From a phage: DNA of 64,000 nt. Below are positions 1 through 64,000 of the stretch, piece by piece. The notes below the pieces were generated by a model. The model searched no databases and was not told the origin of the DNA. It saw only the letters and a program-made list of their open reading frames with translations. The stretch lies in assembly GCA_018175275.1 (NCBI GenBank), contig GCA_018175275.1_4531.1. One strand, written 5' to 3'. Position numbers and translations under genes: made by a program. Numbering within the stretch: the stretch's first letter is position 1; each line of letters opens with the position of its first letter.

Positions 1-116
1 TACAATAGAAGTTGTACCATTGTTTTCAGATGTGTATTTTTCTGGATGGAAAAGAAAAACTGCATTGCCGTTACCATCTTCAAACACGTGTTTTTCTAAT
101 AGAGACATTGTTCCTC

Positions 117-368
117 CTAATCTGTTAGTTGTTCGTCCTCTACCAAGTTTGACACGAGAACGTCTGTTATACATTGATGCTGATAAACCCTTTCGGGACT
201 ATCATCAAAAGCCAAACCTGTGCAAATAGAACAGAGGTCTGATTCCTTGATGACTCCATTTTTATCACGTCTGGAGTGGTTTGTCAAATGCCTATTACAA
301 GCACGGCACCTAAAATAAAAACTATTTTGCATATATCCTTCGAACCCCAAATGGGGAGTGATCGGCAT
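117..368 (-). CDS. hypothetical Cys-containing small protein
   Basis: 83-aa track ORF co-directional with 406..591; SD-like GAGGAG abuts the ATG so start is uncertain. Confidence 0.3.
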   Translation of the reverse strand: MPITPHLGFEGYMQNSFYFRCRACNRHLTNHSRRDKNGVIKESDLCSICTGLAFDDSPERVYQHQCITDVLVSNLVEDEQLTD

Positions 369-405
369 CTCCTCACTTCTAGTTTAGCACGAAGGATATC
401 TTAAG

Positions 406-591
406 TCAACTAGGAATAATTTTATCCTTTTTGGTTTCATAACCAGTCCAATCTAAATCCTCCCAGCCTTCATCATCGTCTAACACATTGTCATCGTCAT
501 AAGATGCAATGTTATAAATAGAACGTGGATTACAAGACATACAATCTTTAATAGGCACATGATGCCATTTGCACGGATTCTCACTAATCAT
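406..591 (-). CDS. hypothetical acidic small protein
   Basis: 61-aa ORF; GGAGGT 5 nt upstream of ATG on minus strand. Confidence 0.5.
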   Translation of the reverse strand: MISENPCKWHHVPIKDCMSCNPRSIYNIASYDDDNVLDDDEGWEDLDWTGYETKKDKIIPS

Positions 592-599
592 TGCACACC

Positions 600-1070
600 T
601 CCATTCTTGTTAAGATGTTCCGTACTGTACTTCATACTAATCTATAGATCAAGTATTATTTATAATAATTTATTATTTTATTTTTTAATTGATAGAAGTT
701 GATCTGTACGTACCAGTTCTGATACACTGTACCTGTTTGTTAGATCTAATAATTATTTATTATTAATATTTAATAATTATTAATCTAGTACGGAGTACAG
801 TACTTGAGTACAGAGTACTACATCAACAACCTAAAACCTTAACTCGCTGCGCTCGTTAATAGATTTCTAGGGTAGCATACTTCGAACACAAAAGTCAAGA
901 GTTTTATTAAAATTATTTTCTGTGTGCAAAAAACCTTGCTTAAATAGGTAGCAATAGTATAGCCTATAACATAAGCTTCATAAGAGGCTCGTAGAGCAAG
1001 TTCACTTACTAGGTAAGGTGATTTATCATCTTATATATAAAAAGTGCGTCAGAGACGCGTTTAGGAGGCT
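600..1070. promoter_or_regulatory. AT-rich divergent control region with GTAC-rich inverted repeats
   Basis: No ORF; repeated GTACTGTACT / AGTACAGTAC motifs flank a ~150 bp A+T tract; separates minus- and plus-strand gene blocks. Confidence 0.4.
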
Positions 1071-1073
1071 AGA

Positions 1074-1397
1074 ATGAGATTTACAAGACAAGAGGTAGTT
1101 GTGCTGGACGAAGCAATGACAATGATCGTCTTTTACTACGAGGATATCTTCTGTGCAGCATATCATTTAAATGATATTCAGATTGAATGGCAGCAGATAG
1201 CATTCCTGTTGGACAAGAGTAATCATTTGGATGGCTTTGAGTATTTGGAGTGGGATGGTGCAAAGGAAGTTAAAATTGTAGGGTTAAATCACGATCAGAT
1301 TGTTGACATGCAATGTAAGTTGTGTCATTATCAGTTCTCAAACAAAGTCAAACTCGAAAGGCAATTGGAGGTGGTTAAAGATGATAGCACTAATTAG
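1074..1397 (+). CDS. hypothetical protein
   Basis: 107-aa ORF; TAGGAGG 5 nt upstream of ATG. Confidence 0.55.
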   Translation: MRFTRQEVVVLDEAMTMIVFYYEDIFCAAYHLNDIQIEWQQIAFLLDKSNHLDGFEYLEWDGAKEVKIVGLNHDQIVDMQCKLCHYQFSNKVKLERQLEVVKDDSTN

Positions 1398-1497
1398 TGA
1401 GAACCCAATCCTGACAACAATTGTTCTGATTTTTGCCATGTGTGTGGTTCACGATGTTCTGGTAAGTTATTTTGACAACAAAGGAGGTAAGAAATGA
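1381..1497 (+). CDS. small hydrophobic peptide (38 aa)
   Basis: Internal ATG of track ORF 1300..1497; GGAGGT 8 nt upstream; hydrophobic core ILTTIVLIFAMCVV; stop overlaps next ATG. Confidence 0.35.
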   Translation: MIALISENPILTTIVLIFAMCVVHDVLVSYFDNKGGKK

Positions 1498-1688
1498 AAG
1501 ACGTTATTCAAATGGTATTCCGTGTCACCCTGGATGATATTCATGTTGTTAAAGGCACCCAGAACTACACAGAAGCGAAAGAACATTTCCTGGAATGGGT
1601 TGAGACGTTGAAGACACAAAACGTTTCCTACAACCGTGTGACGCTCACTGGCGACCATACCCCAATCATGGAGTACGTAAAGAAATGA
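1494..1688 (+). CDS. hypothetical protein
   Basis: 64-aa ORF; AAGGAGGT upstream. Confidence 0.55.
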   Translation: MKDVIQMVFRVTLDDIHVVKGTQNYTEAKEHFLEWVETLKTQNVSYNRVTLTGDHTPIMEYVKK

Positions 1689-1924
1689 GCAAATATCCAA
1701 TTACAGGTGTAACCTATTCTTGTGTATCAAAAGGTGGCTTATATACGGTCGTGGAATTTCCAAAACCTGCCGGAATATCTAAAGTGTTTGATCCTGTTGT
1801 TATCTATGAAGATCTTAGAACAGGTCAACGTTATTGGAGATTTGTGAATGACTTTTTAGATCGTATGGAGGTAGTAAGTGGCGAAAACACCGAAGAAGTT
1901 ATCAAAGCCAAAGAACGTTACTAA
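1685..1924 (+). CDS. hypothetical protein
   Basis: 79-aa ORF; ATGA start-stop overlap with upstream gene. Confidence 0.5.
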   Translation: MSKYPITGVTYSCVSKGGLYTVVEFPKPAGISKVFDPVVIYEDLRTGQRYWRFVNDFLDRMEVVSGENTEEVIKAKERY

Positions 1925-2231
1925 GAAACCGAAAAACGAGGTTCTCAAAGTAGCCAAATCAGTTCCTAAGAAAGATAAGTTTGATACGGAGGCATTCGTC
2001 TTTGACACACCAATCGAGAAGATTGAAGAAGCGTTGCAACGTCTTGAGGAGCAGGAGGCAGATCCAATGGCTGAACCACTCACGGCAGACCAAATCTATT
2101 GGTGGGGAATATGGACTTTGCAACTGCCAGAAGCAAAAAGAAGAGGAATGACTTCAGTTCCTACTTGTGCAAAAGAAGCTGCTGTGTTAGGTTTGTATGA
2201 GAAATCTAAAAAGAGGAGCAAAAAGAAATGA
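1878..2231 (+). CDS. hypothetical Lys-rich protein
   Basis: 117-aa ORF, GTG start with GGAGGT 5 nt upstream; overlaps 3' end of 1685..1924. Confidence 0.45.
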   Translation: MAKTPKKLSKPKNVTKKPKNEVLKVAKSVPKKDKFDTEAFVFDTPIEKIEEALQRLEEQEADPMAEPLTADQIYWWGIWTLQLPEAKRRGMTSVPTCAKEAAVLGLYEKSKKRSKKK

Positions 2232-2509
2232 TCAAGACTTTCCTGAAGTGTGTAAAAGCAACAGATAGTGAGTGGTACTCTGGATTATTCACTGTTGGCA
2301 AGAAATATGAGATCCTCAACGGGACAGGCAAGAAGTTTTCTCTCGTTGTAAACGATGAAGGCACGAAGCAAATGGTATTTGCTGAAAGCTCTGTCTATGG
2401 TATCTTTGAAGTGGTGCAAGAAGGCTCTCCAATGATTCTGGAGTATCATGGCACTAATAAACCATATACTGCTATGGATGTTATCAACAACAAGAGGAAT
2501 GCAAAATGA
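2228..2509 (+). CDS. hypothetical protein
   Basis: 93-aa ORF; GAGGAG upstream; ATGA overlap. Confidence 0.55.
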   Translation: MIKTFLKCVKATDSEWYSGLFTVGKKYEILNGTGKKFSLVVNDEGTKQMVFAESSVYGIFEVVQEGSPMILEYHGTNKPYTAMDVINNKRNAK

Positions 2510-2688
2510 TTTTGCTCTATTCCGGTAAGGCAAAATACATGCAAGGTGTTAAACGCGTAGAGGTTACTAGGACAGTAACAATAGGGAAATCTTTTATCGT
2601 TTATTGTTTCCTTGTTAATGGGAAGGAGTATGCTGTAGCAAAGACCTTGGTTGATAATGGTAAAACTTGGAAAGTGGAGGCACTATGA
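2506..2688 (+). CDS. hypothetical protein
   Basis: 60-aa ORF; ATGA overlap; AGAGGAA upstream. Confidence 0.5.
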   Translation: MILLYSGKAKYMQGVKRVEVTRTVTIGKSFIVYCFLVNGKEYAVAKTLVDNGKTWKVEAL

Positions 2689-2882
2689 TCACTGTAGCTG
2701 GGTGGGTGGTATTGGCAACACTTAATGGGAATGTTACTGTGGAGACTAAAACCATCTTCAAAGCACCAGAAGATTGCTATAACTCCTTGGTAACTTGGCC
2801 TCGTGATGAGGATGATAAGGCAGAGTATCAGTGTTTTTACATTGAGGGTAAGCCTGTAGAATTTGAGGTGAGGGTGAAATGA
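2685..2882 (+). CDS. hypothetical protein
   Basis: Internal ATG (residue 7 of track ORF 2667..2882) with GTGGAGG upstream and ATGA overlap. Confidence 0.5.
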   Translation: MITVAGWVVLATLNGNVTVETKTIFKAPEDCYNSLVTWPRDEDDKAEYQCFYIEGKPVEFEVRVK

Positions 2883-3364
2883 AAATAAAAATTACTAAAG
2901 CACATGTAGATAACCCACAATTCTTTTCTTTGAATACAAGCTACGATATTAAAAACGGAGATGAGTTTGATGTTGTTGATATTGTAACAGATTCCGATGG
3001 CGTGGATTTTGGATATATGATTGTTCCTCCTTGTGGCGGTAGTCCTATTGTTGTATTGCGTGACGAAGCTGTAGAAGTGAGTTATGATGAATCCCAATAC
3101 GACAGTCCATATATGACAGAGTGGATCGTGGCTGTAGATGTTGGAGGTATGGTTTCTGTACTGAAAGCTCCAAATCTCCACCCTGGTTTTACAGAGAACG
3201 GTAAGACAGCTTTGGATTATGGGTTGCCAGAAGATGTTGAGAATACACCGCCAGGTATGTACCGTTGGATTTGCTCTTTCCATGAAGAGAAGGATTGGGA
3301 ATCAGGGCTTGTGGAGGATTGGCATTTTGAAGTGGAGAGTTCTTTTTTAATCATGCCTGCTTAG
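2879..3364 (+). CDS. hypothetical protein
   Basis: 161-aa ORF; GAGGTGAGGG upstream; ATGA overlap. Confidence 0.55.
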   Translation: MKIKITKAHVDNPQFFSLNTSYDIKNGDEFDVVDIVTDSDGVDFGYMIVPPCGGSPIVVLRDEAVEVSYDESQYDSPYMTEWIVAVDVGGMVSVLKAPNLHPGFTENGKTALDYGLPEDVENTPPGMYRWICSFHEEKDWESGLVEDWHFEVESSFLIMPA

Positions 3365-3374
3365 AGGAGGTTAT

Positions 3375-3731
3375 ATGGGTACTATTATTTGGCTTGATGA
3401 TTTACGTGATCCAAAAGATTATGGTTATCCAGATGCAATCTGGTTTAAAACATCACAGGAACTTCTTGCCTCTCGTTACATGAATGAGGTGCAGAAGGGT
3501 TATCGTTTTGTAGACGAGTGGCATTTTGACAACGATTTGGGTGAAGACTCTGATCGAGATGGGTATGATGTTTTCTTACATTTGGAAGAACTCCTGATGT
3601 TTGGTAAACCTTGTTTTGGTTCACCTACTATTTTCGTGCATACTTCTAATCCCTCCGCTGGGGATAAATTCATGCTTGCAAAAGAATCCATGCTGCGTTA
3701 TGGTATTCAAATGAAGCGTGTTCACTATTAA
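3375..3731 (+). CDS. hypothetical protein
   Basis: 118-aa ORF; AGAGGAGG upstream. Confidence 0.55.
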   Translation: MGTIIWLDDLRDPKDYGYPDAIWFKTSQELLASRYMNEVQKGYRFVDEWHFDNDLGEDSDRDGYDVFLHLEELLMFGKPCFGSPTIFVHTSNPSAGDKFMLAKESMLRYGIQMKRVHY

Positions 3732-3742
3732 GGAGAAACTTA

Positions 3743-4099
3743 ATGAGCAGTATTGATCAGAACATTTGTTACCAACCTCTCGCTTGGATCGGTGAGGGGC
3801 ATTATGCGCAACGTGTTATCGTCTGTGCTGCGAATAAGTATATTTTGAATAATGGTGAAGAATTAATTATTCCTTGCGTTAGACATGCAAATCCTGTATT
3901 ATCTGCACAATTGAATGTATTGAAAGAAGCAGGTGTGCTTGATAAAGCGCATTGCCTTCCAAACAATCAAGGTTTTATTGATCAATACTACAATTGGTGG
4001 AGTCGTGAAGATGCATACATCATTGCAAAACACGCAGACCAGATTGACTACGAACGTAATGGTCATGATCGTGACCTATTTAGCGAGGGATTATACTAA
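3743..4099 (+). CDS. hypothetical protein
   Basis: 118-aa ORF; AAGGAGA upstream. Confidence 0.55.
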   Translation: MSSIDQNICYQPLAWIGEGHYAQRVIVCAANKYILNNGEELIIPCVRHANPVLSAQLNVLKEAGVLDKAHCLPNNQGFIDQYYNWWSREDAYIIAKHADQIDYERNGHDRDLFSEGLY

Positions 4100-4650
4100 T
4101 GTTTATTACAAGTGATTTGCATTTTATGCACAAACGTATACGAGAGTTTGCTCCTGAATATCGACCGTGGGAGGATATGGACCACATGACAGAAGCCTTG
4201 ATCGAAGCATGGAACAAATGTGCTACTACTCCTGGTGTTAAGATGTGGCATTTGGGCGACTTCTGTTTCGGAACTGAAGAAGATACCCGTAAAATTGCTT
4301 CTCGTCTCCAAGGAGATATCACCTACTGTGTTGGGAACCATGACTACAGCAAACACCGAGAAGTGCTTGCAGAGTATGGTGAAGTGGTGTATTATGACGA
4401 AGTGAAATATCAGAAGCTGTTCTTCGTCTTAAGTCATTACCCTATGGCCTCCTGGAACAAACAAGGTCGTGGATCAATCATGCTACACGGGCATTCCCAC
4501 GGATCTTTCCCTGATGAAGCTTATGGTAAAATGTTAGATGTGGGTTGGGATGCACACGGAAAAATCTTGCATTTTGATGAGATAATTACTATGATGAGTA
4601 AACGAGATATCGTGACTGTAGACCATCACAAAATAATCAAAGGAGAGTAA
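4099..4650 (+). CDS. calcineurin-like metallophosphoesterase (candidate RNA 2',3'-phosphoesterase)
   Basis: Motifs SDLHFMH (D-x-H), GDFCFG (GD), VGNHD (GNHD); TAATG overlap with upstream gene. Confidence 0.7.
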   Translation: MFITSDLHFMHKRIREFAPEYRPWEDMDHMTEALIEAWNKCATTPGVKMWHLGDFCFGTEEDTRKIASRLQGDITYCVGNHDYSKHREVLAEYGEVVYYDEVKYQKLFFVLSHYPMASWNKQGRGSIMLHGHSHGSFPDEAYGKMLDVGWDAHGKILHFDEIITMMSKRDIVTVDHHKIIKGE

Positions 4651-4651
4651 T

Positions 4652-5584
4652 GTGACTAAATTTAATTGCGACGATTTGGTTGAAAAAGGTTTAGTTCATA
4701 AGAAAACATATAAAGAAGGAGAGTATTCTGGTCTATCTGTTCTTAAGTATAAGAACAAAGTTTTCTGGGATAACCTGTGGAACATTGATTCTCGTCTTCT
4801 AGAATGTCGCGGAATCGTTGTTGACGCTGATGACAATGTTGTTATTTGGCCTTTCACTAAGATTTTTAATCGTTTTGAGAATGGCACAGATCTACCAGCG
4901 GATGAATTTGTAGATGTGGTTCGTAAAGTAAATGGTTTTATGGCCTCTGTAGGTGTATATAAAGGTCAACTTATTGTATCGACAACAGGAAGCCTTGAAT
5001 CAGATTTTGCAAGTATTGCAAAGAATCATATTGTTTCAGAGTGTGATGACATAGAACATTTCATCAAATGGACAGAGAGTGCAAAAGCAACTTTCCTTTT
5101 TGAAATCTGTGATCCTTCTGATCCGCATATTGTCGAAGAAGAACCAGGTGCATACTTAATTGGTGCCAGAATTCAAAACCCTGATGGGACAAGTTTTATG
5201 TTACCTGAAGGTGCTCTTGATGGAATTGCTTCTGTCACCAAATTTAAGCGTCCTGAAGTTCATCCAATGGTTAAGTTTTCAGATGTTGTTGAAATGTCTA
5301 AACATTGTAAACACGAAGGGTTTGTAGTTCGTGAAACAAACTATCCGTTCAACTTACTTTTAAAAATTAAATCACCACACTATCTTACTAAGAAGTTTCT
5401 TATGCGCGGTGGAGATAAAAAGTGGGATCTGATTTGGGATAATCCAAAAAATGCCAAACAAATGGTTGACGAAGAATATTACGCTTTGTTAGAATGGATT
5501 CGAAATAATTTTACGAAGACTCAATGGGCTGCTTTAAATCAGCAAGAGCGACGTGAAAAAATCGAAAACTTTTTTGGAGGATAA
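4652..5584 (+). CDS. Rnl1-like ATP-dependent RNA ligase
   Basis: 310 aa; LECRGIVVD segment resembling T4 Rnl1 as recalled; candidate nucleotidyltransferase motif I as K-V-N-G; GTG start after AGGAG. Confidence 0.55.
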   Translation: MTKFNCDDLVEKGLVHKKTYKEGEYSGLSVLKYKNKVFWDNLWNIDSRLLECRGIVVDADDNVVIWPFTKIFNRFENGTDLPADEFVDVVRKVNGFMASVGVYKGQLIVSTTGSLESDFASIAKNHIVSECDDIEHFIKWTESAKATFLFEICDPSDPHIVEEEPGAYLIGARIQNPDGTSFMLPEGALDGIASVTKFKRPEVHPMVKFSDVVEMSKHCKHEGFVVRETNYPFNLLLKIKSPHYLTKKFLMRGGDKKWDLIWDNPKNAKQMVDEEYYALLEWIRNNFTKTQWAALNQQERREKIENFFGG

Positions 5585-5989
5585 ATGAAACAACTTATCA
5601 TTTTACGTGGCGTTTCAGGTGCTGGTAAATCTACAGTAGCAGAAATTATTTCTGAAGGTTATTGGCCTATCTGTGAGGCAGATCAATATCATTACACAGA
5701 GAGTGGTGTTTACGATTGGAAGCCAGAAAATGTAGGTAAAGCACACGCATGGTGTCAGGGTATTGTTCGTGATGCTATGGCATCTAATCTTAACAAGATT
5801 ATTGTTTCTAATACTTCAACCACAGAGAAAGAACTTAAACCTTATCTAGCTCTTGCTGAAGAGTTTGGTTATCAAGTTATCTCTTTAGTTGTTGAAAATA
5901 GGCACGGTAATGATTCAATTCACGAGGTTCCACAATATATCCGTGATCAGCAAGAGAAACGTCTTCGTGGTTCACTTAAACTTCAATAA
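5585..5989 (+). CDS. P-loop polynucleotide kinase-like protein
   Basis: Walker A GVSGAGKST near N-terminus, 134 aa, adjacent to ligase and phosphoesterase. Confidence 0.65.
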   Translation: MKQLIILRGVSGAGKSTVAEIISEGYWPICEADQYHYTESGVYDWKPENVGKAHAWCQGIVRDAMASNLNKIIVSNTSTTEKELKPYLALAEEFGYQVISLVVENRHGNDSIHEVPQYIRDQQEKRLRGSLKLQ

Positions 5990-5998
5990 GGAGAAATA

Positions 5999-6325
5999 AT
6001 GCAGATTTATACAGATGATCGTAAATATGAGACAATTTTAGATGAAGATACTGGACGAATTACCGTTCTCCGTCACGGTGAAGAGTGGCGTGATGAAACG
6101 GGAGACAATTATATCTTGTCTCTGATTCATCTTATTGAACAAATGCGTGATGATTACGCTGAACTGCATTATGAAAATGAGGCTAATAAAGTAAAATTTG
6201 AAAATGAATTAGAAGAGAAAGAATCCGAAATGGTATATCTAAAAGAAGAGATCTCCCGTTTGGAGGAAGAGATTGATGCTCTTCAAGAAGAGATTTACGA
6301 ACTCAACAACGAACTGAACGCTTAA
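5999..6325 (+). CDS. hypothetical acidic coiled-coil protein
   Basis: 108-aa ORF; AAGGAGA upstream; E-rich heptad-like C-terminus. Confidence 0.5.
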   Translation: MQIYTDDRKYETILDEDTGRITVLRHGEEWRDETGDNYILSLIHLIEQMRDDYAELHYENEANKVKFENELEEKESEMVYLKEEISRLEEEIDALQEEIYELNNELNA

Positions 6326-6334
6326 GGAGGGATT

Positions 6335-6523
6335 ATGAAAAAAGATATCGTTGTTGGTTGGCTGACTTGCCCTTGTGGTAGTAATGACATAACTGTAAAC
6401 ACAGAGGGTGATAAAAATTATTTATTCTACGGGGATAAAATCACTTGCAATACCTGCGGACGTGTTGGTATTATAGAAACCGATGATTGTTGTGCTTTTG
6501 AATCTTGGGATGAAGAAGAATGA
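6335..6523 (+). CDS. small zinc-ribbon protein
   Basis: 62 aa with CPCG...CNTCG; AAGGAGGG upstream. Confidence 0.5.
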   Translation: MKKDIVVGWLTCPCGSNDITVNTEGDKNYLFYGDKITCNTCGRVGIIETDDCCAFESWDEEE

Positions 6524-6741
6524 GTACTGCATTTTATGTTCGTAGCGGAGACGAGGATTTTCTGGCTACTTTTGATGACGGTGATATTGAAGATATGTAT
6601 GACGATATGCTTGACTATGCCAAAGGGCAAGGTTTCACAAGCATTGATTATATGTTGGCAACATCTACAACGTTACTCGACGCAGATTTGGATGAAGTGT
6701 GTAACAGATTGAAAATTTCAGTTTTTAAATGGGAGGACTAA
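6520..6741 (+). CDS. hypothetical acidic protein
   Basis: 73-aa ORF; ATGA overlap. Confidence 0.5.
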   Translation: MSTAFYVRSGDEDFLATFDDGDIEDMYDDMLDYAKGQGFTSIDYMLATSTTLLDADLDEVCNRLKISVFKWED

Positions 6742-7856
6742 TGCAACAAACAAATCAAACGCTGTATGGTAAAGATTCAAAAGGAAAACTTAAACAGTGG
6801 ACAGTGTATACAGATGGTGCAGTTGTTACTGTAGCTCATGGAAGGGTAGGTGGAAAAATCACAGAAAAATCTTATACAGCAGAAGCAAAAAACATCGGTC
6901 GTTCCAATGAAACAACACCGGAAGAACAAGCTGAACTTGAAGCTTTTGCCAAATGGACAAAACAGTTAAAGAATGGCTATTATAAAACAAAAGAAGAAGC
7001 TGAAAACCATGTTCCTTCTACACCAATGAAATGCCAGGATTATAAAGATTATCCTGAAAGGGTTGTGTTCCCTGGTTATGCACAATACAAACTGAACGGG
7101 TTACGTTCTATGATTAACATGAAAGGGGAGTGTTTATCAAAAGCTGGGGAAGTGTATAACCTGCCACCTCATTGGAAAGGTATTCCAAACTTTATTAGTG
7201 AAGTTGTTGGTCATCCTCTTGATGGTGAAGTGTTTGCTGGGTTAGGTGTCCTTAGTCTGCAACAAATTAATAGTGCCTGGAAGAAGCATAATGCAAATAC
7301 ACCTTTGCTGAATTATTACGTATATGATATTCCAGTTCCAGATCTACCGTTTGAAAAACGTGTTGATGTTCTTGCTGCTCTTAAGGCAGTAGTTGAAGAT
7401 TATGGTCTTGATGAGCTTATTTGTGTAGTTCATACAGAGTATATTGAAAACCAAGAACAGTTTGATGCTTTCTATGAAAAAGCTTTACTTGAAAAGGCTG
7501 AAGGTGTAGTATATCGTAATGCTCGCGGAGTTTACGAATTTGATAAACGCTCTTATGACGTTATTAAACGTAAACCTCGTCATACTCTTGAAGTTAAAGT
7601 AACAAATTCAAAAAGTGATAAAAATGGTGATGGAGTGTTGACAGGCGAGATGGAAAATGGTAAAGTAGTCGAATTCTTAATGCGTAAAGATGCTCATGAG
7701 ACTATCAATTATCGTAAAGCAGAGAATGCTTCTACCTTGATTAATCAGTTCGTTGAAATAGAATATGAAGAATTTTCAGATGAAGGTATTCCGACAAAAC
7801 CTGTTGGTGTTCGTATTCGAGAAATGATCCCAGGCACTTGGGAACCAGCAGAGTAA
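6741..7856 (+). CDS. ATP-dependent DNA ligase-like nucleotidyltransferase
   Basis: Motif I variant YKLNGLR (KxDGxR with Asn); GGGAGG upstream of second ATG of track ORF 6729..7856. Confidence 0.6.
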   Translation: MQQTNQTLYGKDSKGKLKQWTVYTDGAVVTVAHGRVGGKITEKSYTAEAKNIGRSNETTPEEQAELEAFAKWTKQLKNGYYKTKEEAENHVPSTPMKCQDYKDYPERVVFPGYAQYKLNGLRSMINMKGECLSKAGEVYNLPPHWKGIPNFISEVVGHPLDGEVFAGLGVLSLQQINSAWKKHNANTPLLNYYVYDIPVPDLPFEKRVDVLAALKAVVEDYGLDELICVVHTEYIENQEQFDAFYEKALLEKAEGVVYRNARGVYEFDKRSYDVIKRKPRHTLEVKVTNSKSDKNGDGVLTGEMENGKVVEFLMRKDAHETINYRKAENASTLINQFVEIEYEEFSDEGIPTKPVGVRIREMIPGTWEPAE

Positions 7857-7865
7857 GGAGGAAAA

Positions 7866-8060
7866 ATGTTTTTAGCCATTCTAATCGTTTTCAGTGCGCT
7901 TTCTTTTTATTGTATGAATGCTTCGGAAAACTTTCCTAAGAATTCAAAGAAAAGAACCGTATGTGTTGCGATTGATTCATGTATGTCTGGAGTTGGGTAT
8001 GCGGTAGTTTCTTGTTTCTTAGCTTATCATTGTGCAAAATACTTGGAGGCATTTTTATGA
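7866..8060 (+). CDS. small membrane protein
   Basis: 64 aa, hydrophobic N-terminus; AAGGAGG upstream. Confidence 0.5.
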   Translation: MFLAILIVFSALSFYCMNASENFPKNSKKRTVCVAIDSCMSGVGYAVVSCFLAYHCAKYLEAFL

Positions 8061-8239
8061 TAATTTTAGCAACAATTCTTATGATGTTGATAGCAATTGC
8101 TATTGTAATACTGGCATCTTTTCCAGCGGATAAATGGTATTTCAATATTCCACGTATGCTTGTTTTCGGTTTTGCAGGAATTTACATGGGTGAGTCTGTA
8201 GTAAATATTAGCAACTTTCTAGAAAGCTATTTTAAATAA
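8057..8239 (+). CDS. small membrane protein
   Basis: Internal ATG of track ORF 7979..8239; GGAGG upstream; ATGA overlap; two hydrophobic segments. Confidence 0.5.
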   Translation: MIILATILMMLIAIAIVILASFPADKWYFNIPRMLVFGFAGIYMGESVVNISNFLESYFK

Positions 8240-8248
8240 GGAGTTATA

Positions 8249-8974
8249 ATGATCGAGAATTTTTTTAAAGATATTAAATTCGATACTGAATTTTTCAAAA
8301 ATGCAGCAAAGCACGTGATTGATTGGAATGCTAAAGCGCGAGGTGGTGAACAACCTGAATTTACTCAAGAGCTATTTATGTCCCAAATCGGGTTCGTTCG
8401 TGAAGAACTTAAAGAGTATGAAACAGCCGCGAAAGTAAACGATCATGTAGAACTCTTGGACGCAGCAGCAGATATTTTTGTAGTATCCAGTTATCTGACT
8501 TACATGTTCTTTGGTGAAGAACATACGATGAATTTCTTGGACTATACTGTAGGTGATGTTTTTACTCCGACTGTGTATACTGACTTTGATGCTTTGGAAC
8601 AAACATTTACAGAGCCAGTTCAAATGGCACTAATGGCTGCTGGTATTATGCGTATGTCTCGTGACACTCTCATTCGTTCAAAATATCCAGAAAAGAAAAT
8701 TATTAAAGAAGTATTGAAAAGTAACGATTCCAAGTATCCAACTAAACAACAGTTGCTGAAAACTTGGAAAACTTCAGATATCGATTCAGCCATTGCACAA
8801 GAATGCACTGCAATTGAAGAACGAAACGCCAATCGTCCAGAAGGAGCATACACGGGTGTTCATGCTGTTTATAATGAAAAACAGAAAGTGTATGTGTTCT
8901 TTGATGATAAAGGTAAGATCATGAAGTGGTCAGGTTTCATTAAACCCAACATTGCAGCTATTATCAAAAAATGA
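8249..8974 (+). CDS. hypothetical protein, possible MazG-like all-alpha NTP pyrophosphohydrolase
   Basis: 241 aa; EELKEYE...ELLDAAADIF pattern reminiscent of MazG/dCTPase EExxE...D motifs; AAGGAG upstream. Confidence 0.4.
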   Translation: MIENFFKDIKFDTEFFKNAAKHVIDWNAKARGGEQPEFTQELFMSQIGFVREELKEYETAAKVNDHVELLDAAADIFVVSSYLTYMFFGEEHTMNFLDYTVGDVFTPTVYTDFDALEQTFTEPVQMALMAAGIMRMSRDTLIRSKYPEKKIIKEVLKSNDSKYPTKQQLLKTWKTSDIDSAIAQECTAIEERNANRPEGAYTGVHAVYNEKQKVYVFFDDKGKIMKWSGFIKPNIAAIIKK

Positions 8975-9612
8975 TAGGTTCAACAAAGGGAGATTTTAGA
9001 ATCTCCCGTCTTTCTGAAACCAAGATTGACAATCAAACTACTTTTGTATGTTTATGCTTGGTATGCCAAAAAGAAAGTTTAAGAACATTGTCCAGTCTGA
9101 AAAGATCAAAGAGTCCGAAATGCATGTATTGTAGTAAGGGCGATGGCCTATCTAATAAGGAACGATATACTTACGAAAGTTATCGTAATATGCTACAAAG
9201 GTGTTATAATGAAAATTGTGAGCACTATGATAGATACGGTGGACGAGGAATTACTGTTTGTGATGATTGGAAGAAATCATTTAACACTTTCTTGAAAGAC
9301 ATGGGTAAGCGACCTAAAAACCATAGTTTAGATCGTGTAAATGTTGATCTTGGTTACAGTAAAGAGAATTGCAGATGGACAACACAAAGTGAACAGATTC
9401 GAAACAGAGGTAAAACAAAAAGCAAGTATTCAAATTTTAGGGGAGTCTCCTATGACAAAGCTAAAAATAAATGGCTGGCTTTTATTTGTTTCGATAAGAA
9501 AACAAAATATTTAGGAAGATATACTACAGAGTTGGAAGCGGCTGAAGCTTACAATCTCGAAGCATTAGAGTTAGGTATGTCTAACTATTTTTTAAATACC
9601 CGTTTTAAATAG
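8971..9612 (+). CDS. HNH homing endonuclease with AP2-like DNA-binding domain
   Basis: SLDRVNVDLGYSKENCRWTT (HNH_3-like) followed by FRGVSYDKAKNKWLAFI...YLGRYTTELEAAEAYN (AP2-like). Confidence 0.65.
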   Translation: MIGSTKGDFRISRLSETKIDNQTTFVCLCLVCQKESLRTLSSLKRSKSPKCMYCSKGDGLSNKERYTYESYRNMLQRCYNENCEHYDRYGGRGITVCDDWKKSFNTFLKDMGKRPKNHSLDRVNVDLGYSKENCRWTTQSEQIRNRGKTKSKYSNFRGVSYDKAKNKWLAFICFDKKTKYLGRYTTELEAAEAYNLEALELGMSNYFLNTRFK

Positions 9613-9620
9613 GAGGAAAC

Positions 9621-10499
9621 ATGTTTGTAAAATCTTTTAAATCCGCTCTGCCTATGGTTGTTGGTGACAATGCTTCTGTAGCATCCCTTAACAGCATTAC
9701 AGATATTCCTCTGGAATTTGTAACAGCAGAAGGCTCCCAGTCACACACTATCGGTCTTGTTCGTTTCGAAGATGACTCTAAATTTGTAAAAGAGTTTTCA
9801 GATCTTGAACTGCTTAATGTAGGTCAATCTGTGAAGAAGGTAGATAAAAAGAAAGTTAAACGTATTCTGAATGAACGTCTAGAAGAAATGCGTCAGGACA
9901 TGGAGAGCGAAGGTAAAGAGTTTTATGTCGATAAAGAAGTAGTCAAAGCAATGAAAGAAGATATTGAATTTGCACTATTGCCTGAAACAGAACCTGAAGA
10001 TTTCTTTAACTATGTTGTCTTGGATAAAACTACGAATCTTCTTTATGTTCTTAATGGAAGTAAAAAGGTTGCAGAAGAGATTACTTCTTTCCTCCGTTCC
10101 GTTCTGGGGACTTTCCCTTCGGTAGGTTTTAGTGTGCACGAAGAAGCTATTGTAAAAGGTTTTGGTGAATTGCTGGAGAATCACGAAGCAGATCGTATTA
10201 CTCTCGGAAATTATATCAAAATGGAGGATAGCGAGGGCGTTGTTGTTTGGAGTAAAGAATCCCTATACGAGTCTAAAGCTGTCGAACTAAAAGAAGATGG
10301 TAAAGATGTTGTTGCAATCGGTCTTGAATATGACGGTGTTGTAGATTTTGTAGTGGATAAAGAGTTTAAACTTTCTAAACTACGTTTTCCGAAATATTTT
10401 GCAGACGAAGAAGGTAGTATTGAAGCTTCAGTCCTTCTGTGCTTCAATGAGATTCGAGGTCTGATGGAAGATTTAACCAAAGCAACAATCCTTAAATAA
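9621..10499 (+). CDS. RdgC-like recombination-associated protein
   Basis: 292 aa; segments YVLNGSKKVAEEITSFLRSVLG and KEFKLSKLRF resemble E. coli RdgC as recalled; AGGAGG upstream. Confidence 0.45.
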   Translation: MFVKSFKSALPMVVGDNASVASLNSITDIPLEFVTAEGSQSHTIGLVRFEDDSKFVKEFSDLELLNVGQSVKKVDKKKVKRILNERLEEMRQDMESEGKEFYVDKEVVKAMKEDIEFALLPETEPEDFFNYVVLDKTTNLLYVLNGSKKVAEEITSFLRSVLGTFPSVGFSVHEEAIVKGFGELLENHEADRITLGNYIKMEDSEGVVVWSKESLYESKAVELKEDGKDVVAIGLEYDGVVDFVVDKEFKLSKLRFPKYFADEEGSIEASVLLCFNEIRGLMEDLTKATILK

Positions 10500-10503
10500 G
10501 TTC

Positions 10504-10532
10504 TTGACTTGCGGGATTAGTTATGATATTAT
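10504..10532 (+). promoter_or_regulatory. sigma70-type promoter
   Basis: TTGACT-17 bp-TATTAT. Confidence 0.45.
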
Positions 10533-10566
10533 GCCTACCTACCTACTTAATGAGGTAGGCTTTTTA
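10533..10566 (+). terminator. rho-independent terminator overlapping promoter
   Basis: GCCTACC...GGTAGGC stem followed by TTTTT. Confidence 0.5.
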
Positions 10567-10575
10567 GGAGGCGTT

Positions 10576-10785
10576 ATGAAAAAGATTCTGACAGTCGTTC
10601 TTTTAGCTTTTAGTTTCACAGTAGCAGCAGGTCAAATTACTTTAATCTTGTCTGATTCTGAAGTTAATGGCAACACAAAATATTGCTACTATTCTAACGC
10701 TAACCAAGATGAAGTTATAGCAATCCCGAAAAGTCGTCAATGTCCGTATACTAAAACATTCTCAACAGAGGATGACGATGAATAA
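10576..10785 (+). CDS. small secreted protein
   Basis: Internal ATG of track ORF 10504..10785 with TTAGGAGG upstream; signal-peptide-like MKKILTVVLLAFSFTVAAG; two Cys. Confidence 0.55.
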   Translation: MKKILTVVLLAFSFTVAAGQITLILSDSEVNGNTKYCYYSNANQDEVIAIPKSRQCPYTKTFSTEDDDE

Positions 10786-10797
10786 TTAGGGGGAAAT

Positions 10798-11916
10798 ATT
10801 AGCGGTTATATTTTAATTAAACCTGAAGATCTTCATTTATATGTCAACGAAGAAACAATAGCTGCAATTGATTATGATCAGATCGCTTTCCAAGCAGCGT
10901 CTGCATTAGAGAAAAGAACAATCATTGCGAAGCACATCCCTTCAGGTGCTCAAAAGGAATTTAAAAATAAGACAGAGTTTTGGGGTAAAAGCAAGACTAA
11001 AATTGGAGGTTGGCTAGGAGACACAAATGCAGAAAGAGCCTCCAAAAACAAACGTCCCTTCACAAAGGAAGAGTTCGAAATTATTGATAAGCAATACCCG
11101 CCAGAAGATATCGGACACACCTTCCAAGCAGCTAAAACAAAAGTCTTAGGTATTCTAAAACATCTACGTTTAGAAAAATATTGCGGAGTTATTGGCGTAG
11201 GAAAAACTTTCAGACACGCCTTCAAAATGCCTGTAGAATATAAATCTGAACGATTAGATATCAAACCACTTCAGCTTTCAGAAACCAAAGATTATCTTGT
11301 GGAGTTTCACAATGGTGATGTTGTTACTGTAATAGAAGCTGATGATGAGTTAGAGAAGTATGGTTTCCAAGGTTATAAAGATTATAAAAGGACGGGTAAA
11401 TTTTCTTATATCGTAGTGTCTATAGATAAAGATAGTTTACATACTCCTAGTATCCTTTTTAATTTCTACAAAGAGGATGGAGTATTTAAAAATCCAGATA
11501 TAATTCTTATTGACGAGTCTATTGGCGATATATGGATCGTAGATAAAGGTAAAAAGAAAGAAGTTAAAGGTTGGGGCAGTTACTGGTTAGCATATCAGAT
11601 GCTAATGGGAGATAAAACAGATAGTATCCGACCTTATCAAGATTTTGATATTAAGTTCGGAGATATTACTTGTTTTAATCTTCTTTCAGCTTGTAAAACT
11701 CAAGCAGAACTTTTCCAAACAGTTAAAGATACTTACTACTCATGGTTCCCAGATGGTGTTAATTTTACTTCTTGGGATGGAGAAGAAGTCCATATGACAA
11801 CAGATGAATGGATAGAAACAATTTTCCAGTTGGTATACATGAAACGCTGGGATAATGACGATACAACATTTGAGAGTATGCTTCAGTCATACATCTCGCA
11901 ACAGGAGGCAGAGTGA
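10798..11916 (+). CDS. rnh: RNase H / 5'-3' exonuclease (FEN family), start codon unresolved
   Basis: IAAIDYDQIAF, IEADDEL and LMGDKTDSI resemble T4 RNase H motifs as recalled; frame open from 10786 with no ATG/GTG/TTG until 11227. Confidence 0.55.
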   Translation: MSGYILIKPEDLHLYVNEETIAAIDYDQIAFQAASALEKRTIIAKHIPSGAQKEFKNKTEFWGKSKTKIGGWLGDTNAERASKNKRPFTKEEFEIIDKQYPPEDIGHTFQAAKTKVLGILKHLRLEKYCGVIGVGKTFRHAFKMPVEYKSERLDIKPLQLSETKDYLVEFHNGDVVTVIEADDELEKYGFQGYKDYKRTGKFSYIVVSIDKDSLHTPSILFNFYKEDGVFKNPDIILIDESIGDIWIVDKGKKKEVKGWGSYWLAYQMLMGDKTDSIRPYQDFDIKFGDITCFNLLSACKTQAELFQTVKDTYYSWFPDGVNFTSWDGEEVHMTTDEWIETIFQLVYMKRWDNDDTTFESMLQSYISQQEAE

Positions 11917-12872
11917 GCAGATTAACAGAAGAGCAGAAAGCAGATATCCTTAGTATGAGTGCAGAGGGTATGTCTTCTCGCAATATTGCAGCAATTGTTT
12001 TAGGTAGTCCAACAAGAAAAAGCACAGTGAACGATTTCCTTGCACGATTCGGAGCAAGTAAACAAGAGCCAGTTAAAAAGAAACAACCAGTTATTAAAAT
12101 TATTGATGTTGAAACTGCACCAGAGATTGCATATACTTTCCGTCGATTCAAAGCCTTCATTTCTCCAGATCAAGTAATTCGTAGGGGTTATTTGTTATCT
12201 TACTCTTCTGCCGACCTGCATACTGGTGAAGTGGAAGGTAAGAATTTGTCTTCTTATCCTCTTTTTGATATTGATCATACAGATGATTGGGAGCTTTGCC
12301 AAGATCTTTGGAACCTTCTGAATGAGGCAGATGTAGTTGTGGCACACAACGGGTATAAGTTTGACCGTGCATACATTAACCAACGATTTGCATATCACGA
12401 TATGGCTCCTCCTTCTAATTATGTAGTTGTTGATACATTGAAGGCAGCTAAGAAACAATTTGCACTTCCTTCCAACTCCCTTAAAGAAATGGGAGCATAT
12501 TTCGAAACAGAAAGTGAAAAACTGGATAACGAGGGGTTCCCTTTATGGAAAGCATGTTGTGAAGGTGATCGTGATGCTTTTGAACGTATGCAGATTTACA
12601 ATGATGGTGATGTTGTTTCACTCCGTGATTTGTATATGAAAATCCTTCCGTGGATTCCACAGCATCCTAACTTATCCGCTTATTACCCAGATGAGAAGGT
12701 CCGTTGTTCTCGTTGTGGCAGTGATCACGTTCACGTTGTTACTGGTAAACAATACCACACTGCGGTAAGTTCTTTCGATATCATTCGTTGTGAATCTTGC
12801 GGCGGTTTGTCACGTAGTAGAGCAAACACCAGATCCAAGGATAAACGAGCAGCAACTATCATTGGAATCTAA
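11913..12872 (+). CDS. DEDD-family 3'-5' exonuclease with N-terminal HTH and C-terminal zinc ribbon
   Basis: Exo motifs IIDVETAP, VAHNGYKFD, YNDGD; CSRCG...CESCGG; GTG start after AGGAGG. Confidence 0.6.
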   Translation: MSRLTEEQKADILSMSAEGMSSRNIAAIVLGSPTRKSTVNDFLARFGASKQEPVKKKQPVIKIIDVETAPEIAYTFRRFKAFISPDQVIRRGYLLSYSSADLHTGEVEGKNLSSYPLFDIDHTDDWELCQDLWNLLNEADVVVAHNGYKFDRAYINQRFAYHDMAPPSNYVVVDTLKAAKKQFALPSNSLKEMGAYFETESEKLDNEGFPLWKACCEGDRDAFERMQIYNDGDVVSLRDLYMKILPWIPQHPNLSAYYPDEKVRCSRCGSDHVHVVTGKQYHTAVSSFDIIRCESCGGLSRSRANTRSKDKRAATIIGI

Positions 12873-12876
12873 TAAT

Positions 12877-12902
12877 CAGGGAGCTTATTGCTCCCTTTTT
12901 TA
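12877..12902 (+). terminator. rho-independent terminator
   Basis: GGGAGC-TTATT-GCTCCC followed by TTTTTT. Confidence 0.6.
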
Positions 12903-12931
12903 TTGACAAAAATTTTATATTAGTGTATACT
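12903..12931 (+). promoter_or_regulatory. sigma70-type early promoter
   Basis: TTGACA-17 bp-TATACT. Confidence 0.6.
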
Positions 12932-12958
12932 CTGCTAACCACAATAAAAGGAGGAAAT

Positions 12959-13186
12959 ATGAGCATTACATTAACAGGTAACGAAATTTTCGAACTGTTT
13001 GAAATGTTAGGTTTGAACTATACCATCGAGAAAGACCCAGATTTACTTGATGTTGAAATAACAATTCAAGAAGATACAGCAATCTACAATAATGATGGTG
13101 ATGTTATCTATCAAGGTAGGGTAGCTTATTATACAGACTACCCAGAAGAAGGCGCAGTAGGAATTCAGGAGGAAAATTATGTCTAA
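12959..13186 (+). CDS. hypothetical protein
   Basis: Internal ATG of track ORF 12923..13186; AAAGGAGG upstream. Confidence 0.55.
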   Translation: MSITLTGNEIFELFEMLGLNYTIEKDPDLLDVEITIQEDTAIYNNDGDVIYQGRVAYYTDYPEEGAVGIQEENYV

Positions 13187-13580
13187 TGCTTTTGATAATC
13201 AGGTTGACGGTGATCACTACACAAAAATGGCAATGCAACCTATTGAACTAGCTTATTTGGTTGGTGGCACACCTTGTTTTTGCAAATTGGCAAAATATGC
13301 AACACGTATTAAAGGTGAACGTCAGATTAACCTAGATAAAGCTATTCATTGTATTGAACTAGAAAGAACCCTTATGCAAAATAACACGTATATGGTTCGT
13401 GAAAATTATCCATCTATGACAAATGCAGCTAAACATGATCAAGCTATGCTTCTTATTGATTTCTTCACAAAAGATCCTTTAATCCGAGTGGCACTGAAAC
13501 ACATGTATAACTCTTCTTATGTAGATGCAATCGAAGCTATTAAACAACTTAAGGAACGTATTAGTGGCGAGCAATACTAA
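13179..13580 (+). CDS. hypothetical protein
   Basis: 133-aa ORF; CAGGAGG upstream. Confidence 0.55.
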   Translation: MSNAFDNQVDGDHYTKMAMQPIELAYLVGGTPCFCKLAKYATRIKGERQINLDKAIHCIELERTLMQNNTYMVRENYPSMTNAAKHDQAMLLIDFFTKDPLIRVALKHMYNSSYVDAIEAIKQLKERISGEQY

Positions 13581-13658
13581 ACAATATGGAGCAGGAGAAG
13601 TTTATAAAATATTCAACCGAAAAGGTGATAAACTTTTACTAACTTTGACTATTCCAGA

Positions 13659-13688
13659 AACAATGTGCAAGGCGGGGTTAGACCGCCT
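13659..13688 (+). terminator. rho-independent terminator
   Basis: GGCGG-GGTTAGA-CCGCC followed by TTTTGTTTTTT. Confidence 0.55.
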
Positions 13689-13747
13689 TTTGTTTTTTAA
13701 ACACAATATCCCACCAGGGGAATATACAGCTAAAAAGGTGAGCAATA

Positions 13748-14323
13748 TTGGCAGGTGAACCAAAAATAATGTGGGGTGAAGGAACACCCTGGAAAACACA
13801 AGCGGAATTTTATACTTATCTTAGAGGATGTTTTAGAAAAGCATGGATGAGACACCCTAATAAAATTAAGGTTATCAATGCAAGGCGTTTTAAAGTTGAT
13901 CGCGTAGATAAAGACGGCAATGTGATGATAGACAAGAAAACTGGAAAACCAAAACAAGTTTGGAATTGTGAGTGCGAAATATGTGGACATAGAGGAGGAA
14001 TGAAAGACTTCCAAGTGGATCATATTCACGCAGCAAAACAACTTCAATGTTTTGATGATATTCCTCTTTTTGTTTTCCGTTTAATCTATGTGAAAGAAGA
14101 AGATTTGCGAATGGTTTGTAAATTGTGCAACTCTATTCTTGCTTATGCAGACAAGCAAGGCATATCTTTTGAAGAAGCGAAAGCTGAAAAAGAAGCAATA
14201 GCTTTGTGTAGAGCTAAGAAAGATAAAGCTTGGTTGAAGAAGCGTAAAATAGAACCTGAAAGCACAGTAGCAAAACGCCGTAAACAAATAGTCAAAATCC
14301 TATTGCAGGAAATTGAAAGTTAG
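13748..14323 (+). CDS. HNH endonuclease (free-standing)
   Basis: CECEICGHRGGMKDFQVDHIH HNH motif plus CKLC; TTG start after AAAGGTGAG. Confidence 0.6.
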   Translation: MAGEPKIMWGEGTPWKTQAEFYTYLRGCFRKAWMRHPNKIKVINARRFKVDRVDKDGNVMIDKKTGKPKQVWNCECEICGHRGGMKDFQVDHIHAAKQLQCFDDIPLFVFRLIYVKEEDLRMVCKLCNSILAYADKQGISFEEAKAEKEAIALCRAKKDKAWLKKRKIEPESTVAKRRKQIVKILLQEIES

Positions 14324-14359
14324 TATAAGATAACTATACTGAAAGAGAGAGGAGGTTTT

Positions 14360-14968
14360 ATGCAGATAGTATGTGATTGGGATTTAGTTGTGGCTCCATT
14401 AGATGTTGCTTGGTTAGAATGGTTGAATAAGATTAGTGGACTTGGTGTTAAGATAGACACATTCACAAAAAATGCAGACTATGATCTTACCAACTACTTT
14501 CCTGGTTTCAGGGAGGAGTTCAATATAGATCCTTACGGATTTCTGGATAATCCTCATCTCTATGATACAATGGGTTTTGTTCCAGGTATGCCAGATTTCT
14601 TAAAGTATGTTTCAAGGAAAGGTAGCAATCTTTTGATCGCAAGTGTGACAAAAGGTGGTCACTTAAGTTCTAAACATAAGCATGTTTTAAGAACGTTAGA
14701 TACGATTGATTTTAGCAAAGGATCTGGTAACGGCTTTTTTGCTACGAAAGAAAAATACTTATTGCCTTGTGATATAGCAATAGATGACAGGGCTGATAAC
14801 CTACTATATTTTCCAGATGAAGTGGTTAAAATATATTTTAATACGCCTTATAAAGATAACCATCTAGAAGAACTAAAGAAAAAACCAAATGTTGTGATCA
14901 CAGGTTTAGAAGATCAGTGGCTAACATGTTTGGATGTTTTTAACACTTTGAACAATTTTAAAAACTAA
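14360..14968 (+). CDS. HAD-type 5'(3')-deoxyribonucleotidase-like protein
   Basis: N-terminal CDWDLVV (DxD) and later IAIDDRADN; GAGGAGG upstream. Confidence 0.5.
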   Translation: MQIVCDWDLVVAPLDVAWLEWLNKISGLGVKIDTFTKNADYDLTNYFPGFREEFNIDPYGFLDNPHLYDTMGFVPGMPDFLKYVSRKGSNLLIASVTKGGHLSSKHKHVLRTLDTIDFSKGSGNGFFATKEKYLLPCDIAIDDRADNLLYFPDEVVKIYFNTPYKDNHLEELKKKPNVVITGLEDQWLTCLDVFNTLNNFKN

Positions 14969-14977
14969 GGAGAAAAA

Positions 14978-15976
14978 ATGACAAAACAGATTTCGGCTAG
15001 TATTATTGCGCATTCCATCACTGAAGACGGAAAAGAGATTGTAACTTTTGAACTGGAATATCCACGTATTATTCATTCAGAACTGATGACTCACCGCCTG
15101 TTCAGTCGTAATGCTGCTTCTAGCCGTGCTATACCTGTTAAAACACTGATTGAAATGGTGCGAAATCAACCTGCTCGTCCTTATCGTTTTGGGGCTAACC
15201 AACCTGGTATGCAGGATAAAGGTGTTGATCATGACGCTCTTATTGATGCAGGTTATACTGCTCAAGAGTGGTGGGATCTTGCCGCGCTTAGTGCAGCACG
15301 TTTTGCAGAAGAATTCTCTTTGGCAGGGTACCACAAACAAGTTGCAAACCGTCTTCTGGAACCTTTCCAACGAATTAAAACAGTTCTGACAGCAACAGAA
15401 TATGAAAATTTCTGGTGGCTACGTGATGACAAAGAAGCCGATCCTACTATCGAAGCTTTGGCTAAAGAGATGCACAAAGAGTATGAAGAATCTACACCAG
15501 AAGTGCTGAAACCAGGGCAATGGCACACACCTTATGTAGACCATTTCTATGATAATATTGGCACAGAAGGTGACGATCATTTTGTTTTTGGTGGATACTA
15601 CGTTCAAGATGAATCTGGAGAAGTTGTTGTGCTTACTTTGGAAGAAGCCAAAGCTATTTCAGCTTCGTGTTGTGCACAGGTTAGCTATCGTCGTTTAAAT
15701 GCAACTAAAGATAAAGCTTTAGATATCTATGGTCGTTTGCTGACTGGGCGTAAGGTTCATGCTTCTCCGTTTGAACATCAAGCTACTCCAATGCAAGAAA
15801 CATGCGAACAATACGGAGAGAACTGTTTTGAAGATTTGTTTATCAATGCTCCTTGGGATTTTAACTCTTGGGAACCAGGTATTACCCATGTAGATCGTAA
15901 TGGTAAGTTTTGGTCTGGCAATTTCAAAGGTTGGATTCAACATCGTCAACTTTTAACAAATCATACTAAATGGTGA
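14978..15976 (+). CDS. thyX: flavin-dependent thymidylate synthase
   Basis: ThyX signature spacing HR-x2-S-x-N-x2-S-x-R present as THRLFSRNAASSR; AAGGAGA upstream. Confidence 0.75.
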   Translation: MTKQISASIIAHSITEDGKEIVTFELEYPRIIHSELMTHRLFSRNAASSRAIPVKTLIEMVRNQPARPYRFGANQPGMQDKGVDHDALIDAGYTAQEWWDLAALSAARFAEEFSLAGYHKQVANRLLEPFQRIKTVLTATEYENFWWLRDDKEADPTIEALAKEMHKEYEESTPEVLKPGQWHTPYVDHFYDNIGTEGDDHFVFGGYYVQDESGEVVVLTLEEAKAISASCCAQVSYRRLNATKDKALDIYGRLLTGRKVHASPFEHQATPMQETCEQYGENCFEDLFINAPWDFNSWEPGITHVDRNGKFWSGNFKGWIQHRQLLTNHTKW

Positions 15977-15991
15977 TCTGTTTAAATAGTT

Positions 15992-16019
15992 ATTGACTTT
16001 AGTATTAGTTTTAGTATAA
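15992..16019 (+). promoter_or_regulatory. sigma70-type early promoter
   Basis: TTGACT-16 bp-TATAAT. Confidence 0.55.
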
Positions 16020-16033
16020 TATAGCACAATACT

Positions 16034-16053
16034 GGGAGGAGGTGAGTCCTCCC
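16034..16053 (+). promoter_or_regulatory. 5'-UTR stem-loop
   Basis: GGGAGGA-GGTGAG-TCCTCCC, about 15 nt downstream of the -10. Confidence 0.4.
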
Positions 16054-16074
16054 ATTCAAAACGAAGGAGAAAAT

Positions 16075-16485
16075 ATGTCATTAGTAAATACTACAACTTG
16101 GGCTACCGTAAGCATGTCTACTGTAATGTCTACCCCTATCTGGAAACTAGAATCAAATAAACACAATGGCAATATCCCACACGAGAAACAAAATGCTGTT
16201 ATTAGAGCGTCGCTTGTAATGCTGGGTATGGCTGAAGATTCACACTATTCTGTTGAGCGTAATGTGAATATCCGAAGCAATAACGATAAGCGAGTAGTGT
16301 TTGCAAATACAACGCTTTTCACTTTCCCTGTTTCACCTAATTGTGGTTTTAAACGAATCTATCAAGAAAATGATATTTTTCATTTTGGTGATGAAGAATT
16401 TACAGGTTGGGGTGCGTCACATATTAAGATGGATGATTTCGGTAACTCTTATGATCCTGCGAAAGCAGATGATACTAATCAATGA
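16075..16485 (+). CDS. hypothetical protein
   Basis: Internal ATG of track ORF 16042..16485 with AAGGAGA upstream. Confidence 0.55.
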   Translation: MSLVNTTTWATVSMSTVMSTPIWKLESNKHNGNIPHEKQNAVIRASLVMLGMAEDSHYSVERNVNIRSNNDKRVVFANTTLFTFPVSPNCGFKRIYQENDIFHFGDEEFTGWGASHIKMDDFGNSYDPAKADDTNQ

Positions 16486-16736
16486 GAGGGACAATGACTG
16501 ATAATAAATATGAAGGCTGTGAAATCGAAGTCTATTTTGATGAAACTATTGGTTGTAATGTAACTGTAATTCTAGACACTTCAAAACGTTTATCTCCTAA
16601 AAGACAAGAAGCAGATCGTCGAGCAAAAGCAAAAGGGTTTGATGACATAACTCATTTTGAAGGTTTTCTATATGCTAATGGACTTTTTAATGAAATGAAG
16701 TTCGGTTATGATGTAGATGTTTTGAATATGCATTAA
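16482..16736 (+). CDS. hypothetical protein
   Basis: 84-aa ORF; ATGA overlap; alternative ATG 12 nt downstream. Confidence 0.5.
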   Translation: MRGTMTDNKYEGCEIEVYFDETIGCNVTVILDTSKRLSPKRQEADRRAKAKGFDDITHFEGFLYANGLFNEMKFGYDVDVLNMH

Positions 16737-16752
16737 TAATAGGGAGGAGAAG

Positions 16753-18996
16753 TTGATTCGTTTTGTAACTAAATCTAATGGTAAGACAGAGGAGTTTAAC
16801 CCAGAAAAACTTCGCAAGTGGTCTGAATTTGCAGCAGGTAAACTAAACTGGTCTGAAATTGAATTAGAAGCTGTGAAGCGGTGTTATGACGGTGTGTCTA
16901 CACGTGATCTGCATAAAGCAATGATTGCAGCGTGTATTGACAAGAAAACACAAGCTTACAGTGATATGGCAGGAAGACTTCTTCTGGGTATGATTTACAA
17001 ACAGGCTCATGGGGGATACCACAGTATCCCTTCACTGAATACCTTTTATCATGATATGGTAGAACGTGGTCATTGGGCTAAAATGGATTATACTGATGAA
17101 GAGATCAAAGAAATCGGTAAGATTGTAAAGCATAATAAAAATCTAACTTATGGTTATTCTGTTTTACGTCAAATGGTGGATAAATATCTTATTCGAGATG
17201 CAGTAAACGATGTGGTGCATGAGTCTCCACAGTTCCTTTTCATTGGTATCGCAATGAAGGTTATGGAGATCCAACCAAAAGAACGCCGTATAGAAGATAT
17301 TAAAAAACTTTATACTTATGTCAGCGATCTTAAGATTAATCTGCCATCGCCATATCTGACAACTCTACGAACTCCAATCAAAGGAAGTGCGTCTTGTTGT
17401 TTATTCCGTGCAGACGATACGGCAGAGTCTTTAGCCATTGCTAATTACTTAGCTCATGAGTATACGTTGAATAACGCAGGTATTGGTGTTAATCTTCAAA
17501 CTCGTGCCACAGGTCAAGGTGTTAAGAATAATCGTATTATTCACGGTGGTCTTCTTCCGTATCTGAAATGGATGGAAGATAGTGTTGGAGCTTCAAAGCA
17601 AGCAAGCCGTGGAGGTAGTGCTACAGTTACCTTTACCATACTTGAACCAGACTTCGACGATCTGATTCGACTGAAGAATCCAACAACACCTATAGATAAA
17701 CGAGTGGATAAACTAGATTATTCTATTGTTGTTAACCGTTCGTTCTTGCGTCGAGCAGCAAAAAACGAAGACTGGATGTTAGTTAGTTGTGATGATGCTC
17801 CTGAACTTTATGAAGCTTTATATAAAAGTGAAGAAGAGTTTGATGCAGTTTATGACAAAGTAAGTCGTCGTCGCATTAAGAAAAAATTTGTTAAGGCTCG
17901 TGATCTTCTGACAGAGATTATTGTTCAACGTGCAGAAACAGGACGTATTTACATGTTCTTTGCTGACAACGTTAACAACCATACACCTTTCTTGGATACG
18001 GTGTATCAATCAAACCTGTGTCAAGAGATCTTCTTACCAACTAAAGCTTTTCACAGTATGCCGGATCTCTTTACTGGTGAAAATACAGAAGATCAAGAAT
18101 TGGCTTTATGTTTCTTATCTTCTATTGTTGCTGGTCGTGTATTACCTGAAGAATATGAGGATGTTGCATACTACACTGTATTGACAATTGACAACGTTAT
18201 TGAAACAATGGATTATCCATTTAAACATAACGAAATAACTGCTAAAGCACGTAGATCTATTGGTGTAGGCATTACAAACTTAGCACATTACTTGGCAAGT
18301 AATTTTGTAAATTATTCAGATGATTATGCTAAAAAATTAATGCATGAACTTGCAGAACGTCATTACTTTTGGTTGGCAAAAGCCTCTTTGCGTCTGGCTA
18401 AGGAAAAAGGTAATGCAGAATGGATCGATAAGACCAAATGGCCTCAAGGTTGGCTACCGATTGACACCTATGCTAAAGCAGTAGATAGTGTCGGTAACTT
18501 TGATCTTAAAATGGACTGGGAAGGTTTACGTGCTGAAATCATTGAACAAGGTGGTATCCGTAATAGTGTCTTGGCTGCTATTGCACCTAATGAGTCCAGC
18601 AGTTTGGTAAGCAATACTACTAACTCTCTGTACCCTGTTCGTGATACTATTATGTATAAACAAAGTCAGAAAGGTAGTGTATTATTTATTGTTCCAGACT
18701 ACGAAAAACTGAAAATGTTCTACCAATCCGCCTGGGATACTCCGGCTAAAGACCTTGCAGAAATGTATGGTATCTTTACCAAGTTTACAGACCAAGGAAT
18801 TTCTTGTGATTCTTGGCTAGATTATTCTAAATTGGTAGGTGGACGTTTATCAGTGAAAGCCGAGATGCAGTTTATTCTGAATTTTGCTAGATTGGGTGGC
18901 AAGTCGTTGTATTATCTTAACAGTAGAACAAAATCAGCAGATTCTTTAGCACAAGAAGATTCTGAAGACGAAGGGTGTAGTGCCTGTAAAATGTAG
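16753..18996 (+). CDS. nrdA: ribonucleoside-diphosphate reductase large subunit
   Basis: 747 aa; N-terminal ATP-cone-like region; length and order relative to nrdB; TTG start after GGGAGGAG. Confidence 0.9.
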   Translation: MIRFVTKSNGKTEEFNPEKLRKWSEFAAGKLNWSEIELEAVKRCYDGVSTRDLHKAMIAACIDKKTQAYSDMAGRLLLGMIYKQAHGGYHSIPSLNTFYHDMVERGHWAKMDYTDEEIKEIGKIVKHNKNLTYGYSVLRQMVDKYLIRDAVNDVVHESPQFLFIGIAMKVMEIQPKERRIEDIKKLYTYVSDLKINLPSPYLTTLRTPIKGSASCCLFRADDTAESLAIANYLAHEYTLNNAGIGVNLQTRATGQGVKNNRIIHGGLLPYLKWMEDSVGASKQASRGGSATVTFTILEPDFDDLIRLKNPTTPIDKRVDKLDYSIVVNRSFLRRAAKNEDWMLVSCDDAPELYEALYKSEEEFDAVYDKVSRRRIKKKFVKARDLLTEIIVQRAETGRIYMFFADNVNNHTPFLDTVYQSNLCQEIFLPTKAFHSMPDLFTGENTEDQELALCFLSSIVAGRVLPEEYEDVAYYTVLTIDNVIETMDYPFKHNEITAKARRSIGVGITNLAHYLASNFVNYSDDYAKKLMHELAERHYFWLAKASLRLAKEKGNAEWIDKTKWPQGWLPIDTYAKAVDSVGNFDLKMDWEGLRAEIIEQGGIRNSVLAAIAPNESSSLVSNTTNSLYPVRDTIMYKQSQKGSVLFIVPDYEKLKMFYQSAWDTPAKDLAEMYGIFTKFTDQGISCDSWLDYSKLVGGRLSVKAEMQFILNFARLGGKSLYYLNSRTKSADSLAQEDSEDEGCSACKM

Positions 18997-19107
18997 TAGG
19001 AGAACAGATGAAGAAGGGTAAACGTAAAGTTACCGTTCTCACAGAGAGGGGAGAAATCCCCTTGATTGTGGATGTTGAACGTAGATTGTGGGAAGGTGGT
19101 GTTATCA

Positions 19108-19665
19108 ATGGAAAAAAGGGTTAATACATTCATAGATCCTTCCTATGCAGCTTGGAAAGGCATGTTTAATCGCGCATATCGTATGGAAAACATTAGACCA
19201 GGTTATAAAGATGTTACCGTGTGTGATGCTTGGTTCACCTTTTCAAACTTTGATAACTGGTATCAAGAACATAACGTGGAAGGCTTTGTTTTAGATAAAG
19301 ATCTTGTTCTTGAAGGAAATACTGTTTACTGTCCTGAATATTGTAGGTTTGTTCCTCCTTACATAAATACACTCTTAAGTTATGCTAAGAGGTATGAAAG
19401 AAAATACTTACTAGGAGCACATGTTAGGAAAGATGGTAAGATTTATGCCAAAGCTTCTGGGAGCAAAGGTAAGCATTTAGGTTACTTCGCTACAGAGGAA
19501 GAGGCACACTTCGCTTGGCTAAAGGATAAAGCTAAGTCAATCAGGGAAACAGCGGATCGTTACAAAGAGGAAGAACATTTTTATCAAGAGGTGTACAACA
19601 CTCTTGTAAACAAGGCGGATTTCTATTGGCATCTGGCTGAAACAAAAACAGTGTTTCGAGGCTAA
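19108..19665 (+). CDS. HNH-family homing endonuclease with AP2-like domain (MobE-like position)
   Basis: Paralogous to 8971..9612 (YxxW..MxxR N-terminus; GAHVRKDGKIYAKASGSKGKHLGYFATEEEAHFAW AP2-like); between nrdA and nrdB. Confidence 0.6.
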   Translation: MEKRVNTFIDPSYAAWKGMFNRAYRMENIRPGYKDVTVCDAWFTFSNFDNWYQEHNVEGFVLDKDLVLEGNTVYCPEYCRFVPPYINTLLSYAKRYERKYLLGAHVRKDGKIYAKASGSKGKHLGYFATEEEAHFAWLKDKAKSIRETADRYKEEEHFYQEVYNTLVNKADFYWHLAETKTVFRG

Positions 19666-19669
19666 ATAT

Positions 19670-19693
19670 AAAGGGGCTTCGGCCCCCTTTTTA
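19670..19693 (+). terminator. rho-independent terminator
   Basis: AGGGGC-TTCG-GCCCCC followed by TTTTT. Confidence 0.65.
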
Positions 19694-19709
19694 TCGAGGA
19701 GAATTTTAA

Positions 19710-20798
19710 ATGGCAGCAATTAATTTACACAATGAAGTTTACAAAACAGGAAAATATCCAGTATTTTTAGGGGAACAATTAGGGATCTTTGATTCTGTTA
19801 ACGTGACTTATCCAGAAATGCACAAACTCTACAAACTTCAAAAAGCACAAGATTGGGATGAAAACGAAGTTAACTTGGATCAGACACGTAAAGATTTCGT
19901 AGCTTGTTCTAAAAACAACTATGATGTTATGATTAAAAACTTATCGTTCCAATGGGAAAATGATTCTCTTGCAAAATCAATCATCACTTTGTTCTCTCCA
20001 TTCTTGAGTAACAATGAAGCCTGTGCTATGATGATGAAGCAGAGTGAAATGGAAGTTCTCCATGCGTTAACGTATTCTGAAATAATCCGTCAATGTACTC
20101 CAGATCCAATCGAAGTCATCAATCAGATTATGATTAATGATAAAATTTTCAATCGTATGGGTATCATTGCTGATATCATGGGTCAGTTGGAAGAAGCTGG
20201 TCATAAGTATGCTCTAGGATTGATTGAAGCTAACGATGAACTTCGACTGCTGATTCTTAAAGGGATGGTAGCCCTGATTGGGTTAGAAGGTATTCAGTTT
20301 ATATCTTCCTTCTCTGCTACTTTTGCTATGGCAGAACAACAACTGTTTGTTGGAGCTTGTAAACTGATCCAGAAAATTATGCTAGATGAAATCTTGCATG
20401 TTAAGATGGATTATGCTGTAATTGATGCATTGATGCATGACCCAATTTGGCGTAAAATTTACGAAGACAATATCGAAGAGTTGACTTTGATTCTCGACAC
20501 TGTTGTTGAACAAGAGGAACAGTGGTGTGACTACCTGTTTAGTGAAGGGCGTTTTATTGTAGGTCTTAACGCCGAATTGTCTAAACAATGGGTTTATTTC
20601 AATGCTGCTCCTATTTATCGTCGATTGAAAATGAAAGCCAAGTTTAAAGCACCTAAACATAGTCCTTTAGCTTGGATGGAAAAATGGTTGAATCCTGATT
20701 TGATTCAGTCAGCAGCCCAAGAGATTCAGTTAACTAACTACAAATTAAATTCAGCTAACAAAGATCTCTCTGATGATGAGGAGCTTGACTTCGAATGA
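19710..20798 (+). CDS. nrdB: ribonucleoside-diphosphate reductase small subunit
   Basis: 362 aa with paired E..H di-iron motifs (EMEVLHAL, DEILHVKMD); GAGGAG upstream. Confidence 0.9.
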   Translation: MAAINLHNEVYKTGKYPVFLGEQLGIFDSVNVTYPEMHKLYKLQKAQDWDENEVNLDQTRKDFVACSKNNYDVMIKNLSFQWENDSLAKSIITLFSPFLSNNEACAMMMKQSEMEVLHALTYSEIIRQCTPDPIEVINQIMINDKIFNRMGIIADIMGQLEEAGHKYALGLIEANDELRLLILKGMVALIGLEGIQFISSFSATFAMAEQQLFVGACKLIQKIMLDEILHVKMDYAVIDALMHDPIWRKIYEDNIEELTLILDTVVEQEEQWCDYLFSEGRFIVGLNAELSKQWVYFNAAPIYRRLKMKAKFKAPKHSPLAWMEKWLNPDLIQSAAQEIQLTNYKLNSANKDLSDDEELDFE

Positions 20799-21004
20799 TT
20801 TTGAAATGTGTTGGTATAATCGACACATTCAAAGACGTTTTTGATAAAGGGGCTTCTTATGAAGCCTCTGAAATGAAGAATGGTTTTTGTGATGTATTCG
20901 GTAAACGCCTGAAGAAAAACGGCGATCCTTGGCTAGGAGTTATGTCTTGTGGTCATATTATTGTAAATGGTGTTGCCAAGTTTGAAATAATTAAGGAGGA
21001 ATAA
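20795..21004 (+). CDS. hypothetical protein
   Basis: 69-aa ORF; ATGA overlap with nrdB stop. Confidence 0.5.
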   Translation: MILKCVGIIDTFKDVFDKGASYEASEMKNGFCDVFGKRLKKNGDPWLGVMSCGHIIVNGVAKFEIIKEE

Positions 21005-21156
21005 TGGCTGAAAAACTTATTTTTTGTCCTGTGTGTGGTGGGACTGGACAAATGGAAGTGGAAATTATGGTAACATTTCCTTGCCTGAATTGTCATGGTG
21101 AGGGGCGAGTAGTAGTCTTTGAAAAAGAAGGGTTGGAGGTAGAAGATGGAGAGTGA
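21004..21156 (+). CDS. small zinc-ribbon protein (about 50 aa)
   Basis: Not in track; ATG after AAGGAGGAA; CPVCGG...CLNCHG. Confidence 0.4.
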   Translation: MAEKLIFCPVCGGTGQMEVEIMVTFPCLNCHGEGRVVVFEKEGLEVEDGE

Positions 21157-21299
21157 AAAAGAGTATGTCCGCATTCCACGAGAATTAACAGATCACATTG
21201 CAGAAGCAATAGCTTTCGAAGCTAGATGTTGTGGAGGTATTGCTTACGATATTTATGAAGCAATTATTAAAGCTGCTCAAGAAGAGGAGGAGATGAATA

Positions 21300-21626
21300 A
21301 TGGGTATTGATATCGAATGGCGTATGTTACAGGGTGCACCATATGATAAATGGAAAGAAATATTTGGAGACGACCCACAAGTTGAAGACCAGTTCGATGG
21401 GGACTTTAATTGGTTTCTCTGCGAAGGTTTGGGCTTGGAAAACATTTCCCCGTGGTACGATGCAGATCCTGAAGATTGTGTCTTCGGTGTCAAGCTGTGT
21501 AGCGGCTGTGGTGCTTGTGCCATAGACCTCACAAGCTTAAATAAAAAAGCGAATGAGATCTATTTTGAACTGCTTAATAAGTATAATATTGAAACTGAAA
21601 CATTAGTATCACAAAACGTCTGGTAA
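21300..21626 (+). CDS. hypothetical protein
   Basis: 108-aa ORF in coupled gene chain; CSGCGAC motif. Confidence 0.5.
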   Translation: MGIDIEWRMLQGAPYDKWKEIFGDDPQVEDQFDGDFNWFLCEGLGLENISPWYDADPEDCVFGVKLCSGCGACAIDLTSLNKKANEIYFELLNKYNIETETLVSQNVW

Positions 21627-21635
21627 GGAGAACTG

Positions 21636-22628
21636 ATGCGCTATCTGGTAACAGGTGGTCTTGGTTTTATTGGGAGTGCCGTGGTGCGCTCTCTTTGTCA
21701 AGATCCTAATAACGAAGTTTTTGTCGTTGATAAGATGAGCTATGCAGCAGATATTGAGAATGTAGGCGATATCACTCACGTTAAACTAAGCATGACAGAT
21801 TTGGCAAACGAAGCCCAAGTAAAAAGTTTAGTAGTAGAGTGCAATCCCGATTTCATCATTCACTTAGCGGCAGAGAGTCATGTGGATAATTCTATCAAGA
21901 ATCCACGAGTTTTCATCGACTCCAATATTATTGGTACATACAATTTATTGGAAGCTGCAAGGCTCCTCCCAAAGAATAAACTGAAGATGTTCGTACACGT
22001 CTCCACAGACGAAGTGTACGGCGATATGGCAGACTCTGGCGTTCCCTTTACCGAAGAGACAGCTTATGCCCCTTCAAGCCCATACAGTGCGTCTAAGGCA
22101 GCATCTGACCATCTTGTGAAAGCTTGGCACCGTACCTACGATTTGCCTGTTGTGATAACCAACTGCTCCAATAACTTTGGACCCTATCAACATCCAGAAA
22201 AGCTGATCCCAAAAATCATCACAAGTATCTTGACGAATAAAGAGATTCCGGTGTATGGTAAAGGCGATCAGGTGCGAGACTGGCTTTTTGTTGAGGATCA
22301 TGCGCGAGCTATTCTTCAAGTGGCAACAGGTGGAGAACCAGGTAAAACGTATAATGTGGGAACACGTAATCCCAAAACCAATATGGAGATCATCTATATG
22401 GTTTGTGACTACATGGATGCTGTACATCCAGAAGCAGGAACCTACCCTTCTTCCAACTTGATAACTTTTGTTGAAGATCGTAAAGGGCATGACTTGCGTT
22501 ATGAAATCAATCCTTCTAAGATAGAGTCTGAACTGGGTTGGAGTGCAAACTCTACATTTGAACAAGATCTCTACTCAACGATTGAATGGTACTTAAACAA
22601 CCCTCAATGGTGGAGTGGGAAGATTTAA
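21636..22628 (+). CDS. rfbB: dTDP-glucose 4,6-dehydratase
   Basis: N-terminal [14 protein letters not shown] Rossmann motif, 330 aa; GGTAAGGAG upstream. Confidence 0.85.
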
Positions 22629-22636
22629 GGAGGGCT

Positions 22637-23515
22637 ATGAAAGGTATTATTTTGGCGGGAGGAAGTGGAACCCGCCTTCATCCGGTAACACGCAGTGTGA
22701 GCAAGCAATTGCTCCCTGTGTATGACAAACCCATGATCTACTACCCTTTATCGGTATTGATGTTGGCTGACATTAAGGATATCTTAATCATCACCACACC
22801 AGGCGATCAGGAAGACTTTGAGTATCTTCTCGGAGATGGGTCTATGTTTGGGATAAAACTCACTTACGCAATCCAATCCGAGCCGCGAGGTCTTGCGGAC
22901 GCTTTCATCATCGGTAAAGATTTTATCGGAGAAGACTCTGTTGCTCTTATTTTAGGTGACAACCTATTCTTCGGACAAAGCTTTGGTAAACTACTGATTA
23001 ACGCCAGTGAGATGGTAGATGTTTGTGGCGGAGCTTGTATCTTCGGGTATTTGGTGAAAGATCCTGAACGATTCGGTGTGGTTGAATTTGGGAGTAATCG
23101 TCAAGCTATTTCTATTGAAGAGAAACCTGAAAATCCTAAATCAGATTATGCTGTCACAGGTTTGTATTTCTATGATAACTCTGTTGTTCAACGTGCATTA
23201 GAAGTAACCCCTTCCGCGCGTGGAGAACTGGAGATCACAGATATCAATCGCAGCTACCTCGAAGACAGGAAGTTACAAGTGGAAGTTCTCGGACGAGGAT
23301 TTACTTGGCTTGACACAGGAACACACGCCAGTCTGATGGAAGCTGGTCAATTCGTGCAGACTATTGAGAACCGTCAAGGGTTGAAGATTGCGTGCCTGGA
23401 AGAAATTGCTTTCAAAAAAGGGTGGATTTCTTTAGAGACTTTGGTATATCATGGAAACTCACTGAAGAAAACAGAGTACGGGCAATACCTACTCAAATTA
23501 GCGGAGAGAAAATGA
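22637..23515 (+). CDS. rfbA: glucose-1-phosphate thymidylyltransferase
   Basis: [16 protein letters not shown] signature; internal ATG of track ORF 22586..23515 with AAGGAGGG upstream. Confidence 0.85.
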
Positions 23516-24078
23516 AAGTAGAAAAAACAAAAATTGAAGGTGCGGTAATTATCAAACCAGACGTTTATAAAGATGATCGTGGTTTCTTTTTAGAAACATA
23601 TAATGAACAAAAATACGAAGATATCATCGGTAGACAAACTTTCGTTCAAGATAACATGTCTAAATCAAACTTCGGTGTTTTGCGAGGAATGCACTTTCAA
23701 ACAAATAATCCGCAAGGTAAGCTTGTTCGTTGTGTAAGTGGGGAAGTATTGGATTTCGCTGTAGACCTACGTAAAGATAGTCCTACTTACGGTGCTTGGG
23801 ACGGTGTTGTTCTTCGTGCACGACACCATACACAGTTCTGGCTTCCACCTGGTTTGGCGCATGGTTTTATAGTGTTGAGTATGGATGCTATCTTCGAATA
23901 CAAATGCACAACTCCATACGACCCTTCCAGCGAACAAAGTTTACGTTGGGATGATCCTGATATAGGGATTGATTGGGGCTTCGATATGATTTTTGACGAA
24001 GATTTTAAACCTATCTTATCAACAAAAGATGCAATGGCTAAGTCTTTTCAACAGCTACGTAGCGAGGGTGTATGCTAA
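23512..24078 (+). CDS. rfbC: dTDP-4-dehydrorhamnose 3,5-epimerase
   Basis: 188 aa cupin-like; YKDDRGFF and RGMHFQ motifs; ATGA overlap with rfbA stop. Confidence 0.8.
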
Positions 24079-24914
24079 CATATCTGGTATTGGGTGGTAA
24101 TGGACAACTGGGACAAGCTTTACGTAAAGTGGCTCCTTCAAATGTGTCTTTAATTTATCCTAAAGAACGTGTAGATATTACAAATTTTGAAGCTGTGCGA
24201 AACGCTATTGTTGAAGATTATGTAGATGGTGTTATTAATTGCGCTGCTTATACGGCTGTAGATAAAGCAGAACAGGATTTTGCTACTGCTTTGGCTGTTA
24301 ATGCCTATGGCCCTGCAAATATTGCGGCAGTGTGCAGCAAACTTAAAATTGATTTTGTGCATATTTCTACAGACTATATTTTTAATTATTCTCATCCTAT
24401 TTTTGAAGACACTACACCTAACCCGATAAACAATTATGGGTATACGAAAGAACTCGGTGAAAAAATGGTGCGAGGAGTTAACCCAAACGCATATATTATT
24501 CGAACAGCGTCTGTATATAGTGAATTTGGAAATAACTTTCTAAAAACCATGTTGTCTCGCTATAATGATGGACAACGTGATTTTATTATTGTTGCTGATC
24601 AGTTCTCTTGTCCAACATATGCCCCAGATTTAGCAGAAGCTATTTTTGAAGTATTAAAAACAGGTTGGTCAAGATCTGTAAAGACTTACCATTTTGCAGG
24701 AAGCCATCTTATTTCTTGGGCGGAGTTTGCGGAAAAGATCTTGACACAGATGCCAGAACCTGTTAAGATATCGGCGGTATCAGCTTCAACCTATAATGCT
24801 CCAGCAGCACGTCCGGTGAAGTCACAATTAGTAACCAGTCACTATCTTACAAAATCAGATTTAAATAAAGGTATTGAACGGTCTTTAGCAGTATTACTTA
24901 ATAAGGAGAGGTAA
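24072..24914 (+). CDS. rfbD: dTDP-4-dehydrorhamnose reductase
   Basis: N-terminal LVLGGNGQLGQAL; 280 aa; start overlaps rfbC stop. Confidence 0.75.
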   Translation: MLTYLVLGGNGQLGQALRKVAPSNVSLIYPKERVDITNFEAVRNAIVEDYVDGVINCAAYTAVDKAEQDFATALAVNAYGPANIAAVCSKLKIDFVHISTDYIFNYSHPIFEDTTPNPINNYGYTKELGEKMVRGVNPNAYIIRTASVYSEFGNNFLKTMLSRYNDGQRDFIIVADQFSCPTYAPDLAEAIFEVLKTGWSRSVKTYHFAGSHLISWAEFAEKILTQMPEPVKISAVSASTYNAPAARPVKSQLVTSHYLTKSDLNKGIERSLAVLLNKER

Positions 24915-25174
24915 TGGAATTTGTAATTTTTGGTAAACCTAACTGTCAATTTTGCGAAATGTCAAAACAACTATTAACCATGCGCAATAAACAGTTTGAA
25001 TATTTAAGTCTTGACCAAGACTACGATTTAGAATCAATGACTAAAACAGTTGTTGATCTTACCGGAGTTCCTCCACGCACATTTCCACAAATTCTGTCTG
25101 AAGTGAACGGGGAGGTAACATACGTAGGCGGTTTTACCGAACTGCGTGATCTCATGGCTCAAATTGCGGAGTAA
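24914..25174 (+). CDS. glutaredoxin-like protein (NrdC/NrdH type)
   Basis: 86 aa, CQFC redox motif near N-terminus; AGGAGAGG upstream. Confidence 0.65.
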   Translation: MEFVIFGKPNCQFCEMSKQLLTMRNKQFEYLSLDQDYDLESMTKTVVDLTGVPPRTFPQILSEVNGEVTYVGGFTELRDLMAQIAE

Positions 25175-25336
25175 CAATTATGAAAAGTAAACAGAAACGT
25201 AAGATCTTTTCTCGTGCTTTGGCAAATGAGCTGAAGTCCAACATAAAGAAAACGAAACCAAAACGTGAAACTTCTCCAGAACACCTGTTGTTTAACGAGT
25301 TGGATCACGGAGTAGGAGATGACGAATAGGAAGTAA

Positions 25337-25837
25337 ATGGCTAAAGTAGTAGATGAGTTTGATATGCTACGAGTCGATGAAGGACTGAAGCTTACTGTTT
25401 ATCAAGACCATCTTGGTTATTGGACAGTCGGCATAGGACACCTTCTGACTAAAATAAAAGATAAAGCAAAGGCTATTCAAATCTTAGATAATCTCCTTGG
25501 TCGTAAGACCAATGGAGTTATCACAGAAAAAGAAGCCCGTCAAATCTTTGCTGACGATGTTGCAAAAGTGAAGAGAGACATAAAAAACAGTGCTATCTTA
25601 TCACCAATCTATGATAAGGTGAGTGATACTCGTAAATTGGGAATAATCAACATGGTTTTCCAGTTGGGGTTAAAAGGTGCTGAAGGGTTTAAAAATAGCT
25701 TGACTTTAATCAGCAATGCATATTATACTCAAGCAGGTAAAAACATGCGTAAAAGCCGATGGTATAGCCAGACGCCAAACCGTGCTGAACGAGTAATTAA
25801 AGTTCTGACTTCTGGAACTTTAGATGCTTACAACTAA
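25337..25837 (+). CDS. e: T4-type lysozyme (endolysin)
   Basis: MLRVDEGLKLTVYQDHLGYWTVGIGHLL and RWYSQTPNRAERVI closely match T4 lysozyme incl. catalytic E/D/T positions. Confidence 0.85.
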   Translation: MAKVVDEFDMLRVDEGLKLTVYQDHLGYWTVGIGHLLTKIKDKAKAIQILDNLLGRKTNGVITEKEARQIFADDVAKVKRDIKNSAILSPIYDKVSDTRKLGIINMVFQLGLKGAEGFKNSLTLISNAYYTQAGKNMRKSRWYSQTPNRAERVIKVLTSGTLDAYN

Positions 25838-25838
25838 T

Positions 25839-25862
25839 AAAGGGGCTTCGGCCCCTTCTAAA
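25839..25862 (+). terminator. terminator-like hairpin
   Basis: AGGGGC-TTCG-GCCCCT with weak U-run. Confidence 0.4.
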
Positions 25863-25874
25863 AGGAGTGCTACT

Positions 25875-26633
25875 ATGGGAAATAAAACCGCAGCTAAAAC
25901 ACAACGGCAGAAACTGGCTAATTCAGCAAAGATTGAAAGCCGTTATGCAGCAAAAGCGGTAGGTAATGACGATTACCGTTTAGATGAATTTATGCCTGAA
26001 GGGGACCAAAATAAGATTGTTCAAAGCATGATTTGGAATGATCTGACTGTTGTAAATGCTCCGGCAGGGACTGGTAAAACCTCTGTTGCTTTATGGAAAG
26101 CTTTGCAGATGCTTCGTTCAGGAGACTTCCGTAAACTACTTTTTATCAAGAACCCTACTGAAGTCGGAGATGACCAGATTGGTTTCTTGTCTGGGGATAA
26201 AACAGATAAACTAGCAGCACACTACGAATCTACAAAACGTATTTTCCAGCAATTCATGACAGCCAATAAATTGGAAAATGATATTGGATCAGGTAAGATC
26301 GAATTGAATATTCCTAACTATTTGTTGGGAGCTACCCTGGATAATACAATTGTCATTATTGACGAAGCACAACTTATGTCAACAGAAACACTTAAACTTC
26401 TTATTGAACGTGCAGGTATTAATACGCATGTTATTGTATTAGGCGATGTTCGCCAGACATATGCAATTAAAAAACGTAGCAATGGTCTGCATCAAATTTT
26501 GGAACTTTTATATCCAGAAAATGAAGAAGGTGTTCGTGAGCCAATTGTAGATTTTATTGGATATGTTGAACTGACAACGGACGATAATAAACGTGGACGT
26601 TTGTCTAAACTGATTACTGAAGTGTTTATTTAA
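25875..26633 (+). CDS. phoH: PhoH-like ATPase
   Basis: Walker A APAGTGKTS; internal ATG of track ORF 25824..26633 with AAAGGAG upstream. Confidence 0.8.
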   Translation: MGNKTAAKTQRQKLANSAKIESRYAAKAVGNDDYRLDEFMPEGDQNKIVQSMIWNDLTVVNAPAGTGKTSVALWKALQMLRSGDFRKLLFIKNPTEVGDDQIGFLSGDKTDKLAAHYESTKRIFQQFMTANKLENDIGSGKIELNIPNYLLGATLDNTIVIIDEAQLMSTETLKLLIERAGINTHVIVLGDVRQTYAIKKRSNGLHQILELLYPENEEGVREPIVDFIGYVELTTDDNKRGRLSKLITEVFI

Positions 26634-26665
26634 TAACGTGGCAGGGAAGCCATTTATAAGGAGGA

Positions 26666-27169
26666 TTGATGGGTGTAGCAACAATAGCTATCGGAAGAAG
26701 TGGTATAGATGAGTGCTATCAAACGGGACTCGTAAAACCTAACGAATTTCGTCAAATTTGTGTAAACCATATTGAAAAAGAGATTGCTCTTACTTTAGAG
26801 AATATGACCCTCCGAGATAAACTGGAAATGTTTAAATGTTGGTGTCTAGGAGAAGATTGGCTTTTAAACCATTTTCAAGAACTTTCTGATAGTAAAGAAA
26901 GCTTGTTTGATTGTATAATAGGAATAGCTGGCTCCGATCCTAGCCTTCTGCACATAACAGAAGAAGAGGCGAAGTTACTGTTCTTAAGTAATTTGTTTAA
27001 TAAGAAAGCACTGCTTGTTCGTGATTGCAGTGATCTTCTTAATAACCCGCTCGCAACGTCTGATCAAATTTTTGTTGACAAAGAGACACTACGTGCGATA
27101 GAATACATCTGCAAATATGTGAATGGCGGGAAAGCGGTTCTTAAAACATTAACAGAGGAGGAAGAATAG
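26666..27169 (+). CDS. hypothetical protein
   Basis: 167-aa ORF; AAGGAGG upstream. Confidence 0.55.
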   Translation: MMGVATIAIGRSGIDECYQTGLVKPNEFRQICVNHIEKEIALTLENMTLRDKLEMFKCWCLGEDWLLNHFQELSDSKESLFDCIIGIAGSDPSLLHITEEEAKLLFLSNLFNKKALLVRDCSDLLNNPLATSDQIFVDKETLRAIEYICKYVNGGKAVLKTLTEEEE

Positions 27170-27861
27170 TGACGACAATTATTGCAACCAAGAATAAGAT
27201 TTTGAGTGATGGTAAGGTAACTTTTGGCGGACGTGTAGATTCTATTAATTTCAAAAAGGTCCGAAAAATTGGAGATTACCTTGTAGGTGGTGCTGGTCGT
27301 CTGACCTCCGTGCTTTCTTTCTTTCAATGGTTTGAACAAAACCTACAGTGCGAAGCAGCACGTGATGCTGTCCCTGGTTTGATGATTCATTCTGATCCAG
27401 ATAAAGAAGATGAAGAGTTTATTGCGCTTGTTGTTCATCCAGACGGACGTATTTTCCTGCACGAAGGTAACAATCCAACACGTGCATATCCGATTGATGA
27501 AGAATATTATGCAGTAGGAAGTGGGTCAGACTTTGCTTTAGCTGCTCTTGATGCAGGGGCAACACCAGAACAAGCTATGGAAGTAGCTAAAAAGCGAGAT
27601 GCTTTTTCTGGTGGTGAAACATTTATTGAAGAACAAGACGAGATTATTGAATTAACAGACGATGATTTAGAAAACTTCTCCAAAGAAGAATTAATCAATC
27701 TTTTGAAATTCGGTAATCCCTACGGTGAAGAAGAACCTCGTAACGTGGCAGGTAACGAGGCGGACACTGAAGAAAAATCTGTTGCAGAAAACAACTTGAC
27801 TTCTAAATCTGAAAATATTAATCTCGTAAATGTGGCGGATTTCGAAGGAACCGCTATTTAA
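27169..27861 (+). CDS. HslV (ClpQ)-like Ntn-hydrolase peptidase with acidic C-terminal extension
   Basis: N-terminal MTTII (Thr1), KKVRK, GGAG and AVGSGSDFALAA parallel HslV; GTG start after AGGAGGAAGAA. Confidence 0.6.
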   Translation: MTTIIATKNKILSDGKVTFGGRVDSINFKKVRKIGDYLVGGAGRLTSVLSFFQWFEQNLQCEAARDAVPGLMIHSDPDKEDEEFIALVVHPDGRIFLHEGNNPTRAYPIDEEYYAVGSGSDFALAALDAGATPEQAMEVAKKRDAFSGGETFIEEQDEIIELTDDDLENFSKEELINLLKFGNPYGEEEPRNVAGNEADTEEKSVAENNLTSKSENINLVNVADFEGTAI

Positions 27862-27865
27862 CAAA

Positions 27866-27888
27866 CTGCCCCTTCGGGGGCATTTCTT
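27866..27888 (+). terminator. rho-independent terminator
   Basis: GCCCC-TTCG-GGGGC followed by ATTTCTT. Confidence 0.5.
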
Positions 27889-27906
27889 AAACATAGGAGA
27901 TTAATA

Positions 27907-28341
27907 ATGTTACAAGTTCCTGCTAAGTTTGTTGAAGGCGCTATCCACTCTTACCGTCAAACATGTAAGAGGGCAAGAAACTGTTTAGATGGTCTGGTGG
28001 CAAAAACCTATACTGTTGAAAAGAAGAAACGTTGGTTTGGCAAAGATGTTTACGAAGTTAATATTTTTGGTGAACATAAACTAAACCACGATACTCCTGA
28101 AAACATGTTAGAAATATTTCTAAGAGATGACAAAATATCTCCTATGGATTACCAACTTTTAAAATTTTATGATTCTTCTTTGGCTATTGATAAGTTTGTT
28201 GAGGATATTTTGTCTAGAAAAACAGATAAAAACACTTATCCTCTAGAGGCTGATCAAATAGGATTATTAAACGAGATTTCATCTTTTAAAGAGTTGGATA
28301 ATATTACAAAAGAGGAGATTTTAGATGGCATTAGATTATGA
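27907..28341 (+). CDS. hypothetical protein
   Basis: 144-aa ORF; TAGGAGA upstream. Confidence 0.55.
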   Translation: MLQVPAKFVEGAIHSYRQTCKRARNCLDGLVAKTYTVEKKKRWFGKDVYEVNIFGEHKLNHDTPENMLEIFLRDDKISPMDYQLLKFYDSSLAIDKFVEDILSRKTDKNTYPLEADQIGLLNEISSFKELDNITKEEILDGIRL

Positions 28342-28834
28342 TCGCCCAACGAGCGATTATTATCCTACACCGCAAAAAGCAATCAATAGTTTGTTTAGTG
28401 TTATAGATTTCAAAAATCTAAAGGAAGAAGGTTGGGTTTTTGCAGAACCTTGCAGAGGTGAAGCTGAAGCGATTTATCGCCATTTTCCTGAAGGTTCAGA
28501 ATATTGTGAACTTGAAGAAGGTAAGGATTATTTTAGTCACGAGTGGGAAAATCGTCCCGACATTATAATCACAAACCCTCCATTTAAGTTAGCAATGGAG
28601 TTCTTGGAAAAGAGCTTAAAAGAGGCGGATGTTTGTATTTATCTTCTTCGGTTGGGCTTCTTGGAGTCAAAGAAACGACGAGAGTTCCATCAAAAGAATC
28701 CACCGACAAACCTTATAGTTCTTTCAGAACGGCCTTCGTTTGTTGCAGGTGGAACAGATAAGACAGCATACGCTTGGTATGTATACGACCCAAAGAATCG
28801 TTTGGGCCTCTCTCAACCATTTTATTTTGTTTAA
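28325..28834 (+). CDS. putative DNA N6-adenine methyltransferase (small phage Dam-like)
   Basis: YYPTP near N-terminus and catalytic-type NPPF tetrapeptide; 169 aa. Confidence 0.45.
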   Translation: MALDYDRPTSDYYPTPQKAINSLFSVIDFKNLKEEGWVFAEPCRGEAEAIYRHFPEGSEYCELEEGKDYFSHEWENRPDIIITNPPFKLAMEFLEKSLKEADVCIYLLRLGFLESKKRREFHQKNPPTNLIVLSERPSFVAGGTDKTAYAWYVYDPKNRLGLSQPFYFV

Positions 28835-28846
28835 GGAGTGTGAACT

Positions 28847-29083
28847 ATGGGTAAACTAATTATGACAGTGGCTATTGATTTTGATGAAGTAGATGAAAGC
28901 CTCAACCTTTCACTTTCTACTGATGTAGAGGGTGAAATGGATAATATTGAAGCAGCTACTGCTCTTTTCTTCAAAAAAGCTATTGAAGTTTATGCCGAAC
29001 ATGCTGCAAACCAAGCAGTAGACTATGGCGGCATCGTGCGAGCTTTGGTTCACTCTACCGAGAACAATGACTGGGAAGACTAA
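28847..29083 (+). CDS. hypothetical acidic protein
   Basis: 78-aa ORF; TAAGGAG upstream. Confidence 0.5.
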   Translation: MGKLIMTVAIDFDEVDESLNLSLSTDVEGEMDNIEAATALFFKKAIEVYAEHAANQAVDYGGIVRALVHSTENNDWED

Positions 29084-29286
29084 TGGCTTACAATTATTAC
29101 TGCATTTATGCACATGAAAAGAAAAAAGGTGACACTGGGACTAACGTTTATGCGGAGTCTGAATCTCATGCAAAAGAGATTGGTGCTATCCTTCTATCAC
29201 GCTGGACTGGAAATAATTACAGTGCAGAAGATATGTTTGCAGAAGTGGATTCTGGTATCCAAGAAGACAACATAACAACTACGTGA
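29083..29286 (+). CDS. hypothetical protein
   Basis: 67-aa ORF; TAATG overlap. Confidence 0.5.
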   Translation: MAYNYYCIYAHEKKKGDTGTNVYAESESHAKEIGAILLSRWTGNNYSAEDMFAEVDSGIQEDNITTT

Positions 29287-29332
29287 TATACTTATACTCC
29301 CTTCTCGGAGGGAGTATTTTTAAGGAGGGATT

Positions 29333-29527
29333 ATGCAGAGCGGAGAAGAACTTTTAGAGAAACAATTCTCAACGCGTCAACAAGCTTTAAGTTATATGGT
29401 TTTTCTAAGTAATCTTGATGTGAATGAGATACTTTTACGGCGCGAAGGTAATTTCTGGAGCGTTAAATATCATGCAACAAGGTCTGTAATCTACCTGGAA
29501 GAGGCGGAATTCTCTTTGGTAGAATGA
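29333..29527 (+). CDS. hypothetical protein
   Basis: 64-aa ORF; AAGGAGGG upstream; preceded by hairpin/T-run at 29292-29322. Confidence 0.5.
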   Translation: MQSGEELLEKQFSTRQQALSYMVFLSNLDVNEILLRREGNFWSVKYHATRSVIYLEEAEFSLVE

Positions 29528-29541
29528 TCCGAGGAGTAGTT

Positions 29542-30114
29542 ATGCGTTCAACTTTCACTGGCAAAATAAACGCTGGTTTGATTTTTACCGCAGTAAGCAT
29601 TCTTAGCAAAAAGTTTAAAGTTGTTAACTTACCTGTGTGTGTCGATTTCGATCATGTTTTTGATCCTTCGAACCCCACTCGTTGCATAGTAAGGAGTAAT
29701 GTTGAAAACCCAACAGAAAATCTTTTTTATGTAACAAAACCATCTCAAAGCATACTTAACCAGGTTGAGGCGAAATTGATACCTAACGGTAAATATTACT
29801 CCTTTTTACCTTGTAAGTCGGTTGAAGTAGAGAATAGCAGTACTTTCGCTAACAACTTGTCTGTATTCGTTTTCTTTGTTTCGCACGAAGATGAAACAGA
29901 TGAAATGGTAGCAACAGTGAGATCACTTTATGACTCTTTAGGGGTTGTTTATAGACAACAAGTGTGCGAAAATAATAAAGCCTGTGTAGATTTCATTATC
30001 AACGGTATTTGTGTTTGTAGAGTAGAATCTTTTTGGCTGCACGATACATATGTGACTGTAGCAGAGGTTATATCTGAACCAAAATTTAGTCATGCGGTTT
30101 CGTTAATAATTTGA
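29542..30114 (+). CDS. hypothetical protein
   Basis: Internal ATG of track ORF 29524..30114 with GAGGAG upstream. Confidence 0.55.
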   Translation: MRSTFTGKINAGLIFTAVSILSKKFKVVNLPVCVDFDHVFDPSNPTRCIVRSNVENPTENLFYVTKPSQSILNQVEAKLIPNGKYYSFLPCKSVEVENSSTFANNLSVFVFFVSHEDETDEMVATVRSLYDSLGVVYRQQVCENNKACVDFIINGICVCRVESFWLHDTYVTVAEVISEPKFSHAVSLII

Positions 30115-30124
30115 GGAGGAAGGA

Positions 30125-30454
30125 ATGGAAATTACTACAGAACAAGCCCTTATCGACGAGGGTCGTAAAATCTTAGAAAAGCATTTAGGGGAGATTCATA
30201 AAACTCCTGGCTATTTGGGTTGGAGAATTGTTGAAGCTGTAGATTTCCTTCCTCGTAACAGTAAAAGCGTCGAAATGCGATCTCTTTTCTTATTAGTAAA
30301 GGTGGATGGGGATACACCTTTTAAAGATGCCGCAGAGCATATTGAAAAAGTTGAAGAGAAAGCTTATGCAGAATTTGCCGATCTTGTTTTAGAACAAAAG
30401 ATTGAAGGAAAGGTGAATATTTTTATTTTCTTAGATTTTGAGGAGGATAAGTGA
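30125..30454 (+). CDS. hypothetical protein
   Basis: 109-aa ORF; GAGGAGGAAGG upstream. Confidence 0.55.
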   Translation: MEITTEQALIDEGRKILEKHLGEIHKTPGYLGWRIVEAVDFLPRNSKSVEMRSLFLLVKVDGDTPFKDAAEHIEKVEEKAYAEFADLVLEQKIEGKVNIFIFLDFEEDK

Positions 30455-31194
30455 TCATACATAGAGAAATTACTGTTAAAAGCGATCAAGATCTTTTTAT
30501 AATTGGAGATCTACACGGTTGTTATAATTTGTATGAAAAAGGAAAGGCAAAGTTAGGTATCCGAGATACAGATGTAGTTGTATCTTTAGGAGATCTTACT
30601 GACCGTGGAAAGCAAAACTTTCGTTGTGTTTTAGAATTTACTCGTAAACACAACCGCTACGCTATTCGTGGAAATCATGAAGACATGATGATTAAAGGTA
30701 TGCTGGAAGGAGATCGTAGCTACTTCGAGTGTTGGTATCAAAATGGAGGATATACAGTCCTTGAAGAATGTGGTGAAGAAGGAGCTACAGCCTTAGCAAT
30801 GATGACAGAAGATTTACCTGTTGTTCTCATTGTTAACTACAGAGGCATGAAACTTGCGTTTATTCATGGTGGGTATCCATCTTCTTTGGAATATCTCCCT
30901 GTAACAGATATTCCAGAATACACTTTGAAGATGACAAAAACACAGGAAAACCGTTTTGCTGAAGCACTTATGTGGGACAGAGATATGGTGGACTGTGCTA
31001 AAGAGGGAATGAAACTTCCTGTTGTGATGGGTGTGGACTATGTGTTTCATGGACACTCTTATGTAAAAACACCTATTATCAATGCGAATCGTGTTTATAT
31101 GGATACTGGATCTGTGTTCAATAATAACTTAACATTTGCTTATTTCGATATGGACGGTGGTCTTCAATTTTATTCAACTCTTGAGGAGGATTAA
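30451..31194 (+). CDS. PPP-family Ser/Thr protein phosphatase (lambda PPase / ApaH-like)
   Basis: GDLHG, GDLTDRG and GNHE motifs in order; GTG start after GAGGAGGA. Confidence 0.75.
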   Translation: MIIHREITVKSDQDLFIIGDLHGCYNLYEKGKAKLGIRDTDVVVSLGDLTDRGKQNFRCVLEFTRKHNRYAIRGNHEDMMIKGMLEGDRSYFECWYQNGGYTVLEECGEEGATALAMMTEDLPVVLIVNYRGMKLAFIHGGYPSSLEYLPVTDIPEYTLKMTKTQENRFAEALMWDRDMVDCAKEGMKLPVVMGVDYVFHGHSYVKTPIINANRVYMDTGSVFNNNLTFAYFDMDGGLQFYSTLEED

Positions 31195-31505
31195 TGTATA
31201 AGATTACAATTATTCAAAGTGTAGGTAATATCCGTAAAGAAGTTATCTTAGAAACAGAAGATGTTAATCTTGTTCGTGAGATTGTTTTTAAGGAAGATGA
31301 CCTGCAAGCTGTAGAATCGGATGCACCGAATCTTATGGTGGATCAAGAATATTCTGAACTTCGTCGTATTTTTGAAGAGATTCAGAAGAAAGAAACACAA
31401 CCTACCATAAAACCTTTTGGTCCTTATGATCCGAGCAATCCTAGCAGTCCTTGGATCATGAGAAATACGGAACCCTATTATGCACCTTTTGAAATTACTT
31501 GCTGA
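31194..31505 (+). CDS. hypothetical protein
   Basis: 103-aa ORF; GAGGAGGA upstream. Confidence 0.55.
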   Translation: MYKITIIQSVGNIRKEVILETEDVNLVREIVFKEDDLQAVESDAPNLMVDQEYSELRRIFEEIQKKETQPTIKPFGPYDPSNPSSPWIMRNTEPYYAPFEITC

Positions 31506-31512
31506 GGTGTTT

Positions 31513-32094
31513 ATGGCAGAATTGTTTTATACGGGAGTTGGAAGTAGAGACATCTCCAAAGAAGAGTGGGCTTTGATGGTAGGCATAGGGAAATGGCTTT
31601 CCAACCTTGGATTTAAATTAAGGTCTGGGAAGGCAGAGGGTAGTGATTCTGCTTTTGAAACAGGTGTCCAAGAGTCTGAAAATCCTAGCAACAAGGAGAT
31701 TTATGTACCTTGGGAAAATTTCAAAGGTAATCAGATTCCAGGTGATGTTATTGTTCTTGCAAAACCAGATACAATGAACTATGCTATCTCTGTGCAATGG
31801 ATCAAAGATGTTCACCCAGCTTATGAAAAGCTTAAGCAGGGCGCTAGAAAATTGCACCAACGTAATGTGCATCAGGTGTTAGGTAAAGATTTGGAGAATC
31901 CTGCTCCATCATGTTTCTTGTTGGCTTGTGCCGATACTGATAAACATGGAGATGCAAAAGGTGGAACAGCTACGGCTTGGAAGATAGCTAAAGCCAATAA
32001 TGTTCCTTGTTTAAACATTCGTGGGAAAACAAAACAAGAGATTTACGATTTTCTACGACCTTTGGTAATGAGGGCAATAACAAGTGATTCCTAA
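31513..32094 (+). CDS. DprA/Smf-like Rossmann-fold (SLOG-type) protein
   Basis: GVGSRDIS, SGKAEGSD, QRN and GGTATA segments in DprA-like order; internal ATG of track ORF 31480..32094. Confidence 0.45.
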   Translation: MAELFYTGVGSRDISKEEWALMVGIGKWLSNLGFKLRSGKAEGSDSAFETGVQESENPSNKEIYVPWENFKGNQIPGDVIVLAKPDTMNYAISVQWIKDVHPAYEKLKQGARKLHQRNVHQVLGKDLENPAPSCFLLACADTDKHGDAKGGTATAWKIAKANNVPCLNIRGKTKQEIYDFLRPLVMRAITSDS

Positions 32095-32596
32095 ACGTAA
32101 ACGTGGTGAACAAAGAACAAACTTGGCAGAAATCTTAGATTACAACATGGTTAATGATGTGACAAAAGAAATTCTGCCTGTTGTAGAAGATATTCTTCAA
32201 AGAGGGTTACGATTCTGCTCGGATCGGGTGCATTTCATGTGGACACATAAAAGTGACTCCGCTTTGAATTTCTATCCTTTGGACTATACTCTGAACAATA
32301 CGGAGATGAAAGATATCAACAAATACTTAATGGGATATAAAGATATAACAGAAACTGTTCTTGGAGAATTGGCAGAAATCTTGGCTAACGATATCCTTAG
32401 AAATATTAATAAGGCTCTTGACAGAAGCCCAGCAGGAGTAGTAGTATCTTTTGCTGTGCCAGATATGGTTAAATATGAGTCTACAATACCTAATAAAGCT
32501 TATGCCTTTCTTCGGAGAGACGTTCGTGGAAATGTGTTGGAGATGGAGTCAAACTACAAGATTGAGGAGGTTTTATGGCAGAGTTCGGATCAGTAA
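32084..32596 (+). CDS. hypothetical protein
   Basis: 170-aa ORF, GTG start. Confidence 0.5.
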   Translation: MIPKRKRGEQRTNLAEILDYNMVNDVTKEILPVVEDILQRGLRFCSDRVHFMWTHKSDSALNFYPLDYTLNNTEMKDINKYLMGYKDITETVLGELAEILANDILRNINKALDRSPAGVVVSFAVPDMVKYESTIPNKAYAFLRRDVRGNVLEMESNYKIEEVLWQSSDQ

Positions 32597-32865
32597 CAAG
32601 TTTTGAAAGTAACTTCGTTACCGCTTGGGAAGCTTGGGATGAAATGGGTGTTGGGGAACTTTATTTTTACAATGTAACACTACGTCCAGAGTATGCTTAC
32701 CTGGTACCAGAAGGAACAGTTCAAATTGGCATGTATTTGTCTTCTCAAGACGGTGTTGTTCAATTTGAGTTTTATTCTAACACAACGGACAACGAATTTA
32801 CATACCGCGCATTTCATGTCAACATGTCTTTAGGAGAGGAGAAATTTTATGACGACCAAGTTTAA
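32575..32865 (+). CDS. hypothetical protein
   Basis: 96-aa ORF; GGAGG upstream. Confidence 0.5.
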   Translation: MAEFGSVTSFESNFVTAWEAWDEMGVGELYFYNVTLRPEYAYLVPEGTVQIGMYLSSQDGVVQFEFYSNTTDNEFTYRAFHVNMSLGEEKFYDDQV

Positions 32866-33046
32866 AACAGTAGAAGAAGCCGTAAAAGCAGCTTATGATG
32901 CTTTAGCGGAAGCAGAGCAGTTAGCAGACGAGACTGGAGAAGGTTTCCATTTCTCCCCTGAATATGGGATGGGTGGTTATTATGATCCAGAAGATGAAAA
33001 TGAGAATACTGGGACAAATTGGCATCCATCTTCTTTAAGTTGTTAA
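32849..33046 (+). CDS. small acidic protein, W-x-(P)-S-S-(L)-S-C C-terminal family
   Basis: 65 aa ending NWHPSSLSC; GGAGAGGAG upstream. Confidence 0.5.
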   Translation: MTTKFKTVEEAVKAAYDALAEAEQLADETGEGFHFSPEYGMGGYYDPEDENENTGTNWHPSSLSC

Positions 33047-33057
33047 TAGGAGGTAAA

Positions 33058-33333
33058 GTGGGAATCGAAGATATCAAAGGTTATAAGGCGCATACTGACG
33101 ATAAGATTGGCAAGGTTAACGCTATTAAAGATGCAGAAGAGCGTTTAGGTTTAATCTTCAAAGCTTTAGAGGAAGAGTATTGTGAAGCATATCATGGGTC
33201 TTTTGACGGCACAGAAAAAGAATTAGATGTTGCATACGAGCGTATTGATCAAATCCGTTGTGCTATTAAACATTTAAAAGAAGCTAGTATGTGGGCTTGT
33301 CGTTCAGTTTTCCAACCGGAGGAGAAATACTAA
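33058..33333 (+). CDS. hypothetical protein
   Basis: GTG start after TAGGAGGT inside track ORF 33019..33333. Confidence 0.45.
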   Translation: MGIEDIKGYKAHTDDKIGKVNAIKDAEERLGLIFKALEEEYCEAYHGSFDGTEKELDVAYERIDQIRCAIKHLKEASMWACRSVFQPEEKY

Positions 33334-33551
33334 TGAGTGATCGTAATGTTGAAGAATTAACTGAAAAAGCCCAAGCTATTATGGCTTTAGTGGACGAACT
33401 TACAAAAGAAGCTGAAGATGCTGGTTTTGGTCTTAGTTTAGAAGATAACGCAATCTGTTTTGAAGATTGGCAATCCTCTTCTTGTTATGGTGAAGGTGAT
33501 GATGGTTTTGTCGTTAATTCTCAAGGTGTTTGGCATAGTAGTAGCTGTTAA
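33333..33551 (+). CDS. small acidic protein, W-x-S-S-S-C C-terminal family
   Basis: 72 aa ending GVWHSSSC (also internal DWQSSSC); GGAGGAGAAA upstream. Confidence 0.5.
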   Translation: MSDRNVEELTEKAQAIMALVDELTKEAEDAGFGLSLEDNAICFEDWQSSSCYGEGDDGFVVNSQGVWHSSSC

Positions 33552-33560
33552 GGAGAGATT

Positions 33561-33833
33561 GTGGAGTCTGAAGGCGAACTGCTGATAAAAAAGAAAGTTA
33601 AAGAGATGGAACAAGCACAGAGAAAGTTTCGTAAGGAAATTGAAGAACTTTGTGAACAGTTTCAGGAACAAGCTTGGATAGGTGACTACGGCAACGGAGA
33701 AACTTATTACCCTACAGGAACGCCAGCCGCAGATCACTATATTGATTTCATTTGTGAAGATTATGGTGTAGAGTTGGATGAAAATGGTTTAACCACAAGA
33801 GGTGTTTGGATCTCTTCTTCCTCAATGTGTTAG
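33561..33833 (+). CDS. small acidic protein, W-x-S-S-S-x-C C-terminal family
   Basis: 90 aa ending GVWISSSSMC; GTG start after AAGGAGAG. Confidence 0.5.
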   Translation: MESEGELLIKKKVKEMEQAQRKFRKEIEELCEQFQEQAWIGDYGNGETYYPTGTPAADHYIDFICEDYGVELDENGLTTRGVWISSSSMC

Positions 33834-33841
33834 TAAATAAT

Positions 33842-33865
33842 AACCCGCTTCGGCGGGTTTTTTAT
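33842..33865 (+). terminator. rho-independent terminator
   Basis: ACCCGC-TTCG-GCGGGT followed by TTTTTT. Confidence 0.6.
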
Positions 33866-33893
33866 TGACAGGAATCTGGAAGCTTGATAAACT
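33865..33893 (+). promoter_or_regulatory. sigma70-type promoter
   Basis: TTGACA-17 bp-TAAACT immediately after terminator. Confidence 0.5.
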
Positions 33894-33923
33894 TAACCTA
33901 TCAACCAATAGAGGAGAAATATT

Positions 33924-34865
33924 ATGGTGTTAATTGGTAGCCGTGCATTACAAATTCATGCTATGGACATGGGAAAAGACTTGTATCGCCCTTGTGTAGA
34001 TTTAGATTATCTCTGTACAGAACAAGAGTGGGAAGAATTATCAAAAATGTTCTCTCAAGACGAGTTTGTTGAACTTGTAGAACGTAAAGGGAACAAAGGC
34101 CATGTCAAAATGATAGCTGGTGCACATTTGGAATACGATATTGCTTCTCAAGGAGATAGCACAGAAGCTTTGATTAGTTATTGTGAAGATTCTGATGATG
34201 TTCGTCGAACTTACGCTGGACATGTTGTTGCTCCTTTAGATGTGCTCTACCTTCTTAAAATGAGTCATCGTTTTAAAAAGGATAGTCCTCACTTCTTTAA
34301 AACTATGAAAGATATTCATTTCATGCGGTCACTGGGCGCAAAGATCCCAGAAAATCTTAAGAGTATTTATGAGTTGCGTGAGAAAGAAACATACACTTAC
34401 TCTCATCCGAACTTAAACGTAAAAAGTAAAGAGTTCTTTAAAGGTGACGAGGTTCCGTATGTTTATGATCATGATTCTATCCATGAAGCAATCGCGTTAA
34501 TGGATGCTCCAGCATATAAATCTTATATGAAAGATGGAAGTGAAGTTATGACCAGCAAAGAAAAGTTTTTTGCTCAACCAAAACATGTGCGGCTGTTAGG
34601 TGTTTATGAAGAAGCGTGTGTTTTGGCTTTGGAACGTTCACAAATTCCTTTCGGTGAAGAGATCGGAGGTCCAACCCCTAAGCAAAGTTTTATAATGGCT
34701 TTATCTAAAGTCTGCACATCCATCACTAGTGGTTGGTTTAGGGAATATGCTTGGGAAAACTTTTATGTTGTTATTAAGCTATATGAAAACATGGGCGAAA
34801 ACGACTATGTTGAACGTTTTAAAGCTAATCAACATGTAGTAAAGCCTTTTGAAGGAGGTTATTAA
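33924..34865 (+). CDS. hypothetical protein with possible minimal nucleotidyltransferase motif
   Basis: 313 aa; N-terminal GS...DLD arrangement; GAGGAGAAA upstream. Confidence 0.55.
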   Translation: MVLIGSRALQIHAMDMGKDLYRPCVDLDYLCTEQEWEELSKMFSQDEFVELVERKGNKGHVKMIAGAHLEYDIASQGDSTEALISYCEDSDDVRRTYAGHVVAPLDVLYLLKMSHRFKKDSPHFFKTMKDIHFMRSLGAKIPENLKSIYELREKETYTYSHPNLNVKSKEFFKGDEVPYVYDHDSIHEAIALMDAPAYKSYMKDGSEVMTSKEKFFAQPKHVRLLGVYEEACVLALERSQIPFGEEIGGPTPKQSFIMALSKVCTSITSGWFREYAWENFYVVIKLYENMGENDYVERFKANQHVVKPFEGGY

Positions 34866-34866
34866 T

Positions 34867-35262
34867 ATGTGTGGATATCTTTCAGAAAGTTATTTCAAAG
34901 TGACGCATGAGGATTTAGAAAAAGCACGATTGAAACTGACAGCTATTATTGAATACTCTAATACTGTTGAACACAGATTAAAGACTACTAAAGTATCTGT
35001 TCCTTGTTGGTTAGGTTTACGGCATAAAATAATGTCTCAACATGACCATGTTGTTCGAGAGATGCATGGTTGGTGTTGGTTTCACGATGTGGCTCTGCAT
35101 TTTGGTTATATTACAGAAGAAGAGCATAGATTCTGTGAACTAACATATCGTATTCCAACCCTTCACGATTTAGATTTGTGGAAGAAAGCAAACGAGATTT
35201 TTCTTACAGAAAGTGATTGGCGTAAAGTTATGGCTTGTCTTGAATGGAGGGGTAATGAGTAA
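34867..35262 (+). CDS. hypothetical protein
   Basis: Internal ATG of track ORF 34849..35262 with GGAGG 8 nt upstream. Confidence 0.5.
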   Translation: MCGYLSESYFKVTHEDLEKARLKLTAIIEYSNTVEHRLKTTKVSVPCWLGLRHKIMSQHDHVVREMHGWCWFHDVALHFGYITEEEHRFCELTYRIPTLHDLDLWKKANEIFLTESDWRKVMACLEWRGNE

Positions 35263-35938
35263 AACAGTTTTGTCTATGTTTGACGGATCTGGGATCATGG
35301 TGTTACGTTATGCCGAAGCAGGTCACAAGTGTTTTTGTGTAAACGCTGATGAAGGGGATCACGGTAAATACGAGGTTAGGATGGAGCACCCAAACATAAC
35401 CTATGTGAATGCTTGGATAGATTCTACATTCAACCCTGAAGATCATGGGATACCTAAACCCGATATTATTTTTGGATTTCCACCTTGCACTATGTTAGCA
35501 GGTAGTGGTAGCAAACACGAACGCAGCACAGAGGAATTGGATGAAGCTTTAGCTAATATTCGTGTAGTGGAAGCTTTGGGTAACAAATATAATGTTCCTT
35601 GGATGATTGAGAACCCAGTAGGTAAACTTTCAACCTTATGGCGTAAACCCGATTTTTACTTTGATCCTTATGAGTATGGTGGGTATTTGTTTGAAGAGGA
35701 AGGAAGCTTTCATCCTAAAATGCCTACCCGTGATGGGTATACAAAGAAAACTTGTATTTGGCACGGCAATGGTTTTGTTCAACCAGTGAAGAAACCAGTA
35801 GATCATATAGGCTGCTTCTGGGGTTGGAAAAGCTTAGGTGGAGCTAGTGCAAAAACAAAACAACTTAGATCCCTAACCGCACGTGGTTTTGCTCGTGCCG
35901 TGTTTTTGTCTAACAATCTTCTAGATAAGGAGAAATAA
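35255..35938 (+). CDS. C5-pyrimidine methyltransferase-like protein (compact, no obvious TRD)
   Basis: FDGSG (motif I-like), GFPPCT (PCQ-like with Cys), ENPVG (ENV-like); internal ATG of track ORF 35213..35938. Confidence 0.5.
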   Translation: MSKTVLSMFDGSGIMVLRYAEAGHKCFCVNADEGDHGKYEVRMEHPNITYVNAWIDSTFNPEDHGIPKPDIIFGFPPCTMLAGSGSKHERSTEELDEALANIRVVEALGNKYNVPWMIENPVGKLSTLWRKPDFYFDPYEYGGYLFEEEGSFHPKMPTRDGYTKKTCIWHGNGFVQPVKKPVDHIGCFWGWKSLGGASAKTKQLRSLTARGFARAVFLSNNLLDKEK

Positions 35939-36588
35939 TGTCAAATTCAAAACCAGTAGTTGCTTATCAAGTAGATCGTAATGATGGTGAAGGAAGTGTT
36001 GTTATTTTCAGTACACACGGTCTTGAGGCTCGTCGAAAAGGTGCATATCGTTTAGAATGTGAGTTTGAAGACTGCACAAGCCACCGTGTCAAACAATTCG
36101 ATCAATATGCTGATAAAGGCTTCGTCCCTATCAAAGCCTTACTGGAAGATGGTTGGTGGGTATATTCTGCTTTTGATGGTGTTAGACTCGACGAACCTGT
36201 AGGAGGTCTTGAGGCAGATTTTGACGAATGCGAAGATGGCTTGTATATTGAAGAGGATCTTGTATTTTCCCTTGACGAGAAAAGCGTGTGGAAGAACTGG
36301 GAAGAAATGGAACGTCACGCGCATTTTATCAACAATGCTTTGATTCGTAAAGCTTGGTTTATGGAGGCGGTGAAGGTAGCGTATCCGCAGTTCACCTTTA
36401 CAGAGGTTTGGGGCGGTCCACACCACATCACCCATACAGCATTTTTCGACTTCCCTGGTTCACGTTACAAAGGTAATATAATGTGGGACTGGGATGAGAA
36501 TAAACAACCTTCGGCTCAAGACTTCCGTTGTTATGTTTGCCAAGGCGATCAAGAAGCCCTTGACAAATACCTACAAAGTCTGGTATAG
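35938..36588 (+). CDS. hypothetical protein
   Basis: 216-aa ORF; AAGGAGAAA upstream. Confidence 0.55.
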   Translation: MSNSKPVVAYQVDRNDGEGSVVIFSTHGLEARRKGAYRLECEFEDCTSHRVKQFDQYADKGFVPIKALLEDGWWVYSAFDGVRLDEPVGGLEADFDECEDGLYIEEDLVFSLDEKSVWKNWEEMERHAHFINNALIRKAWFMEAVKVAYPQFTFTEVWGGPHHITHTAFFDFPGSRYKGNIMWDWDENKQPSAQDFRCYVCQGDQEALDKYLQSLV

Positions 36589-36646
36589 TGCCAGCATCTG
36601 AACAAAGCCTCCTGTTTCAGGGGGCTTTTCTTTTATGGGAGGAAAT

Positions 36647-37138
36647 ATGTTTCAAGTAGAAATTCATGTGCACAACAGTTGTTCAAATTGCGAAACTTGT
36701 GGTTACAATAGTTCAACCATGATCACTATTAGCGGAGACTTAGGAGATGCCAAGTTTGGCGAAGTTGCAAGCTGCTTCAGCGGAGAGGATGCAGATTGGC
36801 ATGATATTGCACACTGGTTGGTGAGCAAACTAAAAGAAAAAGAGAAACCATTTCCTGCTCTGCTTGATCGTTCTCTTGTGGAAGATGCAGGTAAAGCATA
36901 TGCAGACTATGCATATGCAGACGGGAAATATTTGGAAGATGATAAGGCTAACCATTTGCTTTATGTTTACTATGAAGCTGAATCTGCCTACGATAATTAT
37001 TACAGCATGTCCAACATTCTACGTTTGTTTGCGGAGTTTGATATTTACTTTGAAGTGAGTTATTCTCAAGACGAAGTGCACGATTTGGATGACGAAGATT
37101 ATGATGATTATGAGGAGGAAGAATGCCAAGACGATTAA
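36647..37138 (+). CDS. hypothetical Zn-finger protein with acidic tail
   Basis: CSNCETCG near N-terminus; D/E-rich C-terminus; GGGAGGAAA upstream; preceded by hairpin/T-run at 36607-36635. Confidence 0.5.
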   Translation: MFQVEIHVHNSCSNCETCGYNSSTMITISGDLGDAKFGEVASCFSGEDADWHDIAHWLVSKLKEKEKPFPALLDRSLVEDAGKAYADYAYADGKYLEDDKANHLLYVYYEAESAYDNYYSMSNILRLFAEFDIYFEVSYSQDEVHDLDDEDYDDYEEEECQDD

Positions 37139-37923
37139 TAGTGATCAGCGGCGCTGGCTTAAGCGCCGATAGCGGTGTTCGTACTTTCCGCACTGACACA
37201 GAAAGTGGCAAAGCTTTGTGGGATGAATACGACCTTTCTGAAGTGTGCGACATTTTCAACTTCCGTGCTGGATACCAACAAGAACAGTGTGTTCCTGGGG
37301 CTGTTGGCGGATTAGATGCAGAGGGATACAACCTCTACCGTAAAACTCATGACTTCTACAATAAACGTCGCGTAGAGATGGATAGTGTAACTCCTAACGC
37401 TGCGCATTACCAGATCGCGGAATGGTTTCAAGAGTACGGCTGTGATCGTGTTATCAACATCACGACAAACGTAGATGATCTTCTGGAACAAGCGGGTGTT
37501 GTTCATGAAGATGTTCTACATGTTCACGGCTTCCTGCCTGAAGTGATCGTAGACAATAGAATCATCAAAGATGTTGGCTATGCTGCTATCGATGTGGATG
37601 ATTACAAGTATGTGAAGCCCAATGTAGTGTTCTTTGGGGAGACTGCCCCATTGTATAACGATATGTACCACATCTTAGACGGCTTGACGGCTCAAGATAT
37701 GGTGATTGTAGTGGGTTGCTCTAATCAAGTTATCAATTTTAACTGGGAGCTTTTTCCTGCTCTTAATAGCGGGACAAAAATGGTTGTAGTTAACCCTGGA
37801 GTTAATTACGAAGAAACACTTCTCTATGAAGATCGTGGAGTTTTTGTTTACCGAGAAAAAGCTGCAACAGCCTTCAGCAATGAAGGTTTCATTAAAATGG
37901 TCGAAGACCACTTAAACAAATAA
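37123..37923 (+). CDS. SIR2-family protein lacking the zinc-ribbon module
   Basis: GAGLSADSGVRTFR, TTNVDDLLEQAG, VHG, VVFFGE, VVGCS in sirtuin order; GAGGAGGAAGA upstream. Confidence 0.65.
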   Translation: MPRRLIVISGAGLSADSGVRTFRTDTESGKALWDEYDLSEVCDIFNFRAGYQQEQCVPGAVGGLDAEGYNLYRKTHDFYNKRRVEMDSVTPNAAHYQIAEWFQEYGCDRVINITTNVDDLLEQAGVVHEDVLHVHGFLPEVIVDNRIIKDVGYAAIDVDDYKYVKPNVVFFGETAPLYNDMYHILDGLTAQDMVIVVGCSNQVINFNWELFPALNSGTKMVVVNPGVNYEETLLYEDRGVFVYREKAATAFSNEGFIKMVEDHLNK

Positions 37924-37929
37924 ACCACT

Positions 37930-37955
37930 CAAGGGGCTTCGGCCCCTTTCTTATT
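37930..37955 (+). terminator. terminator-like hairpin
   Basis: AGGGGC-TTCG-GCCCCT followed by TTCTTATT. Confidence 0.5.
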
Positions 37956-37966
37956 AGGAGAATAAA

Positions 37967-38239
37967 ATGACTGAAGAAATCCGTGATTACTACCTTGCAC
38001 ATTACGTTTACTACTTTGCTAATGCTACACAAAAAGGGGAAGGTAATCTTTACTTGGCAACAGGACATGGAACAGGCGTTAGGAAATCAAATATTGATAA
38101 TGCCTTGGCTCAAGTGGCTGCGGGGCTAGAAGATAAACTTCAAACACCTGTAGTTGTAGTGATGCAAAATATAAGTTACCTAGCAAGTTGTACTGAAACC
38201 GAATTTAACGCGTCTGAGACGCAATCTAACGAAGAATAA
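37967..38239 (+). CDS. hypothetical protein
   Basis: 90-aa ORF; TAGGAGA upstream. Confidence 0.55.
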   Translation: MTEEIRDYYLAHYVYYFANATQKGEGNLYLATGHGTGVRKSNIDNALAQVAAGLEDKLQTPVVVVMQNISYLASCTETEFNASETQSNEE

Positions 38240-38241
38240 AA

Positions 38242-38270
38242 CAAAGGCACCCAAGTGGGTGCCTTTTCTA
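38242..38270. terminator. bidirectional rho-independent terminator between convergent gene blocks
   Basis: AAGGCACCC-AAGT-GGGTGCCTT flanked by A-run and T-run. Confidence 0.6.
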
Positions 38271-38308
38271 TTTTAGAGCGTCTCTGTTCGATTTAGGTGG
38301 GTTCTAGC

Positions 38309-38539
38309 TTACTTGTGCAGTGCTCTCTCGTATAACTCGATGATCAATTCATCCTCTACTGTAATACGCGCCATTTGATCCGTCTTGAGTATTGTTGGTT
38401 GGTAGTGGTGCATTTCACTATTGATACTACAATCCCATTCGTCATAACCTAAATACTCTCCTACATGGACCTTAACCATAAAGGGAAACGGGTTATCTAC
38501 CAAAAATGCCATACAACCTTCTTCGATTTTATTTAACAC
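38309..38539 (-). CDS. hypothetical protein
   Basis: 76-aa ORF, GTG start after AGGAGG. Confidence 0.45.
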   Translation of the reverse strand: MLNKIEEGCMAFLVDNPFPFMVKVHVGEYLGYDEWDCSINSEMHHYQPTILKTDQMARITVEDELIIELYERALHK

Positions 38540-38562
38540 ACGACCTCCTATTGCTACAGATA

Positions 38563-38586
38563 TGAAAAAACCCGCCGAAGCGGGTT
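38563..38586 (-). terminator. terminator/attenuator-like hairpin
   Basis: On minus strand ACCCGC-UUCG-GCGGGU then U-run, 25 nt upstream of next start. Confidence 0.45.
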
Positions 38587-38630
38587 CTATTGCTACGATA
38601 GGATCACTATCCTATAGTATTGTTTCTGTG

Positions 38631-38912
38631 TCAAGCCTTAGCGTAGAAAAACTTCTCATATTCAGATTTTGTTACGATTGTGGGGCAACCTTTTGTTCCA
38701 TCCTCGATAACAGGGGCTTCTACCATTCTGGTGTTGAATAAGCAATAAGTTCCACGCATGTAAATACCCAGTTTTGTTTCTACGATGTGCTCTTTACTTA
38801 CGCTTGAAAACTTAATCTCACCATCGGAGTCTCTTATAGCAATAAGCGCATGTTCGGGCCAATCTTTTCCTTTTGCTCCTAAAGCATTATACAATTCTTG
38901 AACGAGTTCCAT
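38631..38912 (-). CDS. hypothetical protein
   Basis: 93-aa ORF; AAGGAGGT upstream. Confidence 0.6.
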   Translation of the reverse strand: MELVQELYNALGAKGKDWPEHALIAIRDSDGEIKFSSVSKEHIVETKLGIYMRGTYCLFNTRMVEAPVIEDGTKGCPTIVTKSEYEKFFYAKA

Positions 38913-38924
38913 ATGACCTCCTTA

Positions 38925-39098
38925 TTAAATAACAAATTTTTCTTCTTCTGGCTTATCGTAATCTGGAGAATAAACATGTGCGGGATTAAAACCTTTAAAA
39001 TTTCCGCGACCTTTACGTGGACAGTTGAATGTGCGAGCTTGATGATCCCCAAAAGATTTCCCACAATGCATACATTTAAAATCAGTGCGTTTAGTCAT
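38925..39098 (-). CDS. small zinc-ribbon protein
   Basis: Internal ATG of track ORF 38925..39125 with AAGGAG upstream; CMHCG...NCPRKG. Confidence 0.5.
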   Translation of the reverse strand: MTKRTDFKCMHCGKSFGDHQARTFNCPRKGRGNFKGFNPAHVYSPDYDKPEEEKFVI

Positions 39099-39261
39099 GC
39101 CATATCTCCTTTTAAAAGGCTGCACCTATTGAAGATGCAGCTTTGATAGATTATTTAGATGAGTCTAAAATGTCTTTTACTTTTGCCGTGATAACGTCTT
39201 GATATTTGTTAATAAGATAGCCTACAACTACACCTACGATAAATGAAACCATTATTTCTCC

Positions 39262-39870
39262 TTATTTAAGTGGTGAGAGAACAATCTCTCGGTTTTTTAA
39301 GAACCAAAGCATGTCATCTTGATCATAGTCTGATCCCTCTGTAGTAGAATTTTTGATAGAATCAAAAAACCAACGAGGTATACCAAAACAACTTCCAGAT
39401 GACTGCATGTCTTTCTGCGACATTTTAAATGTGATTGGAAAATCACAATTATCAATCTCTCGTATATCTGCTGAAGATAAGATTGTAACTTCAACCAGTT
39501 CGTCGTTAGATGTAGTATCGTTGTCTTCCTGAATAATGTCAAATGCTTTTTGCACATCTTTTGCATCTAATGTTAAACCTGTGGCTTTCTGAAAAGCCGA
39601 AACAAAAATTAGAGCTTCTTCAGAGCAAGGGGCTTCCAGCAAATGAGCCATAATAGGTGACAAGCAAATGTTAAGATCTTTGTCATACCAACGAACAATC
39701 CACACAGGCGTTGCTCCGTTTTGTTTGTCACGAGCCAAAATTGTAACGTGCTGACCTTCTTCTGGTATATGATACAAACCAGAAAAACCAGGGCCTGTAG
39801 TAGATTTTTTGACACGTGCTACGTGTCCAACTTCTAAAGGATCTTTACCATCCCAAATCTTCTCTTCCAT
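39262..39870 (-). CDS. hypothetical protein
   Basis: 202-aa ORF; AGGAGGT upstream. Confidence 0.6.
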   Translation of the reverse strand: MEEKIWDGKDPLEVGHVARVKKSTTGPGFSGLYHIPEEGQHVTILARDKQNGATPVWIVRWYDKDLNICLSPIMAHLLEAPCSEEALIFVSAFQKATGLTLDAKDVQKAFDIIQEDNDTTSNDELVEVTILSSADIREIDNCDFPITFKMSQKDMQSSGSCFGIPRWFFDSIKNSTTEGSDYDQDDMLWFLKNREIVLSPLK

Positions 39871-39878
39871 ATAACCTC

Positions 39879-40142
39879 CTAAATAACATCTTTGAAATAG
39901 TGAATCACTTCAATATTATGGTACAAAGTGCTTCGCTCTTTTGTGTACTCTGTTTTAGTAACAAACACTTTTGCAATACCGTACTTATGTGCTGGTAGGT
40001 TTGGATTGGTTTGCATAATTTCTTTCACTACACTTATAGTTTCGTGCTCGGATTCCCAATAAGTGAAGTAACCCTCACTATCAACGATTAAAGACTCGTT
40101 TTCAAGATCTACAAAACAGAAAAATATTGACGGATGGCTCAT
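39879..40142 (-). CDS. hypothetical protein
   Basis: 87-aa ORF; start overlaps upstream stop. Confidence 0.5.
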   Translation of the reverse strand: MSHPSIFFCFVDLENESLIVDSEGYFTYWESEHETISVVKEIMQTNPNLPAHKYGIAKVFVTKTEYTKERSTLYHNIEVIHYFKDVI

Positions 40143-40306
40143 TCTTTTTCTTCAACCTTCTTCAAAGCTTTTTGATCGAATATAGCGTGTTGCAACTCCC
40201 CGTTTTCATCAAACCAAGTTACTTTACAAGATTCACCATAACTTTCTATTACTGTCATTTGTTTGTTTGCACCTTTAAGACAAACCACATCACCTACTTG
40301 CATCAT
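40139..40306 (-). CDS. small protein (YodC/DUF2158-like pattern)
   Basis: Not in track; about 55 aa MMQVGDVVCLKGANKQMTV...; ATGA overlaps on both sides. Confidence 0.35.
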   Translation of the reverse strand: MMQVGDVVCLKGANKQMTVIESYGESCKVTWFDENGELQHAIFDQKALKKVEEKE

Positions 40307-40752
40307 GATTGAGTTCCTTTTTGTTTTTCAATAGCTGCACGAATTTCTGCTAAAGGCTCTGCTACCAGATCTTCAACTTCTTGGATTTGTTCATTCATTA
40401 CGTCACGAACCATTTGAATCCGCTCTTCAAGGGAAACAGCAAGTTCATCTGCATAAGCCATATTAAGAACGTGGTAGAAATTTTCTTGTGCACTTAAAGC
40501 ACCAGATAACAAATAATCCTGATCTTCCTCTGGTAAAAGCATGTGTTGCTCATATTCAGCAAAAGTGTTTTTGTTAATCTCAAGCAAAGCACCCATCATA
40601 ACATCATACTGATAATCTTTATGACCAGGATTGTTTAAAATAACATCTTCAAAGATATTAAGAAGAATCTTAGTAACAAAAGCATTGTTTTCGGCACCTT
40701 CCATCTGACGGATTACTGTGATTACTTCTTTTTCTTTAGCGTTTTGGCTCAT
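40303..40752 (-). CDS. hypothetical protein
   Basis: 149-aa ORF; AGGAGAAA upstream. Confidence 0.6.
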   Translation of the reverse strand: MSQNAKEKEVITVIRQMEGAENNAFVTKILLNIFEDVILNNPGHKDYQYDVMMGALLEINKNTFAEYEQHMLLPEEDQDYLLSGALSAQENFYHVLNMAYADELAVSLEERIQMVRDVMNEQIQEVEDLVAEPLAEIRAAIEKQKGTQS

Positions 40753-40942
40753 AGTGTTTCTCCTCTGATTCTATTTGGATATAACCTGTGGTTTTGCACG
40801 GGTTACACTCGTAAATTTGACCTACATCCGCCATAACATATCCTGCACCACCACAATAGGGGCAAGGCATAGGAGGACAAGGTATGGACGTAGTGATTGT
40901 TACGACATTATCAATTTTCAACATTTTCGCCATTATTACCAT
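40736..40942 (-). CDS. small zinc-ribbon protein
   Basis: CPPMPCPYCGG...CNPCK. Confidence 0.5.
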   Translation of the reverse strand: MVIMAKMLKIDNVVTITTSIPCPPMPCPYCGGAGYVMADVGQIYECNPCKTTGYIQIESEEKHYEPKR

Positions 40943-40981
40943 TCCGCTATTAACGTCAAACCAAGTGCATCGTTAAAACGC

Positions 40982-41155
40982 TCAACATTTGAGTATAGGT
41001 ATGGAGGGGGTTATTTGCTCTAAAATTTGTGCTGCTTCCACTTGGTGCTCTATGTTTTGAGAAGTTCGGGCATAAACTAAGACACCCATTTTATTCAAAA
41101 TAAAAACAGAATCAGACCCATCCAGCTTATCAACGGCTGCATACATTTTAGTCAT
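40982..41155 (-). CDS. hypothetical protein
   Basis: Internal ATG of track ORF 40982..41185 with AGGAGAAG upstream. Confidence 0.5.
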   Translation of the reverse strand: MTKMYAAVDKLDGSDSVFILNKMGVLVYARTSQNIEHQVEAAQILEQITPSIPILKC

Positions 41156-41168
41156 ATCTTCTCCTGGA

Positions 41169-41384
41169 TTACCACTCAGCAACAAGACTAGGATTCATAG
41201 CAAAAGCTTTGAAAGTTGTTATATCATGACTAACATTAAAACTAACACCTTTTACTTTCTCTAGTATTTGAACTTTCGTCTCTCCGTCCCACGGTAGGAT
41301 GATAACACCATCTGCTGTGATCAACCACCAATGGTTCTCTCCATCTCGTGAATCTTTTGCTTTGTATAGAAAATTGGAACTCAT
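41169..41384 (-). CDS. hypothetical protein
   Basis: 71-aa ORF; AGGAGGAAG upstream. Confidence 0.6.
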   Translation of the reverse strand: MSSNFLYKAKDSRDGENHWWLITADGVIILPWDGETKVQILEKVKGVSFNVSHDITTFKAFAMNPSLVAEW

Positions 41385-41399
41385 TCTTCCTCCTGTTCG

Positions 41400-41720
41400 G
41401 TATTATTCACTTGTGAGACACAATGTAACATAAGCTTTGTGAGTTTGTCAAGGATCTAATTACATTCTACAGAAGAAGAGGGTTAATAACTATAGGAATA
41501 GTCTTACTATAGGTGCAATACTAGTTAAGAGTTAGATTGATAGGTAAGACTTATCTTAAACAGATAATTGATAGGTGAATCAGCATTGACTTTTTCAAAA
41601 AAATATGGTACCCTAAACATATGTTTACGAGCGATAGCGAGTAGTAGATTTCTATATAATAATGTTTCATGTTACTCACGATAGTGAGGTATGAAACGTA
41701 AGTGAAGGTAGATAAACTAT
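41400..41720. promoter_or_regulatory. ORF-free regulatory region with direct repeats and long hairpin
   Basis: Direct repeats ATTGATAGGT (x2) and ACTATAGG (x2); nested hairpin GTTTCAT..CTCAC-GATA-GTGAG..ATGAAAC; promoter-like TTGACA on minus strand. Confidence 0.4.
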
Positions 41721-41744
41721 GATCATCTATCTACCATCTATTAA

Positions 41745-41954
41745 TCAATATAGATCTAATGTTAGACTAACAGTTATCCAACAAACAATAGCAGTCCATA
41801 TAACAAGTAATGATCTACAAACTACATCCCATTCAAATACATTGTATGTTAACCATTCTCCCATCACAACAGAAGAACCCAACCAACATCCAACAACAAC
41901 TATAATCCAATAAAAGAATCCTACAGTAGAGTATACAGCAAAAGCTTTTAACAT
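41745..41954 (-). CDS. small membrane protein (two predicted TM segments)
   Basis: 69 aa, hydrophobic; GGAGGAAAG upstream. Confidence 0.55.
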   Translation of the reverse strand: MLKAFAVYSTVGFFYWIIVVVGCWLGSSVVMGEWLTYNVFEWDVVCRSLLVIWTAIVCWITVSLTLDLY

Positions 41955-42367
41955 CTTTCCTCCAGAAGTTGTTCAACAGTTTGACGAGTATGATTGTCCC
42001 AGTAAACCTTAGTGAAGTCAAGAGTTCCTTGTTCGTTTCTCTTAGTTTCGAAGAAGTATCCGCCTTCTCTTTCTACTCTGTCTCTAATGTGCTCTATGAG
42101 GTGCTTTTTACAAGATGCTGATAAACAATAGTCATACTCCCCACGAAGCAATGCTATAGCTGCAAGTCTGTTATCACCAACTTGAGATATTGTCCAAGAA
42201 AGCATACTACCTTTTATACCTAAAGGTGTTTGTCGAATGGAATATCCACCATGCCGACTGATAGAAATTATGGCAAGTGGTTCTCCTGTTAGAGATCTTC
42301 CTAATGCACCTTCTGTTGGACTTCCTTCGATAATACGTTTGAAAAAGGCTTTGATCTTACCTAACAT
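41948..42367 (-). CDS. hypothetical protein
   Basis: 139-aa ORF; GGGGGA upstream. Confidence 0.55.
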   Translation of the reverse strand: MLGKIKAFFKRIIEGSPTEGALGRSLTGEPLAIISISRHGGYSIRQTPLGIKGSMLSWTISQVGDNRLAAIALLRGEYDYCLSASCKKHLIEHIRDRVEREGGYFFETKRNEQGTLDFTKVYWDNHTRQTVEQLLEERC

Positions 42368-42384
42368 AAGTCCCCCTTAAAAAT

Positions 42385-42519
42385 TTACTTGTTTAAAGTA
42401 TCTCTTACTTGTTCTGCTTGACGTTTAGTAATAAAAGTCCCAACCGAAACGTTAAACTCATTGACTACAGAGAACGATCCATCACGGTTCTCACGAATAT
42501 TAAACAATTTCTTACTCAT
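42385..42519 (-). CDS. small protein (about 44 aa)
   Basis: Not in track; GGAGGTAGAA upstream; ATGAGTAA-type overlap with upstream stop. Confidence 0.35.
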   Translation of the reverse strand: MSKKLFNIRENRDGSFSVVNEFNVSVGTFITKRQAEQVRDTLNK

Positions 42520-42715
42520 TTCTACCTCCTTCAATGCTTTGTGCCGTACCATCCCAAGCCATTAGAATGTTTTCCAATAGTTCACGAGGATCTTTAAACC
42601 AAACTTCCATTTCATCAAGGATCTCGTCCGTGTCGTAAGTATAACCTGGAACACCAAGTTCACATTTCTTAAGATAGCTTTCTAACCAGCGGTGATAATT
42701 CTTAACCCCATTCAT
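42512..42715 (-). CDS. hypothetical protein
   Basis: 67-aa ORF. Confidence 0.5.
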   Translation of the reverse strand: MNGVKNYHRWLESYLKKCELGVPGYTYDTDEILDEMEVWFKDPRELLENILMAWDGTAQSIEGGRNE

Positions 42716-43040
42716 ACTGTGCTACCTTTTCTTTTACCCAATCTACACGATCTTTATCATAATGTTGAGTGCCAAGGAAAAGACCATTGTGGAAACTTTC
42801 CTCACCGAAAGGATAAATTGGATCTAAACCATCTTCTTCAAATAACATTTTTAATCTGTTTGATGTAGATTTCTTAGTTTCTGAATTGTAGTTTGTGGTT
42901 ATAAGCCAATCTTCCAAACAACGACACAAACCTTGACGAGAATCCCAAGGAAAAACACAATCTCCGACAGGAGCTTGTTCCGCCCATTTCAACCAGCCTT
43001 TAAAAAAGTTATACAGTATGTAGTCTTCAGTGTAATACAT
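42702..43040 (-). CDS. paralog family A protein (GLC...PF...RVxWV motif)
   Basis: Internal ATG of track ORF 42702..43088 with AAGGAGGAG upstream; shares WL..W, GLCRCL, PFG, RVDWVKE with five other ORFs. Confidence 0.55.
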   Translation of the reverse strand: MYYTEDYILYNFFKGWLKWAEQAPVGDCVFPWDSRQGLCRCLEDWLITTNYNSETKKSTSNRLKMLFEEDGLDPIYPFGEESFHNGLFLGTQHYDKDRVDWVKEKVAQYEWG

Positions 43041-43091
43041 TATCTCCTCCTTTACGTATACAATAACACCCCGAAGAACGGGGTGCAACTG

Positions 43092-43703
43092 TTATTTAAT
43101 CTGTTTGAAAATTTCGTTTGGAACGGTACCGTTTAAAATACCTTCTACGATCTCTTGTGCAGATGTGTAAGAGAGTCCAAAAGAAGCTACGCCTAAAATT
43201 GCCTCCTTCAAAGGATCTGGCAGGGGTTCAAAATTACCTGCAACAAAGCCACCTGCACAAGCAGCGCCTTCATCATCCCAGAAAACAACTGCTACATCGT
43301 TACCATGCGAAGTTGTGCGATGTGCAATAACTTCAACTTCGGTGCCTTCTTTAGGAACAGAATAAGAACTGTCCCAAGAATATCTTTCTAAATCAGGAAC
43401 AAAGATAACCTTTTCACCTACTGGCGGCAGTTCACAACGATAATACCAAGAATTTTTTTCGTTCATTGCTCTATTTTCCTCCACGTCTTCAAAAGTAACG
43501 ATCCAATCGTAGCCGTAAGAAAACGGATATTTTAGATCTAAAGAATAAGTTTGACCTAGATCGTCCTCAACAAGAACCATCTTGTCAAAGTTTGCGATGT
43601 TAGGATTATGTTTAATGACAGGGTATGTTTCCCCTACAGTAAATTGTCCTAAATGGTAAAGTTCATCTCTCCAAGTAATTTGGATATGAGTGCATTGAAT
43701 CAT
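43092..43703 (-). CDS. hypothetical protein
   Basis: 203-aa ORF; GGGGGTGA upstream. Confidence 0.6.
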   Translation of the reverse strand: MIQCTHIQITWRDELYHLGQFTVGETYPVIKHNPNIANFDKMVLVEDDLGQTYSLDLKYPFSYGYDWIVTFEDVEENRAMNEKNSWYYRCELPPVGEKVIFVPDLERYSWDSSYSVPKEGTEVEVIAHRTTSHGNDVAVVFWDDEGAACAGGFVAGNFEPLPDPLKEAILGVASFGLSYTSAQEIVEGILNGTVPNEIFKQIK

Positions 43704-43707
43704 AAAA

Positions 43708-43980
43708 TCACCCCCAAGAAATATTTATATATCTTACAATGTTTGCACTGTCTAAAGCCATGTTTGCACCACACCCACGCTCGCGCCAGTAACTAACAAT
43801 ACCTTCACAGATACTCTCTTGTATCTTCTTATCACTTGGCATTTCTAGTATAAGACTTGGGTTGTGGATGTTTATGTTATAATACCCTTCCTCTGCTGCT
43901 TGAGCTACCAATTTACTTACTTTTTCAAAGTACGGGGAATTAGTGGCATCTGCCATTGTTTTTAAGGTTTGTCTATCCAT
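43708..43980 (-). CDS. hypothetical protein
   Basis: 90-aa ORF; TAATG overlap. Confidence 0.5.
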   Translation of the reverse strand: MDRQTLKTMADATNSPYFEKVSKLVAQAAEEGYYNINIHNPSLILEMPSDKKIQESICEGIVSYWRERGCGANMALDSANIVRYINISWG

Positions 43981-44345
43981 TATTCTGCCTCATCATAGAA
44001 GAAATCCAACTCTTGTTCCAGTTGTTTAACTTGATCCTTAACCCACTGTACACGTTTTTCATTAAACATGCAACGTTTTTCCTTACACTCTTGCTCAAAA
44101 GATTTTGCTGTGTTAAACGGGAAAGTTGTATCTAAACCAGCATTTTCAAAACTGGCTAATTGCATACCATAAACAGAATATGCTAAAGAATGATCGGCTC
44201 GAAATTCATCACTTATATACATACGTAGACCTCGGCATAAGCCAACATCAGCGTAACCACTTTCTCGTGGAAAGAGACGGAGGTGTTCTAACCAATTATT
44301 ATAGAAATCTAAAAGAATCCTCTTACACTTCAAATCAATTGTCAT
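43980..44345 (-). CDS. paralog family A protein
   Basis: Internal ATG of track ORF 43980..44378 with AGGAG upstream; GLCRGL, PFN, RVQWVKDQV. Confidence 0.55.
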   Translation of the reverse strand: MTIDLKCKRILLDFYNNWLEHLRLFPRESGYADVGLCRGLRMYISDEFRADHSLAYSVYGMQLASFENAGLDTTFPFNTAKSFEQECKEKRCMFNEKRVQWVKDQVKQLEQELDFFYDEAE

Positions 44346-44745
44346 AAAAAGTTTCTCCTTCATCGAACAAGTTGGCAAGATTGTTCACCGCAATTTGGGT
44401 GGAAAGAAGACAACTGTTTGCAGACACATAAGCACGAGCTATTTTGTAAACATAGGCTTTCGTATTACAATTATCTAGGATCGGAAGACTTTCGTCGATA
44501 GCATCTATAACACTAAACATCACATCTAAAACTTTAATGGTGAGTGTTGTATTTGTATCTTCGTAACCTTTTTCAATCCGACCTGAATAGAAAGCATAGT
44601 CCTCAACAGTTCGTCGTTTAAACTGGCGCATAAAATCGGAACCATCTGTAGCAGAATTGAACAAATTTTCAAAAAATACGTCCCATCCGGCAAAAAGGGC
44701 TGACAGCATGATTAAGTGATCTATAGATTCATTTTCTTGTTTCAT
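44335..44745 (-). CDS. hypothetical protein
   Basis: 136-aa ORF; AGGAGAGG upstream. Confidence 0.6.
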   Translation of the reverse strand: MKQENESIDHLIMLSALFAGWDVFFENLFNSATDGSDFMRQFKRRTVEDYAFYSGRIEKGYEDTNTTLTIKVLDVMFSVIDAIDESLPILDNCNTKAYVYKIARAYVSANSCLLSTQIAVNNLANLFDEGETFYDN

Positions 44746-44753
44746 ATCCTCTC

Positions 44754-45425
44754 CTATTTAATGTTCAGTCTGGCACACAAACGAGAAACAGTTTTAGCAT
44801 CCCATTTACCACCACGTGCTGTTGCTATTTTCTTACTATTGAATTTTTCAGCAATAGTTTTGTAAGGTGTATTTAAATCTCTAAGGATCTCCAAGCGTTC
44901 ACGGAATGTCTCTGCAAAAGCGTCTGCTTTAACAGAGTTGTATTCCATTTTTCCTTTTCTACGTGCAGCGGCAGTTTTAGGATTAGCACTGCCTAATAAA
45001 ACACCTTTGCTTTTTGCTACAGCAAGCCCCTTTTTAATACGATCAGCAATACCTCTAACTTCTTGTTCAGCCAGAACAGACAGAAGCTGTATAACCATTT
45101 TATCTGCGTCTGGCATGATGGCTATCTTAACATCAATCATTTCTAGAAGAGTTGCTACGGAGGCGTTGTTACGACCCAAGCGGTCAACTTTAGCTACCAA
45201 TAAAGTTGCTCCGGTAGCTTTACACATTTCAACCGCTTTAACCAGTTCCTTACGTTGCTTCCAATCGCCCTTACCCGAATAGTATTCAGAAAATTGACCA
45301 ATAACTTCCGCATCAGGCACAGAGTCTAAGAAGTAACGGATATCATTCTCTTGGCTCTCCATACCATATTGTGCCTCACCTTTTTTCTGTTTAGAAAGAC
45401 GACTGTAAACAACAAACTTTTTCAT
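44754..45425 (-). CDS. serine recombinase (resolvase/invertase family)
   Basis: VYSRLSKQKKGEAQ (catalytic Ser region), VDRLGRN, LAEQEVRGIADRIKKG; C-terminal HTH-like tail; AGGAG upstream. Confidence 0.75.
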   Translation of the reverse strand: MKKFVVYSRLSKQKKGEAQYGMESQENDIRYFLDSVPDAEVIGQFSEYYSGKGDWKQRKELVKAVEMCKATGATLLVAKVDRLGRNNASVATLLEMIDVKIAIMPDADKMVIQLLSVLAEQEVRGIADRIKKGLAVAKSKGVLLGSANPKTAAARRKGKMEYNSVKADAFAETFRERLEILRDLNTPYKTIAEKFNSKKIATARGGKWDAKTVSRLCARLNIK

Positions 45426-45454
45426 AACCACTCCTAAACCATTGCTGTATTCTC

Positions 45455-45484
45455 ACTTTACAAAACGAATAAACACTTGTCAAG
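45455..45484 (-). promoter_or_regulatory. sigma70-type promoter for recombinase gene
   Basis: Minus strand TTGACA-18 bp-TAAAGT, no downstream stem-loop. Confidence 0.45.
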
Positions 45485-45495
45485 GTATTTATTAT

Positions 45496-45708
45496 TTACA
45501 GCCATTCTACTCTTAAGCAGTATTCCTCGACATGTTGTTTACGCTTGTTTTTGTCTATGTAAGTGTATTCAACAAATGTCCCAAGATAGTCCTTGTCTAC
45601 ATTGTGTGGGCTATTGATTGGACATTTAGTACGACAAACCCGTTGCCACTGACGAAGAATTACGGCTTTGTTTTTAGGATCAAAGGGATGAGGGTAATGT
45701 ACCTTCAT
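45496..45708 (-). CDS. hypothetical protein
   Basis: 70-aa ORF; AGGAGGCG upstream. Confidence 0.55.
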   Translation of the reverse strand: MKVHYPHPFDPKNKAVILRQWQRVCRTKCPINSPHNVDKDYLGTFVEYTYIDKNKRKQHVEEYCLRVEWL

Positions 45709-46032
45709 TCACGCCTCCTGTTTTAGTCGAAAAATATTTTGAATAACTAGAGATGTATAGTTATCACTTAGTCCCATAAGTTCTACTTCCAAGTTTCGAA
45801 TATCTTCCACCGTAGGAGGATATGTTGGTAAAAATGCTTGAGCATTGCCAGATCCAACCTCATTGCTGTAAGCAGTTGTAAAATTGTAAGATACAAAACA
45901 TGAAACACCTTTTTGTCGGTACCCGATTAATCGACGAATACACCAGATAAGAGCCAAACCTATGAGAACACCTCCTAAACCAGCTAACAAGAAGGATAAG
46001 TTCATAATAGCTTCGTTAACAACTGCTTGCAT
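45709..46032 (-). CDS. membrane protein
   Basis: 107 aa with TM-like LSFLLAGLGGVLIGLALIWCI; AAGGAGAAA upstream. Confidence 0.6.
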   Translation of the reverse strand: MQAVVNEAIMNLSFLLAGLGGVLIGLALIWCIRRLIGYRQKGVSCFVSYNFTTAYSNEVGSGNAQAFLPTYPPTVEDIRNLEVELMGLSDNYTSLVIQNIFRLKQEA

Positions 46033-46042
46033 TCTTTTCTCC

Positions 46043-46342
46043 TTAGTTGTGTAAACCCAAATGTGCTACAACTTCTCTACGATAAGATAACTGCATAGCG
46101 ATTTTATAGCCAGGATGAAAACCATTTACATCAATGTCATCAAACCAAACCTCAAATGAACCGTGTTTAAGAGTCATTAAGTTAATATACCATTCAATAG
46201 TATAATGATCGTTAGCAATACCTTCGATGTAAAATTCTCGACAACAGTGAGATAAATCTTCACTTGTTTCACGTTTCCAGTCTTTGATAGCACCCTTCTC
46301 TTTGGCTTTATTCAGAATGTGGATCAGGTCTTCAACTTGCAT
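46043..46342 (-). CDS. hypothetical protein
   Basis: Internal ATG of track ORF 46043..46390 with AAGGAGAG upstream. Confidence 0.55.
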   Translation of the reverse strand: MQVEDLIHILNKAKEKGAIKDWKRETSEDLSHCCREFYIEGIANDHYTIEWYINLMTLKHGSFEVWFDDIDVNGFHPGYKIAMQLSYRREVVAHLGLHN

Positions 46343-46352
46343 ATTCTCTCCT

Positions 46353-46907
46353 TTAGTTCCAACTAATAATAATGTGTTTGATAATCCCAAAAATACTGTG
46401 CTCTGCGGTTGCCAATGTTACATCCAAACCTTTTGCACGTAGCATTGTAGCTACAACATTTGCCCCTCTTTTCTGTTCACTTATCTGTTCATAAGAAGAA
46501 GGGTTATTGCACAAACCAAAACTGGAAGGTTCAAAGTATTTTTCAAACTTCCCTTGTTCCGCACAATCTTCAATCTCTAATAGAACGGCGTCTACCATTT
46601 CAGTAAAATGGGAATTTGCTTGCAGTGCTTTATTACGCAGTTTATCACGTAAACTTCCCGTAGATTCTTCCTGCTCTTCTGTCTGTCCATCTTCACAGAA
46701 AGGATGAAGTTCAGCCCAGTCCCAAGCATCTCCTTCTAAAGCAAATGGAGTGTTGTAATTGAAGAAAGTGCAGCGCGGATATTCCCCGTTGAAAGAATCT
46801 TTCAGCAGAATATATTTCTTACCGTTTGCATGGAAGAGTTCTCCTTTGATAACCTTACCTACAAGGATATCACTGTTAGTGGAACGGGTGCAAATAAATT
46901 TTTTCAT
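46353..46907 (-). CDS. hypothetical protein
   Basis: 184-aa ORF; AGAGGAGAAA upstream. Confidence 0.6.
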   Translation of the reverse strand: MKKFICTRSTNSDILVGKVIKGELFHANGKKYILLKDSFNGEYPRCTFFNYNTPFALEGDAWDWAELHPFCEDGQTEEQEESTGSLRDKLRNKALQANSHFTEMVDAVLLEIEDCAEQGKFEKYFEPSSFGLCNNPSSYEQISEQKRGANVVATMLRAKGLDVTLATAEHSIFGIIKHIIISWN

Positions 46908-46969
46908 GATTTTCTCCTCTTTGTTTCGATGAGATGATTATGACAAAGACAGATCCTTCTGTCAACTAT

Positions 46970-47191
46970 TTATTTCCATTCCCCTTGGTGTTCTTTGATC
47001 TCATAAGAGTAGTATTCGAACATGCTCATACAAACCACACCAGACATTTCTAAACAAAGAGGTTTACTATTATAAAAGGCACTTATCATTCTTCCAGCTT
47101 TATCTGCTGACTCTTTAGTATCACATCCACAAACTGTTCTCACCCAAGGATCAGGGCCATCATATTTAAGACGCACAATCCACATGATCAT
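46970..47191 (-). CDS. hypothetical protein
   Basis: 73-aa ORF; ATGA overlap. Confidence 0.5.
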   Translation of the reverse strand: MIMWIVRLKYDGPDPWVRTVCGCDTKESADKAGRMISAFYNSKPLCLEMSGVVCMSMFEYYSYEIKEHQGEWK

Positions 47192-47415
47192 TCTTCCATC
47201 TCAAACCATTCAGGGAACACTTTGCGGAAGACCCGCGTGTTTTCTAAGAGAAATTCCAACTCTTTTTCCAAATCTGCGTTCCAACCGTTTATTTTAACAC
47301 GGATTGCCAATGCACTTGCACGGCGACTCAATTCTTGACAGATTGGATCACGCAGAACTATTGAGTCATAAAACTGACAAACAGCCTCAAGTTCATACCA
47401 GTTATAATCCGACAT
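47188..47415 (-). CDS. hypothetical protein
   Basis: 75-aa ORF; AGGAGGATG upstream. Confidence 0.55.
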   Translation of the reverse strand: MSDYNWYELEAVCQFYDSIVLRDPICQELSRRASALAIRVKINGWNADLEKELEFLLENTRVFRKVFPEWFEMEE

Positions 47416-47741
47416 TATTCATCCTCCTCTGCAATACGATCTCTTACCCAATTAATCCTGTCCACGTTCAGGTGACATACCTCTGCATCTGATTCTAAGA
47501 CATATGCATCGTAGTTCTCATTGAAAGGGAGTGCTTGACTCAACCCTTTGTGGTAAAACTGTGCGTGCATTTCATCTGACAAGGTTGTTATAAGGGGATT
47601 GTAATTACCTCTGTGCACATAATCGAACAAGTTGGCACACAAACCACAATCCCGCCGAAAAGGTTTACCATCAGGAGCACCAACATCAATCCATGCTAGA
47701 TAAATTTTATAAAACTCCATCAACCTTGTGCTTGTTTTCAT
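47415..47741 (-). CDS. paralog family A protein
   Basis: YLAWI, GLCANL, PFN, RINWVRDRI; GAGGTGG upstream. Confidence 0.6.
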   Translation of the reverse strand: MKTSTRLMEFYKIYLAWIDVGAPDGKPFRRDCGLCANLFDYVHRGNYNPLITTLSDEMHAQFYHKGLSQALPFNENYDAYVLESDAEVCHLNVDRINWVRDRIAEEDE

Positions 47742-47979
47742 TTAGCCACCTCGTTAGTTTTTCTTGCTCTTTGTTTGCGCGTTCTAAGCTTCTGAACTTT
47801 AAACAGAGGGAACGAGAATCCCTACCCATGCACAAGCTTTCATCTAAGCTGTGCTCCCCAACCAACCAAAGAGAGTATGTTTGAACATCTAACCCATAGT
47901 TTCTGTCTTTCCATAATCTCACCCCAAGAACATCAAAAGGAGCTTCCGCGACTAAAGAAAGAAACCGATCTTTATTCAT
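47707..47979 (-). CDS. hypothetical protein
   Basis: 90-aa ORF; AAGGTGGTG upstream. Confidence 0.5.
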   Translation of the reverse strand: MNKDRFLSLVAEAPFDVLGVRLWKDRNYGLDVQTYSLWLVGEHSLDESLCMGRDSRSLCLKFRSLERANKEQEKLTRWLNENKHKVDGVL

Positions 47980-48041
47980 ATTACACCACCTTGCTCACGT
48001 TGATAATGTATGTATACCATACATAAAATAAATGTCAAGGC

Positions 48042-48242
48042 TTATCGACACAGATAGTTGTAACGATCTGCTTTATCCTCGGCTTCAGCAAAGTCAGCAA
48101 TCAAGGAAGTTTTGAGTTCTTCCAACTCTTTCACCCAAGAGTCGTAATCGTTCTGTGTTTCTCCAATAGTTTGGAGAAAACAATCGTCGTAGCCAATAGA
48201 CATGGCTAACTCGATAATACGTTCCAGTTTTTCTTCCATCAC
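48042..48242 (-). CDS. hypothetical acidic protein
   Basis: 66-aa ORF; start overlaps upstream stop. Confidence 0.5.
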   Translation of the reverse strand: MMEEKLERIIELAMSIGYDDCFLQTIGETQNDYDSWVKELEELKTSLIADFAEAEDKADRYNYLCR

Positions 48243-48601
48243 TTCTCTCCTTCTACAGACTTCTGTTTAACATAAAAGTAAGCACCACGAGCAAGATACA
48301 AATCATGTTCAATATCGCTCACAGGAAAACCATCTGGATTTTTAAAACCGTCTTCTACAGCCAAAATGAGAGATCGTAAACTGATAGCTAACAACTCCAT
48401 TTGATCTTGTAGTTTTCTATTTTCTGCATAAAGGTTTTTGCATTTTTGTTCTGCATTTTTCCATTGTTCTAATGCATGATCATAGTTTCGCATAAGGATA
48501 GCTTTTTCTTGTTCACGTTTAAAAGTTTCTTCACAAATGAAACCCGTGCCTAAACCAGTTTCTTCATCTTTGACAAACACTTCAACAAAATCTTTAGACA
48601 T
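48239..48601 (-). CDS. hypothetical coiled-coil protein
   Basis: Internal ATG of track ORF 48239..48733 with TAGGAGAT upstream. Confidence 0.5.
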   Translation of the reverse strand: MSKDFVEVFVKDEETGLGTGFICEETFKREQEKAILMRNYDHALEQWKNAEQKCKNLYAENRKLQDQMELLAISLRSLILAVEDGFKNPDGFPVSDIEHDLYLARGAYFYVKQKSVEGEK

Positions 48602-48602
48602 A

Positions 48603-48866
48603 TTATCTCCTATTTGCTTTTGGATACTCCCAACCCTCTGGGAGATCTTCTTTACACATCCACTCAAAAGGCCAGCGACAATAACTGTGCCACTTTCCAT
48701 CGAGATACAAGCAATCTTCATCCACTGGTCCACAAGGGTTGATAACTACAACACACCCTTTTGCTCGCCAATATTGAACTATTTCAGGGTAAAAACAAGA
48801 AACGTCGGTCCACTCCCAAATACGTTCATCATTCAAACGGTATGCTGCTGGCAATGTCTCTTTCAT
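48603..48866 (-). CDS. hypothetical Cys/Trp-rich protein
   Basis: 87-aa ORF; AGAGGT upstream. Confidence 0.5.
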   Translation of the reverse strand: MKETLPAAYRLNDERIWEWTDVSCFYPEIVQYWRAKGCVVVINPCGPVDEDCLYLDGKWHSYCRWPFEWMCKEDLPEGWEYPKANRR

Positions 48867-48870
48867 ATTA

Positions 48871-49317
48871 TTAAACCTCTGTCAAAGAGAAACGCCAATC
48901 CTTACTACTACCTACACCAAGGAAGATATAGTCTCCGGTACTAACGGAATATCTCCAAGCGGGAATCCAATCAGGAATCTCTGGCTTATGGCTGTAGCCA
49001 TAACGCTCGCCACTCGAATCTGTTGCAATATAATTAACAAATTCAGGAACCTCTAAAGTTTCACCTTGATACTCTACACGCTTGAAGCCATCTTCCACTT
49101 CTTTCTCACCTTCTACCAGAAGGGCAAGAAGTTTGATGTGAGGGCAAGTGAAATCTTGTCCTGGATAACGTGAACGGATATCTGTTAACAATGCGACTAC
49201 AGCATCCGATAACTCTTTATAATCCTCATATCTTACAAATGTGCCTTCTGTCGGATCATCAGGACACAAACGCCAAACATCGTTGCAGTTTACAGCGTAA
49301 TGTCTCATTTTAGTCAT
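48871..49317 (-). CDS. hypothetical protein
   Basis: 148-aa ORF; GGGGGA upstream. Confidence 0.6.
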   Translation of the reverse strand: MTKMRHYAVNCNDVWRLCPDDPTEGTFVRYEDYKELSDAVVALLTDIRSRYPGQDFTCPHIKLLALLVEGEKEVEDGFKRVEYQGETLEVPEFVNYIATDSSGERYGYSHKPEIPDWIPAWRYSVSTGDYIFLGVGSSKDWRFSLTEV

Positions 49318-49326
49318 AAATCCCCC

Positions 49327-49725
49327 TTATCGTTGCGTACAATCAGCTTCTAGAGTAAGAACATTCGTTATTGTTTTATCATTTTTTAGAAATGCAAACC
49401 AAGCCAAAGTGTCTCGATACTCTGTGCGCATCATTACTACTTCAGTAGTGCCAATAAATTGTTGTGAACCGTACATAGCACTACCATCTTTACTTTTTTC
49501 TCCTGTGTATTGCAGAATGCCACTCATCAAAGCACCACCTGAATTTTTAAGGATAAAGGAGTTATCTTTATTAATGACAACAGAAGCCATTTTCTTAGGA
49601 CCAGAAATCACTTCACCTTTCAGATTTTTAACAACCACATCTGACACACACTCATAAACTTGAGACGCATTTGCTGTTCCAAGTGATGCAACGAGTAGCA
49701 ATAAACCTACAATGATCTTTTTCAT
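49327..49725 (-). CDS. secreted/periplasmic protein
   Basis: Signal-peptide-like MKKIIVGLLLLVASLGTANA; AGAGGAGAG upstream. Confidence 0.6.
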   Translation of the reverse strand: MKKIIVGLLLLVASLGTANASQVYECVSDVVVKNLKGEVISGPKKMASVVINKDNSFILKNSGGALMSGILQYTGEKSKDGSAMYGSQQFIGTTEVVMMRTEYRDTLAWFAFLKNDKTITNVLTLEADCTQR

Positions 49726-49739
49726 ATAAACTCTCCTCT

Positions 49740-49820
49740 TTATTTACCCGACGCGCCCCTGTTGGGCAGAAAGGGTTGTACGCAAAATTTTTAGCTCCAA
49801 TCGTCGGGTGTCCCGACTCC
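49740..49820 (-). other. structured intergenic element (nested inverted repeats)
   Basis: CCCGACG...CGTCGGG long-range pair enclosing GCCCC-TGTT-GGGC and GTCGGG-TGT-CCCGAC hairpins. Confidence 0.3.
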
Positions 49821-50027
49821 TTACGCTTTTAATGTTTTAATAGAATGACAAGCTTTGCAAACCATAACCGGAACAAGTTCGTCTCCACTATCCGCATAAA
49901 TCACTGTTTTCTTCATCCTGCCACCACATGAACAATACTCCGTATGATCTGCTGGAATATTAAATATTCCGTAATCACTTTCATACTGTTTCTTACATAT
50001 GGACACTGCTTTTGTAAAACAAGACAT
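49821..50027 (-). CDS. small zinc-finger protein
   Basis: CSCGG...CKACH; 68 aa. Confidence 0.5.
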   Translation of the reverse strand: MSCFTKAVSICKKQYESDYGIFNIPADHTEYCSCGGRMKKTVIYADSGDELVPVMVCKACHSIKTLKA

Positions 50028-50029
50028 AC

Positions 50030-50251
50030 CTACTCCGAAAGAACATTCACTTCATCAGAGAAAAATACGTAATCACAACCTTCCCAAACATCTTCTTCAA
50101 ACCACTCCCATCCCTCAACTTTGGACATTTCTTCTATCGTAACAAAGAATGTTGTCATGTCATCGCTAACAAGATGTGCTTCAACAACAAAAGGAATCTG
50201 AACATTCTCAAAACCAACATAACCCAATACATCACAAACTCTAATTTTCAT
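50030..50251 (-). CDS. hypothetical protein (paralog of 53581..53802)
   Basis: Shares W-x-W...EG-DYVFF segment with 53581..53811; AGGAG upstream. Confidence 0.55.
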   Translation of the reverse strand: MKIRVCDVLGYVGFENVQIPFVVEAHLVSDDMTTFFVTIEEMSKVEGWEWFEEDVWEGCDYVFFSDEVNVLSE

Positions 50252-50252
50252 A

Positions 50253-50441
50253 TTATGCTCCTTTGTAGATTATGTTGGTGCGTTCACACTCTGCCACCAG
50301 CAAGCGATTAGCGATGTTGTCCATAGGAACATCAATCTCTACGCTCCAGGCATTGATATACACTTCTTCAATCTTTGCTCCAAGCGTTTGTGCGATCAGG
50401 GCAACAGCCCCAGCATATTCAAGTTTAATCTCTATTACCAT
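50253..50441 (-). CDS. hypothetical protein
   Basis: Internal ATG of track ORF 50253..50453 with GGTG upstream. Confidence 0.45.
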   Translation of the reverse strand: MVIEIKLEYAGAVALIAQTLGAKIEEVYINAWSVEIDVPMDNIANRLLVAECERTNIIYKGA

Positions 50442-50455
50442 TTTGCACCTCAAGG

Positions 50456-50656
50456 TTATTTATCTTGCTTGTATCTTACAAGGCGATCACACTCCAGGTC
50501 AAGAAATTTCTCCGCATTTCGTTCATGTTTGAGCACAATACATTGTTCTTTCCAGTCTGTAGCTCTTTGCTGCGCTGCTCCTGGGTCAAAATCCCAAAGC
50601 CATGCCGCGAAAAGAACAACCATAACAATTACCAAGAAACTAAACACTATTGGCAT
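50456..50656 (-). CDS. small membrane protein
   Basis: Internal ATG of track ORF 50456..50692 with AGGAGGATG upstream; TM segment IVFSFLVIVMVVLFAAWLW. Confidence 0.5.
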   Translation of the reverse strand: MPIVFSFLVIVMVVLFAAWLWDFDPGAAQQRATDWKEQCIVLKHERNAEKFLDLECDRLVRYKQDK

Positions 50657-50961
50657 TGCACATCCTCCTGTGTAGCATGATCTTTTACCCATTTTATACG
50701 GGCAGCATTCAAATGTAGCAGCCCGTTTCTTTGTGCAAAATCATATTTAAACCAATCCCCATCATCAAACGGGTATTCTTCAGACAAACCTGCTTCGCGG
50801 AATTGCATTTGCATTTCATAATTTAGGTCATCATAACCACCAGACCAAAGATAGAGGCAACTACATAATCCTTTATCATGCCAGAAAGGATTATTATCTG
50901 GAGCACCAGCTAACAGCCAGTTATGATATGCCTGATAAAATTCTTTAAGTTCCTCTGACAT
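50647..50961 (-). CDS. paralog family A protein
   Basis: YHNWLLAG, GLCSCL, PFD, RIKWVKD; AGGAGGT upstream. Confidence 0.6.
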   Translation of the reverse strand: MSEELKEFYQAYHNWLLAGAPDNNPFWHDKGLCSCLYLWSGGYDDLNYEMQMQFREAGLSEEYPFDDGDWFKYDFAQRNGLLHLNAARIKWVKDHATQEDVQCQ

Positions 50962-50962
50962 T

Positions 50963-51139
50963 TAACCTCCTGTATACAGTGTTGAAAGATACGCAGCAAA
51001 AGCATTCTCGGCTGTTTTCACCTCCTCTTCAAGATCTTCACGCTCTGCTGGCGTTAATGCATTCCGCACAGCAGCGTCTGCTTCTCGGATTTTTCTTACT
51101 AAACGTGAAACATCTTTCAGTTGTTGAAAAGTAGCCATA
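50963..51139 (-). CDS. small protein (about 58 aa)
   Basis: Not in track; AGGAG 7 nt upstream of ATG. Confidence 0.35.
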
Positions 51140-51174
51140 ATCTTTCTCCTAGAATCTTTGTGATTTCACTTTTT

Positions 51175-51393
51175 TCAATTAGTCTGATTTTCATATCGTA
51201 CTTCCTTCAATGCGAGTAATGCATTCACCAGATTATCAACACCTTGATCATCCAGTGCAATAACATCAAAGTTAAACCCTGTATCAGTTGGGACTTTACG
51301 TTTTATGGTGTAATAGTCTCCTTCATGACGTTCAACATACGCGTATGGGTAACTGCTGTTTGGATCATGTTTCACGCGAATAGATGTTTTCAT
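51175..51393 (-). CDS. hypothetical protein
   Basis: 72-aa ORF; AGAGGAGAA upstream. Confidence 0.55.
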   Translation of the reverse strand: MKTSIRVKHDPNSSYPYAYVERHEGDYYTIKRKVPTDTGFNFDVIALDDQGVDNLVNALLALKEVRYENQTN

Positions 51394-51408
51394 GTTTTGT
51401 TCTCCTCT

Positions 51409-51645
51409 TTAGTCAAACCAGTCGTATTCAGAAGGGTAACGAGCGTAGTTTGGCTTGTACCCCAGCCTTTCCATCTTAACAGACATACGAGTGAAGCCAA
51501 AGGTTGTTTTGCCCTTAGACATAAACTTCTTCCCACTCTTCATTGGCTTCTTAGGGTCTTTGATCGTCTGGTGTAACGCTCGCGCAAGCCACAAAGTGTA
51601 TGCGCTCGGCACTTGATTAACTTTCATCTTGTTACCTTTCATCAT
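51409..51645 (-). CDS. hypothetical basic protein
   Basis: Internal ATG of track ORF 51409..51660 with GAGGTGA upstream; Lys-rich. Confidence 0.5.
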   Translation of the reverse strand: MMKGNKMKVNQVPSAYTLWLARALHQTIKDPKKPMKSGKKFMSKGKTTFGFTRMSVKMERLGYKPNYARYPSEYDWFD

Positions 51646-51941
51646 TTCACCTCGGACCAATCAATAGTGATCCACTCGTATGCCCCGTTCAGATCCATTT
51701 CTTTATAAACAATAAGCCCACGCTCACGAAGAATTGCTACTGCTTCATCCATCCACTTCACCTGATTGTAGATCGCCCCTGGGTGGGTAGGGGAATTATC
51801 CAGACCAAAATCAGATGGTGTGAAATTTCTTGAAGAATTCCCCGCTCGTGCTTCAGCAAAACATGTCTCGATCACTTCTTCAACAGGGAAGTTGAAGGAA
51901 GCTTCTTTTGCAATACGGCGTAACTGTTCGGTCAGATTCAT
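51642..51941 (-). CDS. hypothetical protein
   Basis: 99-aa ORF; AAGGAGAA upstream. Confidence 0.55.
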   Translation of the reverse strand: MNLTEQLRRIAKEASFNFPVEEVIETCFAEARAGNSSRNFTPSDFGLDNSPTHPGAIYNQVKWMDEAVAILRERGLIVYKEMDLNGAYEWITIDWSEVK

Positions 51942-51968
51942 CTTATTCTCCTTTCGTTGTGCGAAACA

Positions 51969-52406
51969 TTATAACAGATCTAATGCTTTCAATTCTTCTT
52001 TCAATGATTCAGGCAGGTCACATTCAATGTCAATCAGAGATAACAAGTGACCAACAATGCCTTCCAGATGTTGATACTCACTATAACTTATAAATTCAGA
52101 ATTGTAAACAGAAACATCCTTAGTTTCTTTCACAACTTCCCCCGCAGACACGCACATAAAAAAGTTACGCTCTCCGCGAGCTAACAATATCTCCCAACTC
52201 CTGAACGGATACTGTCCAGCTTCAATAATATCCCCGCTGTCCAATAAAGTCAATGAGCAAACAGACCCTGATTCACTAACATCTTCGACGCGGAAACAAG
52301 ACCCTTCAATCAAAGCTGCCATTTTGAAATTTTCATCAGAGATCATAGAGAAAGCTTCACGGGCAGCTTTAGTTTTGAAACAGTAAACAGCATTAACTTT
52401 AAACAT
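51969..52406 (-). CDS. hypothetical protein
   Basis: Internal ATG of track ORF 51969..52472 with GGGGGA upstream. Confidence 0.5.
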   Translation of the reverse strand: MFKVNAVYCFKTKAAREAFSMISDENFKMAALIEGSCFRVEDVSESGSVCSLTLLDSGDIIEAGQYPFRSWEILLARGERNFFMCVSAGEVVKETKDVSVYNSEFISYSEYQHLEGIVGHLLSLIDIECDLPESLKEELKALDLL

Positions 52407-52419
52407 AACATTCCCCCTT

Positions 52420-52878
52420 TTAAACAAAAGATACGCCGATGGTAGCAACAACCAAACGTTTATAAACTTCAACCTCTTCTGTAGGATTAGCCATTTTATG
52501 CTCTGCTGCTTCTTTCAAAGCTTCTTCATAACTTTCAAATCCAGAAATACAGGTGTCATCAGTCATTACAACATACCACTCTTCTTTTGTTGTATCAACA
52601 GGTTCTTCTTGGGGTTTTCCACGACCACCACGAACACCACCGTCAACAAAATAATCTATATGAGCAGAATTGATTATGTAACGATCCCCATCACCAGCAG
52701 TGATAATACCATCTCTCATACCTATTACAACCATTGACAAGATATTACCATTTGCATCAGTGCTCAACACCTCGAAAAAATTCTCTCCAATGATAGCCGC
52801 AATACTGTTATCAAAGGTAGAATATAGTCGCATATAATCCTCATCCTGGAAACGGTAGACATGACCTTCTTTAAACAT
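52420..52878 (-). CDS. hypothetical protein
   Basis: 152-aa ORF; AGGAGGAGAG upstream. Confidence 0.55.
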   Translation of the reverse strand: MFKEGHVYRFQDEDYMRLYSTFDNSIAAIIGENFFEVLSTDANGNILSMVVIGMRDGIITAGDGDRYIINSAHIDYFVDGGVRGGRGKPQEEPVDTTKEEWYVVMTDDTCISGFESYEEALKEAAEHKMANPTEEVEVYKRLVVATIGVSFV

Positions 52879-53332
52879 TGCTCTCTCCTCCTAGTTCATC
52901 ATACCATTTCAAAGCGTCTTTTGGAAGCATACCAAAATCTTCTTTCAGTTCTTTTTCAATCTCTTCTTGCATTTCCATCAGCATTTTCAGTTGGCGTATT
53001 TTCTTCCGTAACAAAGCTTCCCGTTCACTGTTGCTTGGTGTTACTTCGTTTGCTGTTACCATTACATATCCTGTCGGAGAGCAAGGAAGATAATCATCAA
53101 TATTTTCTAAAGCATAACGATAATTGGAGTCCAGGAAGTTTACATGCACTCGATCACATCCAAACAACGTGGCACGAAATACTTCATAACGAGTTTCAGA
53201 TAAGATATGTTGCACACAGACAATGCCTACATCATTTTGCACTGCACAGGTTACATTTAATAAACTTGAGTGTTCTTTGACATAATCTACAACACATTGC
53301 ACATGCGCTTCCAGTATAGATGGTTGTCTCAT
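52871..53332 (-). CDS. hypothetical protein
   Basis: 153-aa ORF; GGGGAGGT upstream. Confidence 0.55.
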   Translation of the reverse strand: MRQPSILEAHVQCVVDYVKEHSSLLNVTCAVQNDVGIVCVQHILSETRYEVFRATLFGCDRVHVNFLDSNYRYALENIDDYLPCSPTGYVMVTANEVTPSNSEREALLRKKIRQLKMLMEMQEEIEKELKEDFGMLPKDALKWYDELGGESNV

Positions 53333-53577
53333 TTTCTACCTCCCCATAATGCTAACATTTTATTGAAAATGGAAACGCGTCGTGCGCGAGATGCCATATC
53401 ATAATTCATTCTTTCCGTCTCTGCAAGAAATTGATCTACTGTAATCAACGCTTTTGTCTTCTCTTTCAGAGTTTGCATATTCATCCATTCACATTCAGAG
53501 TACCAATTATCGAAATACAAACTATCAAGAAGATCCATTGCTGCTTCATTTTGTTGTGGTGTGATCATTGCATACAA
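53329..53577 (-). CDS. hypothetical protein
   Basis: 82-aa ORF; start region with two ATGs. Confidence 0.5.
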   Translation of the reverse strand: MYAMITPQQNEAAMDLLDSLYFDNWYSECEWMNMQTLKEKTKALITVDQFLAETERMNYDMASRARRVSIFNKMLALWGGRK

Positions 53578-53580
53578 CCT

Positions 53581-53802
53581 TTAATAAACAATTGCATATT
53601 CGTGAGGAAAGAAAACATAATCTTCCCCTTCTCGTGCATCTATCTCGTCCCAAAACCATTCCTGCACTTCCATCATCTTCGAGAATCGCACATGAGCAAG
53701 CCCACTGTATTCCACCGTAGCTTCCAACACAAGTGGGAATTTTGCACGGGTAAGTCCTTTATAACCACCATCATTCTCAATACGAATTTTCATGCGTTTC
53801 AT
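53581..53802 (-). CDS. hypothetical protein (paralog of 50030..50251)
   Basis: Internal ATG of track ORF 53581..53811; shares EG-DYVFF segment. Confidence 0.5.
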   Translation of the reverse strand: MKRMKIRIENDGGYKGLTRAKFPLVLEATVEYSGLAHVRFSKMMEVQEWFWDEIDAREGEDYVFFPHEYAIVY

Positions 53803-53803
53803 G

Positions 53804-54013
53804 TTATGCATCCTTCAGACCCTTAATAAAGTAACGACCAACCGGATTCCCTCGGAAGTATTCGTTAATGAAATCGATAACACACGTTTCACTGCCTGTC
53901 ACAACGGACGGCTTAAAGTTTTGGAATTCTACAGCTACACGGCTGGCTTTAGCCAGTGCTTGCACACGTGTAGGATCAGTCAAGAACATTGTGACAGTTT
54001 TCAAATTCTTCAT
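53804..54013 (-). CDS. hypothetical protein
   Basis: 69-aa ORF; GAGGAGATG upstream. Confidence 0.55.
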   Translation of the reverse strand: MKNLKTVTMFLTDPTRVQALAKASRVAVEFQNFKPSVVTGSETCVIDFINEYFRGNPVGRYFIKGLKDA

Positions 54014-54062
54014 TTCATCTCCTCATTGGCTATCTGTTATGTCATCCATTATACAAACATCT

Positions 54063-54431
54063 TTATTCAATGCAAGCATTATTTGCATCTTCAATGCGAT
54101 CTTTCACCCATTGAAGACGTAACGTGTTGGTATGACACGCCAAGTTTATACACTCTGAAAGGTAATCCATGCAATCTGCATTGAACGGAAGATTGTAGTC
54201 CAGCCCTGCACATGTAAATTGTTTCCTCATTTCATATTTCAAACGGTCTAACAAATGATCACGCCATCTTCTATCTTCTTCTCTAGTTGCCTCACCAACA
54301 AAATCATCTACATAATCTACCAGACAACCACATAAGCCACTCGTTGTGCGATTCATTGCAGGATAGTTGGCAATCCATGCTTTGTAGAAGCGAAGCAATG
54401 TTGCACTACTCAACGGAATATTATTTGTCAT
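54063..54431 (-). CDS. paralog family A protein
   Basis: Internal ATG of track ORF 54063..54446 with AAGGAGAG upstream; FYKAWIA, GLCGCL, PFN, RLQWVKDRI. Confidence 0.55.
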   Translation of the reverse strand: MTNNIPLSSATLLRFYKAWIANYPAMNRTTSGLCGCLVDYVDDFVGEATREEDRRWRDHLLDRLKYEMRKQFTCAGLDYNLPFNADCMDYLSECINLACHTNTLRLQWVKDRIEDANNACIE

Positions 54432-54765
54432 TTTTCTCTCCTTCATAATCCTGAATTCTATCTAGCACCCATTGTATACGATGTTTGTTTTTATGGCAAA
54501 TATGTTTTTTATGTTCGAAGGTGTATTCCTCATAACCACCTTCATTAAACGGGAAATTGTAATCTAGTCCTGCACCAATAAACTGGGATTTCATCTCTTG
54601 TTGTAGACGAGGTAACAGTTCATCAGGGTATGTTCCCTCTACATACTTAATCAAACATATGCACAAGCCACTCGTTGTGTGACCTTCTACCTCACCAGCA
54701 AGCCAAGCTTTGTAAAACTTCATTAGACGTAAACTACTTAACGGAACATTTTTACTCTCTTGCAT
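54421..54765 (-). CDS. paralog family A protein
   Basis: FYKAWLAG, GLCICL, PFN, RIQWVLDRI; AGAGGAGAT upstream. Confidence 0.6.
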   Translation of the reverse strand: MQESKNVPLSSLRLMKFYKAWLAGEVEGHTTSGLCICLIKYVEGTYPDELLPRLQQEMKSQFIGAGLDYNFPFNEGGYEEYTFEHKKHICHKNKHRIQWVLDRIQDYEGEKNDK

Positions 54766-56360
54766 GACAATCTCCTCTCATCGTTAGCCATCTTTCATGG
54801 CAATCATCAATCACCAACATCATACGATCAATCTTAAGGAATTACAATCGAATTACCATAGGGGATTCCTATCAATTATCCCATATATACCGATTATTTT
54901 TGACACCCCACTCTTGTATAAAAAGTAACCCAAAATATCTACGGGGAGAGATTATTTCGGGACACCTTGTTTCATGGCAATCATGGCAAGAATATCTAAT
55001 AGAATCAATATCCTATGGCAAAAATCATGGCGCATACGTAAGAAGTGCTTAACGCGAATTTTCGGGCCGTCAGGTCCACGCAGCGACAATTCCCAAATAT
55101 CATGCGAATGAGAATAATTATCATTCGTATTCAATGACTTATGCAAGGCTCATGCCAACATAGCGACAAGGTGGGCCACCTGATTATAAATCACACAAAT
55201 ACTTATTTATCAATGGTTTGGCAACTTCATCATATGACGGAACACTGTCAACTAATCCCGCTCATGACAAGCAGACTATTATTTATATGAGAATGATTAT
55301 TATTTAAACGTTTATTAACATAAAAACTAAAATAAATCAAGAATTTTCTGATTTTATTTACGTTTAAGAGAACTTGCTCAACATTCCCGCCTGTGGCGGT
55401 AACATTTCGCCCCCAAAATTATTGACTTTTATTCTATTATGTGCATAGTGTGCAATGTATCGGAATGATGATAATCATCCTCCCATTGCCCCCATAATTA
55501 TTGCCTTGCTAATCTTTTCATTGCTAATCATTACAATGATTATTGTTATTGCGCTAATGTTATGATCTTGGTAATTACATATAATGCTAATAATAAGCCA
55601 GCGCAATAAGTGTAAGCGTCATTACGCTTGCAATTATTGCAAGCTACGCAGTAACAAGAAATAACCGTCACCGATGGTTATGATTGTTGGGGTGTAGTTG
55701 GCTTATTATTAGCTCGCTATGTGTCCGGCATAGCGTGCTAATGATGACTCTGTGAATGATTCGTTTTGTAATGATTTCATTCATGCACTATTTTGCTAAT
55801 AGTTATTATTTTAATGGTTTCGTTTGTTATTGTTCGTTAGTTGGTTGTTTTGTCGTGTTATCGTTATTTTGCTTAGTATTCATCATGGTTTGATTGTTTG
55901 TCGTTATCAATCATCTTGCTATTATTCCTTTGATTATGATTAGTTTGCTTATTGTTTTATGTTGTTTGTTGGTTAGTTGTTGCGAACTATTATCAACATT
56001 ATAATTATGCGCTTATATTGCATAGATAATCATGGGTAGATGATAATGGTTATCATTGCACTAGAAAGGAGGTAAAAGGGTGTTTTTGATGGTTTGTTGT
56101 TGGTTGTTGATCGATTTTAACCGCTCTAAATGGCTCTCTAACAGCCTGTAACCCTGGGAGGTATGGTTATTCGTTTGCTGGTTGATTAGCTCGATACCGC
56201 GATTTATTCAGTTTTGTTCTGTGTCGGTTTTTCATAGGCGGAACCTATTGAGAAGATGATAAATAAACTTGTTTGTTATTGTCTGATTAATAGGGTTAGT
56301 CTATCAACATTGTTCGGGCAAAAAGAAAGGGCGCTTGGTGCGCCCTTGTTTTGTTGTCAA
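54766..56360. other. ORF-free island with iterons, palindromes and strand-compositional skew
   Basis: No ORF >=60 aa with SD on either strand over about 1.6 kb; six (T/C)GCTAAT copies at 55505-55805; C-poor G+T-rich plus strand 55800-56000. Confidence 0.5.
56318..56348 (-). terminator. rho-independent terminator
   Basis: Minus strand AAGGGCGCA-CCAA-GCGCCCTT followed by UCUUUUU. Confidence 0.55.
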
Positions 56361-56594
56361 TTATAACGCTTCATAGATTGAGTAGATCCGGTTTGCCAGG
56401 TCATTACGAAAGCGGAATTTTTCATCACGTTTAATCATCAGATCCTTAAAACCGCATTCTTTCAATGCTTCATTAACTTTATGGCGGCAAACGTTCATAT
56501 TATCCTGCGCGTCACCAATAAACTTATTACTGTGATGCATTGCTTTGATCTCTTCCTCTAACACCAGGGCAACTACTGCGATCATCTTTTTCAT
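56361..56594 (-). CDS. hypothetical protein
   Basis: 77-aa ORF; AGGAAGAGG upstream. Confidence 0.55.
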   Translation of the reverse strand: MKKMIAVVALVLEEEIKAMHHSNKFIGDAQDNMNVCRHKVNEALKECGFKDLMIKRDEKFRFRNDLANRIYSIYEAL

Positions 56595-56623
56595 GCGTCT
56601 ATCCTCTTCCTATTGCGTTCAAT

Positions 56624-56639
56624 GGGGCGTTACCGCCCC
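56624..56639 (-). promoter_or_regulatory. intercistronic RNA stem-loop
   Basis: GGGGCG-GUAA-CGCCCC between co-directional genes. Confidence 0.4.
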
Positions 56640-56648
56640 GCTTATGGT

Positions 56649-56885
56649 TTATTGATTGATGTTATAATGAAAGTTATTTTCTTCAATAGCTTTTAAAATA
56701 AAAGCCGTGATCGCTTTCGTGTCTACTTGTTCGAACGTATCAGAATAGCACCAATAATAATCATCCCCTACTTTCGGCGGGTAAACCTGGACAAGGAGAT
56801 CGCCACCTGGTTGATCTATAAGCTCAACATGCAAGCCGGATGATTCAGCGGTTTTAACGGCGTTTAATACTGTTGCAATACTCAT
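56649..56885 (-). CDS. hypothetical protein
   Basis: 78-aa ORF; AGGGAAAGA upstream. Confidence 0.55.
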   Translation of the reverse strand: MSIATVLNAVKTAESSGLHVELIDQPGGDLLVQVYPPKVGDDYYWCYSDTFEQVDTKAITAFILKAIEENNFHYNINQ

Positions 56886-56905
56886 AATCTTTCCCTTTCT
56901 GATGT

Positions 56906-56921
56906 GGGGCGTTGCCGCCCC
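56906..56921 (-). promoter_or_regulatory. intercistronic RNA stem-loop
   Basis: GGGGCG-GCAA-CGCCCC between co-directional genes. Confidence 0.4.
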
Positions 56922-56929
56922 TTTGTTGA

Positions 56930-57229
56930 TTAGATCGCTGTTTCCAGTAGTTCGGCTAACGTCTTACCGCCTGATAGTTGGTCTAACGTTTGCTCTTCTG
57001 GCAAGAAATTAGCTGATATTAAACCGACTTGATTCCCTTTGTGCCAGTTAGCCTGGCGGATGATTCCATCCTTTAAGGATTTTACCGCCATTGTGCAACC
57101 GTCGCCAAATGATTCATTTTTATGGTCCATCACTTCATAAGCGCCCAGTTTGCTGCTGTTAGGCACCATTAACGCGAACACATCACCAACAACCAGTTTT
57201 TCTACGGTAACAATAGCGATAGTTTCCAT
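56930..57229 (-). CDS. hypothetical protein
   Basis: 99-aa ORF; GAGGAAAA upstream. Confidence 0.55.
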   Translation of the reverse strand: METIAIVTVEKLVVGDVFALMVPNSSKLGAYEVMDHKNESFGDGCTMAVKSLKDGIIRQANWHKGNQVGLISANFLPEEQTLDQLSGGKTLAELLETAI

Positions 57230-57244
57230 TTTATTTTCCTCATT

Positions 57245-57305
57245 ATCGGCGGCACCATTGCCGCCCTACGTGGTAAATATTAGCACACTGGCGATCTGTG
57301 TCAAT
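57245..57305 (-). promoter_or_regulatory. PeSL-like cassette (early promoter + 5' stem-loop)
   Basis: Minus strand TTGACA, TAnnnT-type -10, GTAGGGCGGCAATGGTGCCGCC hairpin. Confidence 0.55.
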
Positions 57306-57310
57306 ACTTT

Positions 57311-57697
57311 TTATTCAATATAAATCAAATTATCTTCACCAATGTAAGCCGACACGTTCGGCATAAACTTAGCTGCATTTGTTAGGCGGTTCGCCGTGTT
57401 AGTGGTGTATATTTCAGGGCGATCCCAAAATCCTACGCCGTGACCGTTACGGGTAAAATGTAAATCATTCCCGATCTGGTTGGCTGTTGCGCCGTCGCTC
57501 ATTGCCTCAGAGATAGCGGCAAGATTAGCATTAATAAAGGCTGTTACATCCTGGGCGATCCGTTCGTCCGCGCTAGGAGAAAAATCATAATCGTCTAAGT
57601 TATCAATAAAATTACCTTCATGATCCCTGGCTGATTCAGCAAAAATAAAGGCTTCTTTATAGCCGTTGATGATTTCAATAATGATTTCTGTTTTCAT
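57311..57697 (-). CDS. hypothetical protein
   Basis: 128-aa ORF; start overlaps upstream stop. Confidence 0.55.
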   Translation of the reverse strand: MKTEIIIEIINGYKEAFIFAESARDHEGNFIDNLDDYDFSPSADERIAQDVTAFINANLAAISEAMSDGATANQIGNDLHFTRNGHGVGFWDRPEIYTTNTANRLTNAAKFMPNVSAYIGEDNLIYIE

Positions 57698-57909
57698 GCT
57701 GTACGCTCGACAATAATAATGGTTTGCGGTATCTCGTTTTCTACTACTAATAAGGCTTTTTTCTGCGTGATAGATATTTTAACACGTTGTAAAGTAGCGG
57801 TAAAATCTTTCATTTCATTATGCGCGGATTTAGTGCAATGCCAGATCTCAGGCTTACCTATTTGCAAGCCGCGTAAAAATTCTGTTTTACCTGTCTTATT
57901 CGTGATCAT
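57694..57909 (-). CDS. hypothetical protein
   Basis: Internal ATG of track ORF 57694..57918 with AGGTGA upstream. Confidence 0.5.
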   Translation of the reverse strand: MITNKTGKTEFLRGLQIGKPEIWHCTKSAHNEMKDFTATLQRVKISITQKKALLVVENEIPQTIIIVERTA

Positions 57910-57919
57910 TTGATTCACC

Positions 57920-58024
57920 TTAACCGATACCGTGGGAAGATAGGATCATATTAGCCATAGTTGCAACCACTCCAACCGATAACGCCAGGCCCACTATTAC
58001 AACCGTGAAAATTTTCTCTAACAT
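57920..58024 (-). CDS. small hydrophobic peptide (about 34 aa)
   Basis: Not in track; directly downstream of PeSL; MLEKIFTVVIVGLALSVGVVA. Confidence 0.3.
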   Translation of the reverse strand: MLEKIFTVVIVGLALSVGVVATMANMILSSHGIG

Positions 58025-58039
58025 GATTCTACCCTCATT

Positions 58040-58105
58040 AATGGGCGTTGCCTTATTGCCCCGCCCTATGTCGTACACTTTACCAGATAACCGCGTATTG
58101 TCAAA
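58040..58105 (-). promoter_or_regulatory. PeSL-like cassette (degenerate stem)
   Basis: Minus strand TTGACA-16-TAAAGT then GGGCGGGGCAATAAGGCAACGCCC. Confidence 0.5.
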
Positions 58106-58300
58106 CTATTTTTTACAAGGGATCAGTAAACTCCTTGCTACTGCTTCACGTAAACCTTTACTTTTTATTAGATCTATTGTTGCAGGGTGGCAAGTAAAAG
58201 CCTTTGACCATTTTTGATCACCTGGTTTACGGGCGAAAATGTATACTTCCCCGTCGATTTCATCCCAACGAGTATTGCTTGTTAATTTTTTAAGCGCCAT
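58106..58300 (-). CDS. hypothetical protein
   Basis: Internal ATG of track ORF 58106..58330, whose first 10 codons lie in the PeSL hairpin. Confidence 0.5.
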   Translation of the reverse strand: MALKKLTSNTRWDEIDGEVYIFARKPGDQKWSKAFTCHPATIDLIKSKGLREAVARSLLIPCKK

Positions 58301-58319
58301 GATGATTTCTCTTTTAGTT

Positions 58320-58380
58320 GTGAGCGGCACTATTGCCGCCCTACGAAATACATTCTATCAAGTAATAAACTATTGTCAAG
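58320..58380 (-). promoter_or_regulatory. PeSL-like cassette
   Basis: Minus strand TTGACA-16-TAGAAT-7 nt-GTAGGGCGGCAATAGTGCCGCTCAC. Confidence 0.6.
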
Positions 58381-58564
58381 ATTTATTTTACTTCCCAAAC
58401 GGAAAATTCGCTGCCTGTTGGGATCATCTTTTTAATCTTGTTTGCTGCCGCTACCAGGTCAACGGCTTGCACTGTAATAATATAACCAATTGTTGAGGCT
58501 GTTGCGTTGAAAGTTTTCATTATATTACCCTTTAATACAGGCGGGATTAATCCCGCCTTGTTGA

Positions 58565-58735
58565 TTACTCTTCATCGTTGCCGTTATAGTATTCAATGCC
58601 GTTTTCATCGGTTACGGTGATGTTAACGCCACCGATAGCAACACGATCACGGGCAAACGTCATAGCTTCATTTAAATCTTCAGACCAAAAAATATTGTGA
58701 CCTTTGCGTGATACATAAAACATAGTCGGGATCAT
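58565..58735 (-). CDS. hypothetical protein
   Basis: Internal ATG (residue 29) of track ORF 58565..58819; upstream part is the PeSL. Confidence 0.5.
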   Translation of the reverse strand: MIPTMFYVSRKGHNIFWSEDLNEAMTFARDRVAIGGVNITVTDENGIEYYNGNDEE

Positions 58736-58754
58736 GATTTGTTTCTCTTCTGTT

Positions 58755-58820
58755 ATGAGCGGTGGACCATTCCGCCGCCCTATGTGGTAAACTTTACTAC
58801 GTTGTTTGCCTGCTGTCAAA
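58755..58820 (-). promoter_or_regulatory. PeSL-like cassette
   Basis: TTGACA plus GGGCGGCGGAATGGTCCACCGCTC hairpin. Confidence 0.55.
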
Positions 58821-59105
58821 TTATTTTTTAATGTTTTGCCCTACAAAATTGATCACTTCCTTAAGCTGTCTCTCTGTCATGATCGTACCTGGTAATTCCT
58901 CTTTAATTTCTTCCGGTAAATAAATATTACCACGCCAGGTTAACAAACAACCGTTTTGATCTTCGCAGATAGAATAGGAAAACATCCATTCGCAATCATT
59001 TTCAAGCTCCCAAAAACACAAAAAGTCTTCTTTCCCTAAGTTTTCAACGGTTAAACATAATCCGCGACGTGCTGCATAATTACTTAGGCTTTTTGTGATT
59101 TTCAT
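58821..59105 (-). CDS. hypothetical protein
   Basis: Internal ATG (residue 18) of track ORF 58821..59156; upstream part is the PeSL. Confidence 0.55.
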   Translation of the reverse strand: MKITKSLSNYAARRGLCLTVENLGKEDFLCFWELENDCEWMFSYSICEDQNGCLLTWRGNIYLPEEIKEELPGTIMTERQLKEVINFVGQNIKK

Positions 59106-59121
59106 GATTTTTCTCTCTTCT

Positions 59122-59183
59122 TGTGAGCGGCACCATTGCCGCCCTACAAGATACATATTACCAGACTAAGCCGACTTGTCAAA
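59122..59183 (-). promoter_or_regulatory. PeSL-like cassette
   Basis: TTGACA, GTAGGGCGGCAATGGTGCCGCTCACAA. Confidence 0.6.
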
Positions 59184-59293
59184 CTATTTTTTCTTTTTCT
59201 TTGCTTCCAACCGTCTAAGGTTACGGCTTGACTTATTGCGCAAGGCGCTTAGATCGTCGTACCCTTTCCATGCTTGCATATCTTTCGGATTCA
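59183..59293 (-). CDS. small basic protein (about 36 aa)
   Basis: Not in track; GGGGA upstream of ATG; Lys-rich tail. Confidence 0.3.
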
Positions 59294-59303
59294 TGTTATC
59301 CCC

Positions 59304-59465
59304 TTACTTGTTAGCCGGATTATATGCCAGGACCGCGCCGCTTGCTTTCACGCTTTCCGCTTCATAGTTGCGCAGATCGTTTTCTGTAAGGTTGAGCGCG
59401 ATCACTTCCTCGATCTCAACGTCAGCGGCAAGGGCGATCTCTTTGATAATGTCTGTTGTTTTCAT
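59304..59465 (-). CDS. hypothetical protein
   Basis: Internal ATG of track ORF 59304..59504 with AAGGTG upstream. Confidence 0.45.
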   Translation of the reverse strand: MKTTDIIKEIALAADVEIEEVIALNLTENDLRNYEAESVKASGAVLAYNPANK

Positions 59466-59475
59466 AGTACGCACC

Positions 59476-59595
59476 TTATAAGATGATTGATAAGATAGTG
59501 ACAACGAAAGTGATTATACTGATGGCAAATGTCATCTTTTTACCTTCGGATACTGCCGGATTTTCTACCGTGTATTCTACTATGTACTTGCTCAT
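59476..59595 (-). CDS. small membrane peptide (about 39 aa)
   Basis: Not in track; hydrophobic C-terminus FAISIITFVVTILSIIL. Confidence 0.3.
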   Translation of the reverse strand: MSKYIVEYTVENPAVSEGKKMTFAISIITFVVTILSIIL

Positions 59596-59614
59596 CGTGT
59601 AATCCTCTCGTTTG

Positions 59615-59690
59615 CTTTGAGAACTATTCCCGCCGCCCTATGAATTAAATATACACTATCTGAAAATGATTGCAAGCCTTTTTCTAAATT
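59615..59690 (-). promoter_or_regulatory. PeSL-like cassette (degenerate)
   Basis: TTGCAA-18-TATTTA then TAGGGCGGCGGGAATAGTTCTC. Confidence 0.45.
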
Positions 59691-59692
59691 AT

Positions 59693-59977
59693 TTATGCAG
59701 TAAACAAACCATCATTTACAACGGCGGCGATGATCTCCCGTGCCATTGATTCAGGGAAAGGGGCGCTATAGTCCTGGCTTGTCTCATCGGTATCAGTGAT
59801 CCAATGATAAGCTAACGAGTAAAAGCCTTTACTAACTGTTTTCAGTGAGATGATGATCACTCGGTCAAGCTTATTGGTGAATGTTGCCGTTAATGTGTTA
59901 CCCTCCTGCGTCATGTTGGACAAGTAAGCGGGATCATTAATCAGGGAAAACATTAGCACGATGTTAGCTTTACTCAT
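59693..59977 (-). CDS. hypothetical protein
   Basis: Internal ATG (residue 11) of track ORF 59693..60007 with GAGGA upstream. Confidence 0.5.
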   Translation of the reverse strand: MSKANIVLMFSLINDPAYLSNMTQEGNTLTATFTNKLDRVIIISLKTVSKGFYSLAYHWITDTDETSQDYSAPFPESMAREIIAAVVNDGLFTA

Positions 59978-59994
59978 GATTGCATCCTCAAAGG

Positions 59995-60055
59995 GGCGCG
60001 GCACCATTGCCGCCCTACGCGATAACTATAACACAATATAAAACAGGATCAACCT
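59995..60055 (-). promoter_or_regulatory. PeSL-like cassette
   Basis: TTGATC-16-TATAGT then GTAGGGCGGCAATGGTGCCGCG. Confidence 0.55.
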
Positions 60056-60261
60056 TTATTTTTCCACGGTGTCAGCTTGTTAATCATTGGTGATAAATAG
60101 CGTTTACCAACGTAAAACAGTACGCCAACTGATGCAACGGCGGCGATCTCATGTAAGGAGGAAGGTCGCGCGGTGTCATAGTAGGTACCAATAATAGCAA
60201 TAGCGGCTACTGCGGCAATGTCTGTAATAATTTTTTCTTGTTTTGTTGTGATAGTGGTCAT
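60049..60261 (-). CDS. small hydrophobic protein
   Basis: 70 aa; IAAVAAIAIIGTYY and VASVGVLFYV segments. Confidence 0.5.
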   Translation of the reverse strand: MTTITTKQEKIITDIAAVAAIAIIGTYYDTARPSSLHEIAAVASVGVLFYVGKRYLSPMINKLTPWKNKG

Positions 60262-60277
60262 AATGTTTTTCTCTTTT

Positions 60278-60340
60278 ATGTGGTCGGGAACTATTCCCGC
60301 CCTACGTGATACATCTTATCATACTTGGTTATGCTGTCAA
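60278..60340 (-). promoter_or_regulatory. PeSL-like cassette
   Basis: TTGACA-16-TAAGAT-7 nt-GTAGGGCGGGAATAGTTCCCGACC (compensated stem). Confidence 0.6.
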
Positions 60341-60346
60341 CCGTTT

Positions 60347-60532
60347 TTAAAGATATTTTATGCTAATGACGTTTTCAGGTTTAACCTTGTTGTGATGTGC
60401 ATCAACATAGATCAAACCATCGTCAGAAAAGCCCAGGATCACGCCCTGCGCGATAAAACCATACGCATCACGGTAACGCACGGCTATTTTTAATGTTGCG
60501 TTGTAGGCTGTTTTAAGCTCGTTTAAAGTCAT
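60347..60532 (-). CDS. hypothetical protein
   Basis: 61-aa ORF; GAGGAT upstream. Confidence 0.5.
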   Translation of the reverse strand: MTLNELKTAYNATLKIAVRYRDAYGFIAQGVILGFSDDGLIYVDAHHNKVKPENVISIKYL

Positions 60533-60551
60533 TTTTGTTTATCCTCTACAT

Positions 60552-60582
60552 GTAAAAAGAAAGGGCGCTTGATGCGCCCTTG
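60552..60582 (-). terminator. terminator-like hairpin (near-duplicate of 56318-56348)
   Basis: AAGGGCGCA-UCAA-GCGCCCUU then U-run on minus strand. Confidence 0.45.
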
Positions 60583-60588
60583 TTATGT

Positions 60589-60735
60589 TAATCCTCTAAA
60601 TCCATCCAATTATATTTGTCACTCTTCCCGCGCTTTGTTTTATTGCGCTTGTCGCCTTTGCGGATCACTTCCTCGTTCCAGGCCTTGCGGATCTTGGAAG
60701 ATTGAATTTTTTCTGCGCGATTAGATGTATTCATT
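60589..60735 (-). CDS. small basic protein (about 48 aa)
   Basis: Not in track; GAGGAAACAAA upstream; K/R-rich. Confidence 0.35.
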
Positions 60736-60749
60736 TTGTTTCCTCTTCA

Positions 60750-60808
60750 TATGAGCGGCACCATTGCCGCTATATTGTTAATTTAAACTGTTTTGTAAAA
60801 TTGTCAAG
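60750..60808 (-). promoter_or_regulatory. PeSL-like cassette (degenerate)
   Basis: TTGACA plus GCGGCAATGGTGCCGCTCA hairpin but no GTAGGG box. Confidence 0.45.
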
Positions 60809-60813
60809 GTTTA

Positions 60814-61167
60814 TCATTCATAAGAGCAAGCAAGGATCACGCCTGCAATATAAAGCCAATAATTTTCCCTTTCTCGTTGGATTTTATCATCGCTGCTATT
60901 CTCTTTAATGTATCCCCAGGATGTTAACAGGCGATCAATTTCCCAATATTCGAAAGCGATATTGATATCTGATGGCAAGCCTTGTAACCATGATGCAAGT
61001 GCTTTAACAATACTATAATTAAAACGTGATTGGTTATCAGGGTACCAGTACTCGGAATTAAAACGGCGCATCAATTCCGCGATCTTCTCTTTTTCGGTTG
61101 TAATACCGTAATCATTAAAATCGATAGCGGCAAGGATGTACTCTTTAATTGCATTTTGTGCTTTCAT
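60814..61167 (-). CDS. hypothetical protein
   Basis: 117-aa ORF; GAGAGAAAG upstream. Confidence 0.55.
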   Translation of the reverse strand: MKAQNAIKEYILAAIDFNDYGITTEKEKIAELMRRFNSEYWYPDNQSRFNYSIVKALASWLQGLPSDINIAFEYWEIDRLLTSWGYIKENSSDDKIQRERENYWLYIAGVILACSYE

Positions 61168-61184
61168 GGTCTTTCTCTCTTTTT

Positions 61185-61245
61185 GAGCGGGAAACCATTT
61201 CCCGCCCTATGTGTAACAGTTTACTAAAAATTAAATCGGTGTCAA
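61185..61245 (-). promoter_or_regulatory. PeSL-like cassette
   Basis: TTGACA-16-TAAACT then TAGGGCGGGAAATGGTTTCCCGCTC (compensated stem). Confidence 0.6.
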
Positions 61246-61248
61246 GCT

Positions 61249-61470
61249 TTATTTTGTTACTACCATTTGGTACCCTGTTTCAATGTTGCTAAACACTGTT
61301 ATCCCGTCCTGACGTTCACTCATTAGCATACAAGGCGCTAACATCCTTTCTACTGCCTTGCACTCATTATAAGCGGCGGTGATGTCTCCTGCTGCCTTGT
61401 CTTCTGTAGTAAATGTCTCGTTTACGTAAACCTGACCAGCAACAACGGCGACAATAGCAAAAGTAATCAT
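61249..61470 (-). CDS. hypothetical protein
   Basis: 73-aa ORF beginning MITFA; AAGGAAAC upstream. Confidence 0.5.
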   Translation of the reverse strand: MITFAIVAVVAGQVYVNETFTTEDKAAGDITAAYNECKAVERMLAPCMLMSERQDGITVFSNIETGYQMVVTK

Positions 61471-61544
61471 GATGTTTCCTTGTTAATAGTGGTTTCTCTT
61501 CTCTATAGCGCCCATTATAAGGCGCTATAACGAAAAGTCAACGA

Positions 61545-61712
61545 TTATTTTTTAAGGCTTAAAGTACCTAACTTGTCAGCATGACGCAGACCAGGGAAGA
61601 TCCATTTGCCTGATTTATCTTTTACCGGAGCTTTAAGCGTAGCGCCCAGGTTGGCGGCGTTAACTTTACGTGCAACGTTGCGAGCGGCTTCACGGGTAGC
61701 GAAAGTGATCAT
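61545..61712 (-). CDS. small basic protein (about 55 aa)
   Basis: Not in track; begins MITFA like the downstream gene; GAGGAAAAC upstream. Confidence 0.4.
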   Translation of the reverse strand: MITFATREAARNVARKVNAANLGATLKAPVKDKSGKWIFPGLRHADKLGTLSLKK

Positions 61713-61729
61713 GATGTTTTCCTCTTCTC

Positions 61730-61800
61730 TTTGTTAGGCGGTTGGCTATTCCACCGCCTTGATGAATACAGTTTACTTTATTTTTGCAGTATTGCAAGCG
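61730..61800 (-). promoter_or_regulatory. PeSL-like cassette (variant)
   Basis: TTGCAA-16-TAAACT then GGCGGTGGAATAGCCAACCGCC. Confidence 0.5.
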
Positions 61801-61803
61801 GTT

Positions 61804-62019
61804 TTATGAAATAATTGTCAAAGTAAAATTGTAATCCTTTGACAGTTTATATTGCACCTTGTTACCATAGTAGTCACCTTTACGTAAAGATCCACGAATA
61901 CCGATAACATCCTTCACGTCTTTTAAATTTTTCACGCCTGTAATGTCTTTATTGAAATACTCGTCATCTGAAAATAAAACTTGACTTGCATTTTTCAGTA
62001 AAGTGCGGATATTAGCCAT
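61804..62019 (-). CDS. hypothetical protein
   Basis: 71-aa ORF. Confidence 0.5.
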   Translation of the reverse strand: MANIRTLLKNASQVLFSDDEYFNKDITGVKNLKDVKDVIGIRGSLRKGDYYGNKVQYKLSKDYNFTLTIIS

Positions 62020-62039
62020 CGTGATAATCTCTCTTCTGT

Positions 62040-62101
62040 TGTGAGCGGCACCATTGCCGCCCTATGTAATATATTCTACTCTTTTTCTTTCCGGTGTCAA
62101 C
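62040..62101 (-). promoter_or_regulatory. PeSL-like cassette
   Basis: TTGACA then TAGGGCGGCAATGGTGCCGCTCAC. Confidence 0.6.
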
Positions 62102-62110
62102 AATCTTTTT

Positions 62111-62338
62111 TCAGATTAATTCATCCAGGCACAACAAGCGATCAACGTTGAGATCGGTTAGGCTGATGGTTGGCACCTGGTAGGATTCGATGTACTCGAC
62201 GCTCGCATATTCTCCAAAATTAGCAATAGCCCACTTATTCAAGATCTCACATACATCATTAATCTTTTTGTTTGTTACAACTGCTACAACCTGGGAACTG
62301 CCAACGGTGCCGGATACACGAACAATATTGATAGCCAT
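62111..62338 (-). CDS. hypothetical protein
   Basis: 75-aa ORF beginning MAINI. Confidence 0.5.
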   Translation of the reverse strand: MAINIVRVSGTVGSSQVVAVVTNKKINDVCEILNKWAIANFGEYASVEYIESYQVPTISLTDLNVDRLLCLDELI

Positions 62339-62357
62339 AATCTTTAATCTCTCTGCT

Positions 62358-62423
62358 GTGAGCGGGAAACCATTTCCCGCTCTCTATGTAATACAGTTTA
62401 CTCTTTTTATTCGTGCTGTCAAT
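62358..62423 (-). promoter_or_regulatory. PeSL-like cassette
   Basis: TTGACA then GAGCGGGAAATGGTTTCCCGCTCAC. Confidence 0.55.
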
Positions 62424-62428
62424 GCTTT

Positions 62429-62794
62429 TTATAAATCTTTTTTACGTTTAACATCGCTCGCATGACTGTATACAGTGATCCCATTATCACGGCAAAAACG
62501 GGAAAGATACGCGCCGCGTGAAAACTCTTTACCTTCCATATTAATAACCTTGCTAAATTCTTCCAGGGCGACGGTATCAAAATGATCACCATAACCATAT
62601 TGAAACGGAACGTTAACCACCTCGATCAGTTTACCGCCGATCTCAACGTCAACCATTAAAGAAAAATATGTGTTACCGTAGGACTGTTGAAACCAACGAC
62701 GGGCGCTAATATGCACCGCCTCAATGCTGGATAGTTCAATTTTAGCCGTGTCAGCCAGGGTAGCATAAGAGGAAACATTGATATTAATAGCCAT
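62429..62794 (-). CDS. hypothetical protein
   Basis: 121-aa ORF beginning MAINI. Confidence 0.55.
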   Translation of the reverse strand: MAININVSSYATLADTAKIELSSIEAVHISARRWFQQSYGNTYFSLMVDVEIGGKLIEVVNVPFQYGYGDHFDTVALEEFSKVINMEGKEFSRGAYLSRFCRDNGITVYSHASDVKRKKDL

Positions 62795-62804
62795 GATATT
62801 ACTC

Positions 62805-62862
62805 TCTTTTTTGGTTAGTGGGAAGTATTCCCGATAAAAGTTATTATGCTTATACTATCACT
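62805..62862 (-). promoter_or_regulatory. PeSL-like cassette (variant stem)
   Basis: TTGACA then CGGGAATACTTCCCAC. Confidence 0.5.
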
Positions 62863-62892
62863 CATTGTCAATAGTATAAGACTAAAACTTTT

Positions 62893-63072
62893 AACGATAA
62901 TCGTTATAGGCTTTATTGACCTGGCGAATATAGCATTCAAAAGCTAGATCAATAGATTTATATTCACGGATATAATCACCATAGGAAACCACATACATTT
63001 CTATAGCTTCCTCATATGCCAGGATGATAGAATCTAAACCTATAATCTCAGTTTTTGCAATGATAGTCATGA
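62893..63072 (-). CDS. small protein (about 59 aa)
   Basis: Not in track; AAAAGG upstream; directly downstream of a PeSL. Confidence 0.4.
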
Positions 63073-63087
63073 TGTTAACCTTTTATT

Positions 63088-63149
63088 GTTGGCGGCACCA
63101 TTGCCGCCCTACGTGATAAACTATACCAGAATTTTAAACAGTGTCAACC
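63088..63149 (-). promoter_or_regulatory. PeSL-like cassette
   Basis: TTGACA then GTAGGGCGGCAATGGTGCCGCC. Confidence 0.6.
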
Positions 63150-63153
63150 GTTT

Positions 63154-63516
63154 TTATTCGTAAATTTTACCGCTTTCGGCCCATACCATAACGCGGCGCA
63201 TACTATCCCAAGTGTTTTGATCCAGGTTTAAGCCGTGCAACTCTTCGGTACTTCCCAGACCAGGTACCGCCTTGTTGTAAGTAGCATATAAGCGCCCTTG
63301 ATACTCATACGCCAGAATAAGATCCGTTTGAATCATCTTTTTAAGCATAGCATTAAGCATCATATTAGCGGCATGTTGATCACGTTTTAGCGGTAACATG
63401 TCAATAAGGGCGCGATAAGCTGAAACATGAATATCAACCGTTTCACGTGGTAAATTTTTCATATCATCGCGGAAAGATACCAGATTAAACATGATAGTAT
63501 TGATTTGCTTGCTCAT
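63154..63516 (-). CDS. hypothetical protein
   Basis: 120-aa ORF. Confidence 0.55.
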   Translation of the reverse strand: MSKQINTIMFNLVSFRDDMKNLPRETVDIHVSAYRALIDMLPLKRDQHAANMMLNAMLKKMIQTDLILAYEYQGRLYATYNKAVPGLGSTEELHGLNLDQNTWDSMRRVMVWAESGKIYE

Positions 63517-63554
63517 TGTATTGCCCTTTTTGATTTGGCGGGGAAGTATTCCGC

Positions 63555-63618
63555 CGCCTTATGTGGTACATCTTATCAGCTTATTAGCTGTTGTCAATAA
63601 TGTTTTTAGATAATTTTT
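63555..63618 (-). promoter_or_regulatory. PeSL-like cassette
   Basis: TTGACA then AAGGCGGCGGAATACTTCCCCGCC. Confidence 0.55.
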
Positions 63619-63898
63619 AACTATATGATCCGCATCGTTCGCAGTAGTGATCATCGTCGTCATCTGCCACTTGGTTGATAAAGTGATCGACCTTCGATCT
63701 CAGGTTTTTATAATTGTTCTCTACTTCCTGCAATCTTCGTTGGTAGTATTCCAGGGCTTCCACGTATGCTGATTGTTCGGTTTTAGCTTGCATAGCTAAA
63801 TTCATGCCGCGCGTCTCATCGTATAGCCAAAAACCATCAGTGCACTCACTCATTGAGAGAGTAGGGCTTAACTCTTTATGATTAATTACCTTGCTCAT
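63617..63898 (-). CDS. hypothetical protein with C-terminal CxxC
   Basis: Track ORF 63617..63931; likely start at internal Met (MSKVINHKE); ends HYCERCGSYS. Confidence 0.5.
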   Translation of the reverse strand: MSKVINHKELSPTLSMSECTDGFWLYDETRGMNLAMQAKTEQSAYVEALEYYQRRLQEVENNYKNLRSKVDHFINQVADDDDDHYCERCGSYS

Positions 63899-63934
63899 AA
63901 TGTGCGCCTTATAGAATGATTGAAATAACAATTA

Positions 63935-63992
63935 CTACAGTGATCCACACTGGAACGGCTAACAAAATAGCGTTAATCGTTCCAACCGTCAA
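63935..63992 (-). promoter_or_regulatory. promoter with different downstream hairpin
   Basis: Minus strand TTGACG-17-TATTTT followed by CAGTG-TGGAT-CACTG. Confidence 0.45.
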
Positions 63993-64000
63993 GCTATTTT

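Follow-up and report, generated by a model that had tools for sequence, protein, structure and literature searches.

A dTDP-L-rhamnose operon in a phAPEC8-like coliphage and its probable link to a distant glycosyltransferase cluster

Why a lytic coliphage should keep a deoxysugar pathway under strong selection is the question raised by a set of rml genes in a 64,000-nucleotide stretch of phage DNA (GCA_018175275.1, contig GCA_018175275.1_4531.1; hereafter the window). The window belongs to a phAPEC8-like phage (Phapecoctavirus), a lytic myovirus of E. coli. The operon itself is ordinary, with dozens of annotated records (more than 45 in GenBank), and it is not new, annotations of it and comments on it in this phage family going back to 2012. 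With 96-99% identity, the locus recurs in 42-47 independent isolates, and phi92-like phages have it too. Olsen et al. 2020 (PMC7552041) termed the operon "peculiar" and proposed DNA glycosylation, and the rml operons of phAPEC8 and phi92 were treated in that report and by Maffei et al. 2021 (PMC8594841). Beyond this earlier literature, the present analysis contributes the rmlCD core, an exact rmlBA deletion, the exchange of rmlBA, the co-distribution with glycosyltransferase (GT) genes, and related GT modules in prophages.

Positions 21636-24914 carry four co-directional open reading frames on the plus strand, which were identified as rmlB, rmlA, rmlC, and rmlD (Table 1). Family membership was judged by the curated NCBIfam equivalog cut-offs, which all four proteins exceeded, and a Pfam scan returned the same assignments. 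All four also aligned over their full length to solved Rml enzymes. Residue-level alignments matched RmlB to Salmonella RmlB (1G1A, E 4e-111) with STDEVYG and YSASK conserved, RmlA to 4HO0 (E 6e-126) with the GGSGTRL motif present, and RmlC to 1DZR (E 4e-56) with all three catalytic residues lining up, namely His (RGMHFQ), Lys (GKLVRC), and Tyr (EYKCT). RmlD was closest to the Bacillus anthracis enzyme (3SC6, E 2e-44), with STDY, YxxxK, and the N-terminal GxxGxxG kept; its match to Salmonella 1KBZ was weaker (E 3e-29), and with 120 bits it fell below the cut-off of 308 for the enterobacterial-type model NF007440. The complete rmlB-rmlA-rmlC-rmlD set described in the initial annotation was thereby confirmed, with its quoted signature motifs present in the reading frames and with profile assignments to the Rml families rather than to other SDR or nucleotidyltransferase families. 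As RmlD clears its TIGR01214 cut-off by 14 bits only, the operon may alternatively yield dTDP-6-deoxy-L-talose, the C4 epimer.

Table 1. Positions of the rml genes, the repeat sites bounding the rmlBA deletion, and neighbouring genes in the window
Feature	Position	Strand	Product length; profile score (cut-off)	Remark
nrdB	19710-20798			upstream of the operon, four small ORFs between
GGAGA Shine-Dalgarno site of rmlB	21627-21631	+		left end of natural rmlBA deletion
rmlB, dTDP-glucose 4,6-dehydratase	21636-22628	+	330 aa; TIGR01181 431 bits (365)	
rmlA, glucose-1-phosphate thymidylyltransferase	22637-23515	+	292 aa; TIGR01207 468 bits (361)	
GGAGA Shine-Dalgarno site of rmlC	23503-23507	+		right end of natural rmlBA deletion
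rmlC, dTDP-4-dehydrorhamnose 3,5-epimerase	23512-24078	+	188 aa; TIGR01221 225 bits (156)	
rmlD, dTDP-4-dehydrorhamnose reductase	24072-24914	+	280 aa; TIGR01214 238 bits (224)	
Glutaredoxin (grx)	24914-25174			directly after rmlD
T4-type lysozyme	25337-25837			after glutaredoxin

Two gene calls differ from the longest open reading frames. The longest frame of rmlA begins at 22586 and is matched by TIGR01207 only from residue 19 (GenBank start 22637), and that of rmlC begins at 23392 and is matched by its family only from residue 42 (GenBank start 23512). Judged from these profile matches, the starts need to be moved from 22586 to 22637 and from 23392 to 23512. Comparison with phAPEC8 and phiWec186 gave dN/dS values of 0.01-0.18 for the four genes, which are under strong purifying selection and not decaying.

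The genes were described at the outset as translationally coupled, and this is essentially right given the short junctions: a gap of 8 nt between rmlB and rmlA, and overlaps of 4 nt between rmlA and rmlC, 7 nt between rmlC and rmlD, and 1 nt between rmlD and grx. The ORF and profile scan likewise agreed with the placement of the operon between nrdB and the glutaredoxin and lysozyme genes in the nucleotide-metabolism region. Promoter-like sites in the scanned sequence were no commoner than in shuffled sequence, and the sole clean terminator-like hairpin lay at 19673-19686, upstream of nrdB.

The operon falls into two parts. About 18 phapecoctaviruses, nepoznato and ESCO37 among them, keep rmlCD and are devoid of rmlBA, so that a two-gene form circulates besides the four-gene form, and records among Escherichia phages amount to 107 for RmlD and only 88 for RmlA. 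The natural deletion runs exactly between the two GGAGA sites, which lie 1876 bp apart. At the deletion point, the rmlCD-only phage nepoznato reads gtctggtaaGGAGAgaaaATGaaagt, and at the junction, both GGAGA copies are fused exactly and the ribosome-binding site of rmlC is therefore intact. The two parts also differ in third-position GC content (GC3; rmlB 0.41, rmlA 0.42, rmlC 0.30, rmlD 0.24; phage mean 0.30) and in identity to phiWec186, which is 94-97% for rmlBA and 64-66% for rmlCD. Thus, rmlC-rmlD is the conserved core of the operon, and rmlBA behaves like a cassette that is exchanged on its own. All 5,426 E. coli genomes searched contain a locus that matches rmlB-rmlA, and the search for a donor of the cassette found no bacterial RmlA closer than about 71% identity.

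In the window, the Pfam scan of 37 ORFs of at least 130 aa found no glycosyltransferase. The initial annotation was correct in this respect, but the statement does not hold beyond the window: a search of the 99%-identical relative NC_052654.1 revealed four consecutive GT genes (gp027-gp030, 13401-16545) about 73-75 kb from the rml operon. The cluster, which was read from this relative and not from the window's own genome, is composed of a small GT, a GT-A, and two GT-B paralogues. The GT-B protein occurs in 107 Escherichia-phage records, exactly as many as RmlD, and it is present in rmlCD-only phages as well as in Klebsiella relatives that keep rmlCD; this co-occurrence lies mostly inside one clade and is confounded by shared ancestry. 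Outside these phages, an Enterobacter prophage carries an RmlB-like SDR gene flanked by homologues of gp027, gp028, and gp029. On this evidence, it is somewhat probable that the rml operon and the GT cluster are functionally linked. Further gene neighbourhoods speak for a use in the lytic phase that is directed at proteins. In six unrelated temperate-phage contexts, a gp028-like gene and a GT-B gene form a pair directly upstream of terminase, portal, and capsid genes, and such modules lie beside terminase genes in prophages of Pseudomonas, Enterobacter, and Serratia. In Burkholderia and Trinickia, GT-B homologues (42-45% identity) adjoin genes for inverse-autotransporter adhesins.

The sequence search of the GTs against the PDB gave no usable matches. 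In fold searches, the GT-B model (pLDDT 93.6) proved GT4-like, with the protein O-glycosyltransferases SdgB, Gtf3, and GtfC among its matches. For the GT-A model, also predicted with high confidence, the top PDB match was the viral GT A197 of STIV. Both results count for the protein-directed reading. These matches are generic for GT4 and GT-A folds and also cover small-molecule, lipid-linked, and teichoic-acid GTs, so that the fold searches of the two predicted models do not point to one acceptor.

From these observations a use of the sugar can be proposed. RmlA, RmlB, RmlC, and RmlD, acting in this order, would convert glucose-1-phosphate and dTTP to dTDP-L-rhamnose. Every enterobacterial host makes dTDP-4-keto-6-deoxy-D-glucose for the enterobacterial common antigen (ECA) via RffH and RffG. 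RmlC and RmlD would suffice to turn this intermediate into dTDP-L-rhamnose, and the rmlBA cassette would add flux and independence from the host. The product would then be consumed by gp027-gp030, which in the course of lytic growth would assemble a glycan containing rhamnose on an acceptor other than DNA, most likely a protein, with virion proteins as lead candidates. That the pathway works, is maintained by the phage, and feeds its GT cluster for transfer to a non-DNA acceptor, most likely a protein, is evenly poised. The acceptor is taken to be a protein or the virion with somewhat less confidence than that, and it is a tentative proposal that phage dTDP-L-rhamnose and a three-family GT module (gp027-like, gp028-like GT-A, and GT-B) glycosylate the phage's own virion or another protein. 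In these lytic phages, the rml and GT clusters sit among early and replication genes and not among structural genes, which counts against this proposal. Capsid, decoration, tube, and sheath proteins were scanned for Ser/Thr-rich tails and none was seen, a result that does not decide for or against virion glycosylation.

Transfer of rhamnose to a modified base of the phage DNA, by analogy to the glucosyl-hydroxymethylcytosine of T4, would suit the position of the operon inside the nucleotide-metabolism module from nrdB to grx, and it is the hypothesis already in print (Olsen et al. 2020, PMC7552041). Faint similarities of gp028 point the same way, namely a match to the TET-associated GT family PF20691 (E 0.0013 over 36 residues, 19.2 bits against a cut-off of 27.5), a weak sub-threshold match to phrog_842, the beta-glucosyl-HMC alpha-glucosyltransferase (E 4e-6 over 42 residues), and TAGT-domain proteins at ranks 23-24 of the viral fold search. 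However, the search of 37 ORFs of the window and of the whole-genome annotation of the relative found no ThyA-type hydroxymethylase, TET/JBP enzyme, or TGT/DpdA protein. The sole thymidylate-synthase-like gene is of the ThyX type, and a search of the window for base-modification enzymes returned only ThyX-like, NT5C-like, and MazG-like proteins. Base-hydroxylating genes are equally absent near the GT modules of prophages, and T4 AGT and BGT were not among the top 50 fold matches of the GT-B model. Moreover, the phi92-like phages PaulScherrer and JohannJBalmer of the BASEL collection carry the same rml and GT genes, and their group was described as 'exceptionally susceptible' to restriction-modification systems (PMC8594841). 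Among the three uses offered by the initial annotation, DNA hypermodification is therefore the least supported and very improbable, and virion-protein glycosylation and remodelling of the host surface are better placed. Practically negligible is a further reading, in which the locus would be an assembly chimera derived from the host, or a passenger in decay and without function. The raised GC3 of rmlB and rmlA speaks for it, but it was rejected on the recurrence of the locus in independent isolates and phi92-like phages, the intact reading frames under selection, and the distance to bacterial genes: the top match in 5,426 E. coli genomes has about 64% DNA identity over 45% of the operon in another gene order, and the nearest bacterial RmlA is as distant as stated above. 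The annotation had named a host-derived chimera as what would overturn it, and a layout shared by dozens of isolates with no E. coli match above about 64% speaks clearly against this.

Host-surface remodelling deserves more weight, although it is unlikely. Phage GTs together with dTDP-L-rhamnose would build or cap a glycan linked to undecaprenyl pyrophosphate (Und-PP), which a host flippase and ligase would export to the LPS core or the ECA pathway. With ECA and outer-core glucose masked in this way, superinfection would be blocked and progeny would not be adsorbed to cell debris. In enterobacteria, dTDP-rhamnose canonically serves O-antigen and LPS synthesis, and the receptors of this clade are ECA and LPS outer-core glucose. 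The predicted GT-B fold resembles GT4 enzymes acting on Und-PP-linked acceptors such as PglA, and the GT-A model is similar to RmlT, a rhamnosyltransferase, and to TarP and TarS, which are teichoic-acid GTs. On the other hand, the annotation of NC_052654.1 lists no membrane GT, flippase, polymerase, or Gtr-type gene, and a single lytic cycle leaves scant time for replacing existing surface glycans. In temperate phages, the GT module is co-oriented and tightly packed with terminase genes as in a late operon, and not located at the integrase-proximal, lysogeny-expressed site typical for seroconversion genes. A purely metabolic effect could also be considered, in which no phage acceptor is involved: RmlC and RmlD would drain dTDP-4-keto-6-deoxy-glucose from dTDP-Fuc4NAc synthesis, dTDP-rhamnose would inhibit RffH/RmlA, and new ECA synthesis would stop. 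It would fit with rmlCD alone being the universally conserved part, with ECA as the primary receptor of this clade, and with the allosteric inhibition of RmlA by dTDP-L-rhamnose. It is nevertheless improbable, as most isolates also have rmlBA, by which the intermediate is increased and not drained, the conservation of four GT genes alongside implies a consumer of the product, and ECA already on the surface would outlast one lytic cycle.

If glycosylation of the virion or of another protein is true, it would be the first such system described in phages of Gram-negative bacteria that comes with its own nucleotide-sugar supply, and the GT modules beside the terminase genes of Pseudomonas, Enterobacter, and Serratia prophages would represent a widespread, unrecognised phage glycosylation system. 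Phapecoctaviruses and phi92-like phages are frequently proposed for therapy against pathogenic E. coli, and a sugar on their virion proteins would bear on immune recognition and pharmacokinetics. If the sugar is placed on the host envelope, a new lytic-phase mechanism of receptor masking would emerge. With natural rmlCD-only and four-gene variants and a co-conserved GT cluster at hand, the question can be tested by comparing existing isolates.

Among known systems, phAPEC8 (JX561091 / NC_020079) has the same operon at the same locus with 97% DNA identity, and phi92 (NC_023693) has the same operon with 55-71% protein identity; in both, the order nrdB, rmlBACD, grx, lysozyme, and phoH is identical to that of the window, which thus shows no essential difference and represents one further isolate of the four-gene form. 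The bacterial rfb pathway of E. coli and Salmonella relies on enzymes of the same four families, with agreement at equivalog level and with the catalytic residues conserved. In contrast to the host order B-D-A-C, the phage order is B-A-C-D, the phage DNA is no more than about 64% identical to any E. coli genome, and the phage RmlD is not of the enterobacterial type, its best solved relatives being enzymes of Bacillus and Clostridium. The phage operon furthermore lies within a nucleotide-metabolism transcription unit and has no neighbouring O-antigen GT, wzx, or wzy genes. Lysogenic O-antigen conversion of the Gtr type depends on membrane machinery (GtrA, GtrB, and GtrC) that is not annotated in the relative, and the phage studied here is lytic. 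The AGT/BGT system of T4 is similar in that a large lytic myovirus has sugar-related genes in the midst of its nucleotide-metabolism genes, and one GT-A of the present cluster has weak matches to DNA-GT families. It differs in its donor, which is UDP-glucose in T4 and would be a dTDP-sugar here, and in its need for a hydroxymethylase; none was found here, and relatives of the phage are restriction-sensitive.

Glycosylated virions are reported for the mycobacteriophages Che8, Corndog, and Myrna (Freeman et al. 2023, as cited in PMC11256854 and PMC12363180), and phage-encoded soluble GTs in lytic growth are the feature in common. Che8-type phages, unlike this one, encode no nucleotide-sugar pathway. 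A tblastn search with gp028 gave distant matches (26-29% identity over about 130 aa) to right-arm GT genes of Cluster F phages; this lead was dropped after pairwise BLASTP of gp028 and gp029 with Che8 gp108-110 gave no significant similarity (E 0.008 to >1).

The chlorovirus PBCV-1 and mimivirus encode nucleotide-sugar enzymes, including those for L-rhamnose synthesis, together with GTs for capsid or fibril glycans. Their route is the eukaryote-type UDP-L-rhamnose route and not the bacterial dTDP route found here, and their hosts and virion architecture are unrelated to those of the E. coli phage. In the viral fold search, Megavirus GTs ranked among the best matches of gp028, and in the giant viruses, as in the phage described here, the activated 6-deoxyhexose and the transferases both come from the virus.

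All four products of the putative dTDP-L-rhamnose operon (rmlB-rmlA-rmlC-rmlD) exceeded the curated NCBIfam equivalog cut-offs used for family assignment, and Pfam results were consistent. Full-length alignments to solved enzymes were obtained with catalytic residues in place for RmlB (1G1A, E 4e-111; TDE and YxxxK), RmlA (4HO0, E 6e-126; GGSGTRL), RmlC (1DZR, E 4e-56; His, Lys, and Tyr), and RmlD (3SC6, E 2e-44; STDY and YxxxK), bearing out the four-gene identification of the initial annotation. The longest open reading frames of rmlA and rmlC begin at 22586 and 23392, but their family matches start only at residues 19 and 42, respectively; the later starts in the table are those of public records. 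The flanks also agree with the initial annotation, running from nrdB through four small ORFs of unknown function and the operon to glutaredoxin (grx) and a T4-type lysozyme. A clean terminator-like hairpin lies between an HNH/AP2-like ORF and nrdB; no comparable site was found between nrdB and the lysozyme gene, and rml is therefore probably co-transcribed with nrdB and grx.

Coordinates of features in the window and, where a record is named, in related sequences
Feature	Position	Strand	Details
metallophosphatase	4099-4650	+	
T4 Rnl1-like RNA ligase	4652-5584	+	PF09511
AAA_33 P-loop kinase-like	5585-5989	+	
second AP2-domain ORF	8971-9612		
NT5C-type deoxynucleotidase	14360-14968	+	pair with ThyX-like protein spans 14360-15976
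nrdA	16753-18996		
HNH/AP2-like ORF	19066-19665	+	
terminator-like hairpin	19673-19686	+	GGGGCTTCGGCCCC then T-run
rmlB Shine-Dalgarno	21627-21631		GGAGA
rmlB	21636-22628	+	TIGR01181 431 bits, cut-off 365
rmlA	22637-23515	+	TIGR01207 468 bits, cut-off 361
rmlC Shine-Dalgarno	23503-23507		
rmlC	23512-24078	+	TIGR01221 225 bits, cut-off 156
rmlD	24072-24914	+	TIGR01214 238 bits, cut-off 224
Sir2-family protein	37123-37923	+	
serine recombinase (resolvase)	44754-45431	-	
NC_052654.1 tellurite-resistance-type cluster	4476-8772		TerC, TelA, vWA-TerF-like, TerD
NC_052654.1 glycosyltransferase cluster	13401-16545		four consecutive genes
NC_052654.1 gp027			187 aa; phrog_14179
NC_052654.1 gp028			227 aa; GT-A with FDDD motif
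NC_052654.1 gp029 and gp030			315 and 314 aa; paralogous GT-B, phrog_7162
L019 tellurite-resistance-type cluster	180-6749		divergent metagenomic relative
L010 adhesin locus	3025-8440		Burkholderia dolosa
L015 adhesin locus	3742-10026		Trinickia symbiotica

The operon is correctly recognised but already known. Between 42 and 47 complete phAPEC8-like genomes (Phapecoctavirus, Stephanstirmvirinae) match its region at 96-99% identity, and most of these records, including phAPEC8 itself, name the four genes. Phage phi92 (Justusliebigvirus) has an identical layout (nrdA, HNH, nrdB, small ORFs, rmlB-A-C-D, grx, lysozyme, phoH), and rml is therefore ancestral to the subfamily. Identity to phi92 is 55-71% for the Rml proteins, 84% for NrdB, and 92% for the HNH/AP2-like ORF (phi92 gp074, 'HNH endonuclease'), a pattern that would fit a recently spread homing endonuclease; RefSeq record NC_052654.1 labels this position 'NrdA-like'. 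No published function for this rml operon was found in a literature search. Derivation from a host-derived chimera was rejected: the best DNA match in 5,426 complete E. coli genomes reaches ~64% identity over 45% of the operon, the host order is B-D-A-C versus B-A-C-D in the phage, its RmlD is of a non-enterobacterial type, and the nearest bacterial RmlA proteins (Pseudoalteromonas, Vibrio, Alcanivorax) are only ~69-71% identical, no closer than phi92-group copies.

Elsewhere in the window, the three adjacent genes at 4099-5989 resemble a cassette for RNA (tRNA) repair. The only thymidylate-synthase-like gene seen has a long and divergent ThyX-like product of 332 aa, with matches to PF02511 (35 bits) and phrog_85 (thymidylate synthase). 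This myovirus, regarded as strictly lytic, also encodes a serine recombinase and a Sir2-family protein. ARAGORN found no tRNA genes in the window, the closest RefSeq record, NC_052654.1, has a tRNA cluster just upstream, and coordinates of window 1-16700 are offset by ~672 bp upstream of nrdA; the window is thus another isolate, non-collinear there.

The operon consists of two halves of different history. Across rml, comparison with phAPEC8 gives a dN/dS of 0.01-0.11, and comparison with phiWec186 one of 0.03-0.18. About 18 phapecoctaviruses (e.g., nepoznato, anhysbys, ESCO37, ZCKP1, dw-ec, 536P1) keep rmlC-rmlD and lack rmlB-rmlA; a 2023 study had noted the lack of rmlA and rmlB in ESCO37. 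At their junction, the GGAGA Shine-Dalgarno sequences of rmlB and rmlC are fused, a deletion of 1876 bp that leaves a perfect ribosome-binding site at rmlC. By tblastn, 107 Escherichia-phage records carry RmlD but only 88 carry RmlA, and Klebsiella relatives retain rmlCD with rmlA mostly missing. GC3 is 0.41-0.42 in rmlB and rmlA, 0.30 in rmlC, and 0.24 in rmlD (mean of plus-strand ORFs 0.30, s.d. 0.05). RmlB and RmlA are 94-97% identical to those of phiWec186, far closer than RmlC, RmlD, and Grx (64-76%), and rmlBA has therefore passed from one lineage to another as a cassette. Enterobacteria all use RffH and RffG to produce dTDP-4-keto-6-deoxy-glucose, an intermediate of enterobacterial common antigen (ECA), and the match to the rmlB-rmlA part in every E. 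coli genome searched (5,426) is consistent with this. As the host supplies the intermediate, rmlCD alone should suffice for dTDP-L-rhamnose in any host, which would account for its being the conserved core.

The initial annotation had recognised no glycosyltransferase, which holds for the window (none among 37 ORFs of at least 130 aa) but not beyond it, as the 99%-identical relative NC_052654.1 carries four such genes a short way upstream of the primase/helicase and DNA polymerase genes, ~73-75 kb from rml. The GT-B occurs in as many Escherichia-phage records as RmlD (107), rmlCD-only phages included, which strongly supports the presence of these genes in the window's own genome. Tellurite-resistance-type genes lie directly upstream of the cluster in NC_052654.1 and upstream of the glycosyltransferases in metagenome contig L019. 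The GT-B model (pLDDT 93.6, GT4-type fold) matches BshA, MshA, PglA, and the protein O-glycosyltransferases SdgB, Gtf3, and GtfC; T4 AGT and BGT are absent from its top 50 fold matches. For the GT-A model (pLDDT 87), the best match is A197 of archaeal virus STIV, followed by protein-glycosylating and teichoic-acid enzymes, including RmlT bound to TDP-rhamnose.

GT-B homologues labelled bacterial belong to prophages. Six unrelated contexts in temperate phages share a tightly packed order that runs from lysis genes through a gp028-like gene, in some cases preceded by a gp027-like one, and GT-B to TerS/TerL, portal, and capsid, with 38-44% pairwise identity to the phage glycosyltransferases. This late-operon position argues for a lytic-phase role rather than lysogenic conversion. 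An Enterobacter prophage carries an RmlB-like SDR within the module (TIGR01181 180 bits, under the cut-off), and thus a second, independent association with a 6-deoxyhexose enzyme.

The favoured reading is that the rml operon supplies dTDP-L-rhamnose to the phage's own glycosyltransferase module, which would modify a non-DNA acceptor. Against this stand the generic fold matches and the co-occurrence of rml and glycosyltransferases, confounded by shared ancestry. DNA hypermodification, listed first in the initial annotation, is now the least supported use. Olsen et al. 2020 (PMC7552041) called the position of rml in the DNA-metabolism region "peculiar" and proposed glycosylation of hydroxymethylated nucleotides. 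Such modification is unlikely, since neither a ThyA-type hydroxymethylase nor TET/JBP or TGT-type enzymes were found among window ORFs or in the relative's annotation (only ThyX-like, NT5C-like, and MazG-like proteins), prophages bear the module with no such genes nearby, and restriction sensitivity is seen in phi92-like phages of the BASEL collection that share these rml and glycosyltransferase genes. Viral-library fold matches were generic, with TET-associated glycosyltransferases only at ranks 23-24. Maffei et al. 2021 (PMC8594841) described phi92-like phages with "a putative dTDP glycosylation machinery" as "exceptionally susceptible" to RM systems.

Among non-DNA acceptors, the leading candidate is, tentatively, a protein and perhaps one of the virion, against which count the lack of similarity to the virion-glycosylation enzymes of mycobacteriophage Che8 and of detectable Ser/Thr-rich tails on structural proteins. 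Remodelling of the host envelope ranks second and appears rather doubtful; the receptors of the phi92-like group are ECA and LPS outer-core glucose (Maffei et al. 2021, PMC8594841). Natural variants that have only rmlCD, together with the glycosyltransferase cluster that lies beyond the window, make the acceptor problem tractable.

Returning to the protein acceptor, GT-B homologues with 42-45% identity adjoin inverse-autotransporter invasin-like adhesin genes and an uncharacterised 555-571 aa protein in Burkholderia and Trinickia, a neighbourhood that hints at protein glycosylation by the GT-B family. Adhesin-specific protein glycosyltransferases are an established paradigm, which this arrangement would seem to recall.

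Follow-up and report, generated by a model that had tools for sequence, protein, structure and literature searches.

A long-form PPH-type proteasome homologue, probably an active threonine peptidase, in a phAPEC8-like Escherichia coli phage

Introduction

The PPH family of phage-encoded proteasome homologues was published by Fuchs et al. in 2021, who also reported that its members lack AAA+ partners (PMC8665760). The absence of helix H2 is the stated hallmark of PPH and of a second family, RPC, which is more divergent than PPH and bears a C-terminal domain (PMC8665760). RPC has been reported from proteobacterial genomes only, not from phages (Table 1 in PMC8665760), and it is compared here by its description. 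In none of these families did the same survey find a gene context that was informative (PMC8665760). [quoted passage not shown] Phage HslV genes without a partner have been remarked on before (PMC7823757). The idea of an orphan peptidase in phages is therefore not new, since both the PPH family and its missing AAA+ partners have been published. Our literature search turned up no experiments on phage proteins of the HslV-like or PPH type. Here, we describe a PPH-type gene of a phAPEC8-like E. coli phage (Phapecoctavirus) that carries an additional C-terminal region.

Results

Gene and expression signals

The gene lies in a window of 64,000 nucleotides, which is the whole stretch of DNA analyzed. 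A sequence-only reading of this window had marked an ORF for an HslV-like Ntn-hydrolase. The ORF is genuine, with exactly the coordinates, strand, and length (230 aa) given in Table 1, and the motifs quoted for its product are present: the N-terminal M-TTII, the lysine region FKKVRK (residues 28–33), and the glycine loop AVGSGSDFALAA (residues 115–126). The gene itself is already known and carries the RefSeq annotation "peptidase HslV family". Its GTG start shares one base with the upstream ORF, the G being the final base of the TAG stop codon, and the upstream gene appears from this arrangement to be translationally coupled to it. The sigma-70-like promoter match falls within the 3′ end of the upstream ORF, and promoter-like sites around the PPH gene were not enriched when compared with shuffled sequences.

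Table 1. Features of the PPH locus, in positions of the window
Feature	Position	Strand	Remarks
PhoH-like P-loop ATPase gene	25824..26633	+	Two genes upstream of PPH; conserved neighbor
Upstream ORF, helical protein (phrog_14834)	26666..27169	+	167 aa; probable true start ATG 26669
Sigma-70-like promoter match	27075..27104	+	TTGACA-18-TAGAAT, 11/12; consensus match only
Shine–Dalgarno sequence	27155..27161	+	GAGGAGG, 7 nt 5′ of GTG; direct sequence reading
CDS, PPH-type proteasome/HslV-like threonine peptidase	27169..27861	+	230 aa plus stop; GTG start
Codon of Thr2	27172..27174	+	Thr1 nucleophile after removal of initiator Met; family-invariant
Catalytic core	27169..27636	+	Residues 1–156; alignment and predicted model
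Conserved C-terminal module	27637..27738	+	Residues 157–190; pLDDT about 90, motif conservation
Variable acidic disordered tail	27739..27858	+	Residues 191–230; pLDDT below 50
Intrinsic-terminator-like hairpin	27867..27890	+	TGCCCCTTCGGGGGCA then TTTCTT; 6 nt past the PPH stop codon

Homology and family placement

The PHROG profile search matched the protein to phrog_1040 ("peptidase HslV family", E = 1.6e-63), and the Pfam Proteasome family PF00227 scored 25.6 bits against a gathering score of 22.4. T. maritima HslV (1m4y) was matched with E values of 4.9e-9 (single-sequence query) and 5e-16 (family profile), and hhalign against E. coli HslV gave a probability of 97.4%. Such scores put the similarity to HslV well outside what chance would give. 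In the single-chain AF2 model (pLDDT 86 overall, core >90), HslV is the closest solved fold, with TM scores of 0.65–0.69 and sequence identities of 22–28% in the fold-match comparison; BPH is also among the top fold matches, at a TM score of 0.55. With the catalytic positions aligned and HslV as the nearest solved structure, a closest fold from another class of Ntn hydrolases was ruled against. These results support the assignment of the product as an Ntn (Thr1) hydrolase of the HslV/proteasome-β superfamily, as the sequence-only reading had proposed.

The protein was rejected as a bona fide HslV orthologue, because its scores against the NCBIfam HslV equivalog models TIGR03692 and NF003964 (31.4 and 32.2 bits) miss the cut-offs (157.75 and 137) by more than 100 bits. 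The family profile gave 106–129 bits against its nearest neighbors beyond the long-form clade, which are proteins of 137–160 aa, versus 51–62 bits against HslV, and the core superposes on 131–146-aa proteins of Caulobacter phages with TM scores of 0.78–0.89. Because the nearest relatives are 137–160-aa phage proteins and helix H2 is absent, the protein probably belongs to the published PPH group, with which it was compared by the published description. Homologues were found in 234 phage records, at one place per record with no second homologue in the same genome, and metagenomic relatives number in the thousands. A search for fusion proteins (>350 aa) as a clue to a partner found none among the best 150 library matches, and no Pfam domains were found in the extra C-terminal regions of longer relatives (up to 379 aa).

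Active site

The alignment to the catalytic residues of HslV, which had been suggested as a check, shows Thr1, Asp17, Lys33, and the Gly-Ser-Gly loop in register and invariant. In hhalign and in the family alignment, T2, D14, and K30 correspond to Thr1, Asp17, and Lys33, respectively, and G117-S118-G119 corresponds to G123-S124-G125 of HslV, the Ser129 loop in proteasome numbering. In an alignment of 43 sequences, the most distant at 26% identity, M1, T2, T3, I4, D14, K30, G117, S118, and G119 do not vary, and conservation reaches 90% or more at G40–G43 (the oxyanion-Gly region), D144, G148, and G149. D144, S147, and G148 align with Asp166, Ser169, and Gly170 of the T. acidophilum β subunit. 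Among 150 library representatives, the Met-Thr start was found in 137, G-[ST]-G in 144, and D-x-x-[ST]-G-G in 112. The threonine directly follows the initiator Met, and a propeptide is absent.

This conservation bears on the earlier suggestion that the protein might be a non-catalytic mimic. Such a mimic could, for instance, be a decoy acting by poisoning of the host's HslV rings or by titration of HslU. The acidic disordered tail and the divergence of the homologue would fit such a role, for which we found nothing more specific. However, the nucleophile and its supporting residues are near-invariant both down to 26% identity and across the 150 cluster representatives, which points to selection for catalysis, and the suggestion is contradicted by a full active-site set that does not vary within the family. 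Because the proteasome-type active-site residues are all invariant or nearly so, a dead mimic is very improbable, and the encoded peptidase is probably active. Isolated proteasome-type subunits are usually inactive before ring assembly. HslV is a dodecamer made of two hexameric rings stacked on each other, and the loss of H2 may alter or prevent the formation of HslV-like rings.

Loss of helix H2 and docking of HslU

In the AF2 model, H1 comprises residues 45–67, and residues 68–83, at the position of HslV helix H2, are in a coil (pLDDT about 90) that carries the conserved P69 and P77. The apical pair of H1 and H2 that forms the HslU-tail pocket is absent from the model, in which H1 stands alone. 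On H1, F54 and F57 of HslV have the hydrophobic counterparts L49 and F52.

The sequence-only reading had proposed that the peptidase hijacks host HslU or another unfoldase. The resulting hybrid ATP-dependent protease would degrade host or defense proteins. HslV is the nearest solved family in both sequence and fold, and the hydrophobic residues of H1 that line the pocket are represented by L49 and F52. The proteobacterial hosts of PPH-encoding phages generally carry hslVU, which also favors docking on host HslU. On the other hand, H2 and much of the apical HslU-facing surface are gone, the identity to HslV is 22–28%, and the scores fall more than 100 bits short of the HslV equivalog thresholds. 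The published survey recorded no co-occurrence of AAA+ proteins with PPH (PMC8665760). Because a coil carrying two conserved prolines takes the place of H2, and H2 makes up half of the HslU-tail pocket, hijacking of host HslU is unlikely, with perhaps one chance in ten left to docking of this kind.

C-terminal extension

The core is followed by an extension of about 74 aa (residues 157–230) with 20 Asp/Glu versus 5 Lys/Arg and a pI of about 4.05. It had been described as a 60-aa acidic extension; the acidity was borne out, but the extension is longer and is not a uniform tail, as it includes a two-helix module. In the AF2 model, two short helices (residues 164–169 and 172–181) lie within the conserved module (about 160–185). 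The module motif, T-x-E-x-L-x-x-F-[ST]-[KR]-E-[EQ]-L-[LIV]-x-[LM]-[LIV], was found in 71 of 78 full-length relatives. Of the representatives with 200 aa or more, 36 of 47 carry it, versus 0 of 66 short forms. Judged solely by its high pLDDT, the module may pack against the core. The tail (about 191–230) is disordered and unconserved even between close relatives. The extreme C terminus is also not conserved, its last residues varying between relatives, and a plug resembling the HslU tail or HbYX at this position was rejected for that reason. A local likeness of "DDDLENF" to "DEDLSRF" of HslU was taken as chance because the family consensus does not keep the motif.

Neighboring genes

The upstream helical protein is encoded directly 5′ of the PPH gene, after PhoH, and is conserved together with it. 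Its homologues were found beside PPH in two further clades, L008 (hhalign probability 99.8%) and L009 (99.5%). In L008, the homologue is directly 5′ of PPH, and in L009, one 92-aa ORF lies between them. PhoH precedes in the source phage, L008, and L009 and also in one Vibrio phage. The order PhoH, helical protein, PPH is common to the long-form clade only, and no shared PPH neighbors were found in Caulobacter, Rhizobium, and Rhodobacter phages.

In the phage VEcB, a single ORF fuses PhoH residues 18–133 to PPH residues 63–221, and the fusion removes Thr1, Asp17, and Lys33 as well as the entire upstream gene. The VEcB record describes an isolated phage and a complete genome. Based on this deletion, which could be an assembly artefact, we propose that PPH is an accessory gene and is not essential.

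The gene order invites the view that the enzyme is a sequence-specific processing enzyme or a ligase/transpeptidase, like connectase of the same superfamily, with the upstream helical protein as its partner or substrate and possibly with a link to PhoH. The apparent translational coupling of the upstream gene to PPH, the homologues adjoining PPH in L008 and one ORF away in L009, and the preceding PhoH in all these loci and in the Vibrio phage are consistent with this view, as is the single VEcB deletion that hit all three genes. The loss of flanking helices has a precedent in the monomeric connectase, which lacks H1 and H2 (PMC8665760). However, the synteny spans the whole NrdAB–glutaredoxin–lysozyme–PhoH block, so that shared ancestry would be enough to account for the order of PhoH, helical protein, and PPH. 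The short PPH forms of Caulobacter, Rhizobium, and Rhodobacter phages are without these neighbors. PhoH-family proteins are usually tied to RNA, not to protein, which also weighs against a processing or ligase function. We regard such a function as conceivable, with odds of somewhat better than one in ten.

The VEcB genome and the gene context also bear on whether PPH could be the protease for capsid (prohead) maturation. In favor of this role, the reference genome carries no annotated prohead protease. Phage prohead proteases are typically of the S78, U9/U35, or S49 families and are encoded in the head module, between the portal and capsid genes. However, PPH sits in an early/middle metabolic block on the strand opposite the structural genes, and a 159-aa gene between the portal gene and a scaffold-like gene matches Peptidase_S78_2/XkdF (44.9 bits against a cut-off of 24), being mis-annotated as a DNA methyltransferase. 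Moreover, VEcB was deposited as an isolated phage even though its PPH is not intact. As the separate XkdF/S78-like gene holds the canonical head-module position, the identity of PPH as the prohead protease was rejected; it is the least probable of the functions considered here.

Candidate unfoldase partners

The sequence-only reading had stated that the peptidase is encoded without an HslU partner and that the window contains no AAA+ unfoldase. Both statements hold: no hslU gene was found in the window or in the annotated reference genome, and only three ORFs of at least 120 aa in the window carry Walker A, namely a 161-aa ORF, a 134-aa kinase-like protein, and PhoH. No AAA+ neighbor of PPH was found in the six other phage contexts examined.

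About 5 kb past the end of the window, the phage genome encodes a 379-aa classical-type AAA ATPase (phrog_2376, nepoznato gp114). It matches PF00004 at 29.9 bits against a cut-off of 21.2 and contains Walker A (GTKGSGKT), Walker B (VLFDEFD), and the second region of homology ("NRPSR"). Its best PDB matches are the AAA domains of Rix7, Afg2, and p97. It is the sole AAA-family protein found and belongs to the classical clade, not being HslU-like. Some depositors have named it "FtsH-like protease".

The peptidase and this ATPase might together constitute a phage-encoded ATP-dependent protease. The PF00004 match above threshold, the Walker A, Walker B, and second-region motifs, the PDB matches to Rix7, Afg2, and p97, and the depositors' name would agree with the pairing, and 107 records listed under "Escherichia" hold both genes. 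However, the genes are on opposite strands, about 40 kb apart. The ATPase lacks the canonical aromatic-hydrophobic-Gly pore loop and shows weak profile matches to clamp-loader or DnaC-like families. Its phylogenetic distribution also differs from that of PPH, when the ten commonest organism names of each are compared. Members of the ATPase family occur frequently in Enterococcus, Bacillus, Staphylococcus, Lactobacillus, Lactococcus, and crAss-like phages, and no ATPase-rich genus of this list appears among the top ten names for PPH. In turn, PPH is prominent in phages of Vibrio (36 records), Caulobacter (28), and Rhizobium (10), which are outside the top ten names for the ATPase. Because of this mismatch, the ATPase was rejected as a dedicated partner, and the pairing is rated slightly below the docking on host HslU. 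Because the genome does encode an ATPase of the classical type, independence from an ATPase is probable rather than certain.

Discussion

Here, we propose that the product of the gene is a threonine peptidase of the phage PPH class that is competent for catalysis and represents a long form, with a helical module at the C terminus followed by a disordered acidic tail. We assign this reading a probability of roughly 0.6. The protein shares with PPH the proteasome-like β-sandwich core, Thr1/Asp17/Lys33, and the oxyanion Gly, as well as the missing H2 and the absence of a propeptide. Like PPH, which is encoded in tailed phages or prophage regions, it comes from a tailed phage and is without an AAA+ partner or informative context. 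It differs in size, with a 156-aa core plus a 74-aa extension compared with about 140 aa and no C-terminal S12/H5 elements in the published form, and in its linkage to the upstream helical protein and PhoH. RPC also combines a PPH-like core lacking H2 with extra C-terminal sequence, but the present protein and its long relatives are phage-borne.

Among proteins with solved structures, HslV is the closest and has the same MTTI... N terminus without a propeptide, a GDGQVT-type strand, the KKVR(K/R) region of Lys33, and the GxAG and GSG loops. The phage protein differs from HslV in having RD-x-x-SGG, which is of the 20S type, in place of C159...T162 of E. coli HslV, in lacking H2 and hslU, in its C-terminal extension, and in failing the equivalog cut-offs. 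It resembles the 20S β subunit in passing PF00227 and in its full set of Thr1, Asp17, Lys33, Ser129, Asp166, Ser169, and Gly170, but it is much smaller and has no propeptide, α-subunit partner, H2, or H5, and the hhalign probability against the T. acidophilum β subunit is 34%. BPH and Anbu are likewise stand-alone proteasome homologues without a known unfoldase partner; in contrast to the phage protein, both retain the full H1–H2 pair, and they are marked by distinctive loops or an H5 coiled coil (PMC8665760).

The proposed long-form PPH peptidase would act as follows. PPH would be expressed with the early/middle nucleotide-metabolism block, which comprises NrdAB, glutaredoxin, lysozyme, PhoH, the helical protein, and PPH. 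The initiator Met would be removed by the host methionine aminopeptidase, exposing Thr1. In concert with Asp17/Lys33 and a network of Ser129, Asp166, and Ser169, Thr1 would then cleave peptide bonds in the manner of HslV and the 20S proteasome. The enzyme most likely functions without a dedicated AAA+ unfoldase, and its targets would be peptides or unfolded or disordered proteins of the host or the phage. The C-terminal module probably compensates structurally for the lost H2, serves as an assembly or docking element, or both.

A more elaborate scheme can be envisaged, in which the long-form PPH is joined by the upstream helical protein, and possibly also by the PhoH-like ATPase, in a phage-specific proteolytic module that needs no AAA+ unfoldase. 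In this scheme, the two-helix element would replace H2 or plug the inter-subunit activation pocket like the HslU tail, giving a mini-proteasome that is constitutively "on", and the acidic tail would recruit or gate host targets such as defense or stress proteins. We consider this scheme speculative and about as improbable as the processing or ligase function.

The value of the present analysis lies mainly in the correct filing of the gene, which is not an HslV gene and probably belongs to PPH. Its orphan status is a trait of the PPH family and is not peculiar to the source phage. What the analysis adds is the two-helix module with the acidic tail, the co-conserved upstream protein, the AAA ATPase that does not co-vary with PPH, and the VEcB deletion. 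For experiments, the long form provides several starting points, namely its C-terminal module, the gene coupled to PPH on the upstream side, and an apparent natural deletion mutant. Proteasome homologues are widespread among phages. Should these proteins work in the absence of an unfoldase, they would rank as the simplest proteasome-like enzymes that are self-sufficient, and they might be phage tools for remodeling the host proteome or disarming defenses.

Assignment of the gene product to the PPH family

The window is 100% identical to Phapecoctavirus DIJ07P2 over 3 kb and ~99% identical to phAPEC8-like Escherichia coli myoviruses (Stephanstirmvirinae). For three of its stretches no counterpart aligned in the reference phage nepoznato, a close relative; variable or inserted genes, for instance homing endonucleases, are the probable explanation. 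An ORF was found exactly where the sequence-only reading had placed an HslV-like peptidase, and the three motifs quoted for it (MTTII, KKVRK, and AVGSGSDFALAA) are all present in the protein. The start codon, GTG, shares its first base with the TAG stop of the preceding ORF. The gene is already annotated in public records; RefSeq and many depositors label it "peptidase HslV family," "ATP-dependent protease subunit HslV," or "putative 20S proteasome." An ORF of 169 amino acids located two genes downstream matches phrog_799, a DNA methyltransferase family, only in its C-terminal part (positions 206–373 of 458) and could represent a methyltransferase that has been truncated or split.

Coordinates of the PPH gene, its signals, and other features (window positions unless a locus is named)
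Feature	Position	Strand	Remark
PPH ORF	27169-27861	+	230 codons, read from sequence
Ribosome-binding site GAGGAGG	7 nt 5' of PPH GTG		read from sequence
Strong sigma-70-like hexamer pair	27075-27104		11/12, consensus match only
GC-rich hairpin, then T-run	6 nt 3' of PPH stop		consensus match only
Tandem duplication	27623-27667	+	imperfect, 21-22 bp, 2.1 copies, 84% match
169-aa ORF	28325-28834	+	partial phrog_799 match
Stretches unaligned to nepoznato	56248-59305, 21415-23503, 18965-19672
AAA ATPase, 379 aa	L002 (reference genome stretch):26595-27734 = NC_052658.1 76595-77734	-	~5 kb past window end; passes Pfam AAA (PF00004)
gp002, 159 aa	L001 (reference genome stretch, NC_052658.1):1313-1792	-	between portal and scaffold-like gene
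TnpB/OrfB-like ORF, 366 aa	L004 (Vibrio phage 1.193.O):2767-3867		between PhoH and PPH gene
PhoH::PPH fusion ORF, 267 aa	L011 (phage VEcB, NC_052663.1):2165-2968		single in-frame ORF

The protein matched phrog_1040, the "peptidase HslV family" (E = 1.6e-63), and passed the Pfam Proteasome profile (25.6 bits versus a gathering score of 22.4). Solved HslV sequences were detected with E values of 4.9e-9 from the single sequence and 5e-16 from a 43-sequence family profile. When the PDB was ranked by the family profile, the top 13 entries were HslV, followed by β5 subunits, and hhalign gave 97.4% probability for E. coli HslV, whose reference sequence was checked against 1e94. The AlphaFold2 model based on the family alignment had a mean pLDDT of 86 (core >90), and Foldseek placed HslV at the top, narrowly above BPH and 20S β subunits (target-normalised TM 0.65–0.69).

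The HslV-like character of the Ntn-hydrolase was thus upheld in homology, fold, and aligned catalytic positions, but the protein is not HslV proper: the two NCBIfam HslV equivalogs gave 31–32 bits (cut-offs 137 and 157.75), and helix H2 is replaced by a coil. In the model, a single long apical helix (residues 45–67) is followed by a confident coil (68–83) at the H2 position, within which the family consensus contains two conserved prolines. Beyond the long clade, the closest profile neighbours are proteins of 137–160 amino acids (106–129 bits), with HslV at 51–62 bits, and the core superimposes on Caulobacter-phage proteins of 131–146 amino acids with TM scores of 0.78–0.89. Fuchs et al. (PMC8665760), who defined the related RPC family with a C-terminal extension, described PPH and RPC as the only homologues lacking just H2. 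Because of the missing H2, the short nearest neighbours, and the fit of the core to the Caulobacter-phage proteins, the gene product is filed as a long-form PPH, placed by the published description of the family.

Catalytic residues and C-terminal extension

M1, T2, T3, I4, D14, K30, G117, S118, and G119 are invariant in the family alignment, in which identity falls as low as 26%, and conservation is 90% or higher at G40–G43, D144, G148, and G149. The HslV counterparts of the active-site positions are Thr1, Asp17, Lys33, and Gly123-Ser124-Gly125. The "RDAFSGG" segment aligned with Asp166, Ser169, and Gly170 of the Thermoplasma acidophilum β subunit (reference sequence verified), whereas E. coli HslV has Cys159 and Thr162 in place of the Asp and Ser. 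Among 150 representatives drawn from a library of 1.8 billion proteins, the Met-Thr start occurs in 137, G-[ST]-G in 144, and D-x-x-[ST]-G-G in 112. A threonine after the initiator methionine is a substrate of methionine aminopeptidase, as in E. coli HslV. Judged from the sequences, this conservation has the signature expected of a working threonine peptidase, and the suggestion of a non-catalytic mimic is therefore very unlikely.

The C-terminal extension is acidic as had been claimed (20 acidic versus 5 basic residues), but it comprises ~74 residues (157–230) rather than 60. Residues ~160–185 carry the motif T-x-E-x-L-x-x-F-[ST]-[KR]-E-[EQ]-L-[LIV]-x-[LM]-[LIV] and form two helices in the model (pLDDT ~90). 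The motif is kept in 71 of 78 full-length relatives, and in 36 of the 47 library representatives of at least 200 amino acids versus none of the 66 short forms. An acidic disordered tail follows the helices here; this part varies among relatives, and the extreme C terminus is unconserved. The tandem duplication at the core/extension junction codes for IEEQDE/IIELTDD and is marked as a repeat_region in RefSeq NC_052658. The extra regions of other long relatives (up to ~200 amino acids), unrelated to this tail, gave no Pfam matches. We infer a structural or docking role for the two-helix module, for example replacing H2, stabilising the oligomer, or binding a partner.

Search for a partner ATPase

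[quoted passage not shown] According to the model, a protein devoid of H2 would be left with only half of the pocket and would lack much of the apical surface used for docking, which weakens the idea that the phage peptidase hijacks host HslU. The absence of an AAA+ unfoldase was borne out, as no AAA+ gene was found within the 64,000-nt window. The 379-amino-acid ATPase beyond its end belongs to the classical clade, with Walker A/B motifs and an NRPSR second region of homology; its best PDB matches are the AAA domains of Rix7, Afg2, and p97. Its labels vary ("ATPase," "FtsH-like protease," "ATPase or Zn metalloprotease"), and some related E. coli, Serratia, and Klebsiella phages have it at two places per record. 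Its family, phrog_2376, is widespread in phages of Gram-positive hosts (Enterococcus, Bacillus, Staphylococcus, Lactobacillus, and Lactococcus) and in crAss-like phages. The ten organism names that turned up most often in the PPH search include none of these; Vibrio, Caulobacter, and Rhizobium, prominent for PPH phages, are absent from the ten most frequent names for the ATPase. Because of these mismatched distributions, it was rejected as a specific PPH partner. No AAA+ neighbour was found in six other genome contexts, and no fusion proteins among the best 150 relatives. Fuchs et al. likewise reported no AAA+ interactor co-occurring with PPH (PMC8665760), and orphan HslV genes have been remarked on in a Salmonella jumbo phage (PMC7823757).

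Genomic context and possible role

The gene ends a co-directional block of NrdA, NrdB, sugar epimerases, glutaredoxin, lysozyme, PhoH, and a 167-amino-acid protein (phrog_14834) that is translationally coupled to PPH. True homologues of the latter adjoin PPH in two further clades with PPH identities of 42–50%, directly upstream in one and separated by a 92-amino-acid ORF in the other (hhalign 99.8% and 99.5%). Synteny covers the entire block, so much of this linkage can be put down to shared ancestry. The 167-amino-acid protein was modelled confidently as helical, and no informative structural or sequence match to it was found. The TnpB/OrfB-like ORF of the Vibrio phage carries the annotation "coil containing protein."

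In phage VEcB, a deletion has joined PhoH residues 18–133 to PPH residues 63–221. PhoH lacks its C-terminal half and PPH its first 62 residues, Thr1, Asp17, and Lys33 among them, and nothing is left of the helical-protein gene between the two. The fusion is annotated "peptidase HslV family" despite the lost nucleophile. Provided that the deletion is real and did not arise during assembly, the phage can propagate without the PhoH/helical protein/PPH module. A capsid-maturation protease role is excluded in practice, as the gene lies far from the head genes, where another probable protease gene is present. This gene, gp002, matches Peptidase_S78_2/XkdF (44.9 bits versus a cut-off of 24) and likely encodes the prohead protease; its "DNA methyltransferase" annotation is probably wrong.

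The original observation is confirmed and its interpretation partly supported. The gene product is probably an accessory threonine peptidase that is active without an unfoldase and belongs to the published PPH family, for which orphan status was already known.

Follow-up and report, generated by a model that had tools for sequence, protein, structure and literature searches.

The stretch of phage DNA analysed here (64,000 nucleotides, referred to as the window) contains three small genes, denoted A, B, and C, whose products end in a similar Trp-x-Ser-Ser-Ser-(x)-Cys tail. What is the tail for, and with what does it act? A preliminary description had listed the three as tandem genes for small acidic proteins and had read the tail as a recognition or modification tag rather than a structural element. 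The window is 98-99% identical to genomes of Phapecoctavirus, which are phAPEC8-like E. coli myoviruses of ~150 kb, e.g., vB_EcoM_Schickermooser.

The tail-gene array and its Acb2 homolog

The three proteins with their tails, and a second, internal copy of the motif in B (DWQSSSC), were all present in the ORF translations. Computed pI values of 4.05-4.4 confirmed that the proteins are acidic as well as small. The window was found to contain 3 C-terminal motif matches, compared with a mean of 0.07 in nucleotide shuffles, and 0 out of 2000 residue shuffles of 336 ORFs (≥60 aa) yielded a C-terminal match. A chance origin of the three tails is thus excluded. A fourth tail-like end, LWQSSDQ, was noticed in a 170-aa ORF (32084-32596). 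Homologs of this ORF do not keep that end, and we regard it as a coincidence.

The genes were only partly tandem. All three are located on the + strand, but they are not strictly adjacent, with an Acb2/Vs.4 gene between A and B. The start codon of B overlaps the stop codon of this gene (TAATG), and C has a GTG start behind AAGGAG. Gene C ends at 33833 and is followed on the same strand by a nucleotidyltransferase (NTase) gene starting at 33924. In the window, the array and the NTase gene are split by a terminator-like hairpin and a promoter-like site, and a terminator is annotated at this same hairpin site in phage Schickermooser.

Table 1 Features of the tail-gene array and the adjacent NTase gene in the window.
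Feature	Position	Strand	Description
Tail protein A	32849..33046	+	65 aa, pI 4.1, W-x-P-S-S-x-x-C subfamily, ends NWHPSSLSC
Tail motif of A, WHPSSLSC	33020..33043	+	
Acb2/Vs.4 homolog	33058..33333	+	91 aa, GTG start, inside the array
Tail protein B	33333..33551	+	72 aa, pI 4.05, short-tail subfamily DG.[IV]W..SSC, ends GVWHSSSC
Internal motif copy of B, WQSSSC (in DWQSSSC)	33468..33485	+	
Tail motif of B, WHSSSC	33531..33548	+	
Tail protein C	33561..33833	+	90 aa, pI 4.4, G.W.SSS.MC subfamily, ends GVWISSSSMC
Tail motif of C, WISSSSMC	33807..33830	+	
Intrinsic-terminator-like hairpin (33842-33859) and T-run	33842..33867	+	Closes the tail-gene array
Sigma-70-like promoter before the NTase gene	33865..33893	+	TTGACA-17-TAAACT, TG extended -10; consensus match only
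NTase gene, DUF7277+DUF7275	33924..34865	+	313 aa; MenT/AbiEii-fold Pol-beta NTase (predicted), conserved His-rich helical C-terminal domain

The ORF between A and B matches the Pfam family PF24729, Acb2_Tad1_hairpin (E=1.3e-16), and the solved structure of T4 Vs.4, 7uq2 (E=1.8e-28). Acb2/Vs.4 proteins are cyclic-nucleotide sponges. No Acb2 homolog was found in 80 other NTase loci, and in a 77%-identical relative (locus L019) genes A, B, and C are strictly adjacent, without Acb2. This indicates that Acb2 was inserted in the lineage of the window. Since neither the 80 other loci nor the closest divergent relative contains Acb2, we rejected it as part of a module with the tail genes. The tail proteins resemble Acb2/Tad1 sponges in being small phage proteins of the same early region, but A, B, and C match neither PF24729 nor Vs.4. 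With this insertion, the locus stands out as a hotspot for accessory or counter-defence genes.

A superfamily with a conserved tail

We compared A, B, and C with curated families. All three match PHROG 899 (E=3.4e-13, 9.5e-6, and 5.1e-14, respectively) and align to the C-terminal end of its profile, whose annotation is a cluster label without a function. Nothing significant was found for them in Pfam, NCBIfam, or PADLOC, they have no sequence match in the PDB, and no similar fold was found; for C, the PDB sequence comparison returned only noise, such as a peroxiredoxin at E ~0.04. An HMM profile search of 1.84 billion cluster representatives matched 396 clusters (50% identity, E≤1e-3). The family HMM scores A at E=7e-23.

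Conservation was counted in the 149 best of the 396 matches, which are mutually ≤50% identical. A terminal Cys was found in 143 out of 149 representatives, and W-x-[SPAT]-S-S-x-x-C was located at the exact C-terminus in 137. The residues W(-7), S(-4), S(-3), and C(0) were invariant in 138 of these representatives, that is, one aromatic anchor and three nucleophiles. They are fixed although the protein bodies diverge below 30% identity. An alignment of 15 sequences gave a consistent picture: its invariant columns hold the glycines of YGxG, the Trp, two Ser residues, and the terminal Cys. A typical member contains a single Cys (median 1), usually the one at the terminus, and the median pI of the family is 4.45.

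We defined the superfamily tail as W-x-[SPAT]-S-S-x(0-2)-C, located 0-4 residues from the stop codon. By this definition A and C have canonical tails, while B has a short variant together with its internal copy. Several subfamilies are kept across phage genera, namely the A-type W.PSS..C, the B-type DG.[IV]W..SSC, and the C-type G.W.SSS.MC. Homologs of A (P0012-P0019) keep W.PSS..C, B orthologs ending in W..SSC were identified in 26 loci, and the internal motif copy of B is also retained in one relative (P0186). Truncation of the tail in close relatives had been named beforehand as an observation that would speak against a functional tag. The opposite was found: no other feature of the family is as conserved as the tail, which persists in every homolog, close or distant. 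A, B, and C belong to a large superfamily of small, acidic proteins confined to phages. Its members combine an N-terminal amphipathic helix, a small beta-sheet often with a YG(M)GG hairpin, and the invariant tail.

The tail codons differ among A, B, and C (TCT/TCC/TCA versus AGT/AGC), as the preliminary description had pointed out in placing the conservation at the protein level. The same holds across the superfamily. In 151 distinct tails from the fetched loci, every one of the six Ser codons occurs at each of the two invariant Ser positions, with AGY codons accounting for 24-31%. This indicates selection on the protein, and a DNA or RNA element behind the tail is ruled out by the codon diversity.

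The tail was found on very different proteins. It terminates bodies of 52-190 aa, including proteins of 139-190 aa and of 52-60 aa that were missed by the family HMM, and it is kept in some paralogs that have lost the YGMGG hairpin. Degenerate internal copies of the motif (W-x-[SDN]-S) were observed 41 times in the bodies compared with 2.1 +/- 1.4 in shuffles, an enrichment of ~20-fold, and recur within acidic linkers. The spacing between the Ser pair and the Cys varies (0-2 residues), and a few members have 1-4 residues past the Cys. Neither an exact geometry nor a free Cys carboxylate is a requirement.

To characterize the fold, we analyzed an AF2 model of C, which was built from the 15-sequence alignment and has a pLDDT of 93.7. 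The predicted fold consists of a helix (residues 4-34), a YGNG hairpin, a short helix, and a strand at residues 82-85 (V-W-I-S), with a helical turn over S86-S88 directly before the final M-C. In this model the Trp sits in this last strand, with the Ser-Ser-x-x-Cys end beyond it. The location of the Trp within a beta-strand of a confident domain suggested that part of the tail is structural, and packing of the Trp may limit the accessibility of the tail.

The tail could accordingly be mainly structural, with the Trp closing a hydrophobic core, the Ser residues capping a turn, and the Cys, as a thiolate with or without the carboxylate, bridging a metal or forming an intermolecular disulfide or an oligomer, without any enzyme acting on the tail. 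This is consistent with the confident modelling of the strand and the S86-S88 turn within the domain, with the co-conservation of the YGxG hairpin and the tail in most members, and with the single Cys per chain, which would suit a site between subunits. However, the tail is unchanged in members that lack the YGMGG hairpin or have unrelated N-terminal bodies, and the degenerate copies in acidic, disordered-looking linkers, as well as the internal copy in B, are not expected of a structural cap. The varying spacing between the Ser pair and the Cys argues against a fixed metal geometry, and the synteny with the NTase gene would be left unexplained. We consider a mainly structural tail quite unlikely. 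Judged from sequence comparison, a portable functional motif is favoured over a purely structural element, because of the diverse bodies, the enriched degenerate copies, and the tight linkage to the NTase gene described below. The proposal of a tag was supported to this extent, while its contrast with a structural element was weakened by the modelled strand.

Linkage to a gene encoding a MenT-fold NTase

We examined the neighbourhood of the tail genes in other phages. In loci found with the tail proteins, from Phapecoctavirus and several T4-like lineages, the NTase gene was located downstream on the same strand in 12 out of 12 cases. The same order was observed in distant metagenomic loci (L013-L018 and L108), and every locus found in this way that was long enough to judge has the NTase gene downstream. 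Conversely, among 80 IMG/VR loci found with the NTase, 72 were shown by a regular-expression search to have 1-6 tail ORFs in the 2.5 kb preceding the NTase gene, on the same strand. Inspection added three further loci (L057, L096, and L098), giving ~75 out of 80 and a linkage of ~94%. All 151 tails are on the NTase strand.

The linkage spans Phapecoctavirus, several T4-like subfamilies, Otagovirus, jumbo-phage contigs, and unclassified metagenomic phages. The Mosigvirus orthologs, labelled "similar to RB69ORF136c-139c", form the same three-gene array followed by an RB69ORF134c-type NTase. The arrangement is also present in the Pseudomonas phage phiPsa374, with five tail copies, and in the Acinetobacter phage Lazarus, with 2-3. 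The host genera of phages with tail or NTase genes include Escherichia, Klebsiella, Acinetobacter, Pseudomonas, Aeromonas, and Vibrio. Across 50,697 deposited phage genomes, searches detected the NTase in 735 and C-type tail proteins in 460.

The linkage has exceptions. No tail gene was found within 4 kb of the NTase gene in loci L023, L024, L025, and L031, which represent one phage type, or in L076. The NTases of these loci keep nearly all of the conserved residues, and that of L076 keeps all of them. A tail protein encoded nearby is thus not a strict requirement for the NTase. The residues lost in the tail-less NTases formed no clear pattern that would hint at a binding patch. In addition, one tail gene directly follows a gene for a different NTase, RlaP. 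Taken together, the conserved tail and its upstream linkage point to an undescribed two-part phage system.

Such linkage could also arise without direct contact. The tail may be a short linear motif that is directed at a host protein and acts independently of the phage NTase. The acidic proteins might, for instance, serve as decoys for host enzymes or defence effectors, or inhibit them, host MenT/AbiEii-type toxins among them. In that case the genes would be linked through a common pathway or by lying in one accessory-gene island. Small, very acidic, fast-diversifying paralogs in an early or accessory region are typical of phage counter-defence, and an Acb2 sponge gene has landed within the array. 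The internal motif repeats suggest multivalent binding. The occurrence of the NTase without tail genes, and the terminator and promoter between the array and the NTase gene in the window, would also fit this explanation. On the other hand, same-strand linkage of ~94% over many phage groups is far tighter than ordinary co-residence in an island, and other neighbours such as Acb2 are not conserved. We regard a host-directed motif as rather unlikely.

We next analyzed the NTase itself. Pfam assigned only DUF7275 and DUF7277 to the protein; its sequence does not belong to the DUF1814 or AbiEii families of Pfam, and no significant match was found in NCBIfam or PADLOC, nor any match in a PDB profile search. 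The possibility that DUF7275 is a divergent RlaP was rejected, as an hhalign comparison with the RlaP protein of locus L104 gave a probability of 0.2%. By structure, the top neighbours of the NTase were MenT1 (11.9), TglT (10.4), ANT(2'') (9.8), a giant-virus poly(A) polymerase (9.7), MenT4 (9.2), and LnuA (9.2), which assigns the modelled enzyme a MenT-type Pol-beta NTase fold. Among the invariant residues are the canonical G5-S6 ... D26-x-D28 ... E70, as well as K112. The C-terminal domain is helical, conserved, and rich in His, Asp, and Glu (H115, H161, H183-D184, H187, E229/E230, and CTSITSGWFRE). By predicted fold and by motif, the partner is a canonical NTase with an intact catalytic motif.

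MenT toxins transfer NMP to the tRNA 3'-OH, and ANT(2'') and LnuA to drug hydroxyls (PMC10435456), while RlaP adds 1-2 NMP to damaged RNA 3' ends (PMC12776372). Protein-modifying enzymes were absent among the top structural neighbours, and minimal MNT or GlnE-type enzymes were absent from the top structural matches. Actinophage homologs of DUF7275 align only over residues ~100-300, occur without tail genes, and are located near PNK, RNA ligase, or tRNA genes, which suggested an RNA substrate. A bacterial toxin-antitoxin-like home for the NTase was rejected, with only 5 matches, all in metagenome-assembled genomes (MAGs), in 185,579 bacterial species genomes.

Possible roles of the tail at the NTase

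With a probability of about 0.4, we propose that the tail engages the acceptor site of the NTase, as an acceptor or a pseudo-substrate. The tail proteins would work together with the Pol-beta-type NTase encoded downstream. The variable acidic bodies would give each paralog its own identity, whether in target, timing, or nucleic-acid mimicry, while the constant tail would be the element that enters the acceptor site. There, the Trp would serve as an anchor, possibly standing in for a stacked base. The hydroxyls of the invariant Ser pair would take the place of the RNA 3'-OH or small-molecule hydroxyl used by the nearest structural relatives, as acceptor or pseudo-acceptor, and the near-terminal Cys with its carboxylate could provide an extra ligand.

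Two outcomes of such an engagement can be envisaged. O-nucleotidylylation of the tail is slightly preferred, but is in itself a tentative and rather improbable suggestion. The alternative, in which the tail acts as a pseudo-substrate that occludes or redirects an RNA-directed NTase, appears more doubtful. A bolder version, which we hold to be unlikely, is that the MenT-fold NTase loads nucleotides covalently on the tail Ser or Cys of up to six different small acidic effectors in each phage, or primes short oligonucleotides on them. The resulting protein-nucleotide conjugates might serve host takeover or counter-defence, e.g., as tRNA-end mimics or traps. We infer a physical contact of the tail with the NTase, its possible covalent modification, and a purpose in host takeover or counter-defence within the early gene region. 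The more specific tags that had been suggested beforehand, for acylation or for recognition by a protease or chaperone, found no support.

The acceptor-site proposal is supported by the conservation and modularity of the tail, the synteny, the fold and motif of the NTase, and the precedent of MenA1-MenT1. Several observations weaken it. The AF2 model packs the Trp in a strand, which fits a structural role. The structural relatives of the NTase act on RNA or small molecules. Some NTase loci are tail-less, as are those of the actinophage homologs. In the window, the NTase gene is set apart from the array by the terminator-like hairpin and the promoter-like site. The spacing between the Ser pair and the Cys is variable, and one tail gene follows RlaP.

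In the precedent, MenA1, a 68-aa protein with a long helix that is encoded upstream of MenT1, binds the active-site face of MenT1 and blocks it, and the C-terminus of MenA1 is disordered and dispensable (PMC10435456). The MenA1-MenT1 pair of M. tuberculosis (Rv0078B-Rv0078A) resembles the phage system in that a small helical protein is encoded directly upstream of an NTase. However, the dispensable C-terminus of MenA1 contrasts with the invariant tail of the A/B/C family, the phage system is phage-restricted and has 1-6 diverse paralogs per genome, and the MenT motif is S/TxD whereas the phage NTase has DxD. We found no sequence or structural homology of A, B, or C to MenA1, and a comparison of C with the PDB at E≤10 returned no MenA1 chain.

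MntA-HepT (type VII MNT-HEPN) and GlnD/GlnE provide the closest functional analogue of the acceptor reading. In these systems, a Pol-beta-fold NTase adds NMP to a side-chain hydroxyl of the partner, which in HepT is near the C-terminus. They differ in that a Tyr, in a folded toxin or in PII/GS, is the acceptor, each enzyme has one substrate, and there is no portable terminal W-x-S-S-S-x-x-C tag. Because both the sequence and the role of the C-terminus differ, A, B, and C together with the NTase would form an NTase-plus-small-partner module that belongs to neither the MenA1-MenT1 nor the MntA-HepT family.

The layout of the arrays also recalls peptide maturation systems. In epidermin, the AviCys ring joins Ser(-3) to the C-terminal Cys, and precursors of lanthipeptides and AviCys peptides resemble the tail genes in two respects: small genes in multiple copies adjoin an enzyme gene, and a Ser occupies position -3 relative to the terminal Cys. 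The paralogs could then be RiPP-like peptides, serving as precursors or scaffolds, in which the C-terminal Ser...Cys is modified by lanthionine formation, an AviCys-type ring, or chemistry at the terminal Cys, with the downstream enzyme activating Ser by nucleotidylylation or phosphorylation. Multiple small genes followed by one conserved enzyme gene are a classic RiPP layout, the invariant Ser residues lie at -3 and -4 from the C-terminal Cys, and B gave a hit to the class IV lanthipeptide model NF038148, which was sub-threshold and non-significant (E=0.11, 12.4 bits, cutoff 25). However, the Pfam calls for genes beside the arrays of L013-L018 and L108, and the annotated region of Schickermooser, include no dehydratase, cyclase, HFCD decarboxylase, radical SAM enzyme, protease, or exporter family. 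A leader-plus-core organization is not predicted for the tail proteins, which are expected to fold as domains. The tail is moreover present at the end of proteins as long as 140-190 aa, and the phage is lytic. A RiPP-like role is very improbable.

We found no description of the tail motif or of its linkage to the NTase in the literature or in curated families, and a literature search on DUF7275, DUF7277, phrog_899, and PHA02102 returned nothing relevant. Likewise, no published function or solved structure was found for the tail proteins or the NTase.

The partner enzyme is predicted to have the fold of the bacterial tRNA-modifying toxins of abortive-infection and toxin-antitoxin systems (MenT/AbiEii), and the module could reveal how phages regulate or repurpose enzymes of this type. 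The invariant tail offers a precise experimental handle on this question. If the tail is an acceptor, it would represent a new type of protein nucleotidylylation. If it is loaded with nucleotides, this would be a new phage post-translational system with a genetically encoded portable tag.

An Acb2 homolog among the tail genes

Within the tail-gene array of the window lies a homolog of Acb2, an anti-CBASS/anti-Thoeris sponge. Its stop codon overlaps the start codon of tail gene B (TAATG). Because this homolog was not found in the 80 other arrays, nor in the 77%-identical relative L019, it is, judged from these comparisons, a lineage-specific insertion.

Features in the window and in comparison loci (L-numbers)
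Feature	Location	Strand	Match or remark
103-aa ORF, C-terminus ...PFEITC	31194-31505	+	homolog ends compared
170-aa ORF, PHROG 8569, C-terminus LWQSSDQ	32084-32596	+	homolog ends compared
Acb2 homolog (T4 Vs.4)	33058-33333	+	7uq2 E=1.8e-28; PF24729 E=1.3e-16
Terminator-like hairpin + T-run, then promoter-like site	33842-33893		between C and NTase gene
ORF starting ...SMFDGSG	35213-35938	+	Schickermooser annotation 'DNA methyltransferase, Dcm'
Larger tail-ended proteins	L020 2469-3332; L026 1766-2682; L027 1953-3313		C-terminal tail
RlaP + tail-protein genes	L104 94-1352		sequence matches
RlaP-like ORF region	L091 1289-2197		sequence matches
DUF7275 homolog, Streptomyces phage Wakanda	L111 3854-4600		NTase residues ~100-300 only
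DUF7275 homolog, Gordonia phage Abscondus	L112 3663-4454		NTase residues ~100-300 only

Tails on larger proteins and similar C-termini

The tail is shared by proteins of 139-170 aa in L020, L026 and L027 (ends HAWCSSSMIC, VDWDSSSMYC and ENSDWNSSRC), which the tail-family HMM search misses. A conserved 144-aa type among the larger proteins ends in ...GWISSSICW, one residue beyond the Cys.

Two ORFs upstream of the array were compared with their homologs. The homologs of the 103-aa ORF (L019-L022) end in ...PFEITC or ...PFTVTC. Together they form a second small family that keeps a Cys at the C-terminus, and its gene in the window lies a few genes 5' of the array. The end of the 170-aa ORF is similar to a degenerate internal tail motif. 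This resemblance looks coincidental, since the homologs have other C-termini, and the ORF was rejected as a tail protein.

Nucleotidyltransferase neighbourhoods

Directly after the terminator-like hairpin and T-run that follow tail gene C, we found a promoter-like site (TTGACA-17-TAAACT, with an extended -10 TG). The window phage may transcribe C and the NTase gene as separate units. Two genes 3' of the NTase is an ORF whose start is typical for a cytosine-5 DNA methyltransferase; Pfam gave no match to it at E<=0.1. L023, a locus of the tail-less type, has a similar ORF (5272-5985) behind its NTase gene.

In L104, the gene for the tail protein P0157 (...EGFWYSSSMSC) is located directly 3' of a gene for another Pol-beta NTase; this enzyme is RlaP (PF10127, E=4e-14), and the start and stop codons of the two genes overlap. 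L091 also has an RlaP-like ORF, upstream of the tail array.

No tail genes were found with the DUF7275 homologs of the actinophages Wakanda and Abscondus. The actinophage homologs are encoded close to genes for polynucleotide kinase and RNA ligase, or adjoin a tRNA cluster, and this gene context gives a hint that the DUF7275 domain acts on RNA ends.
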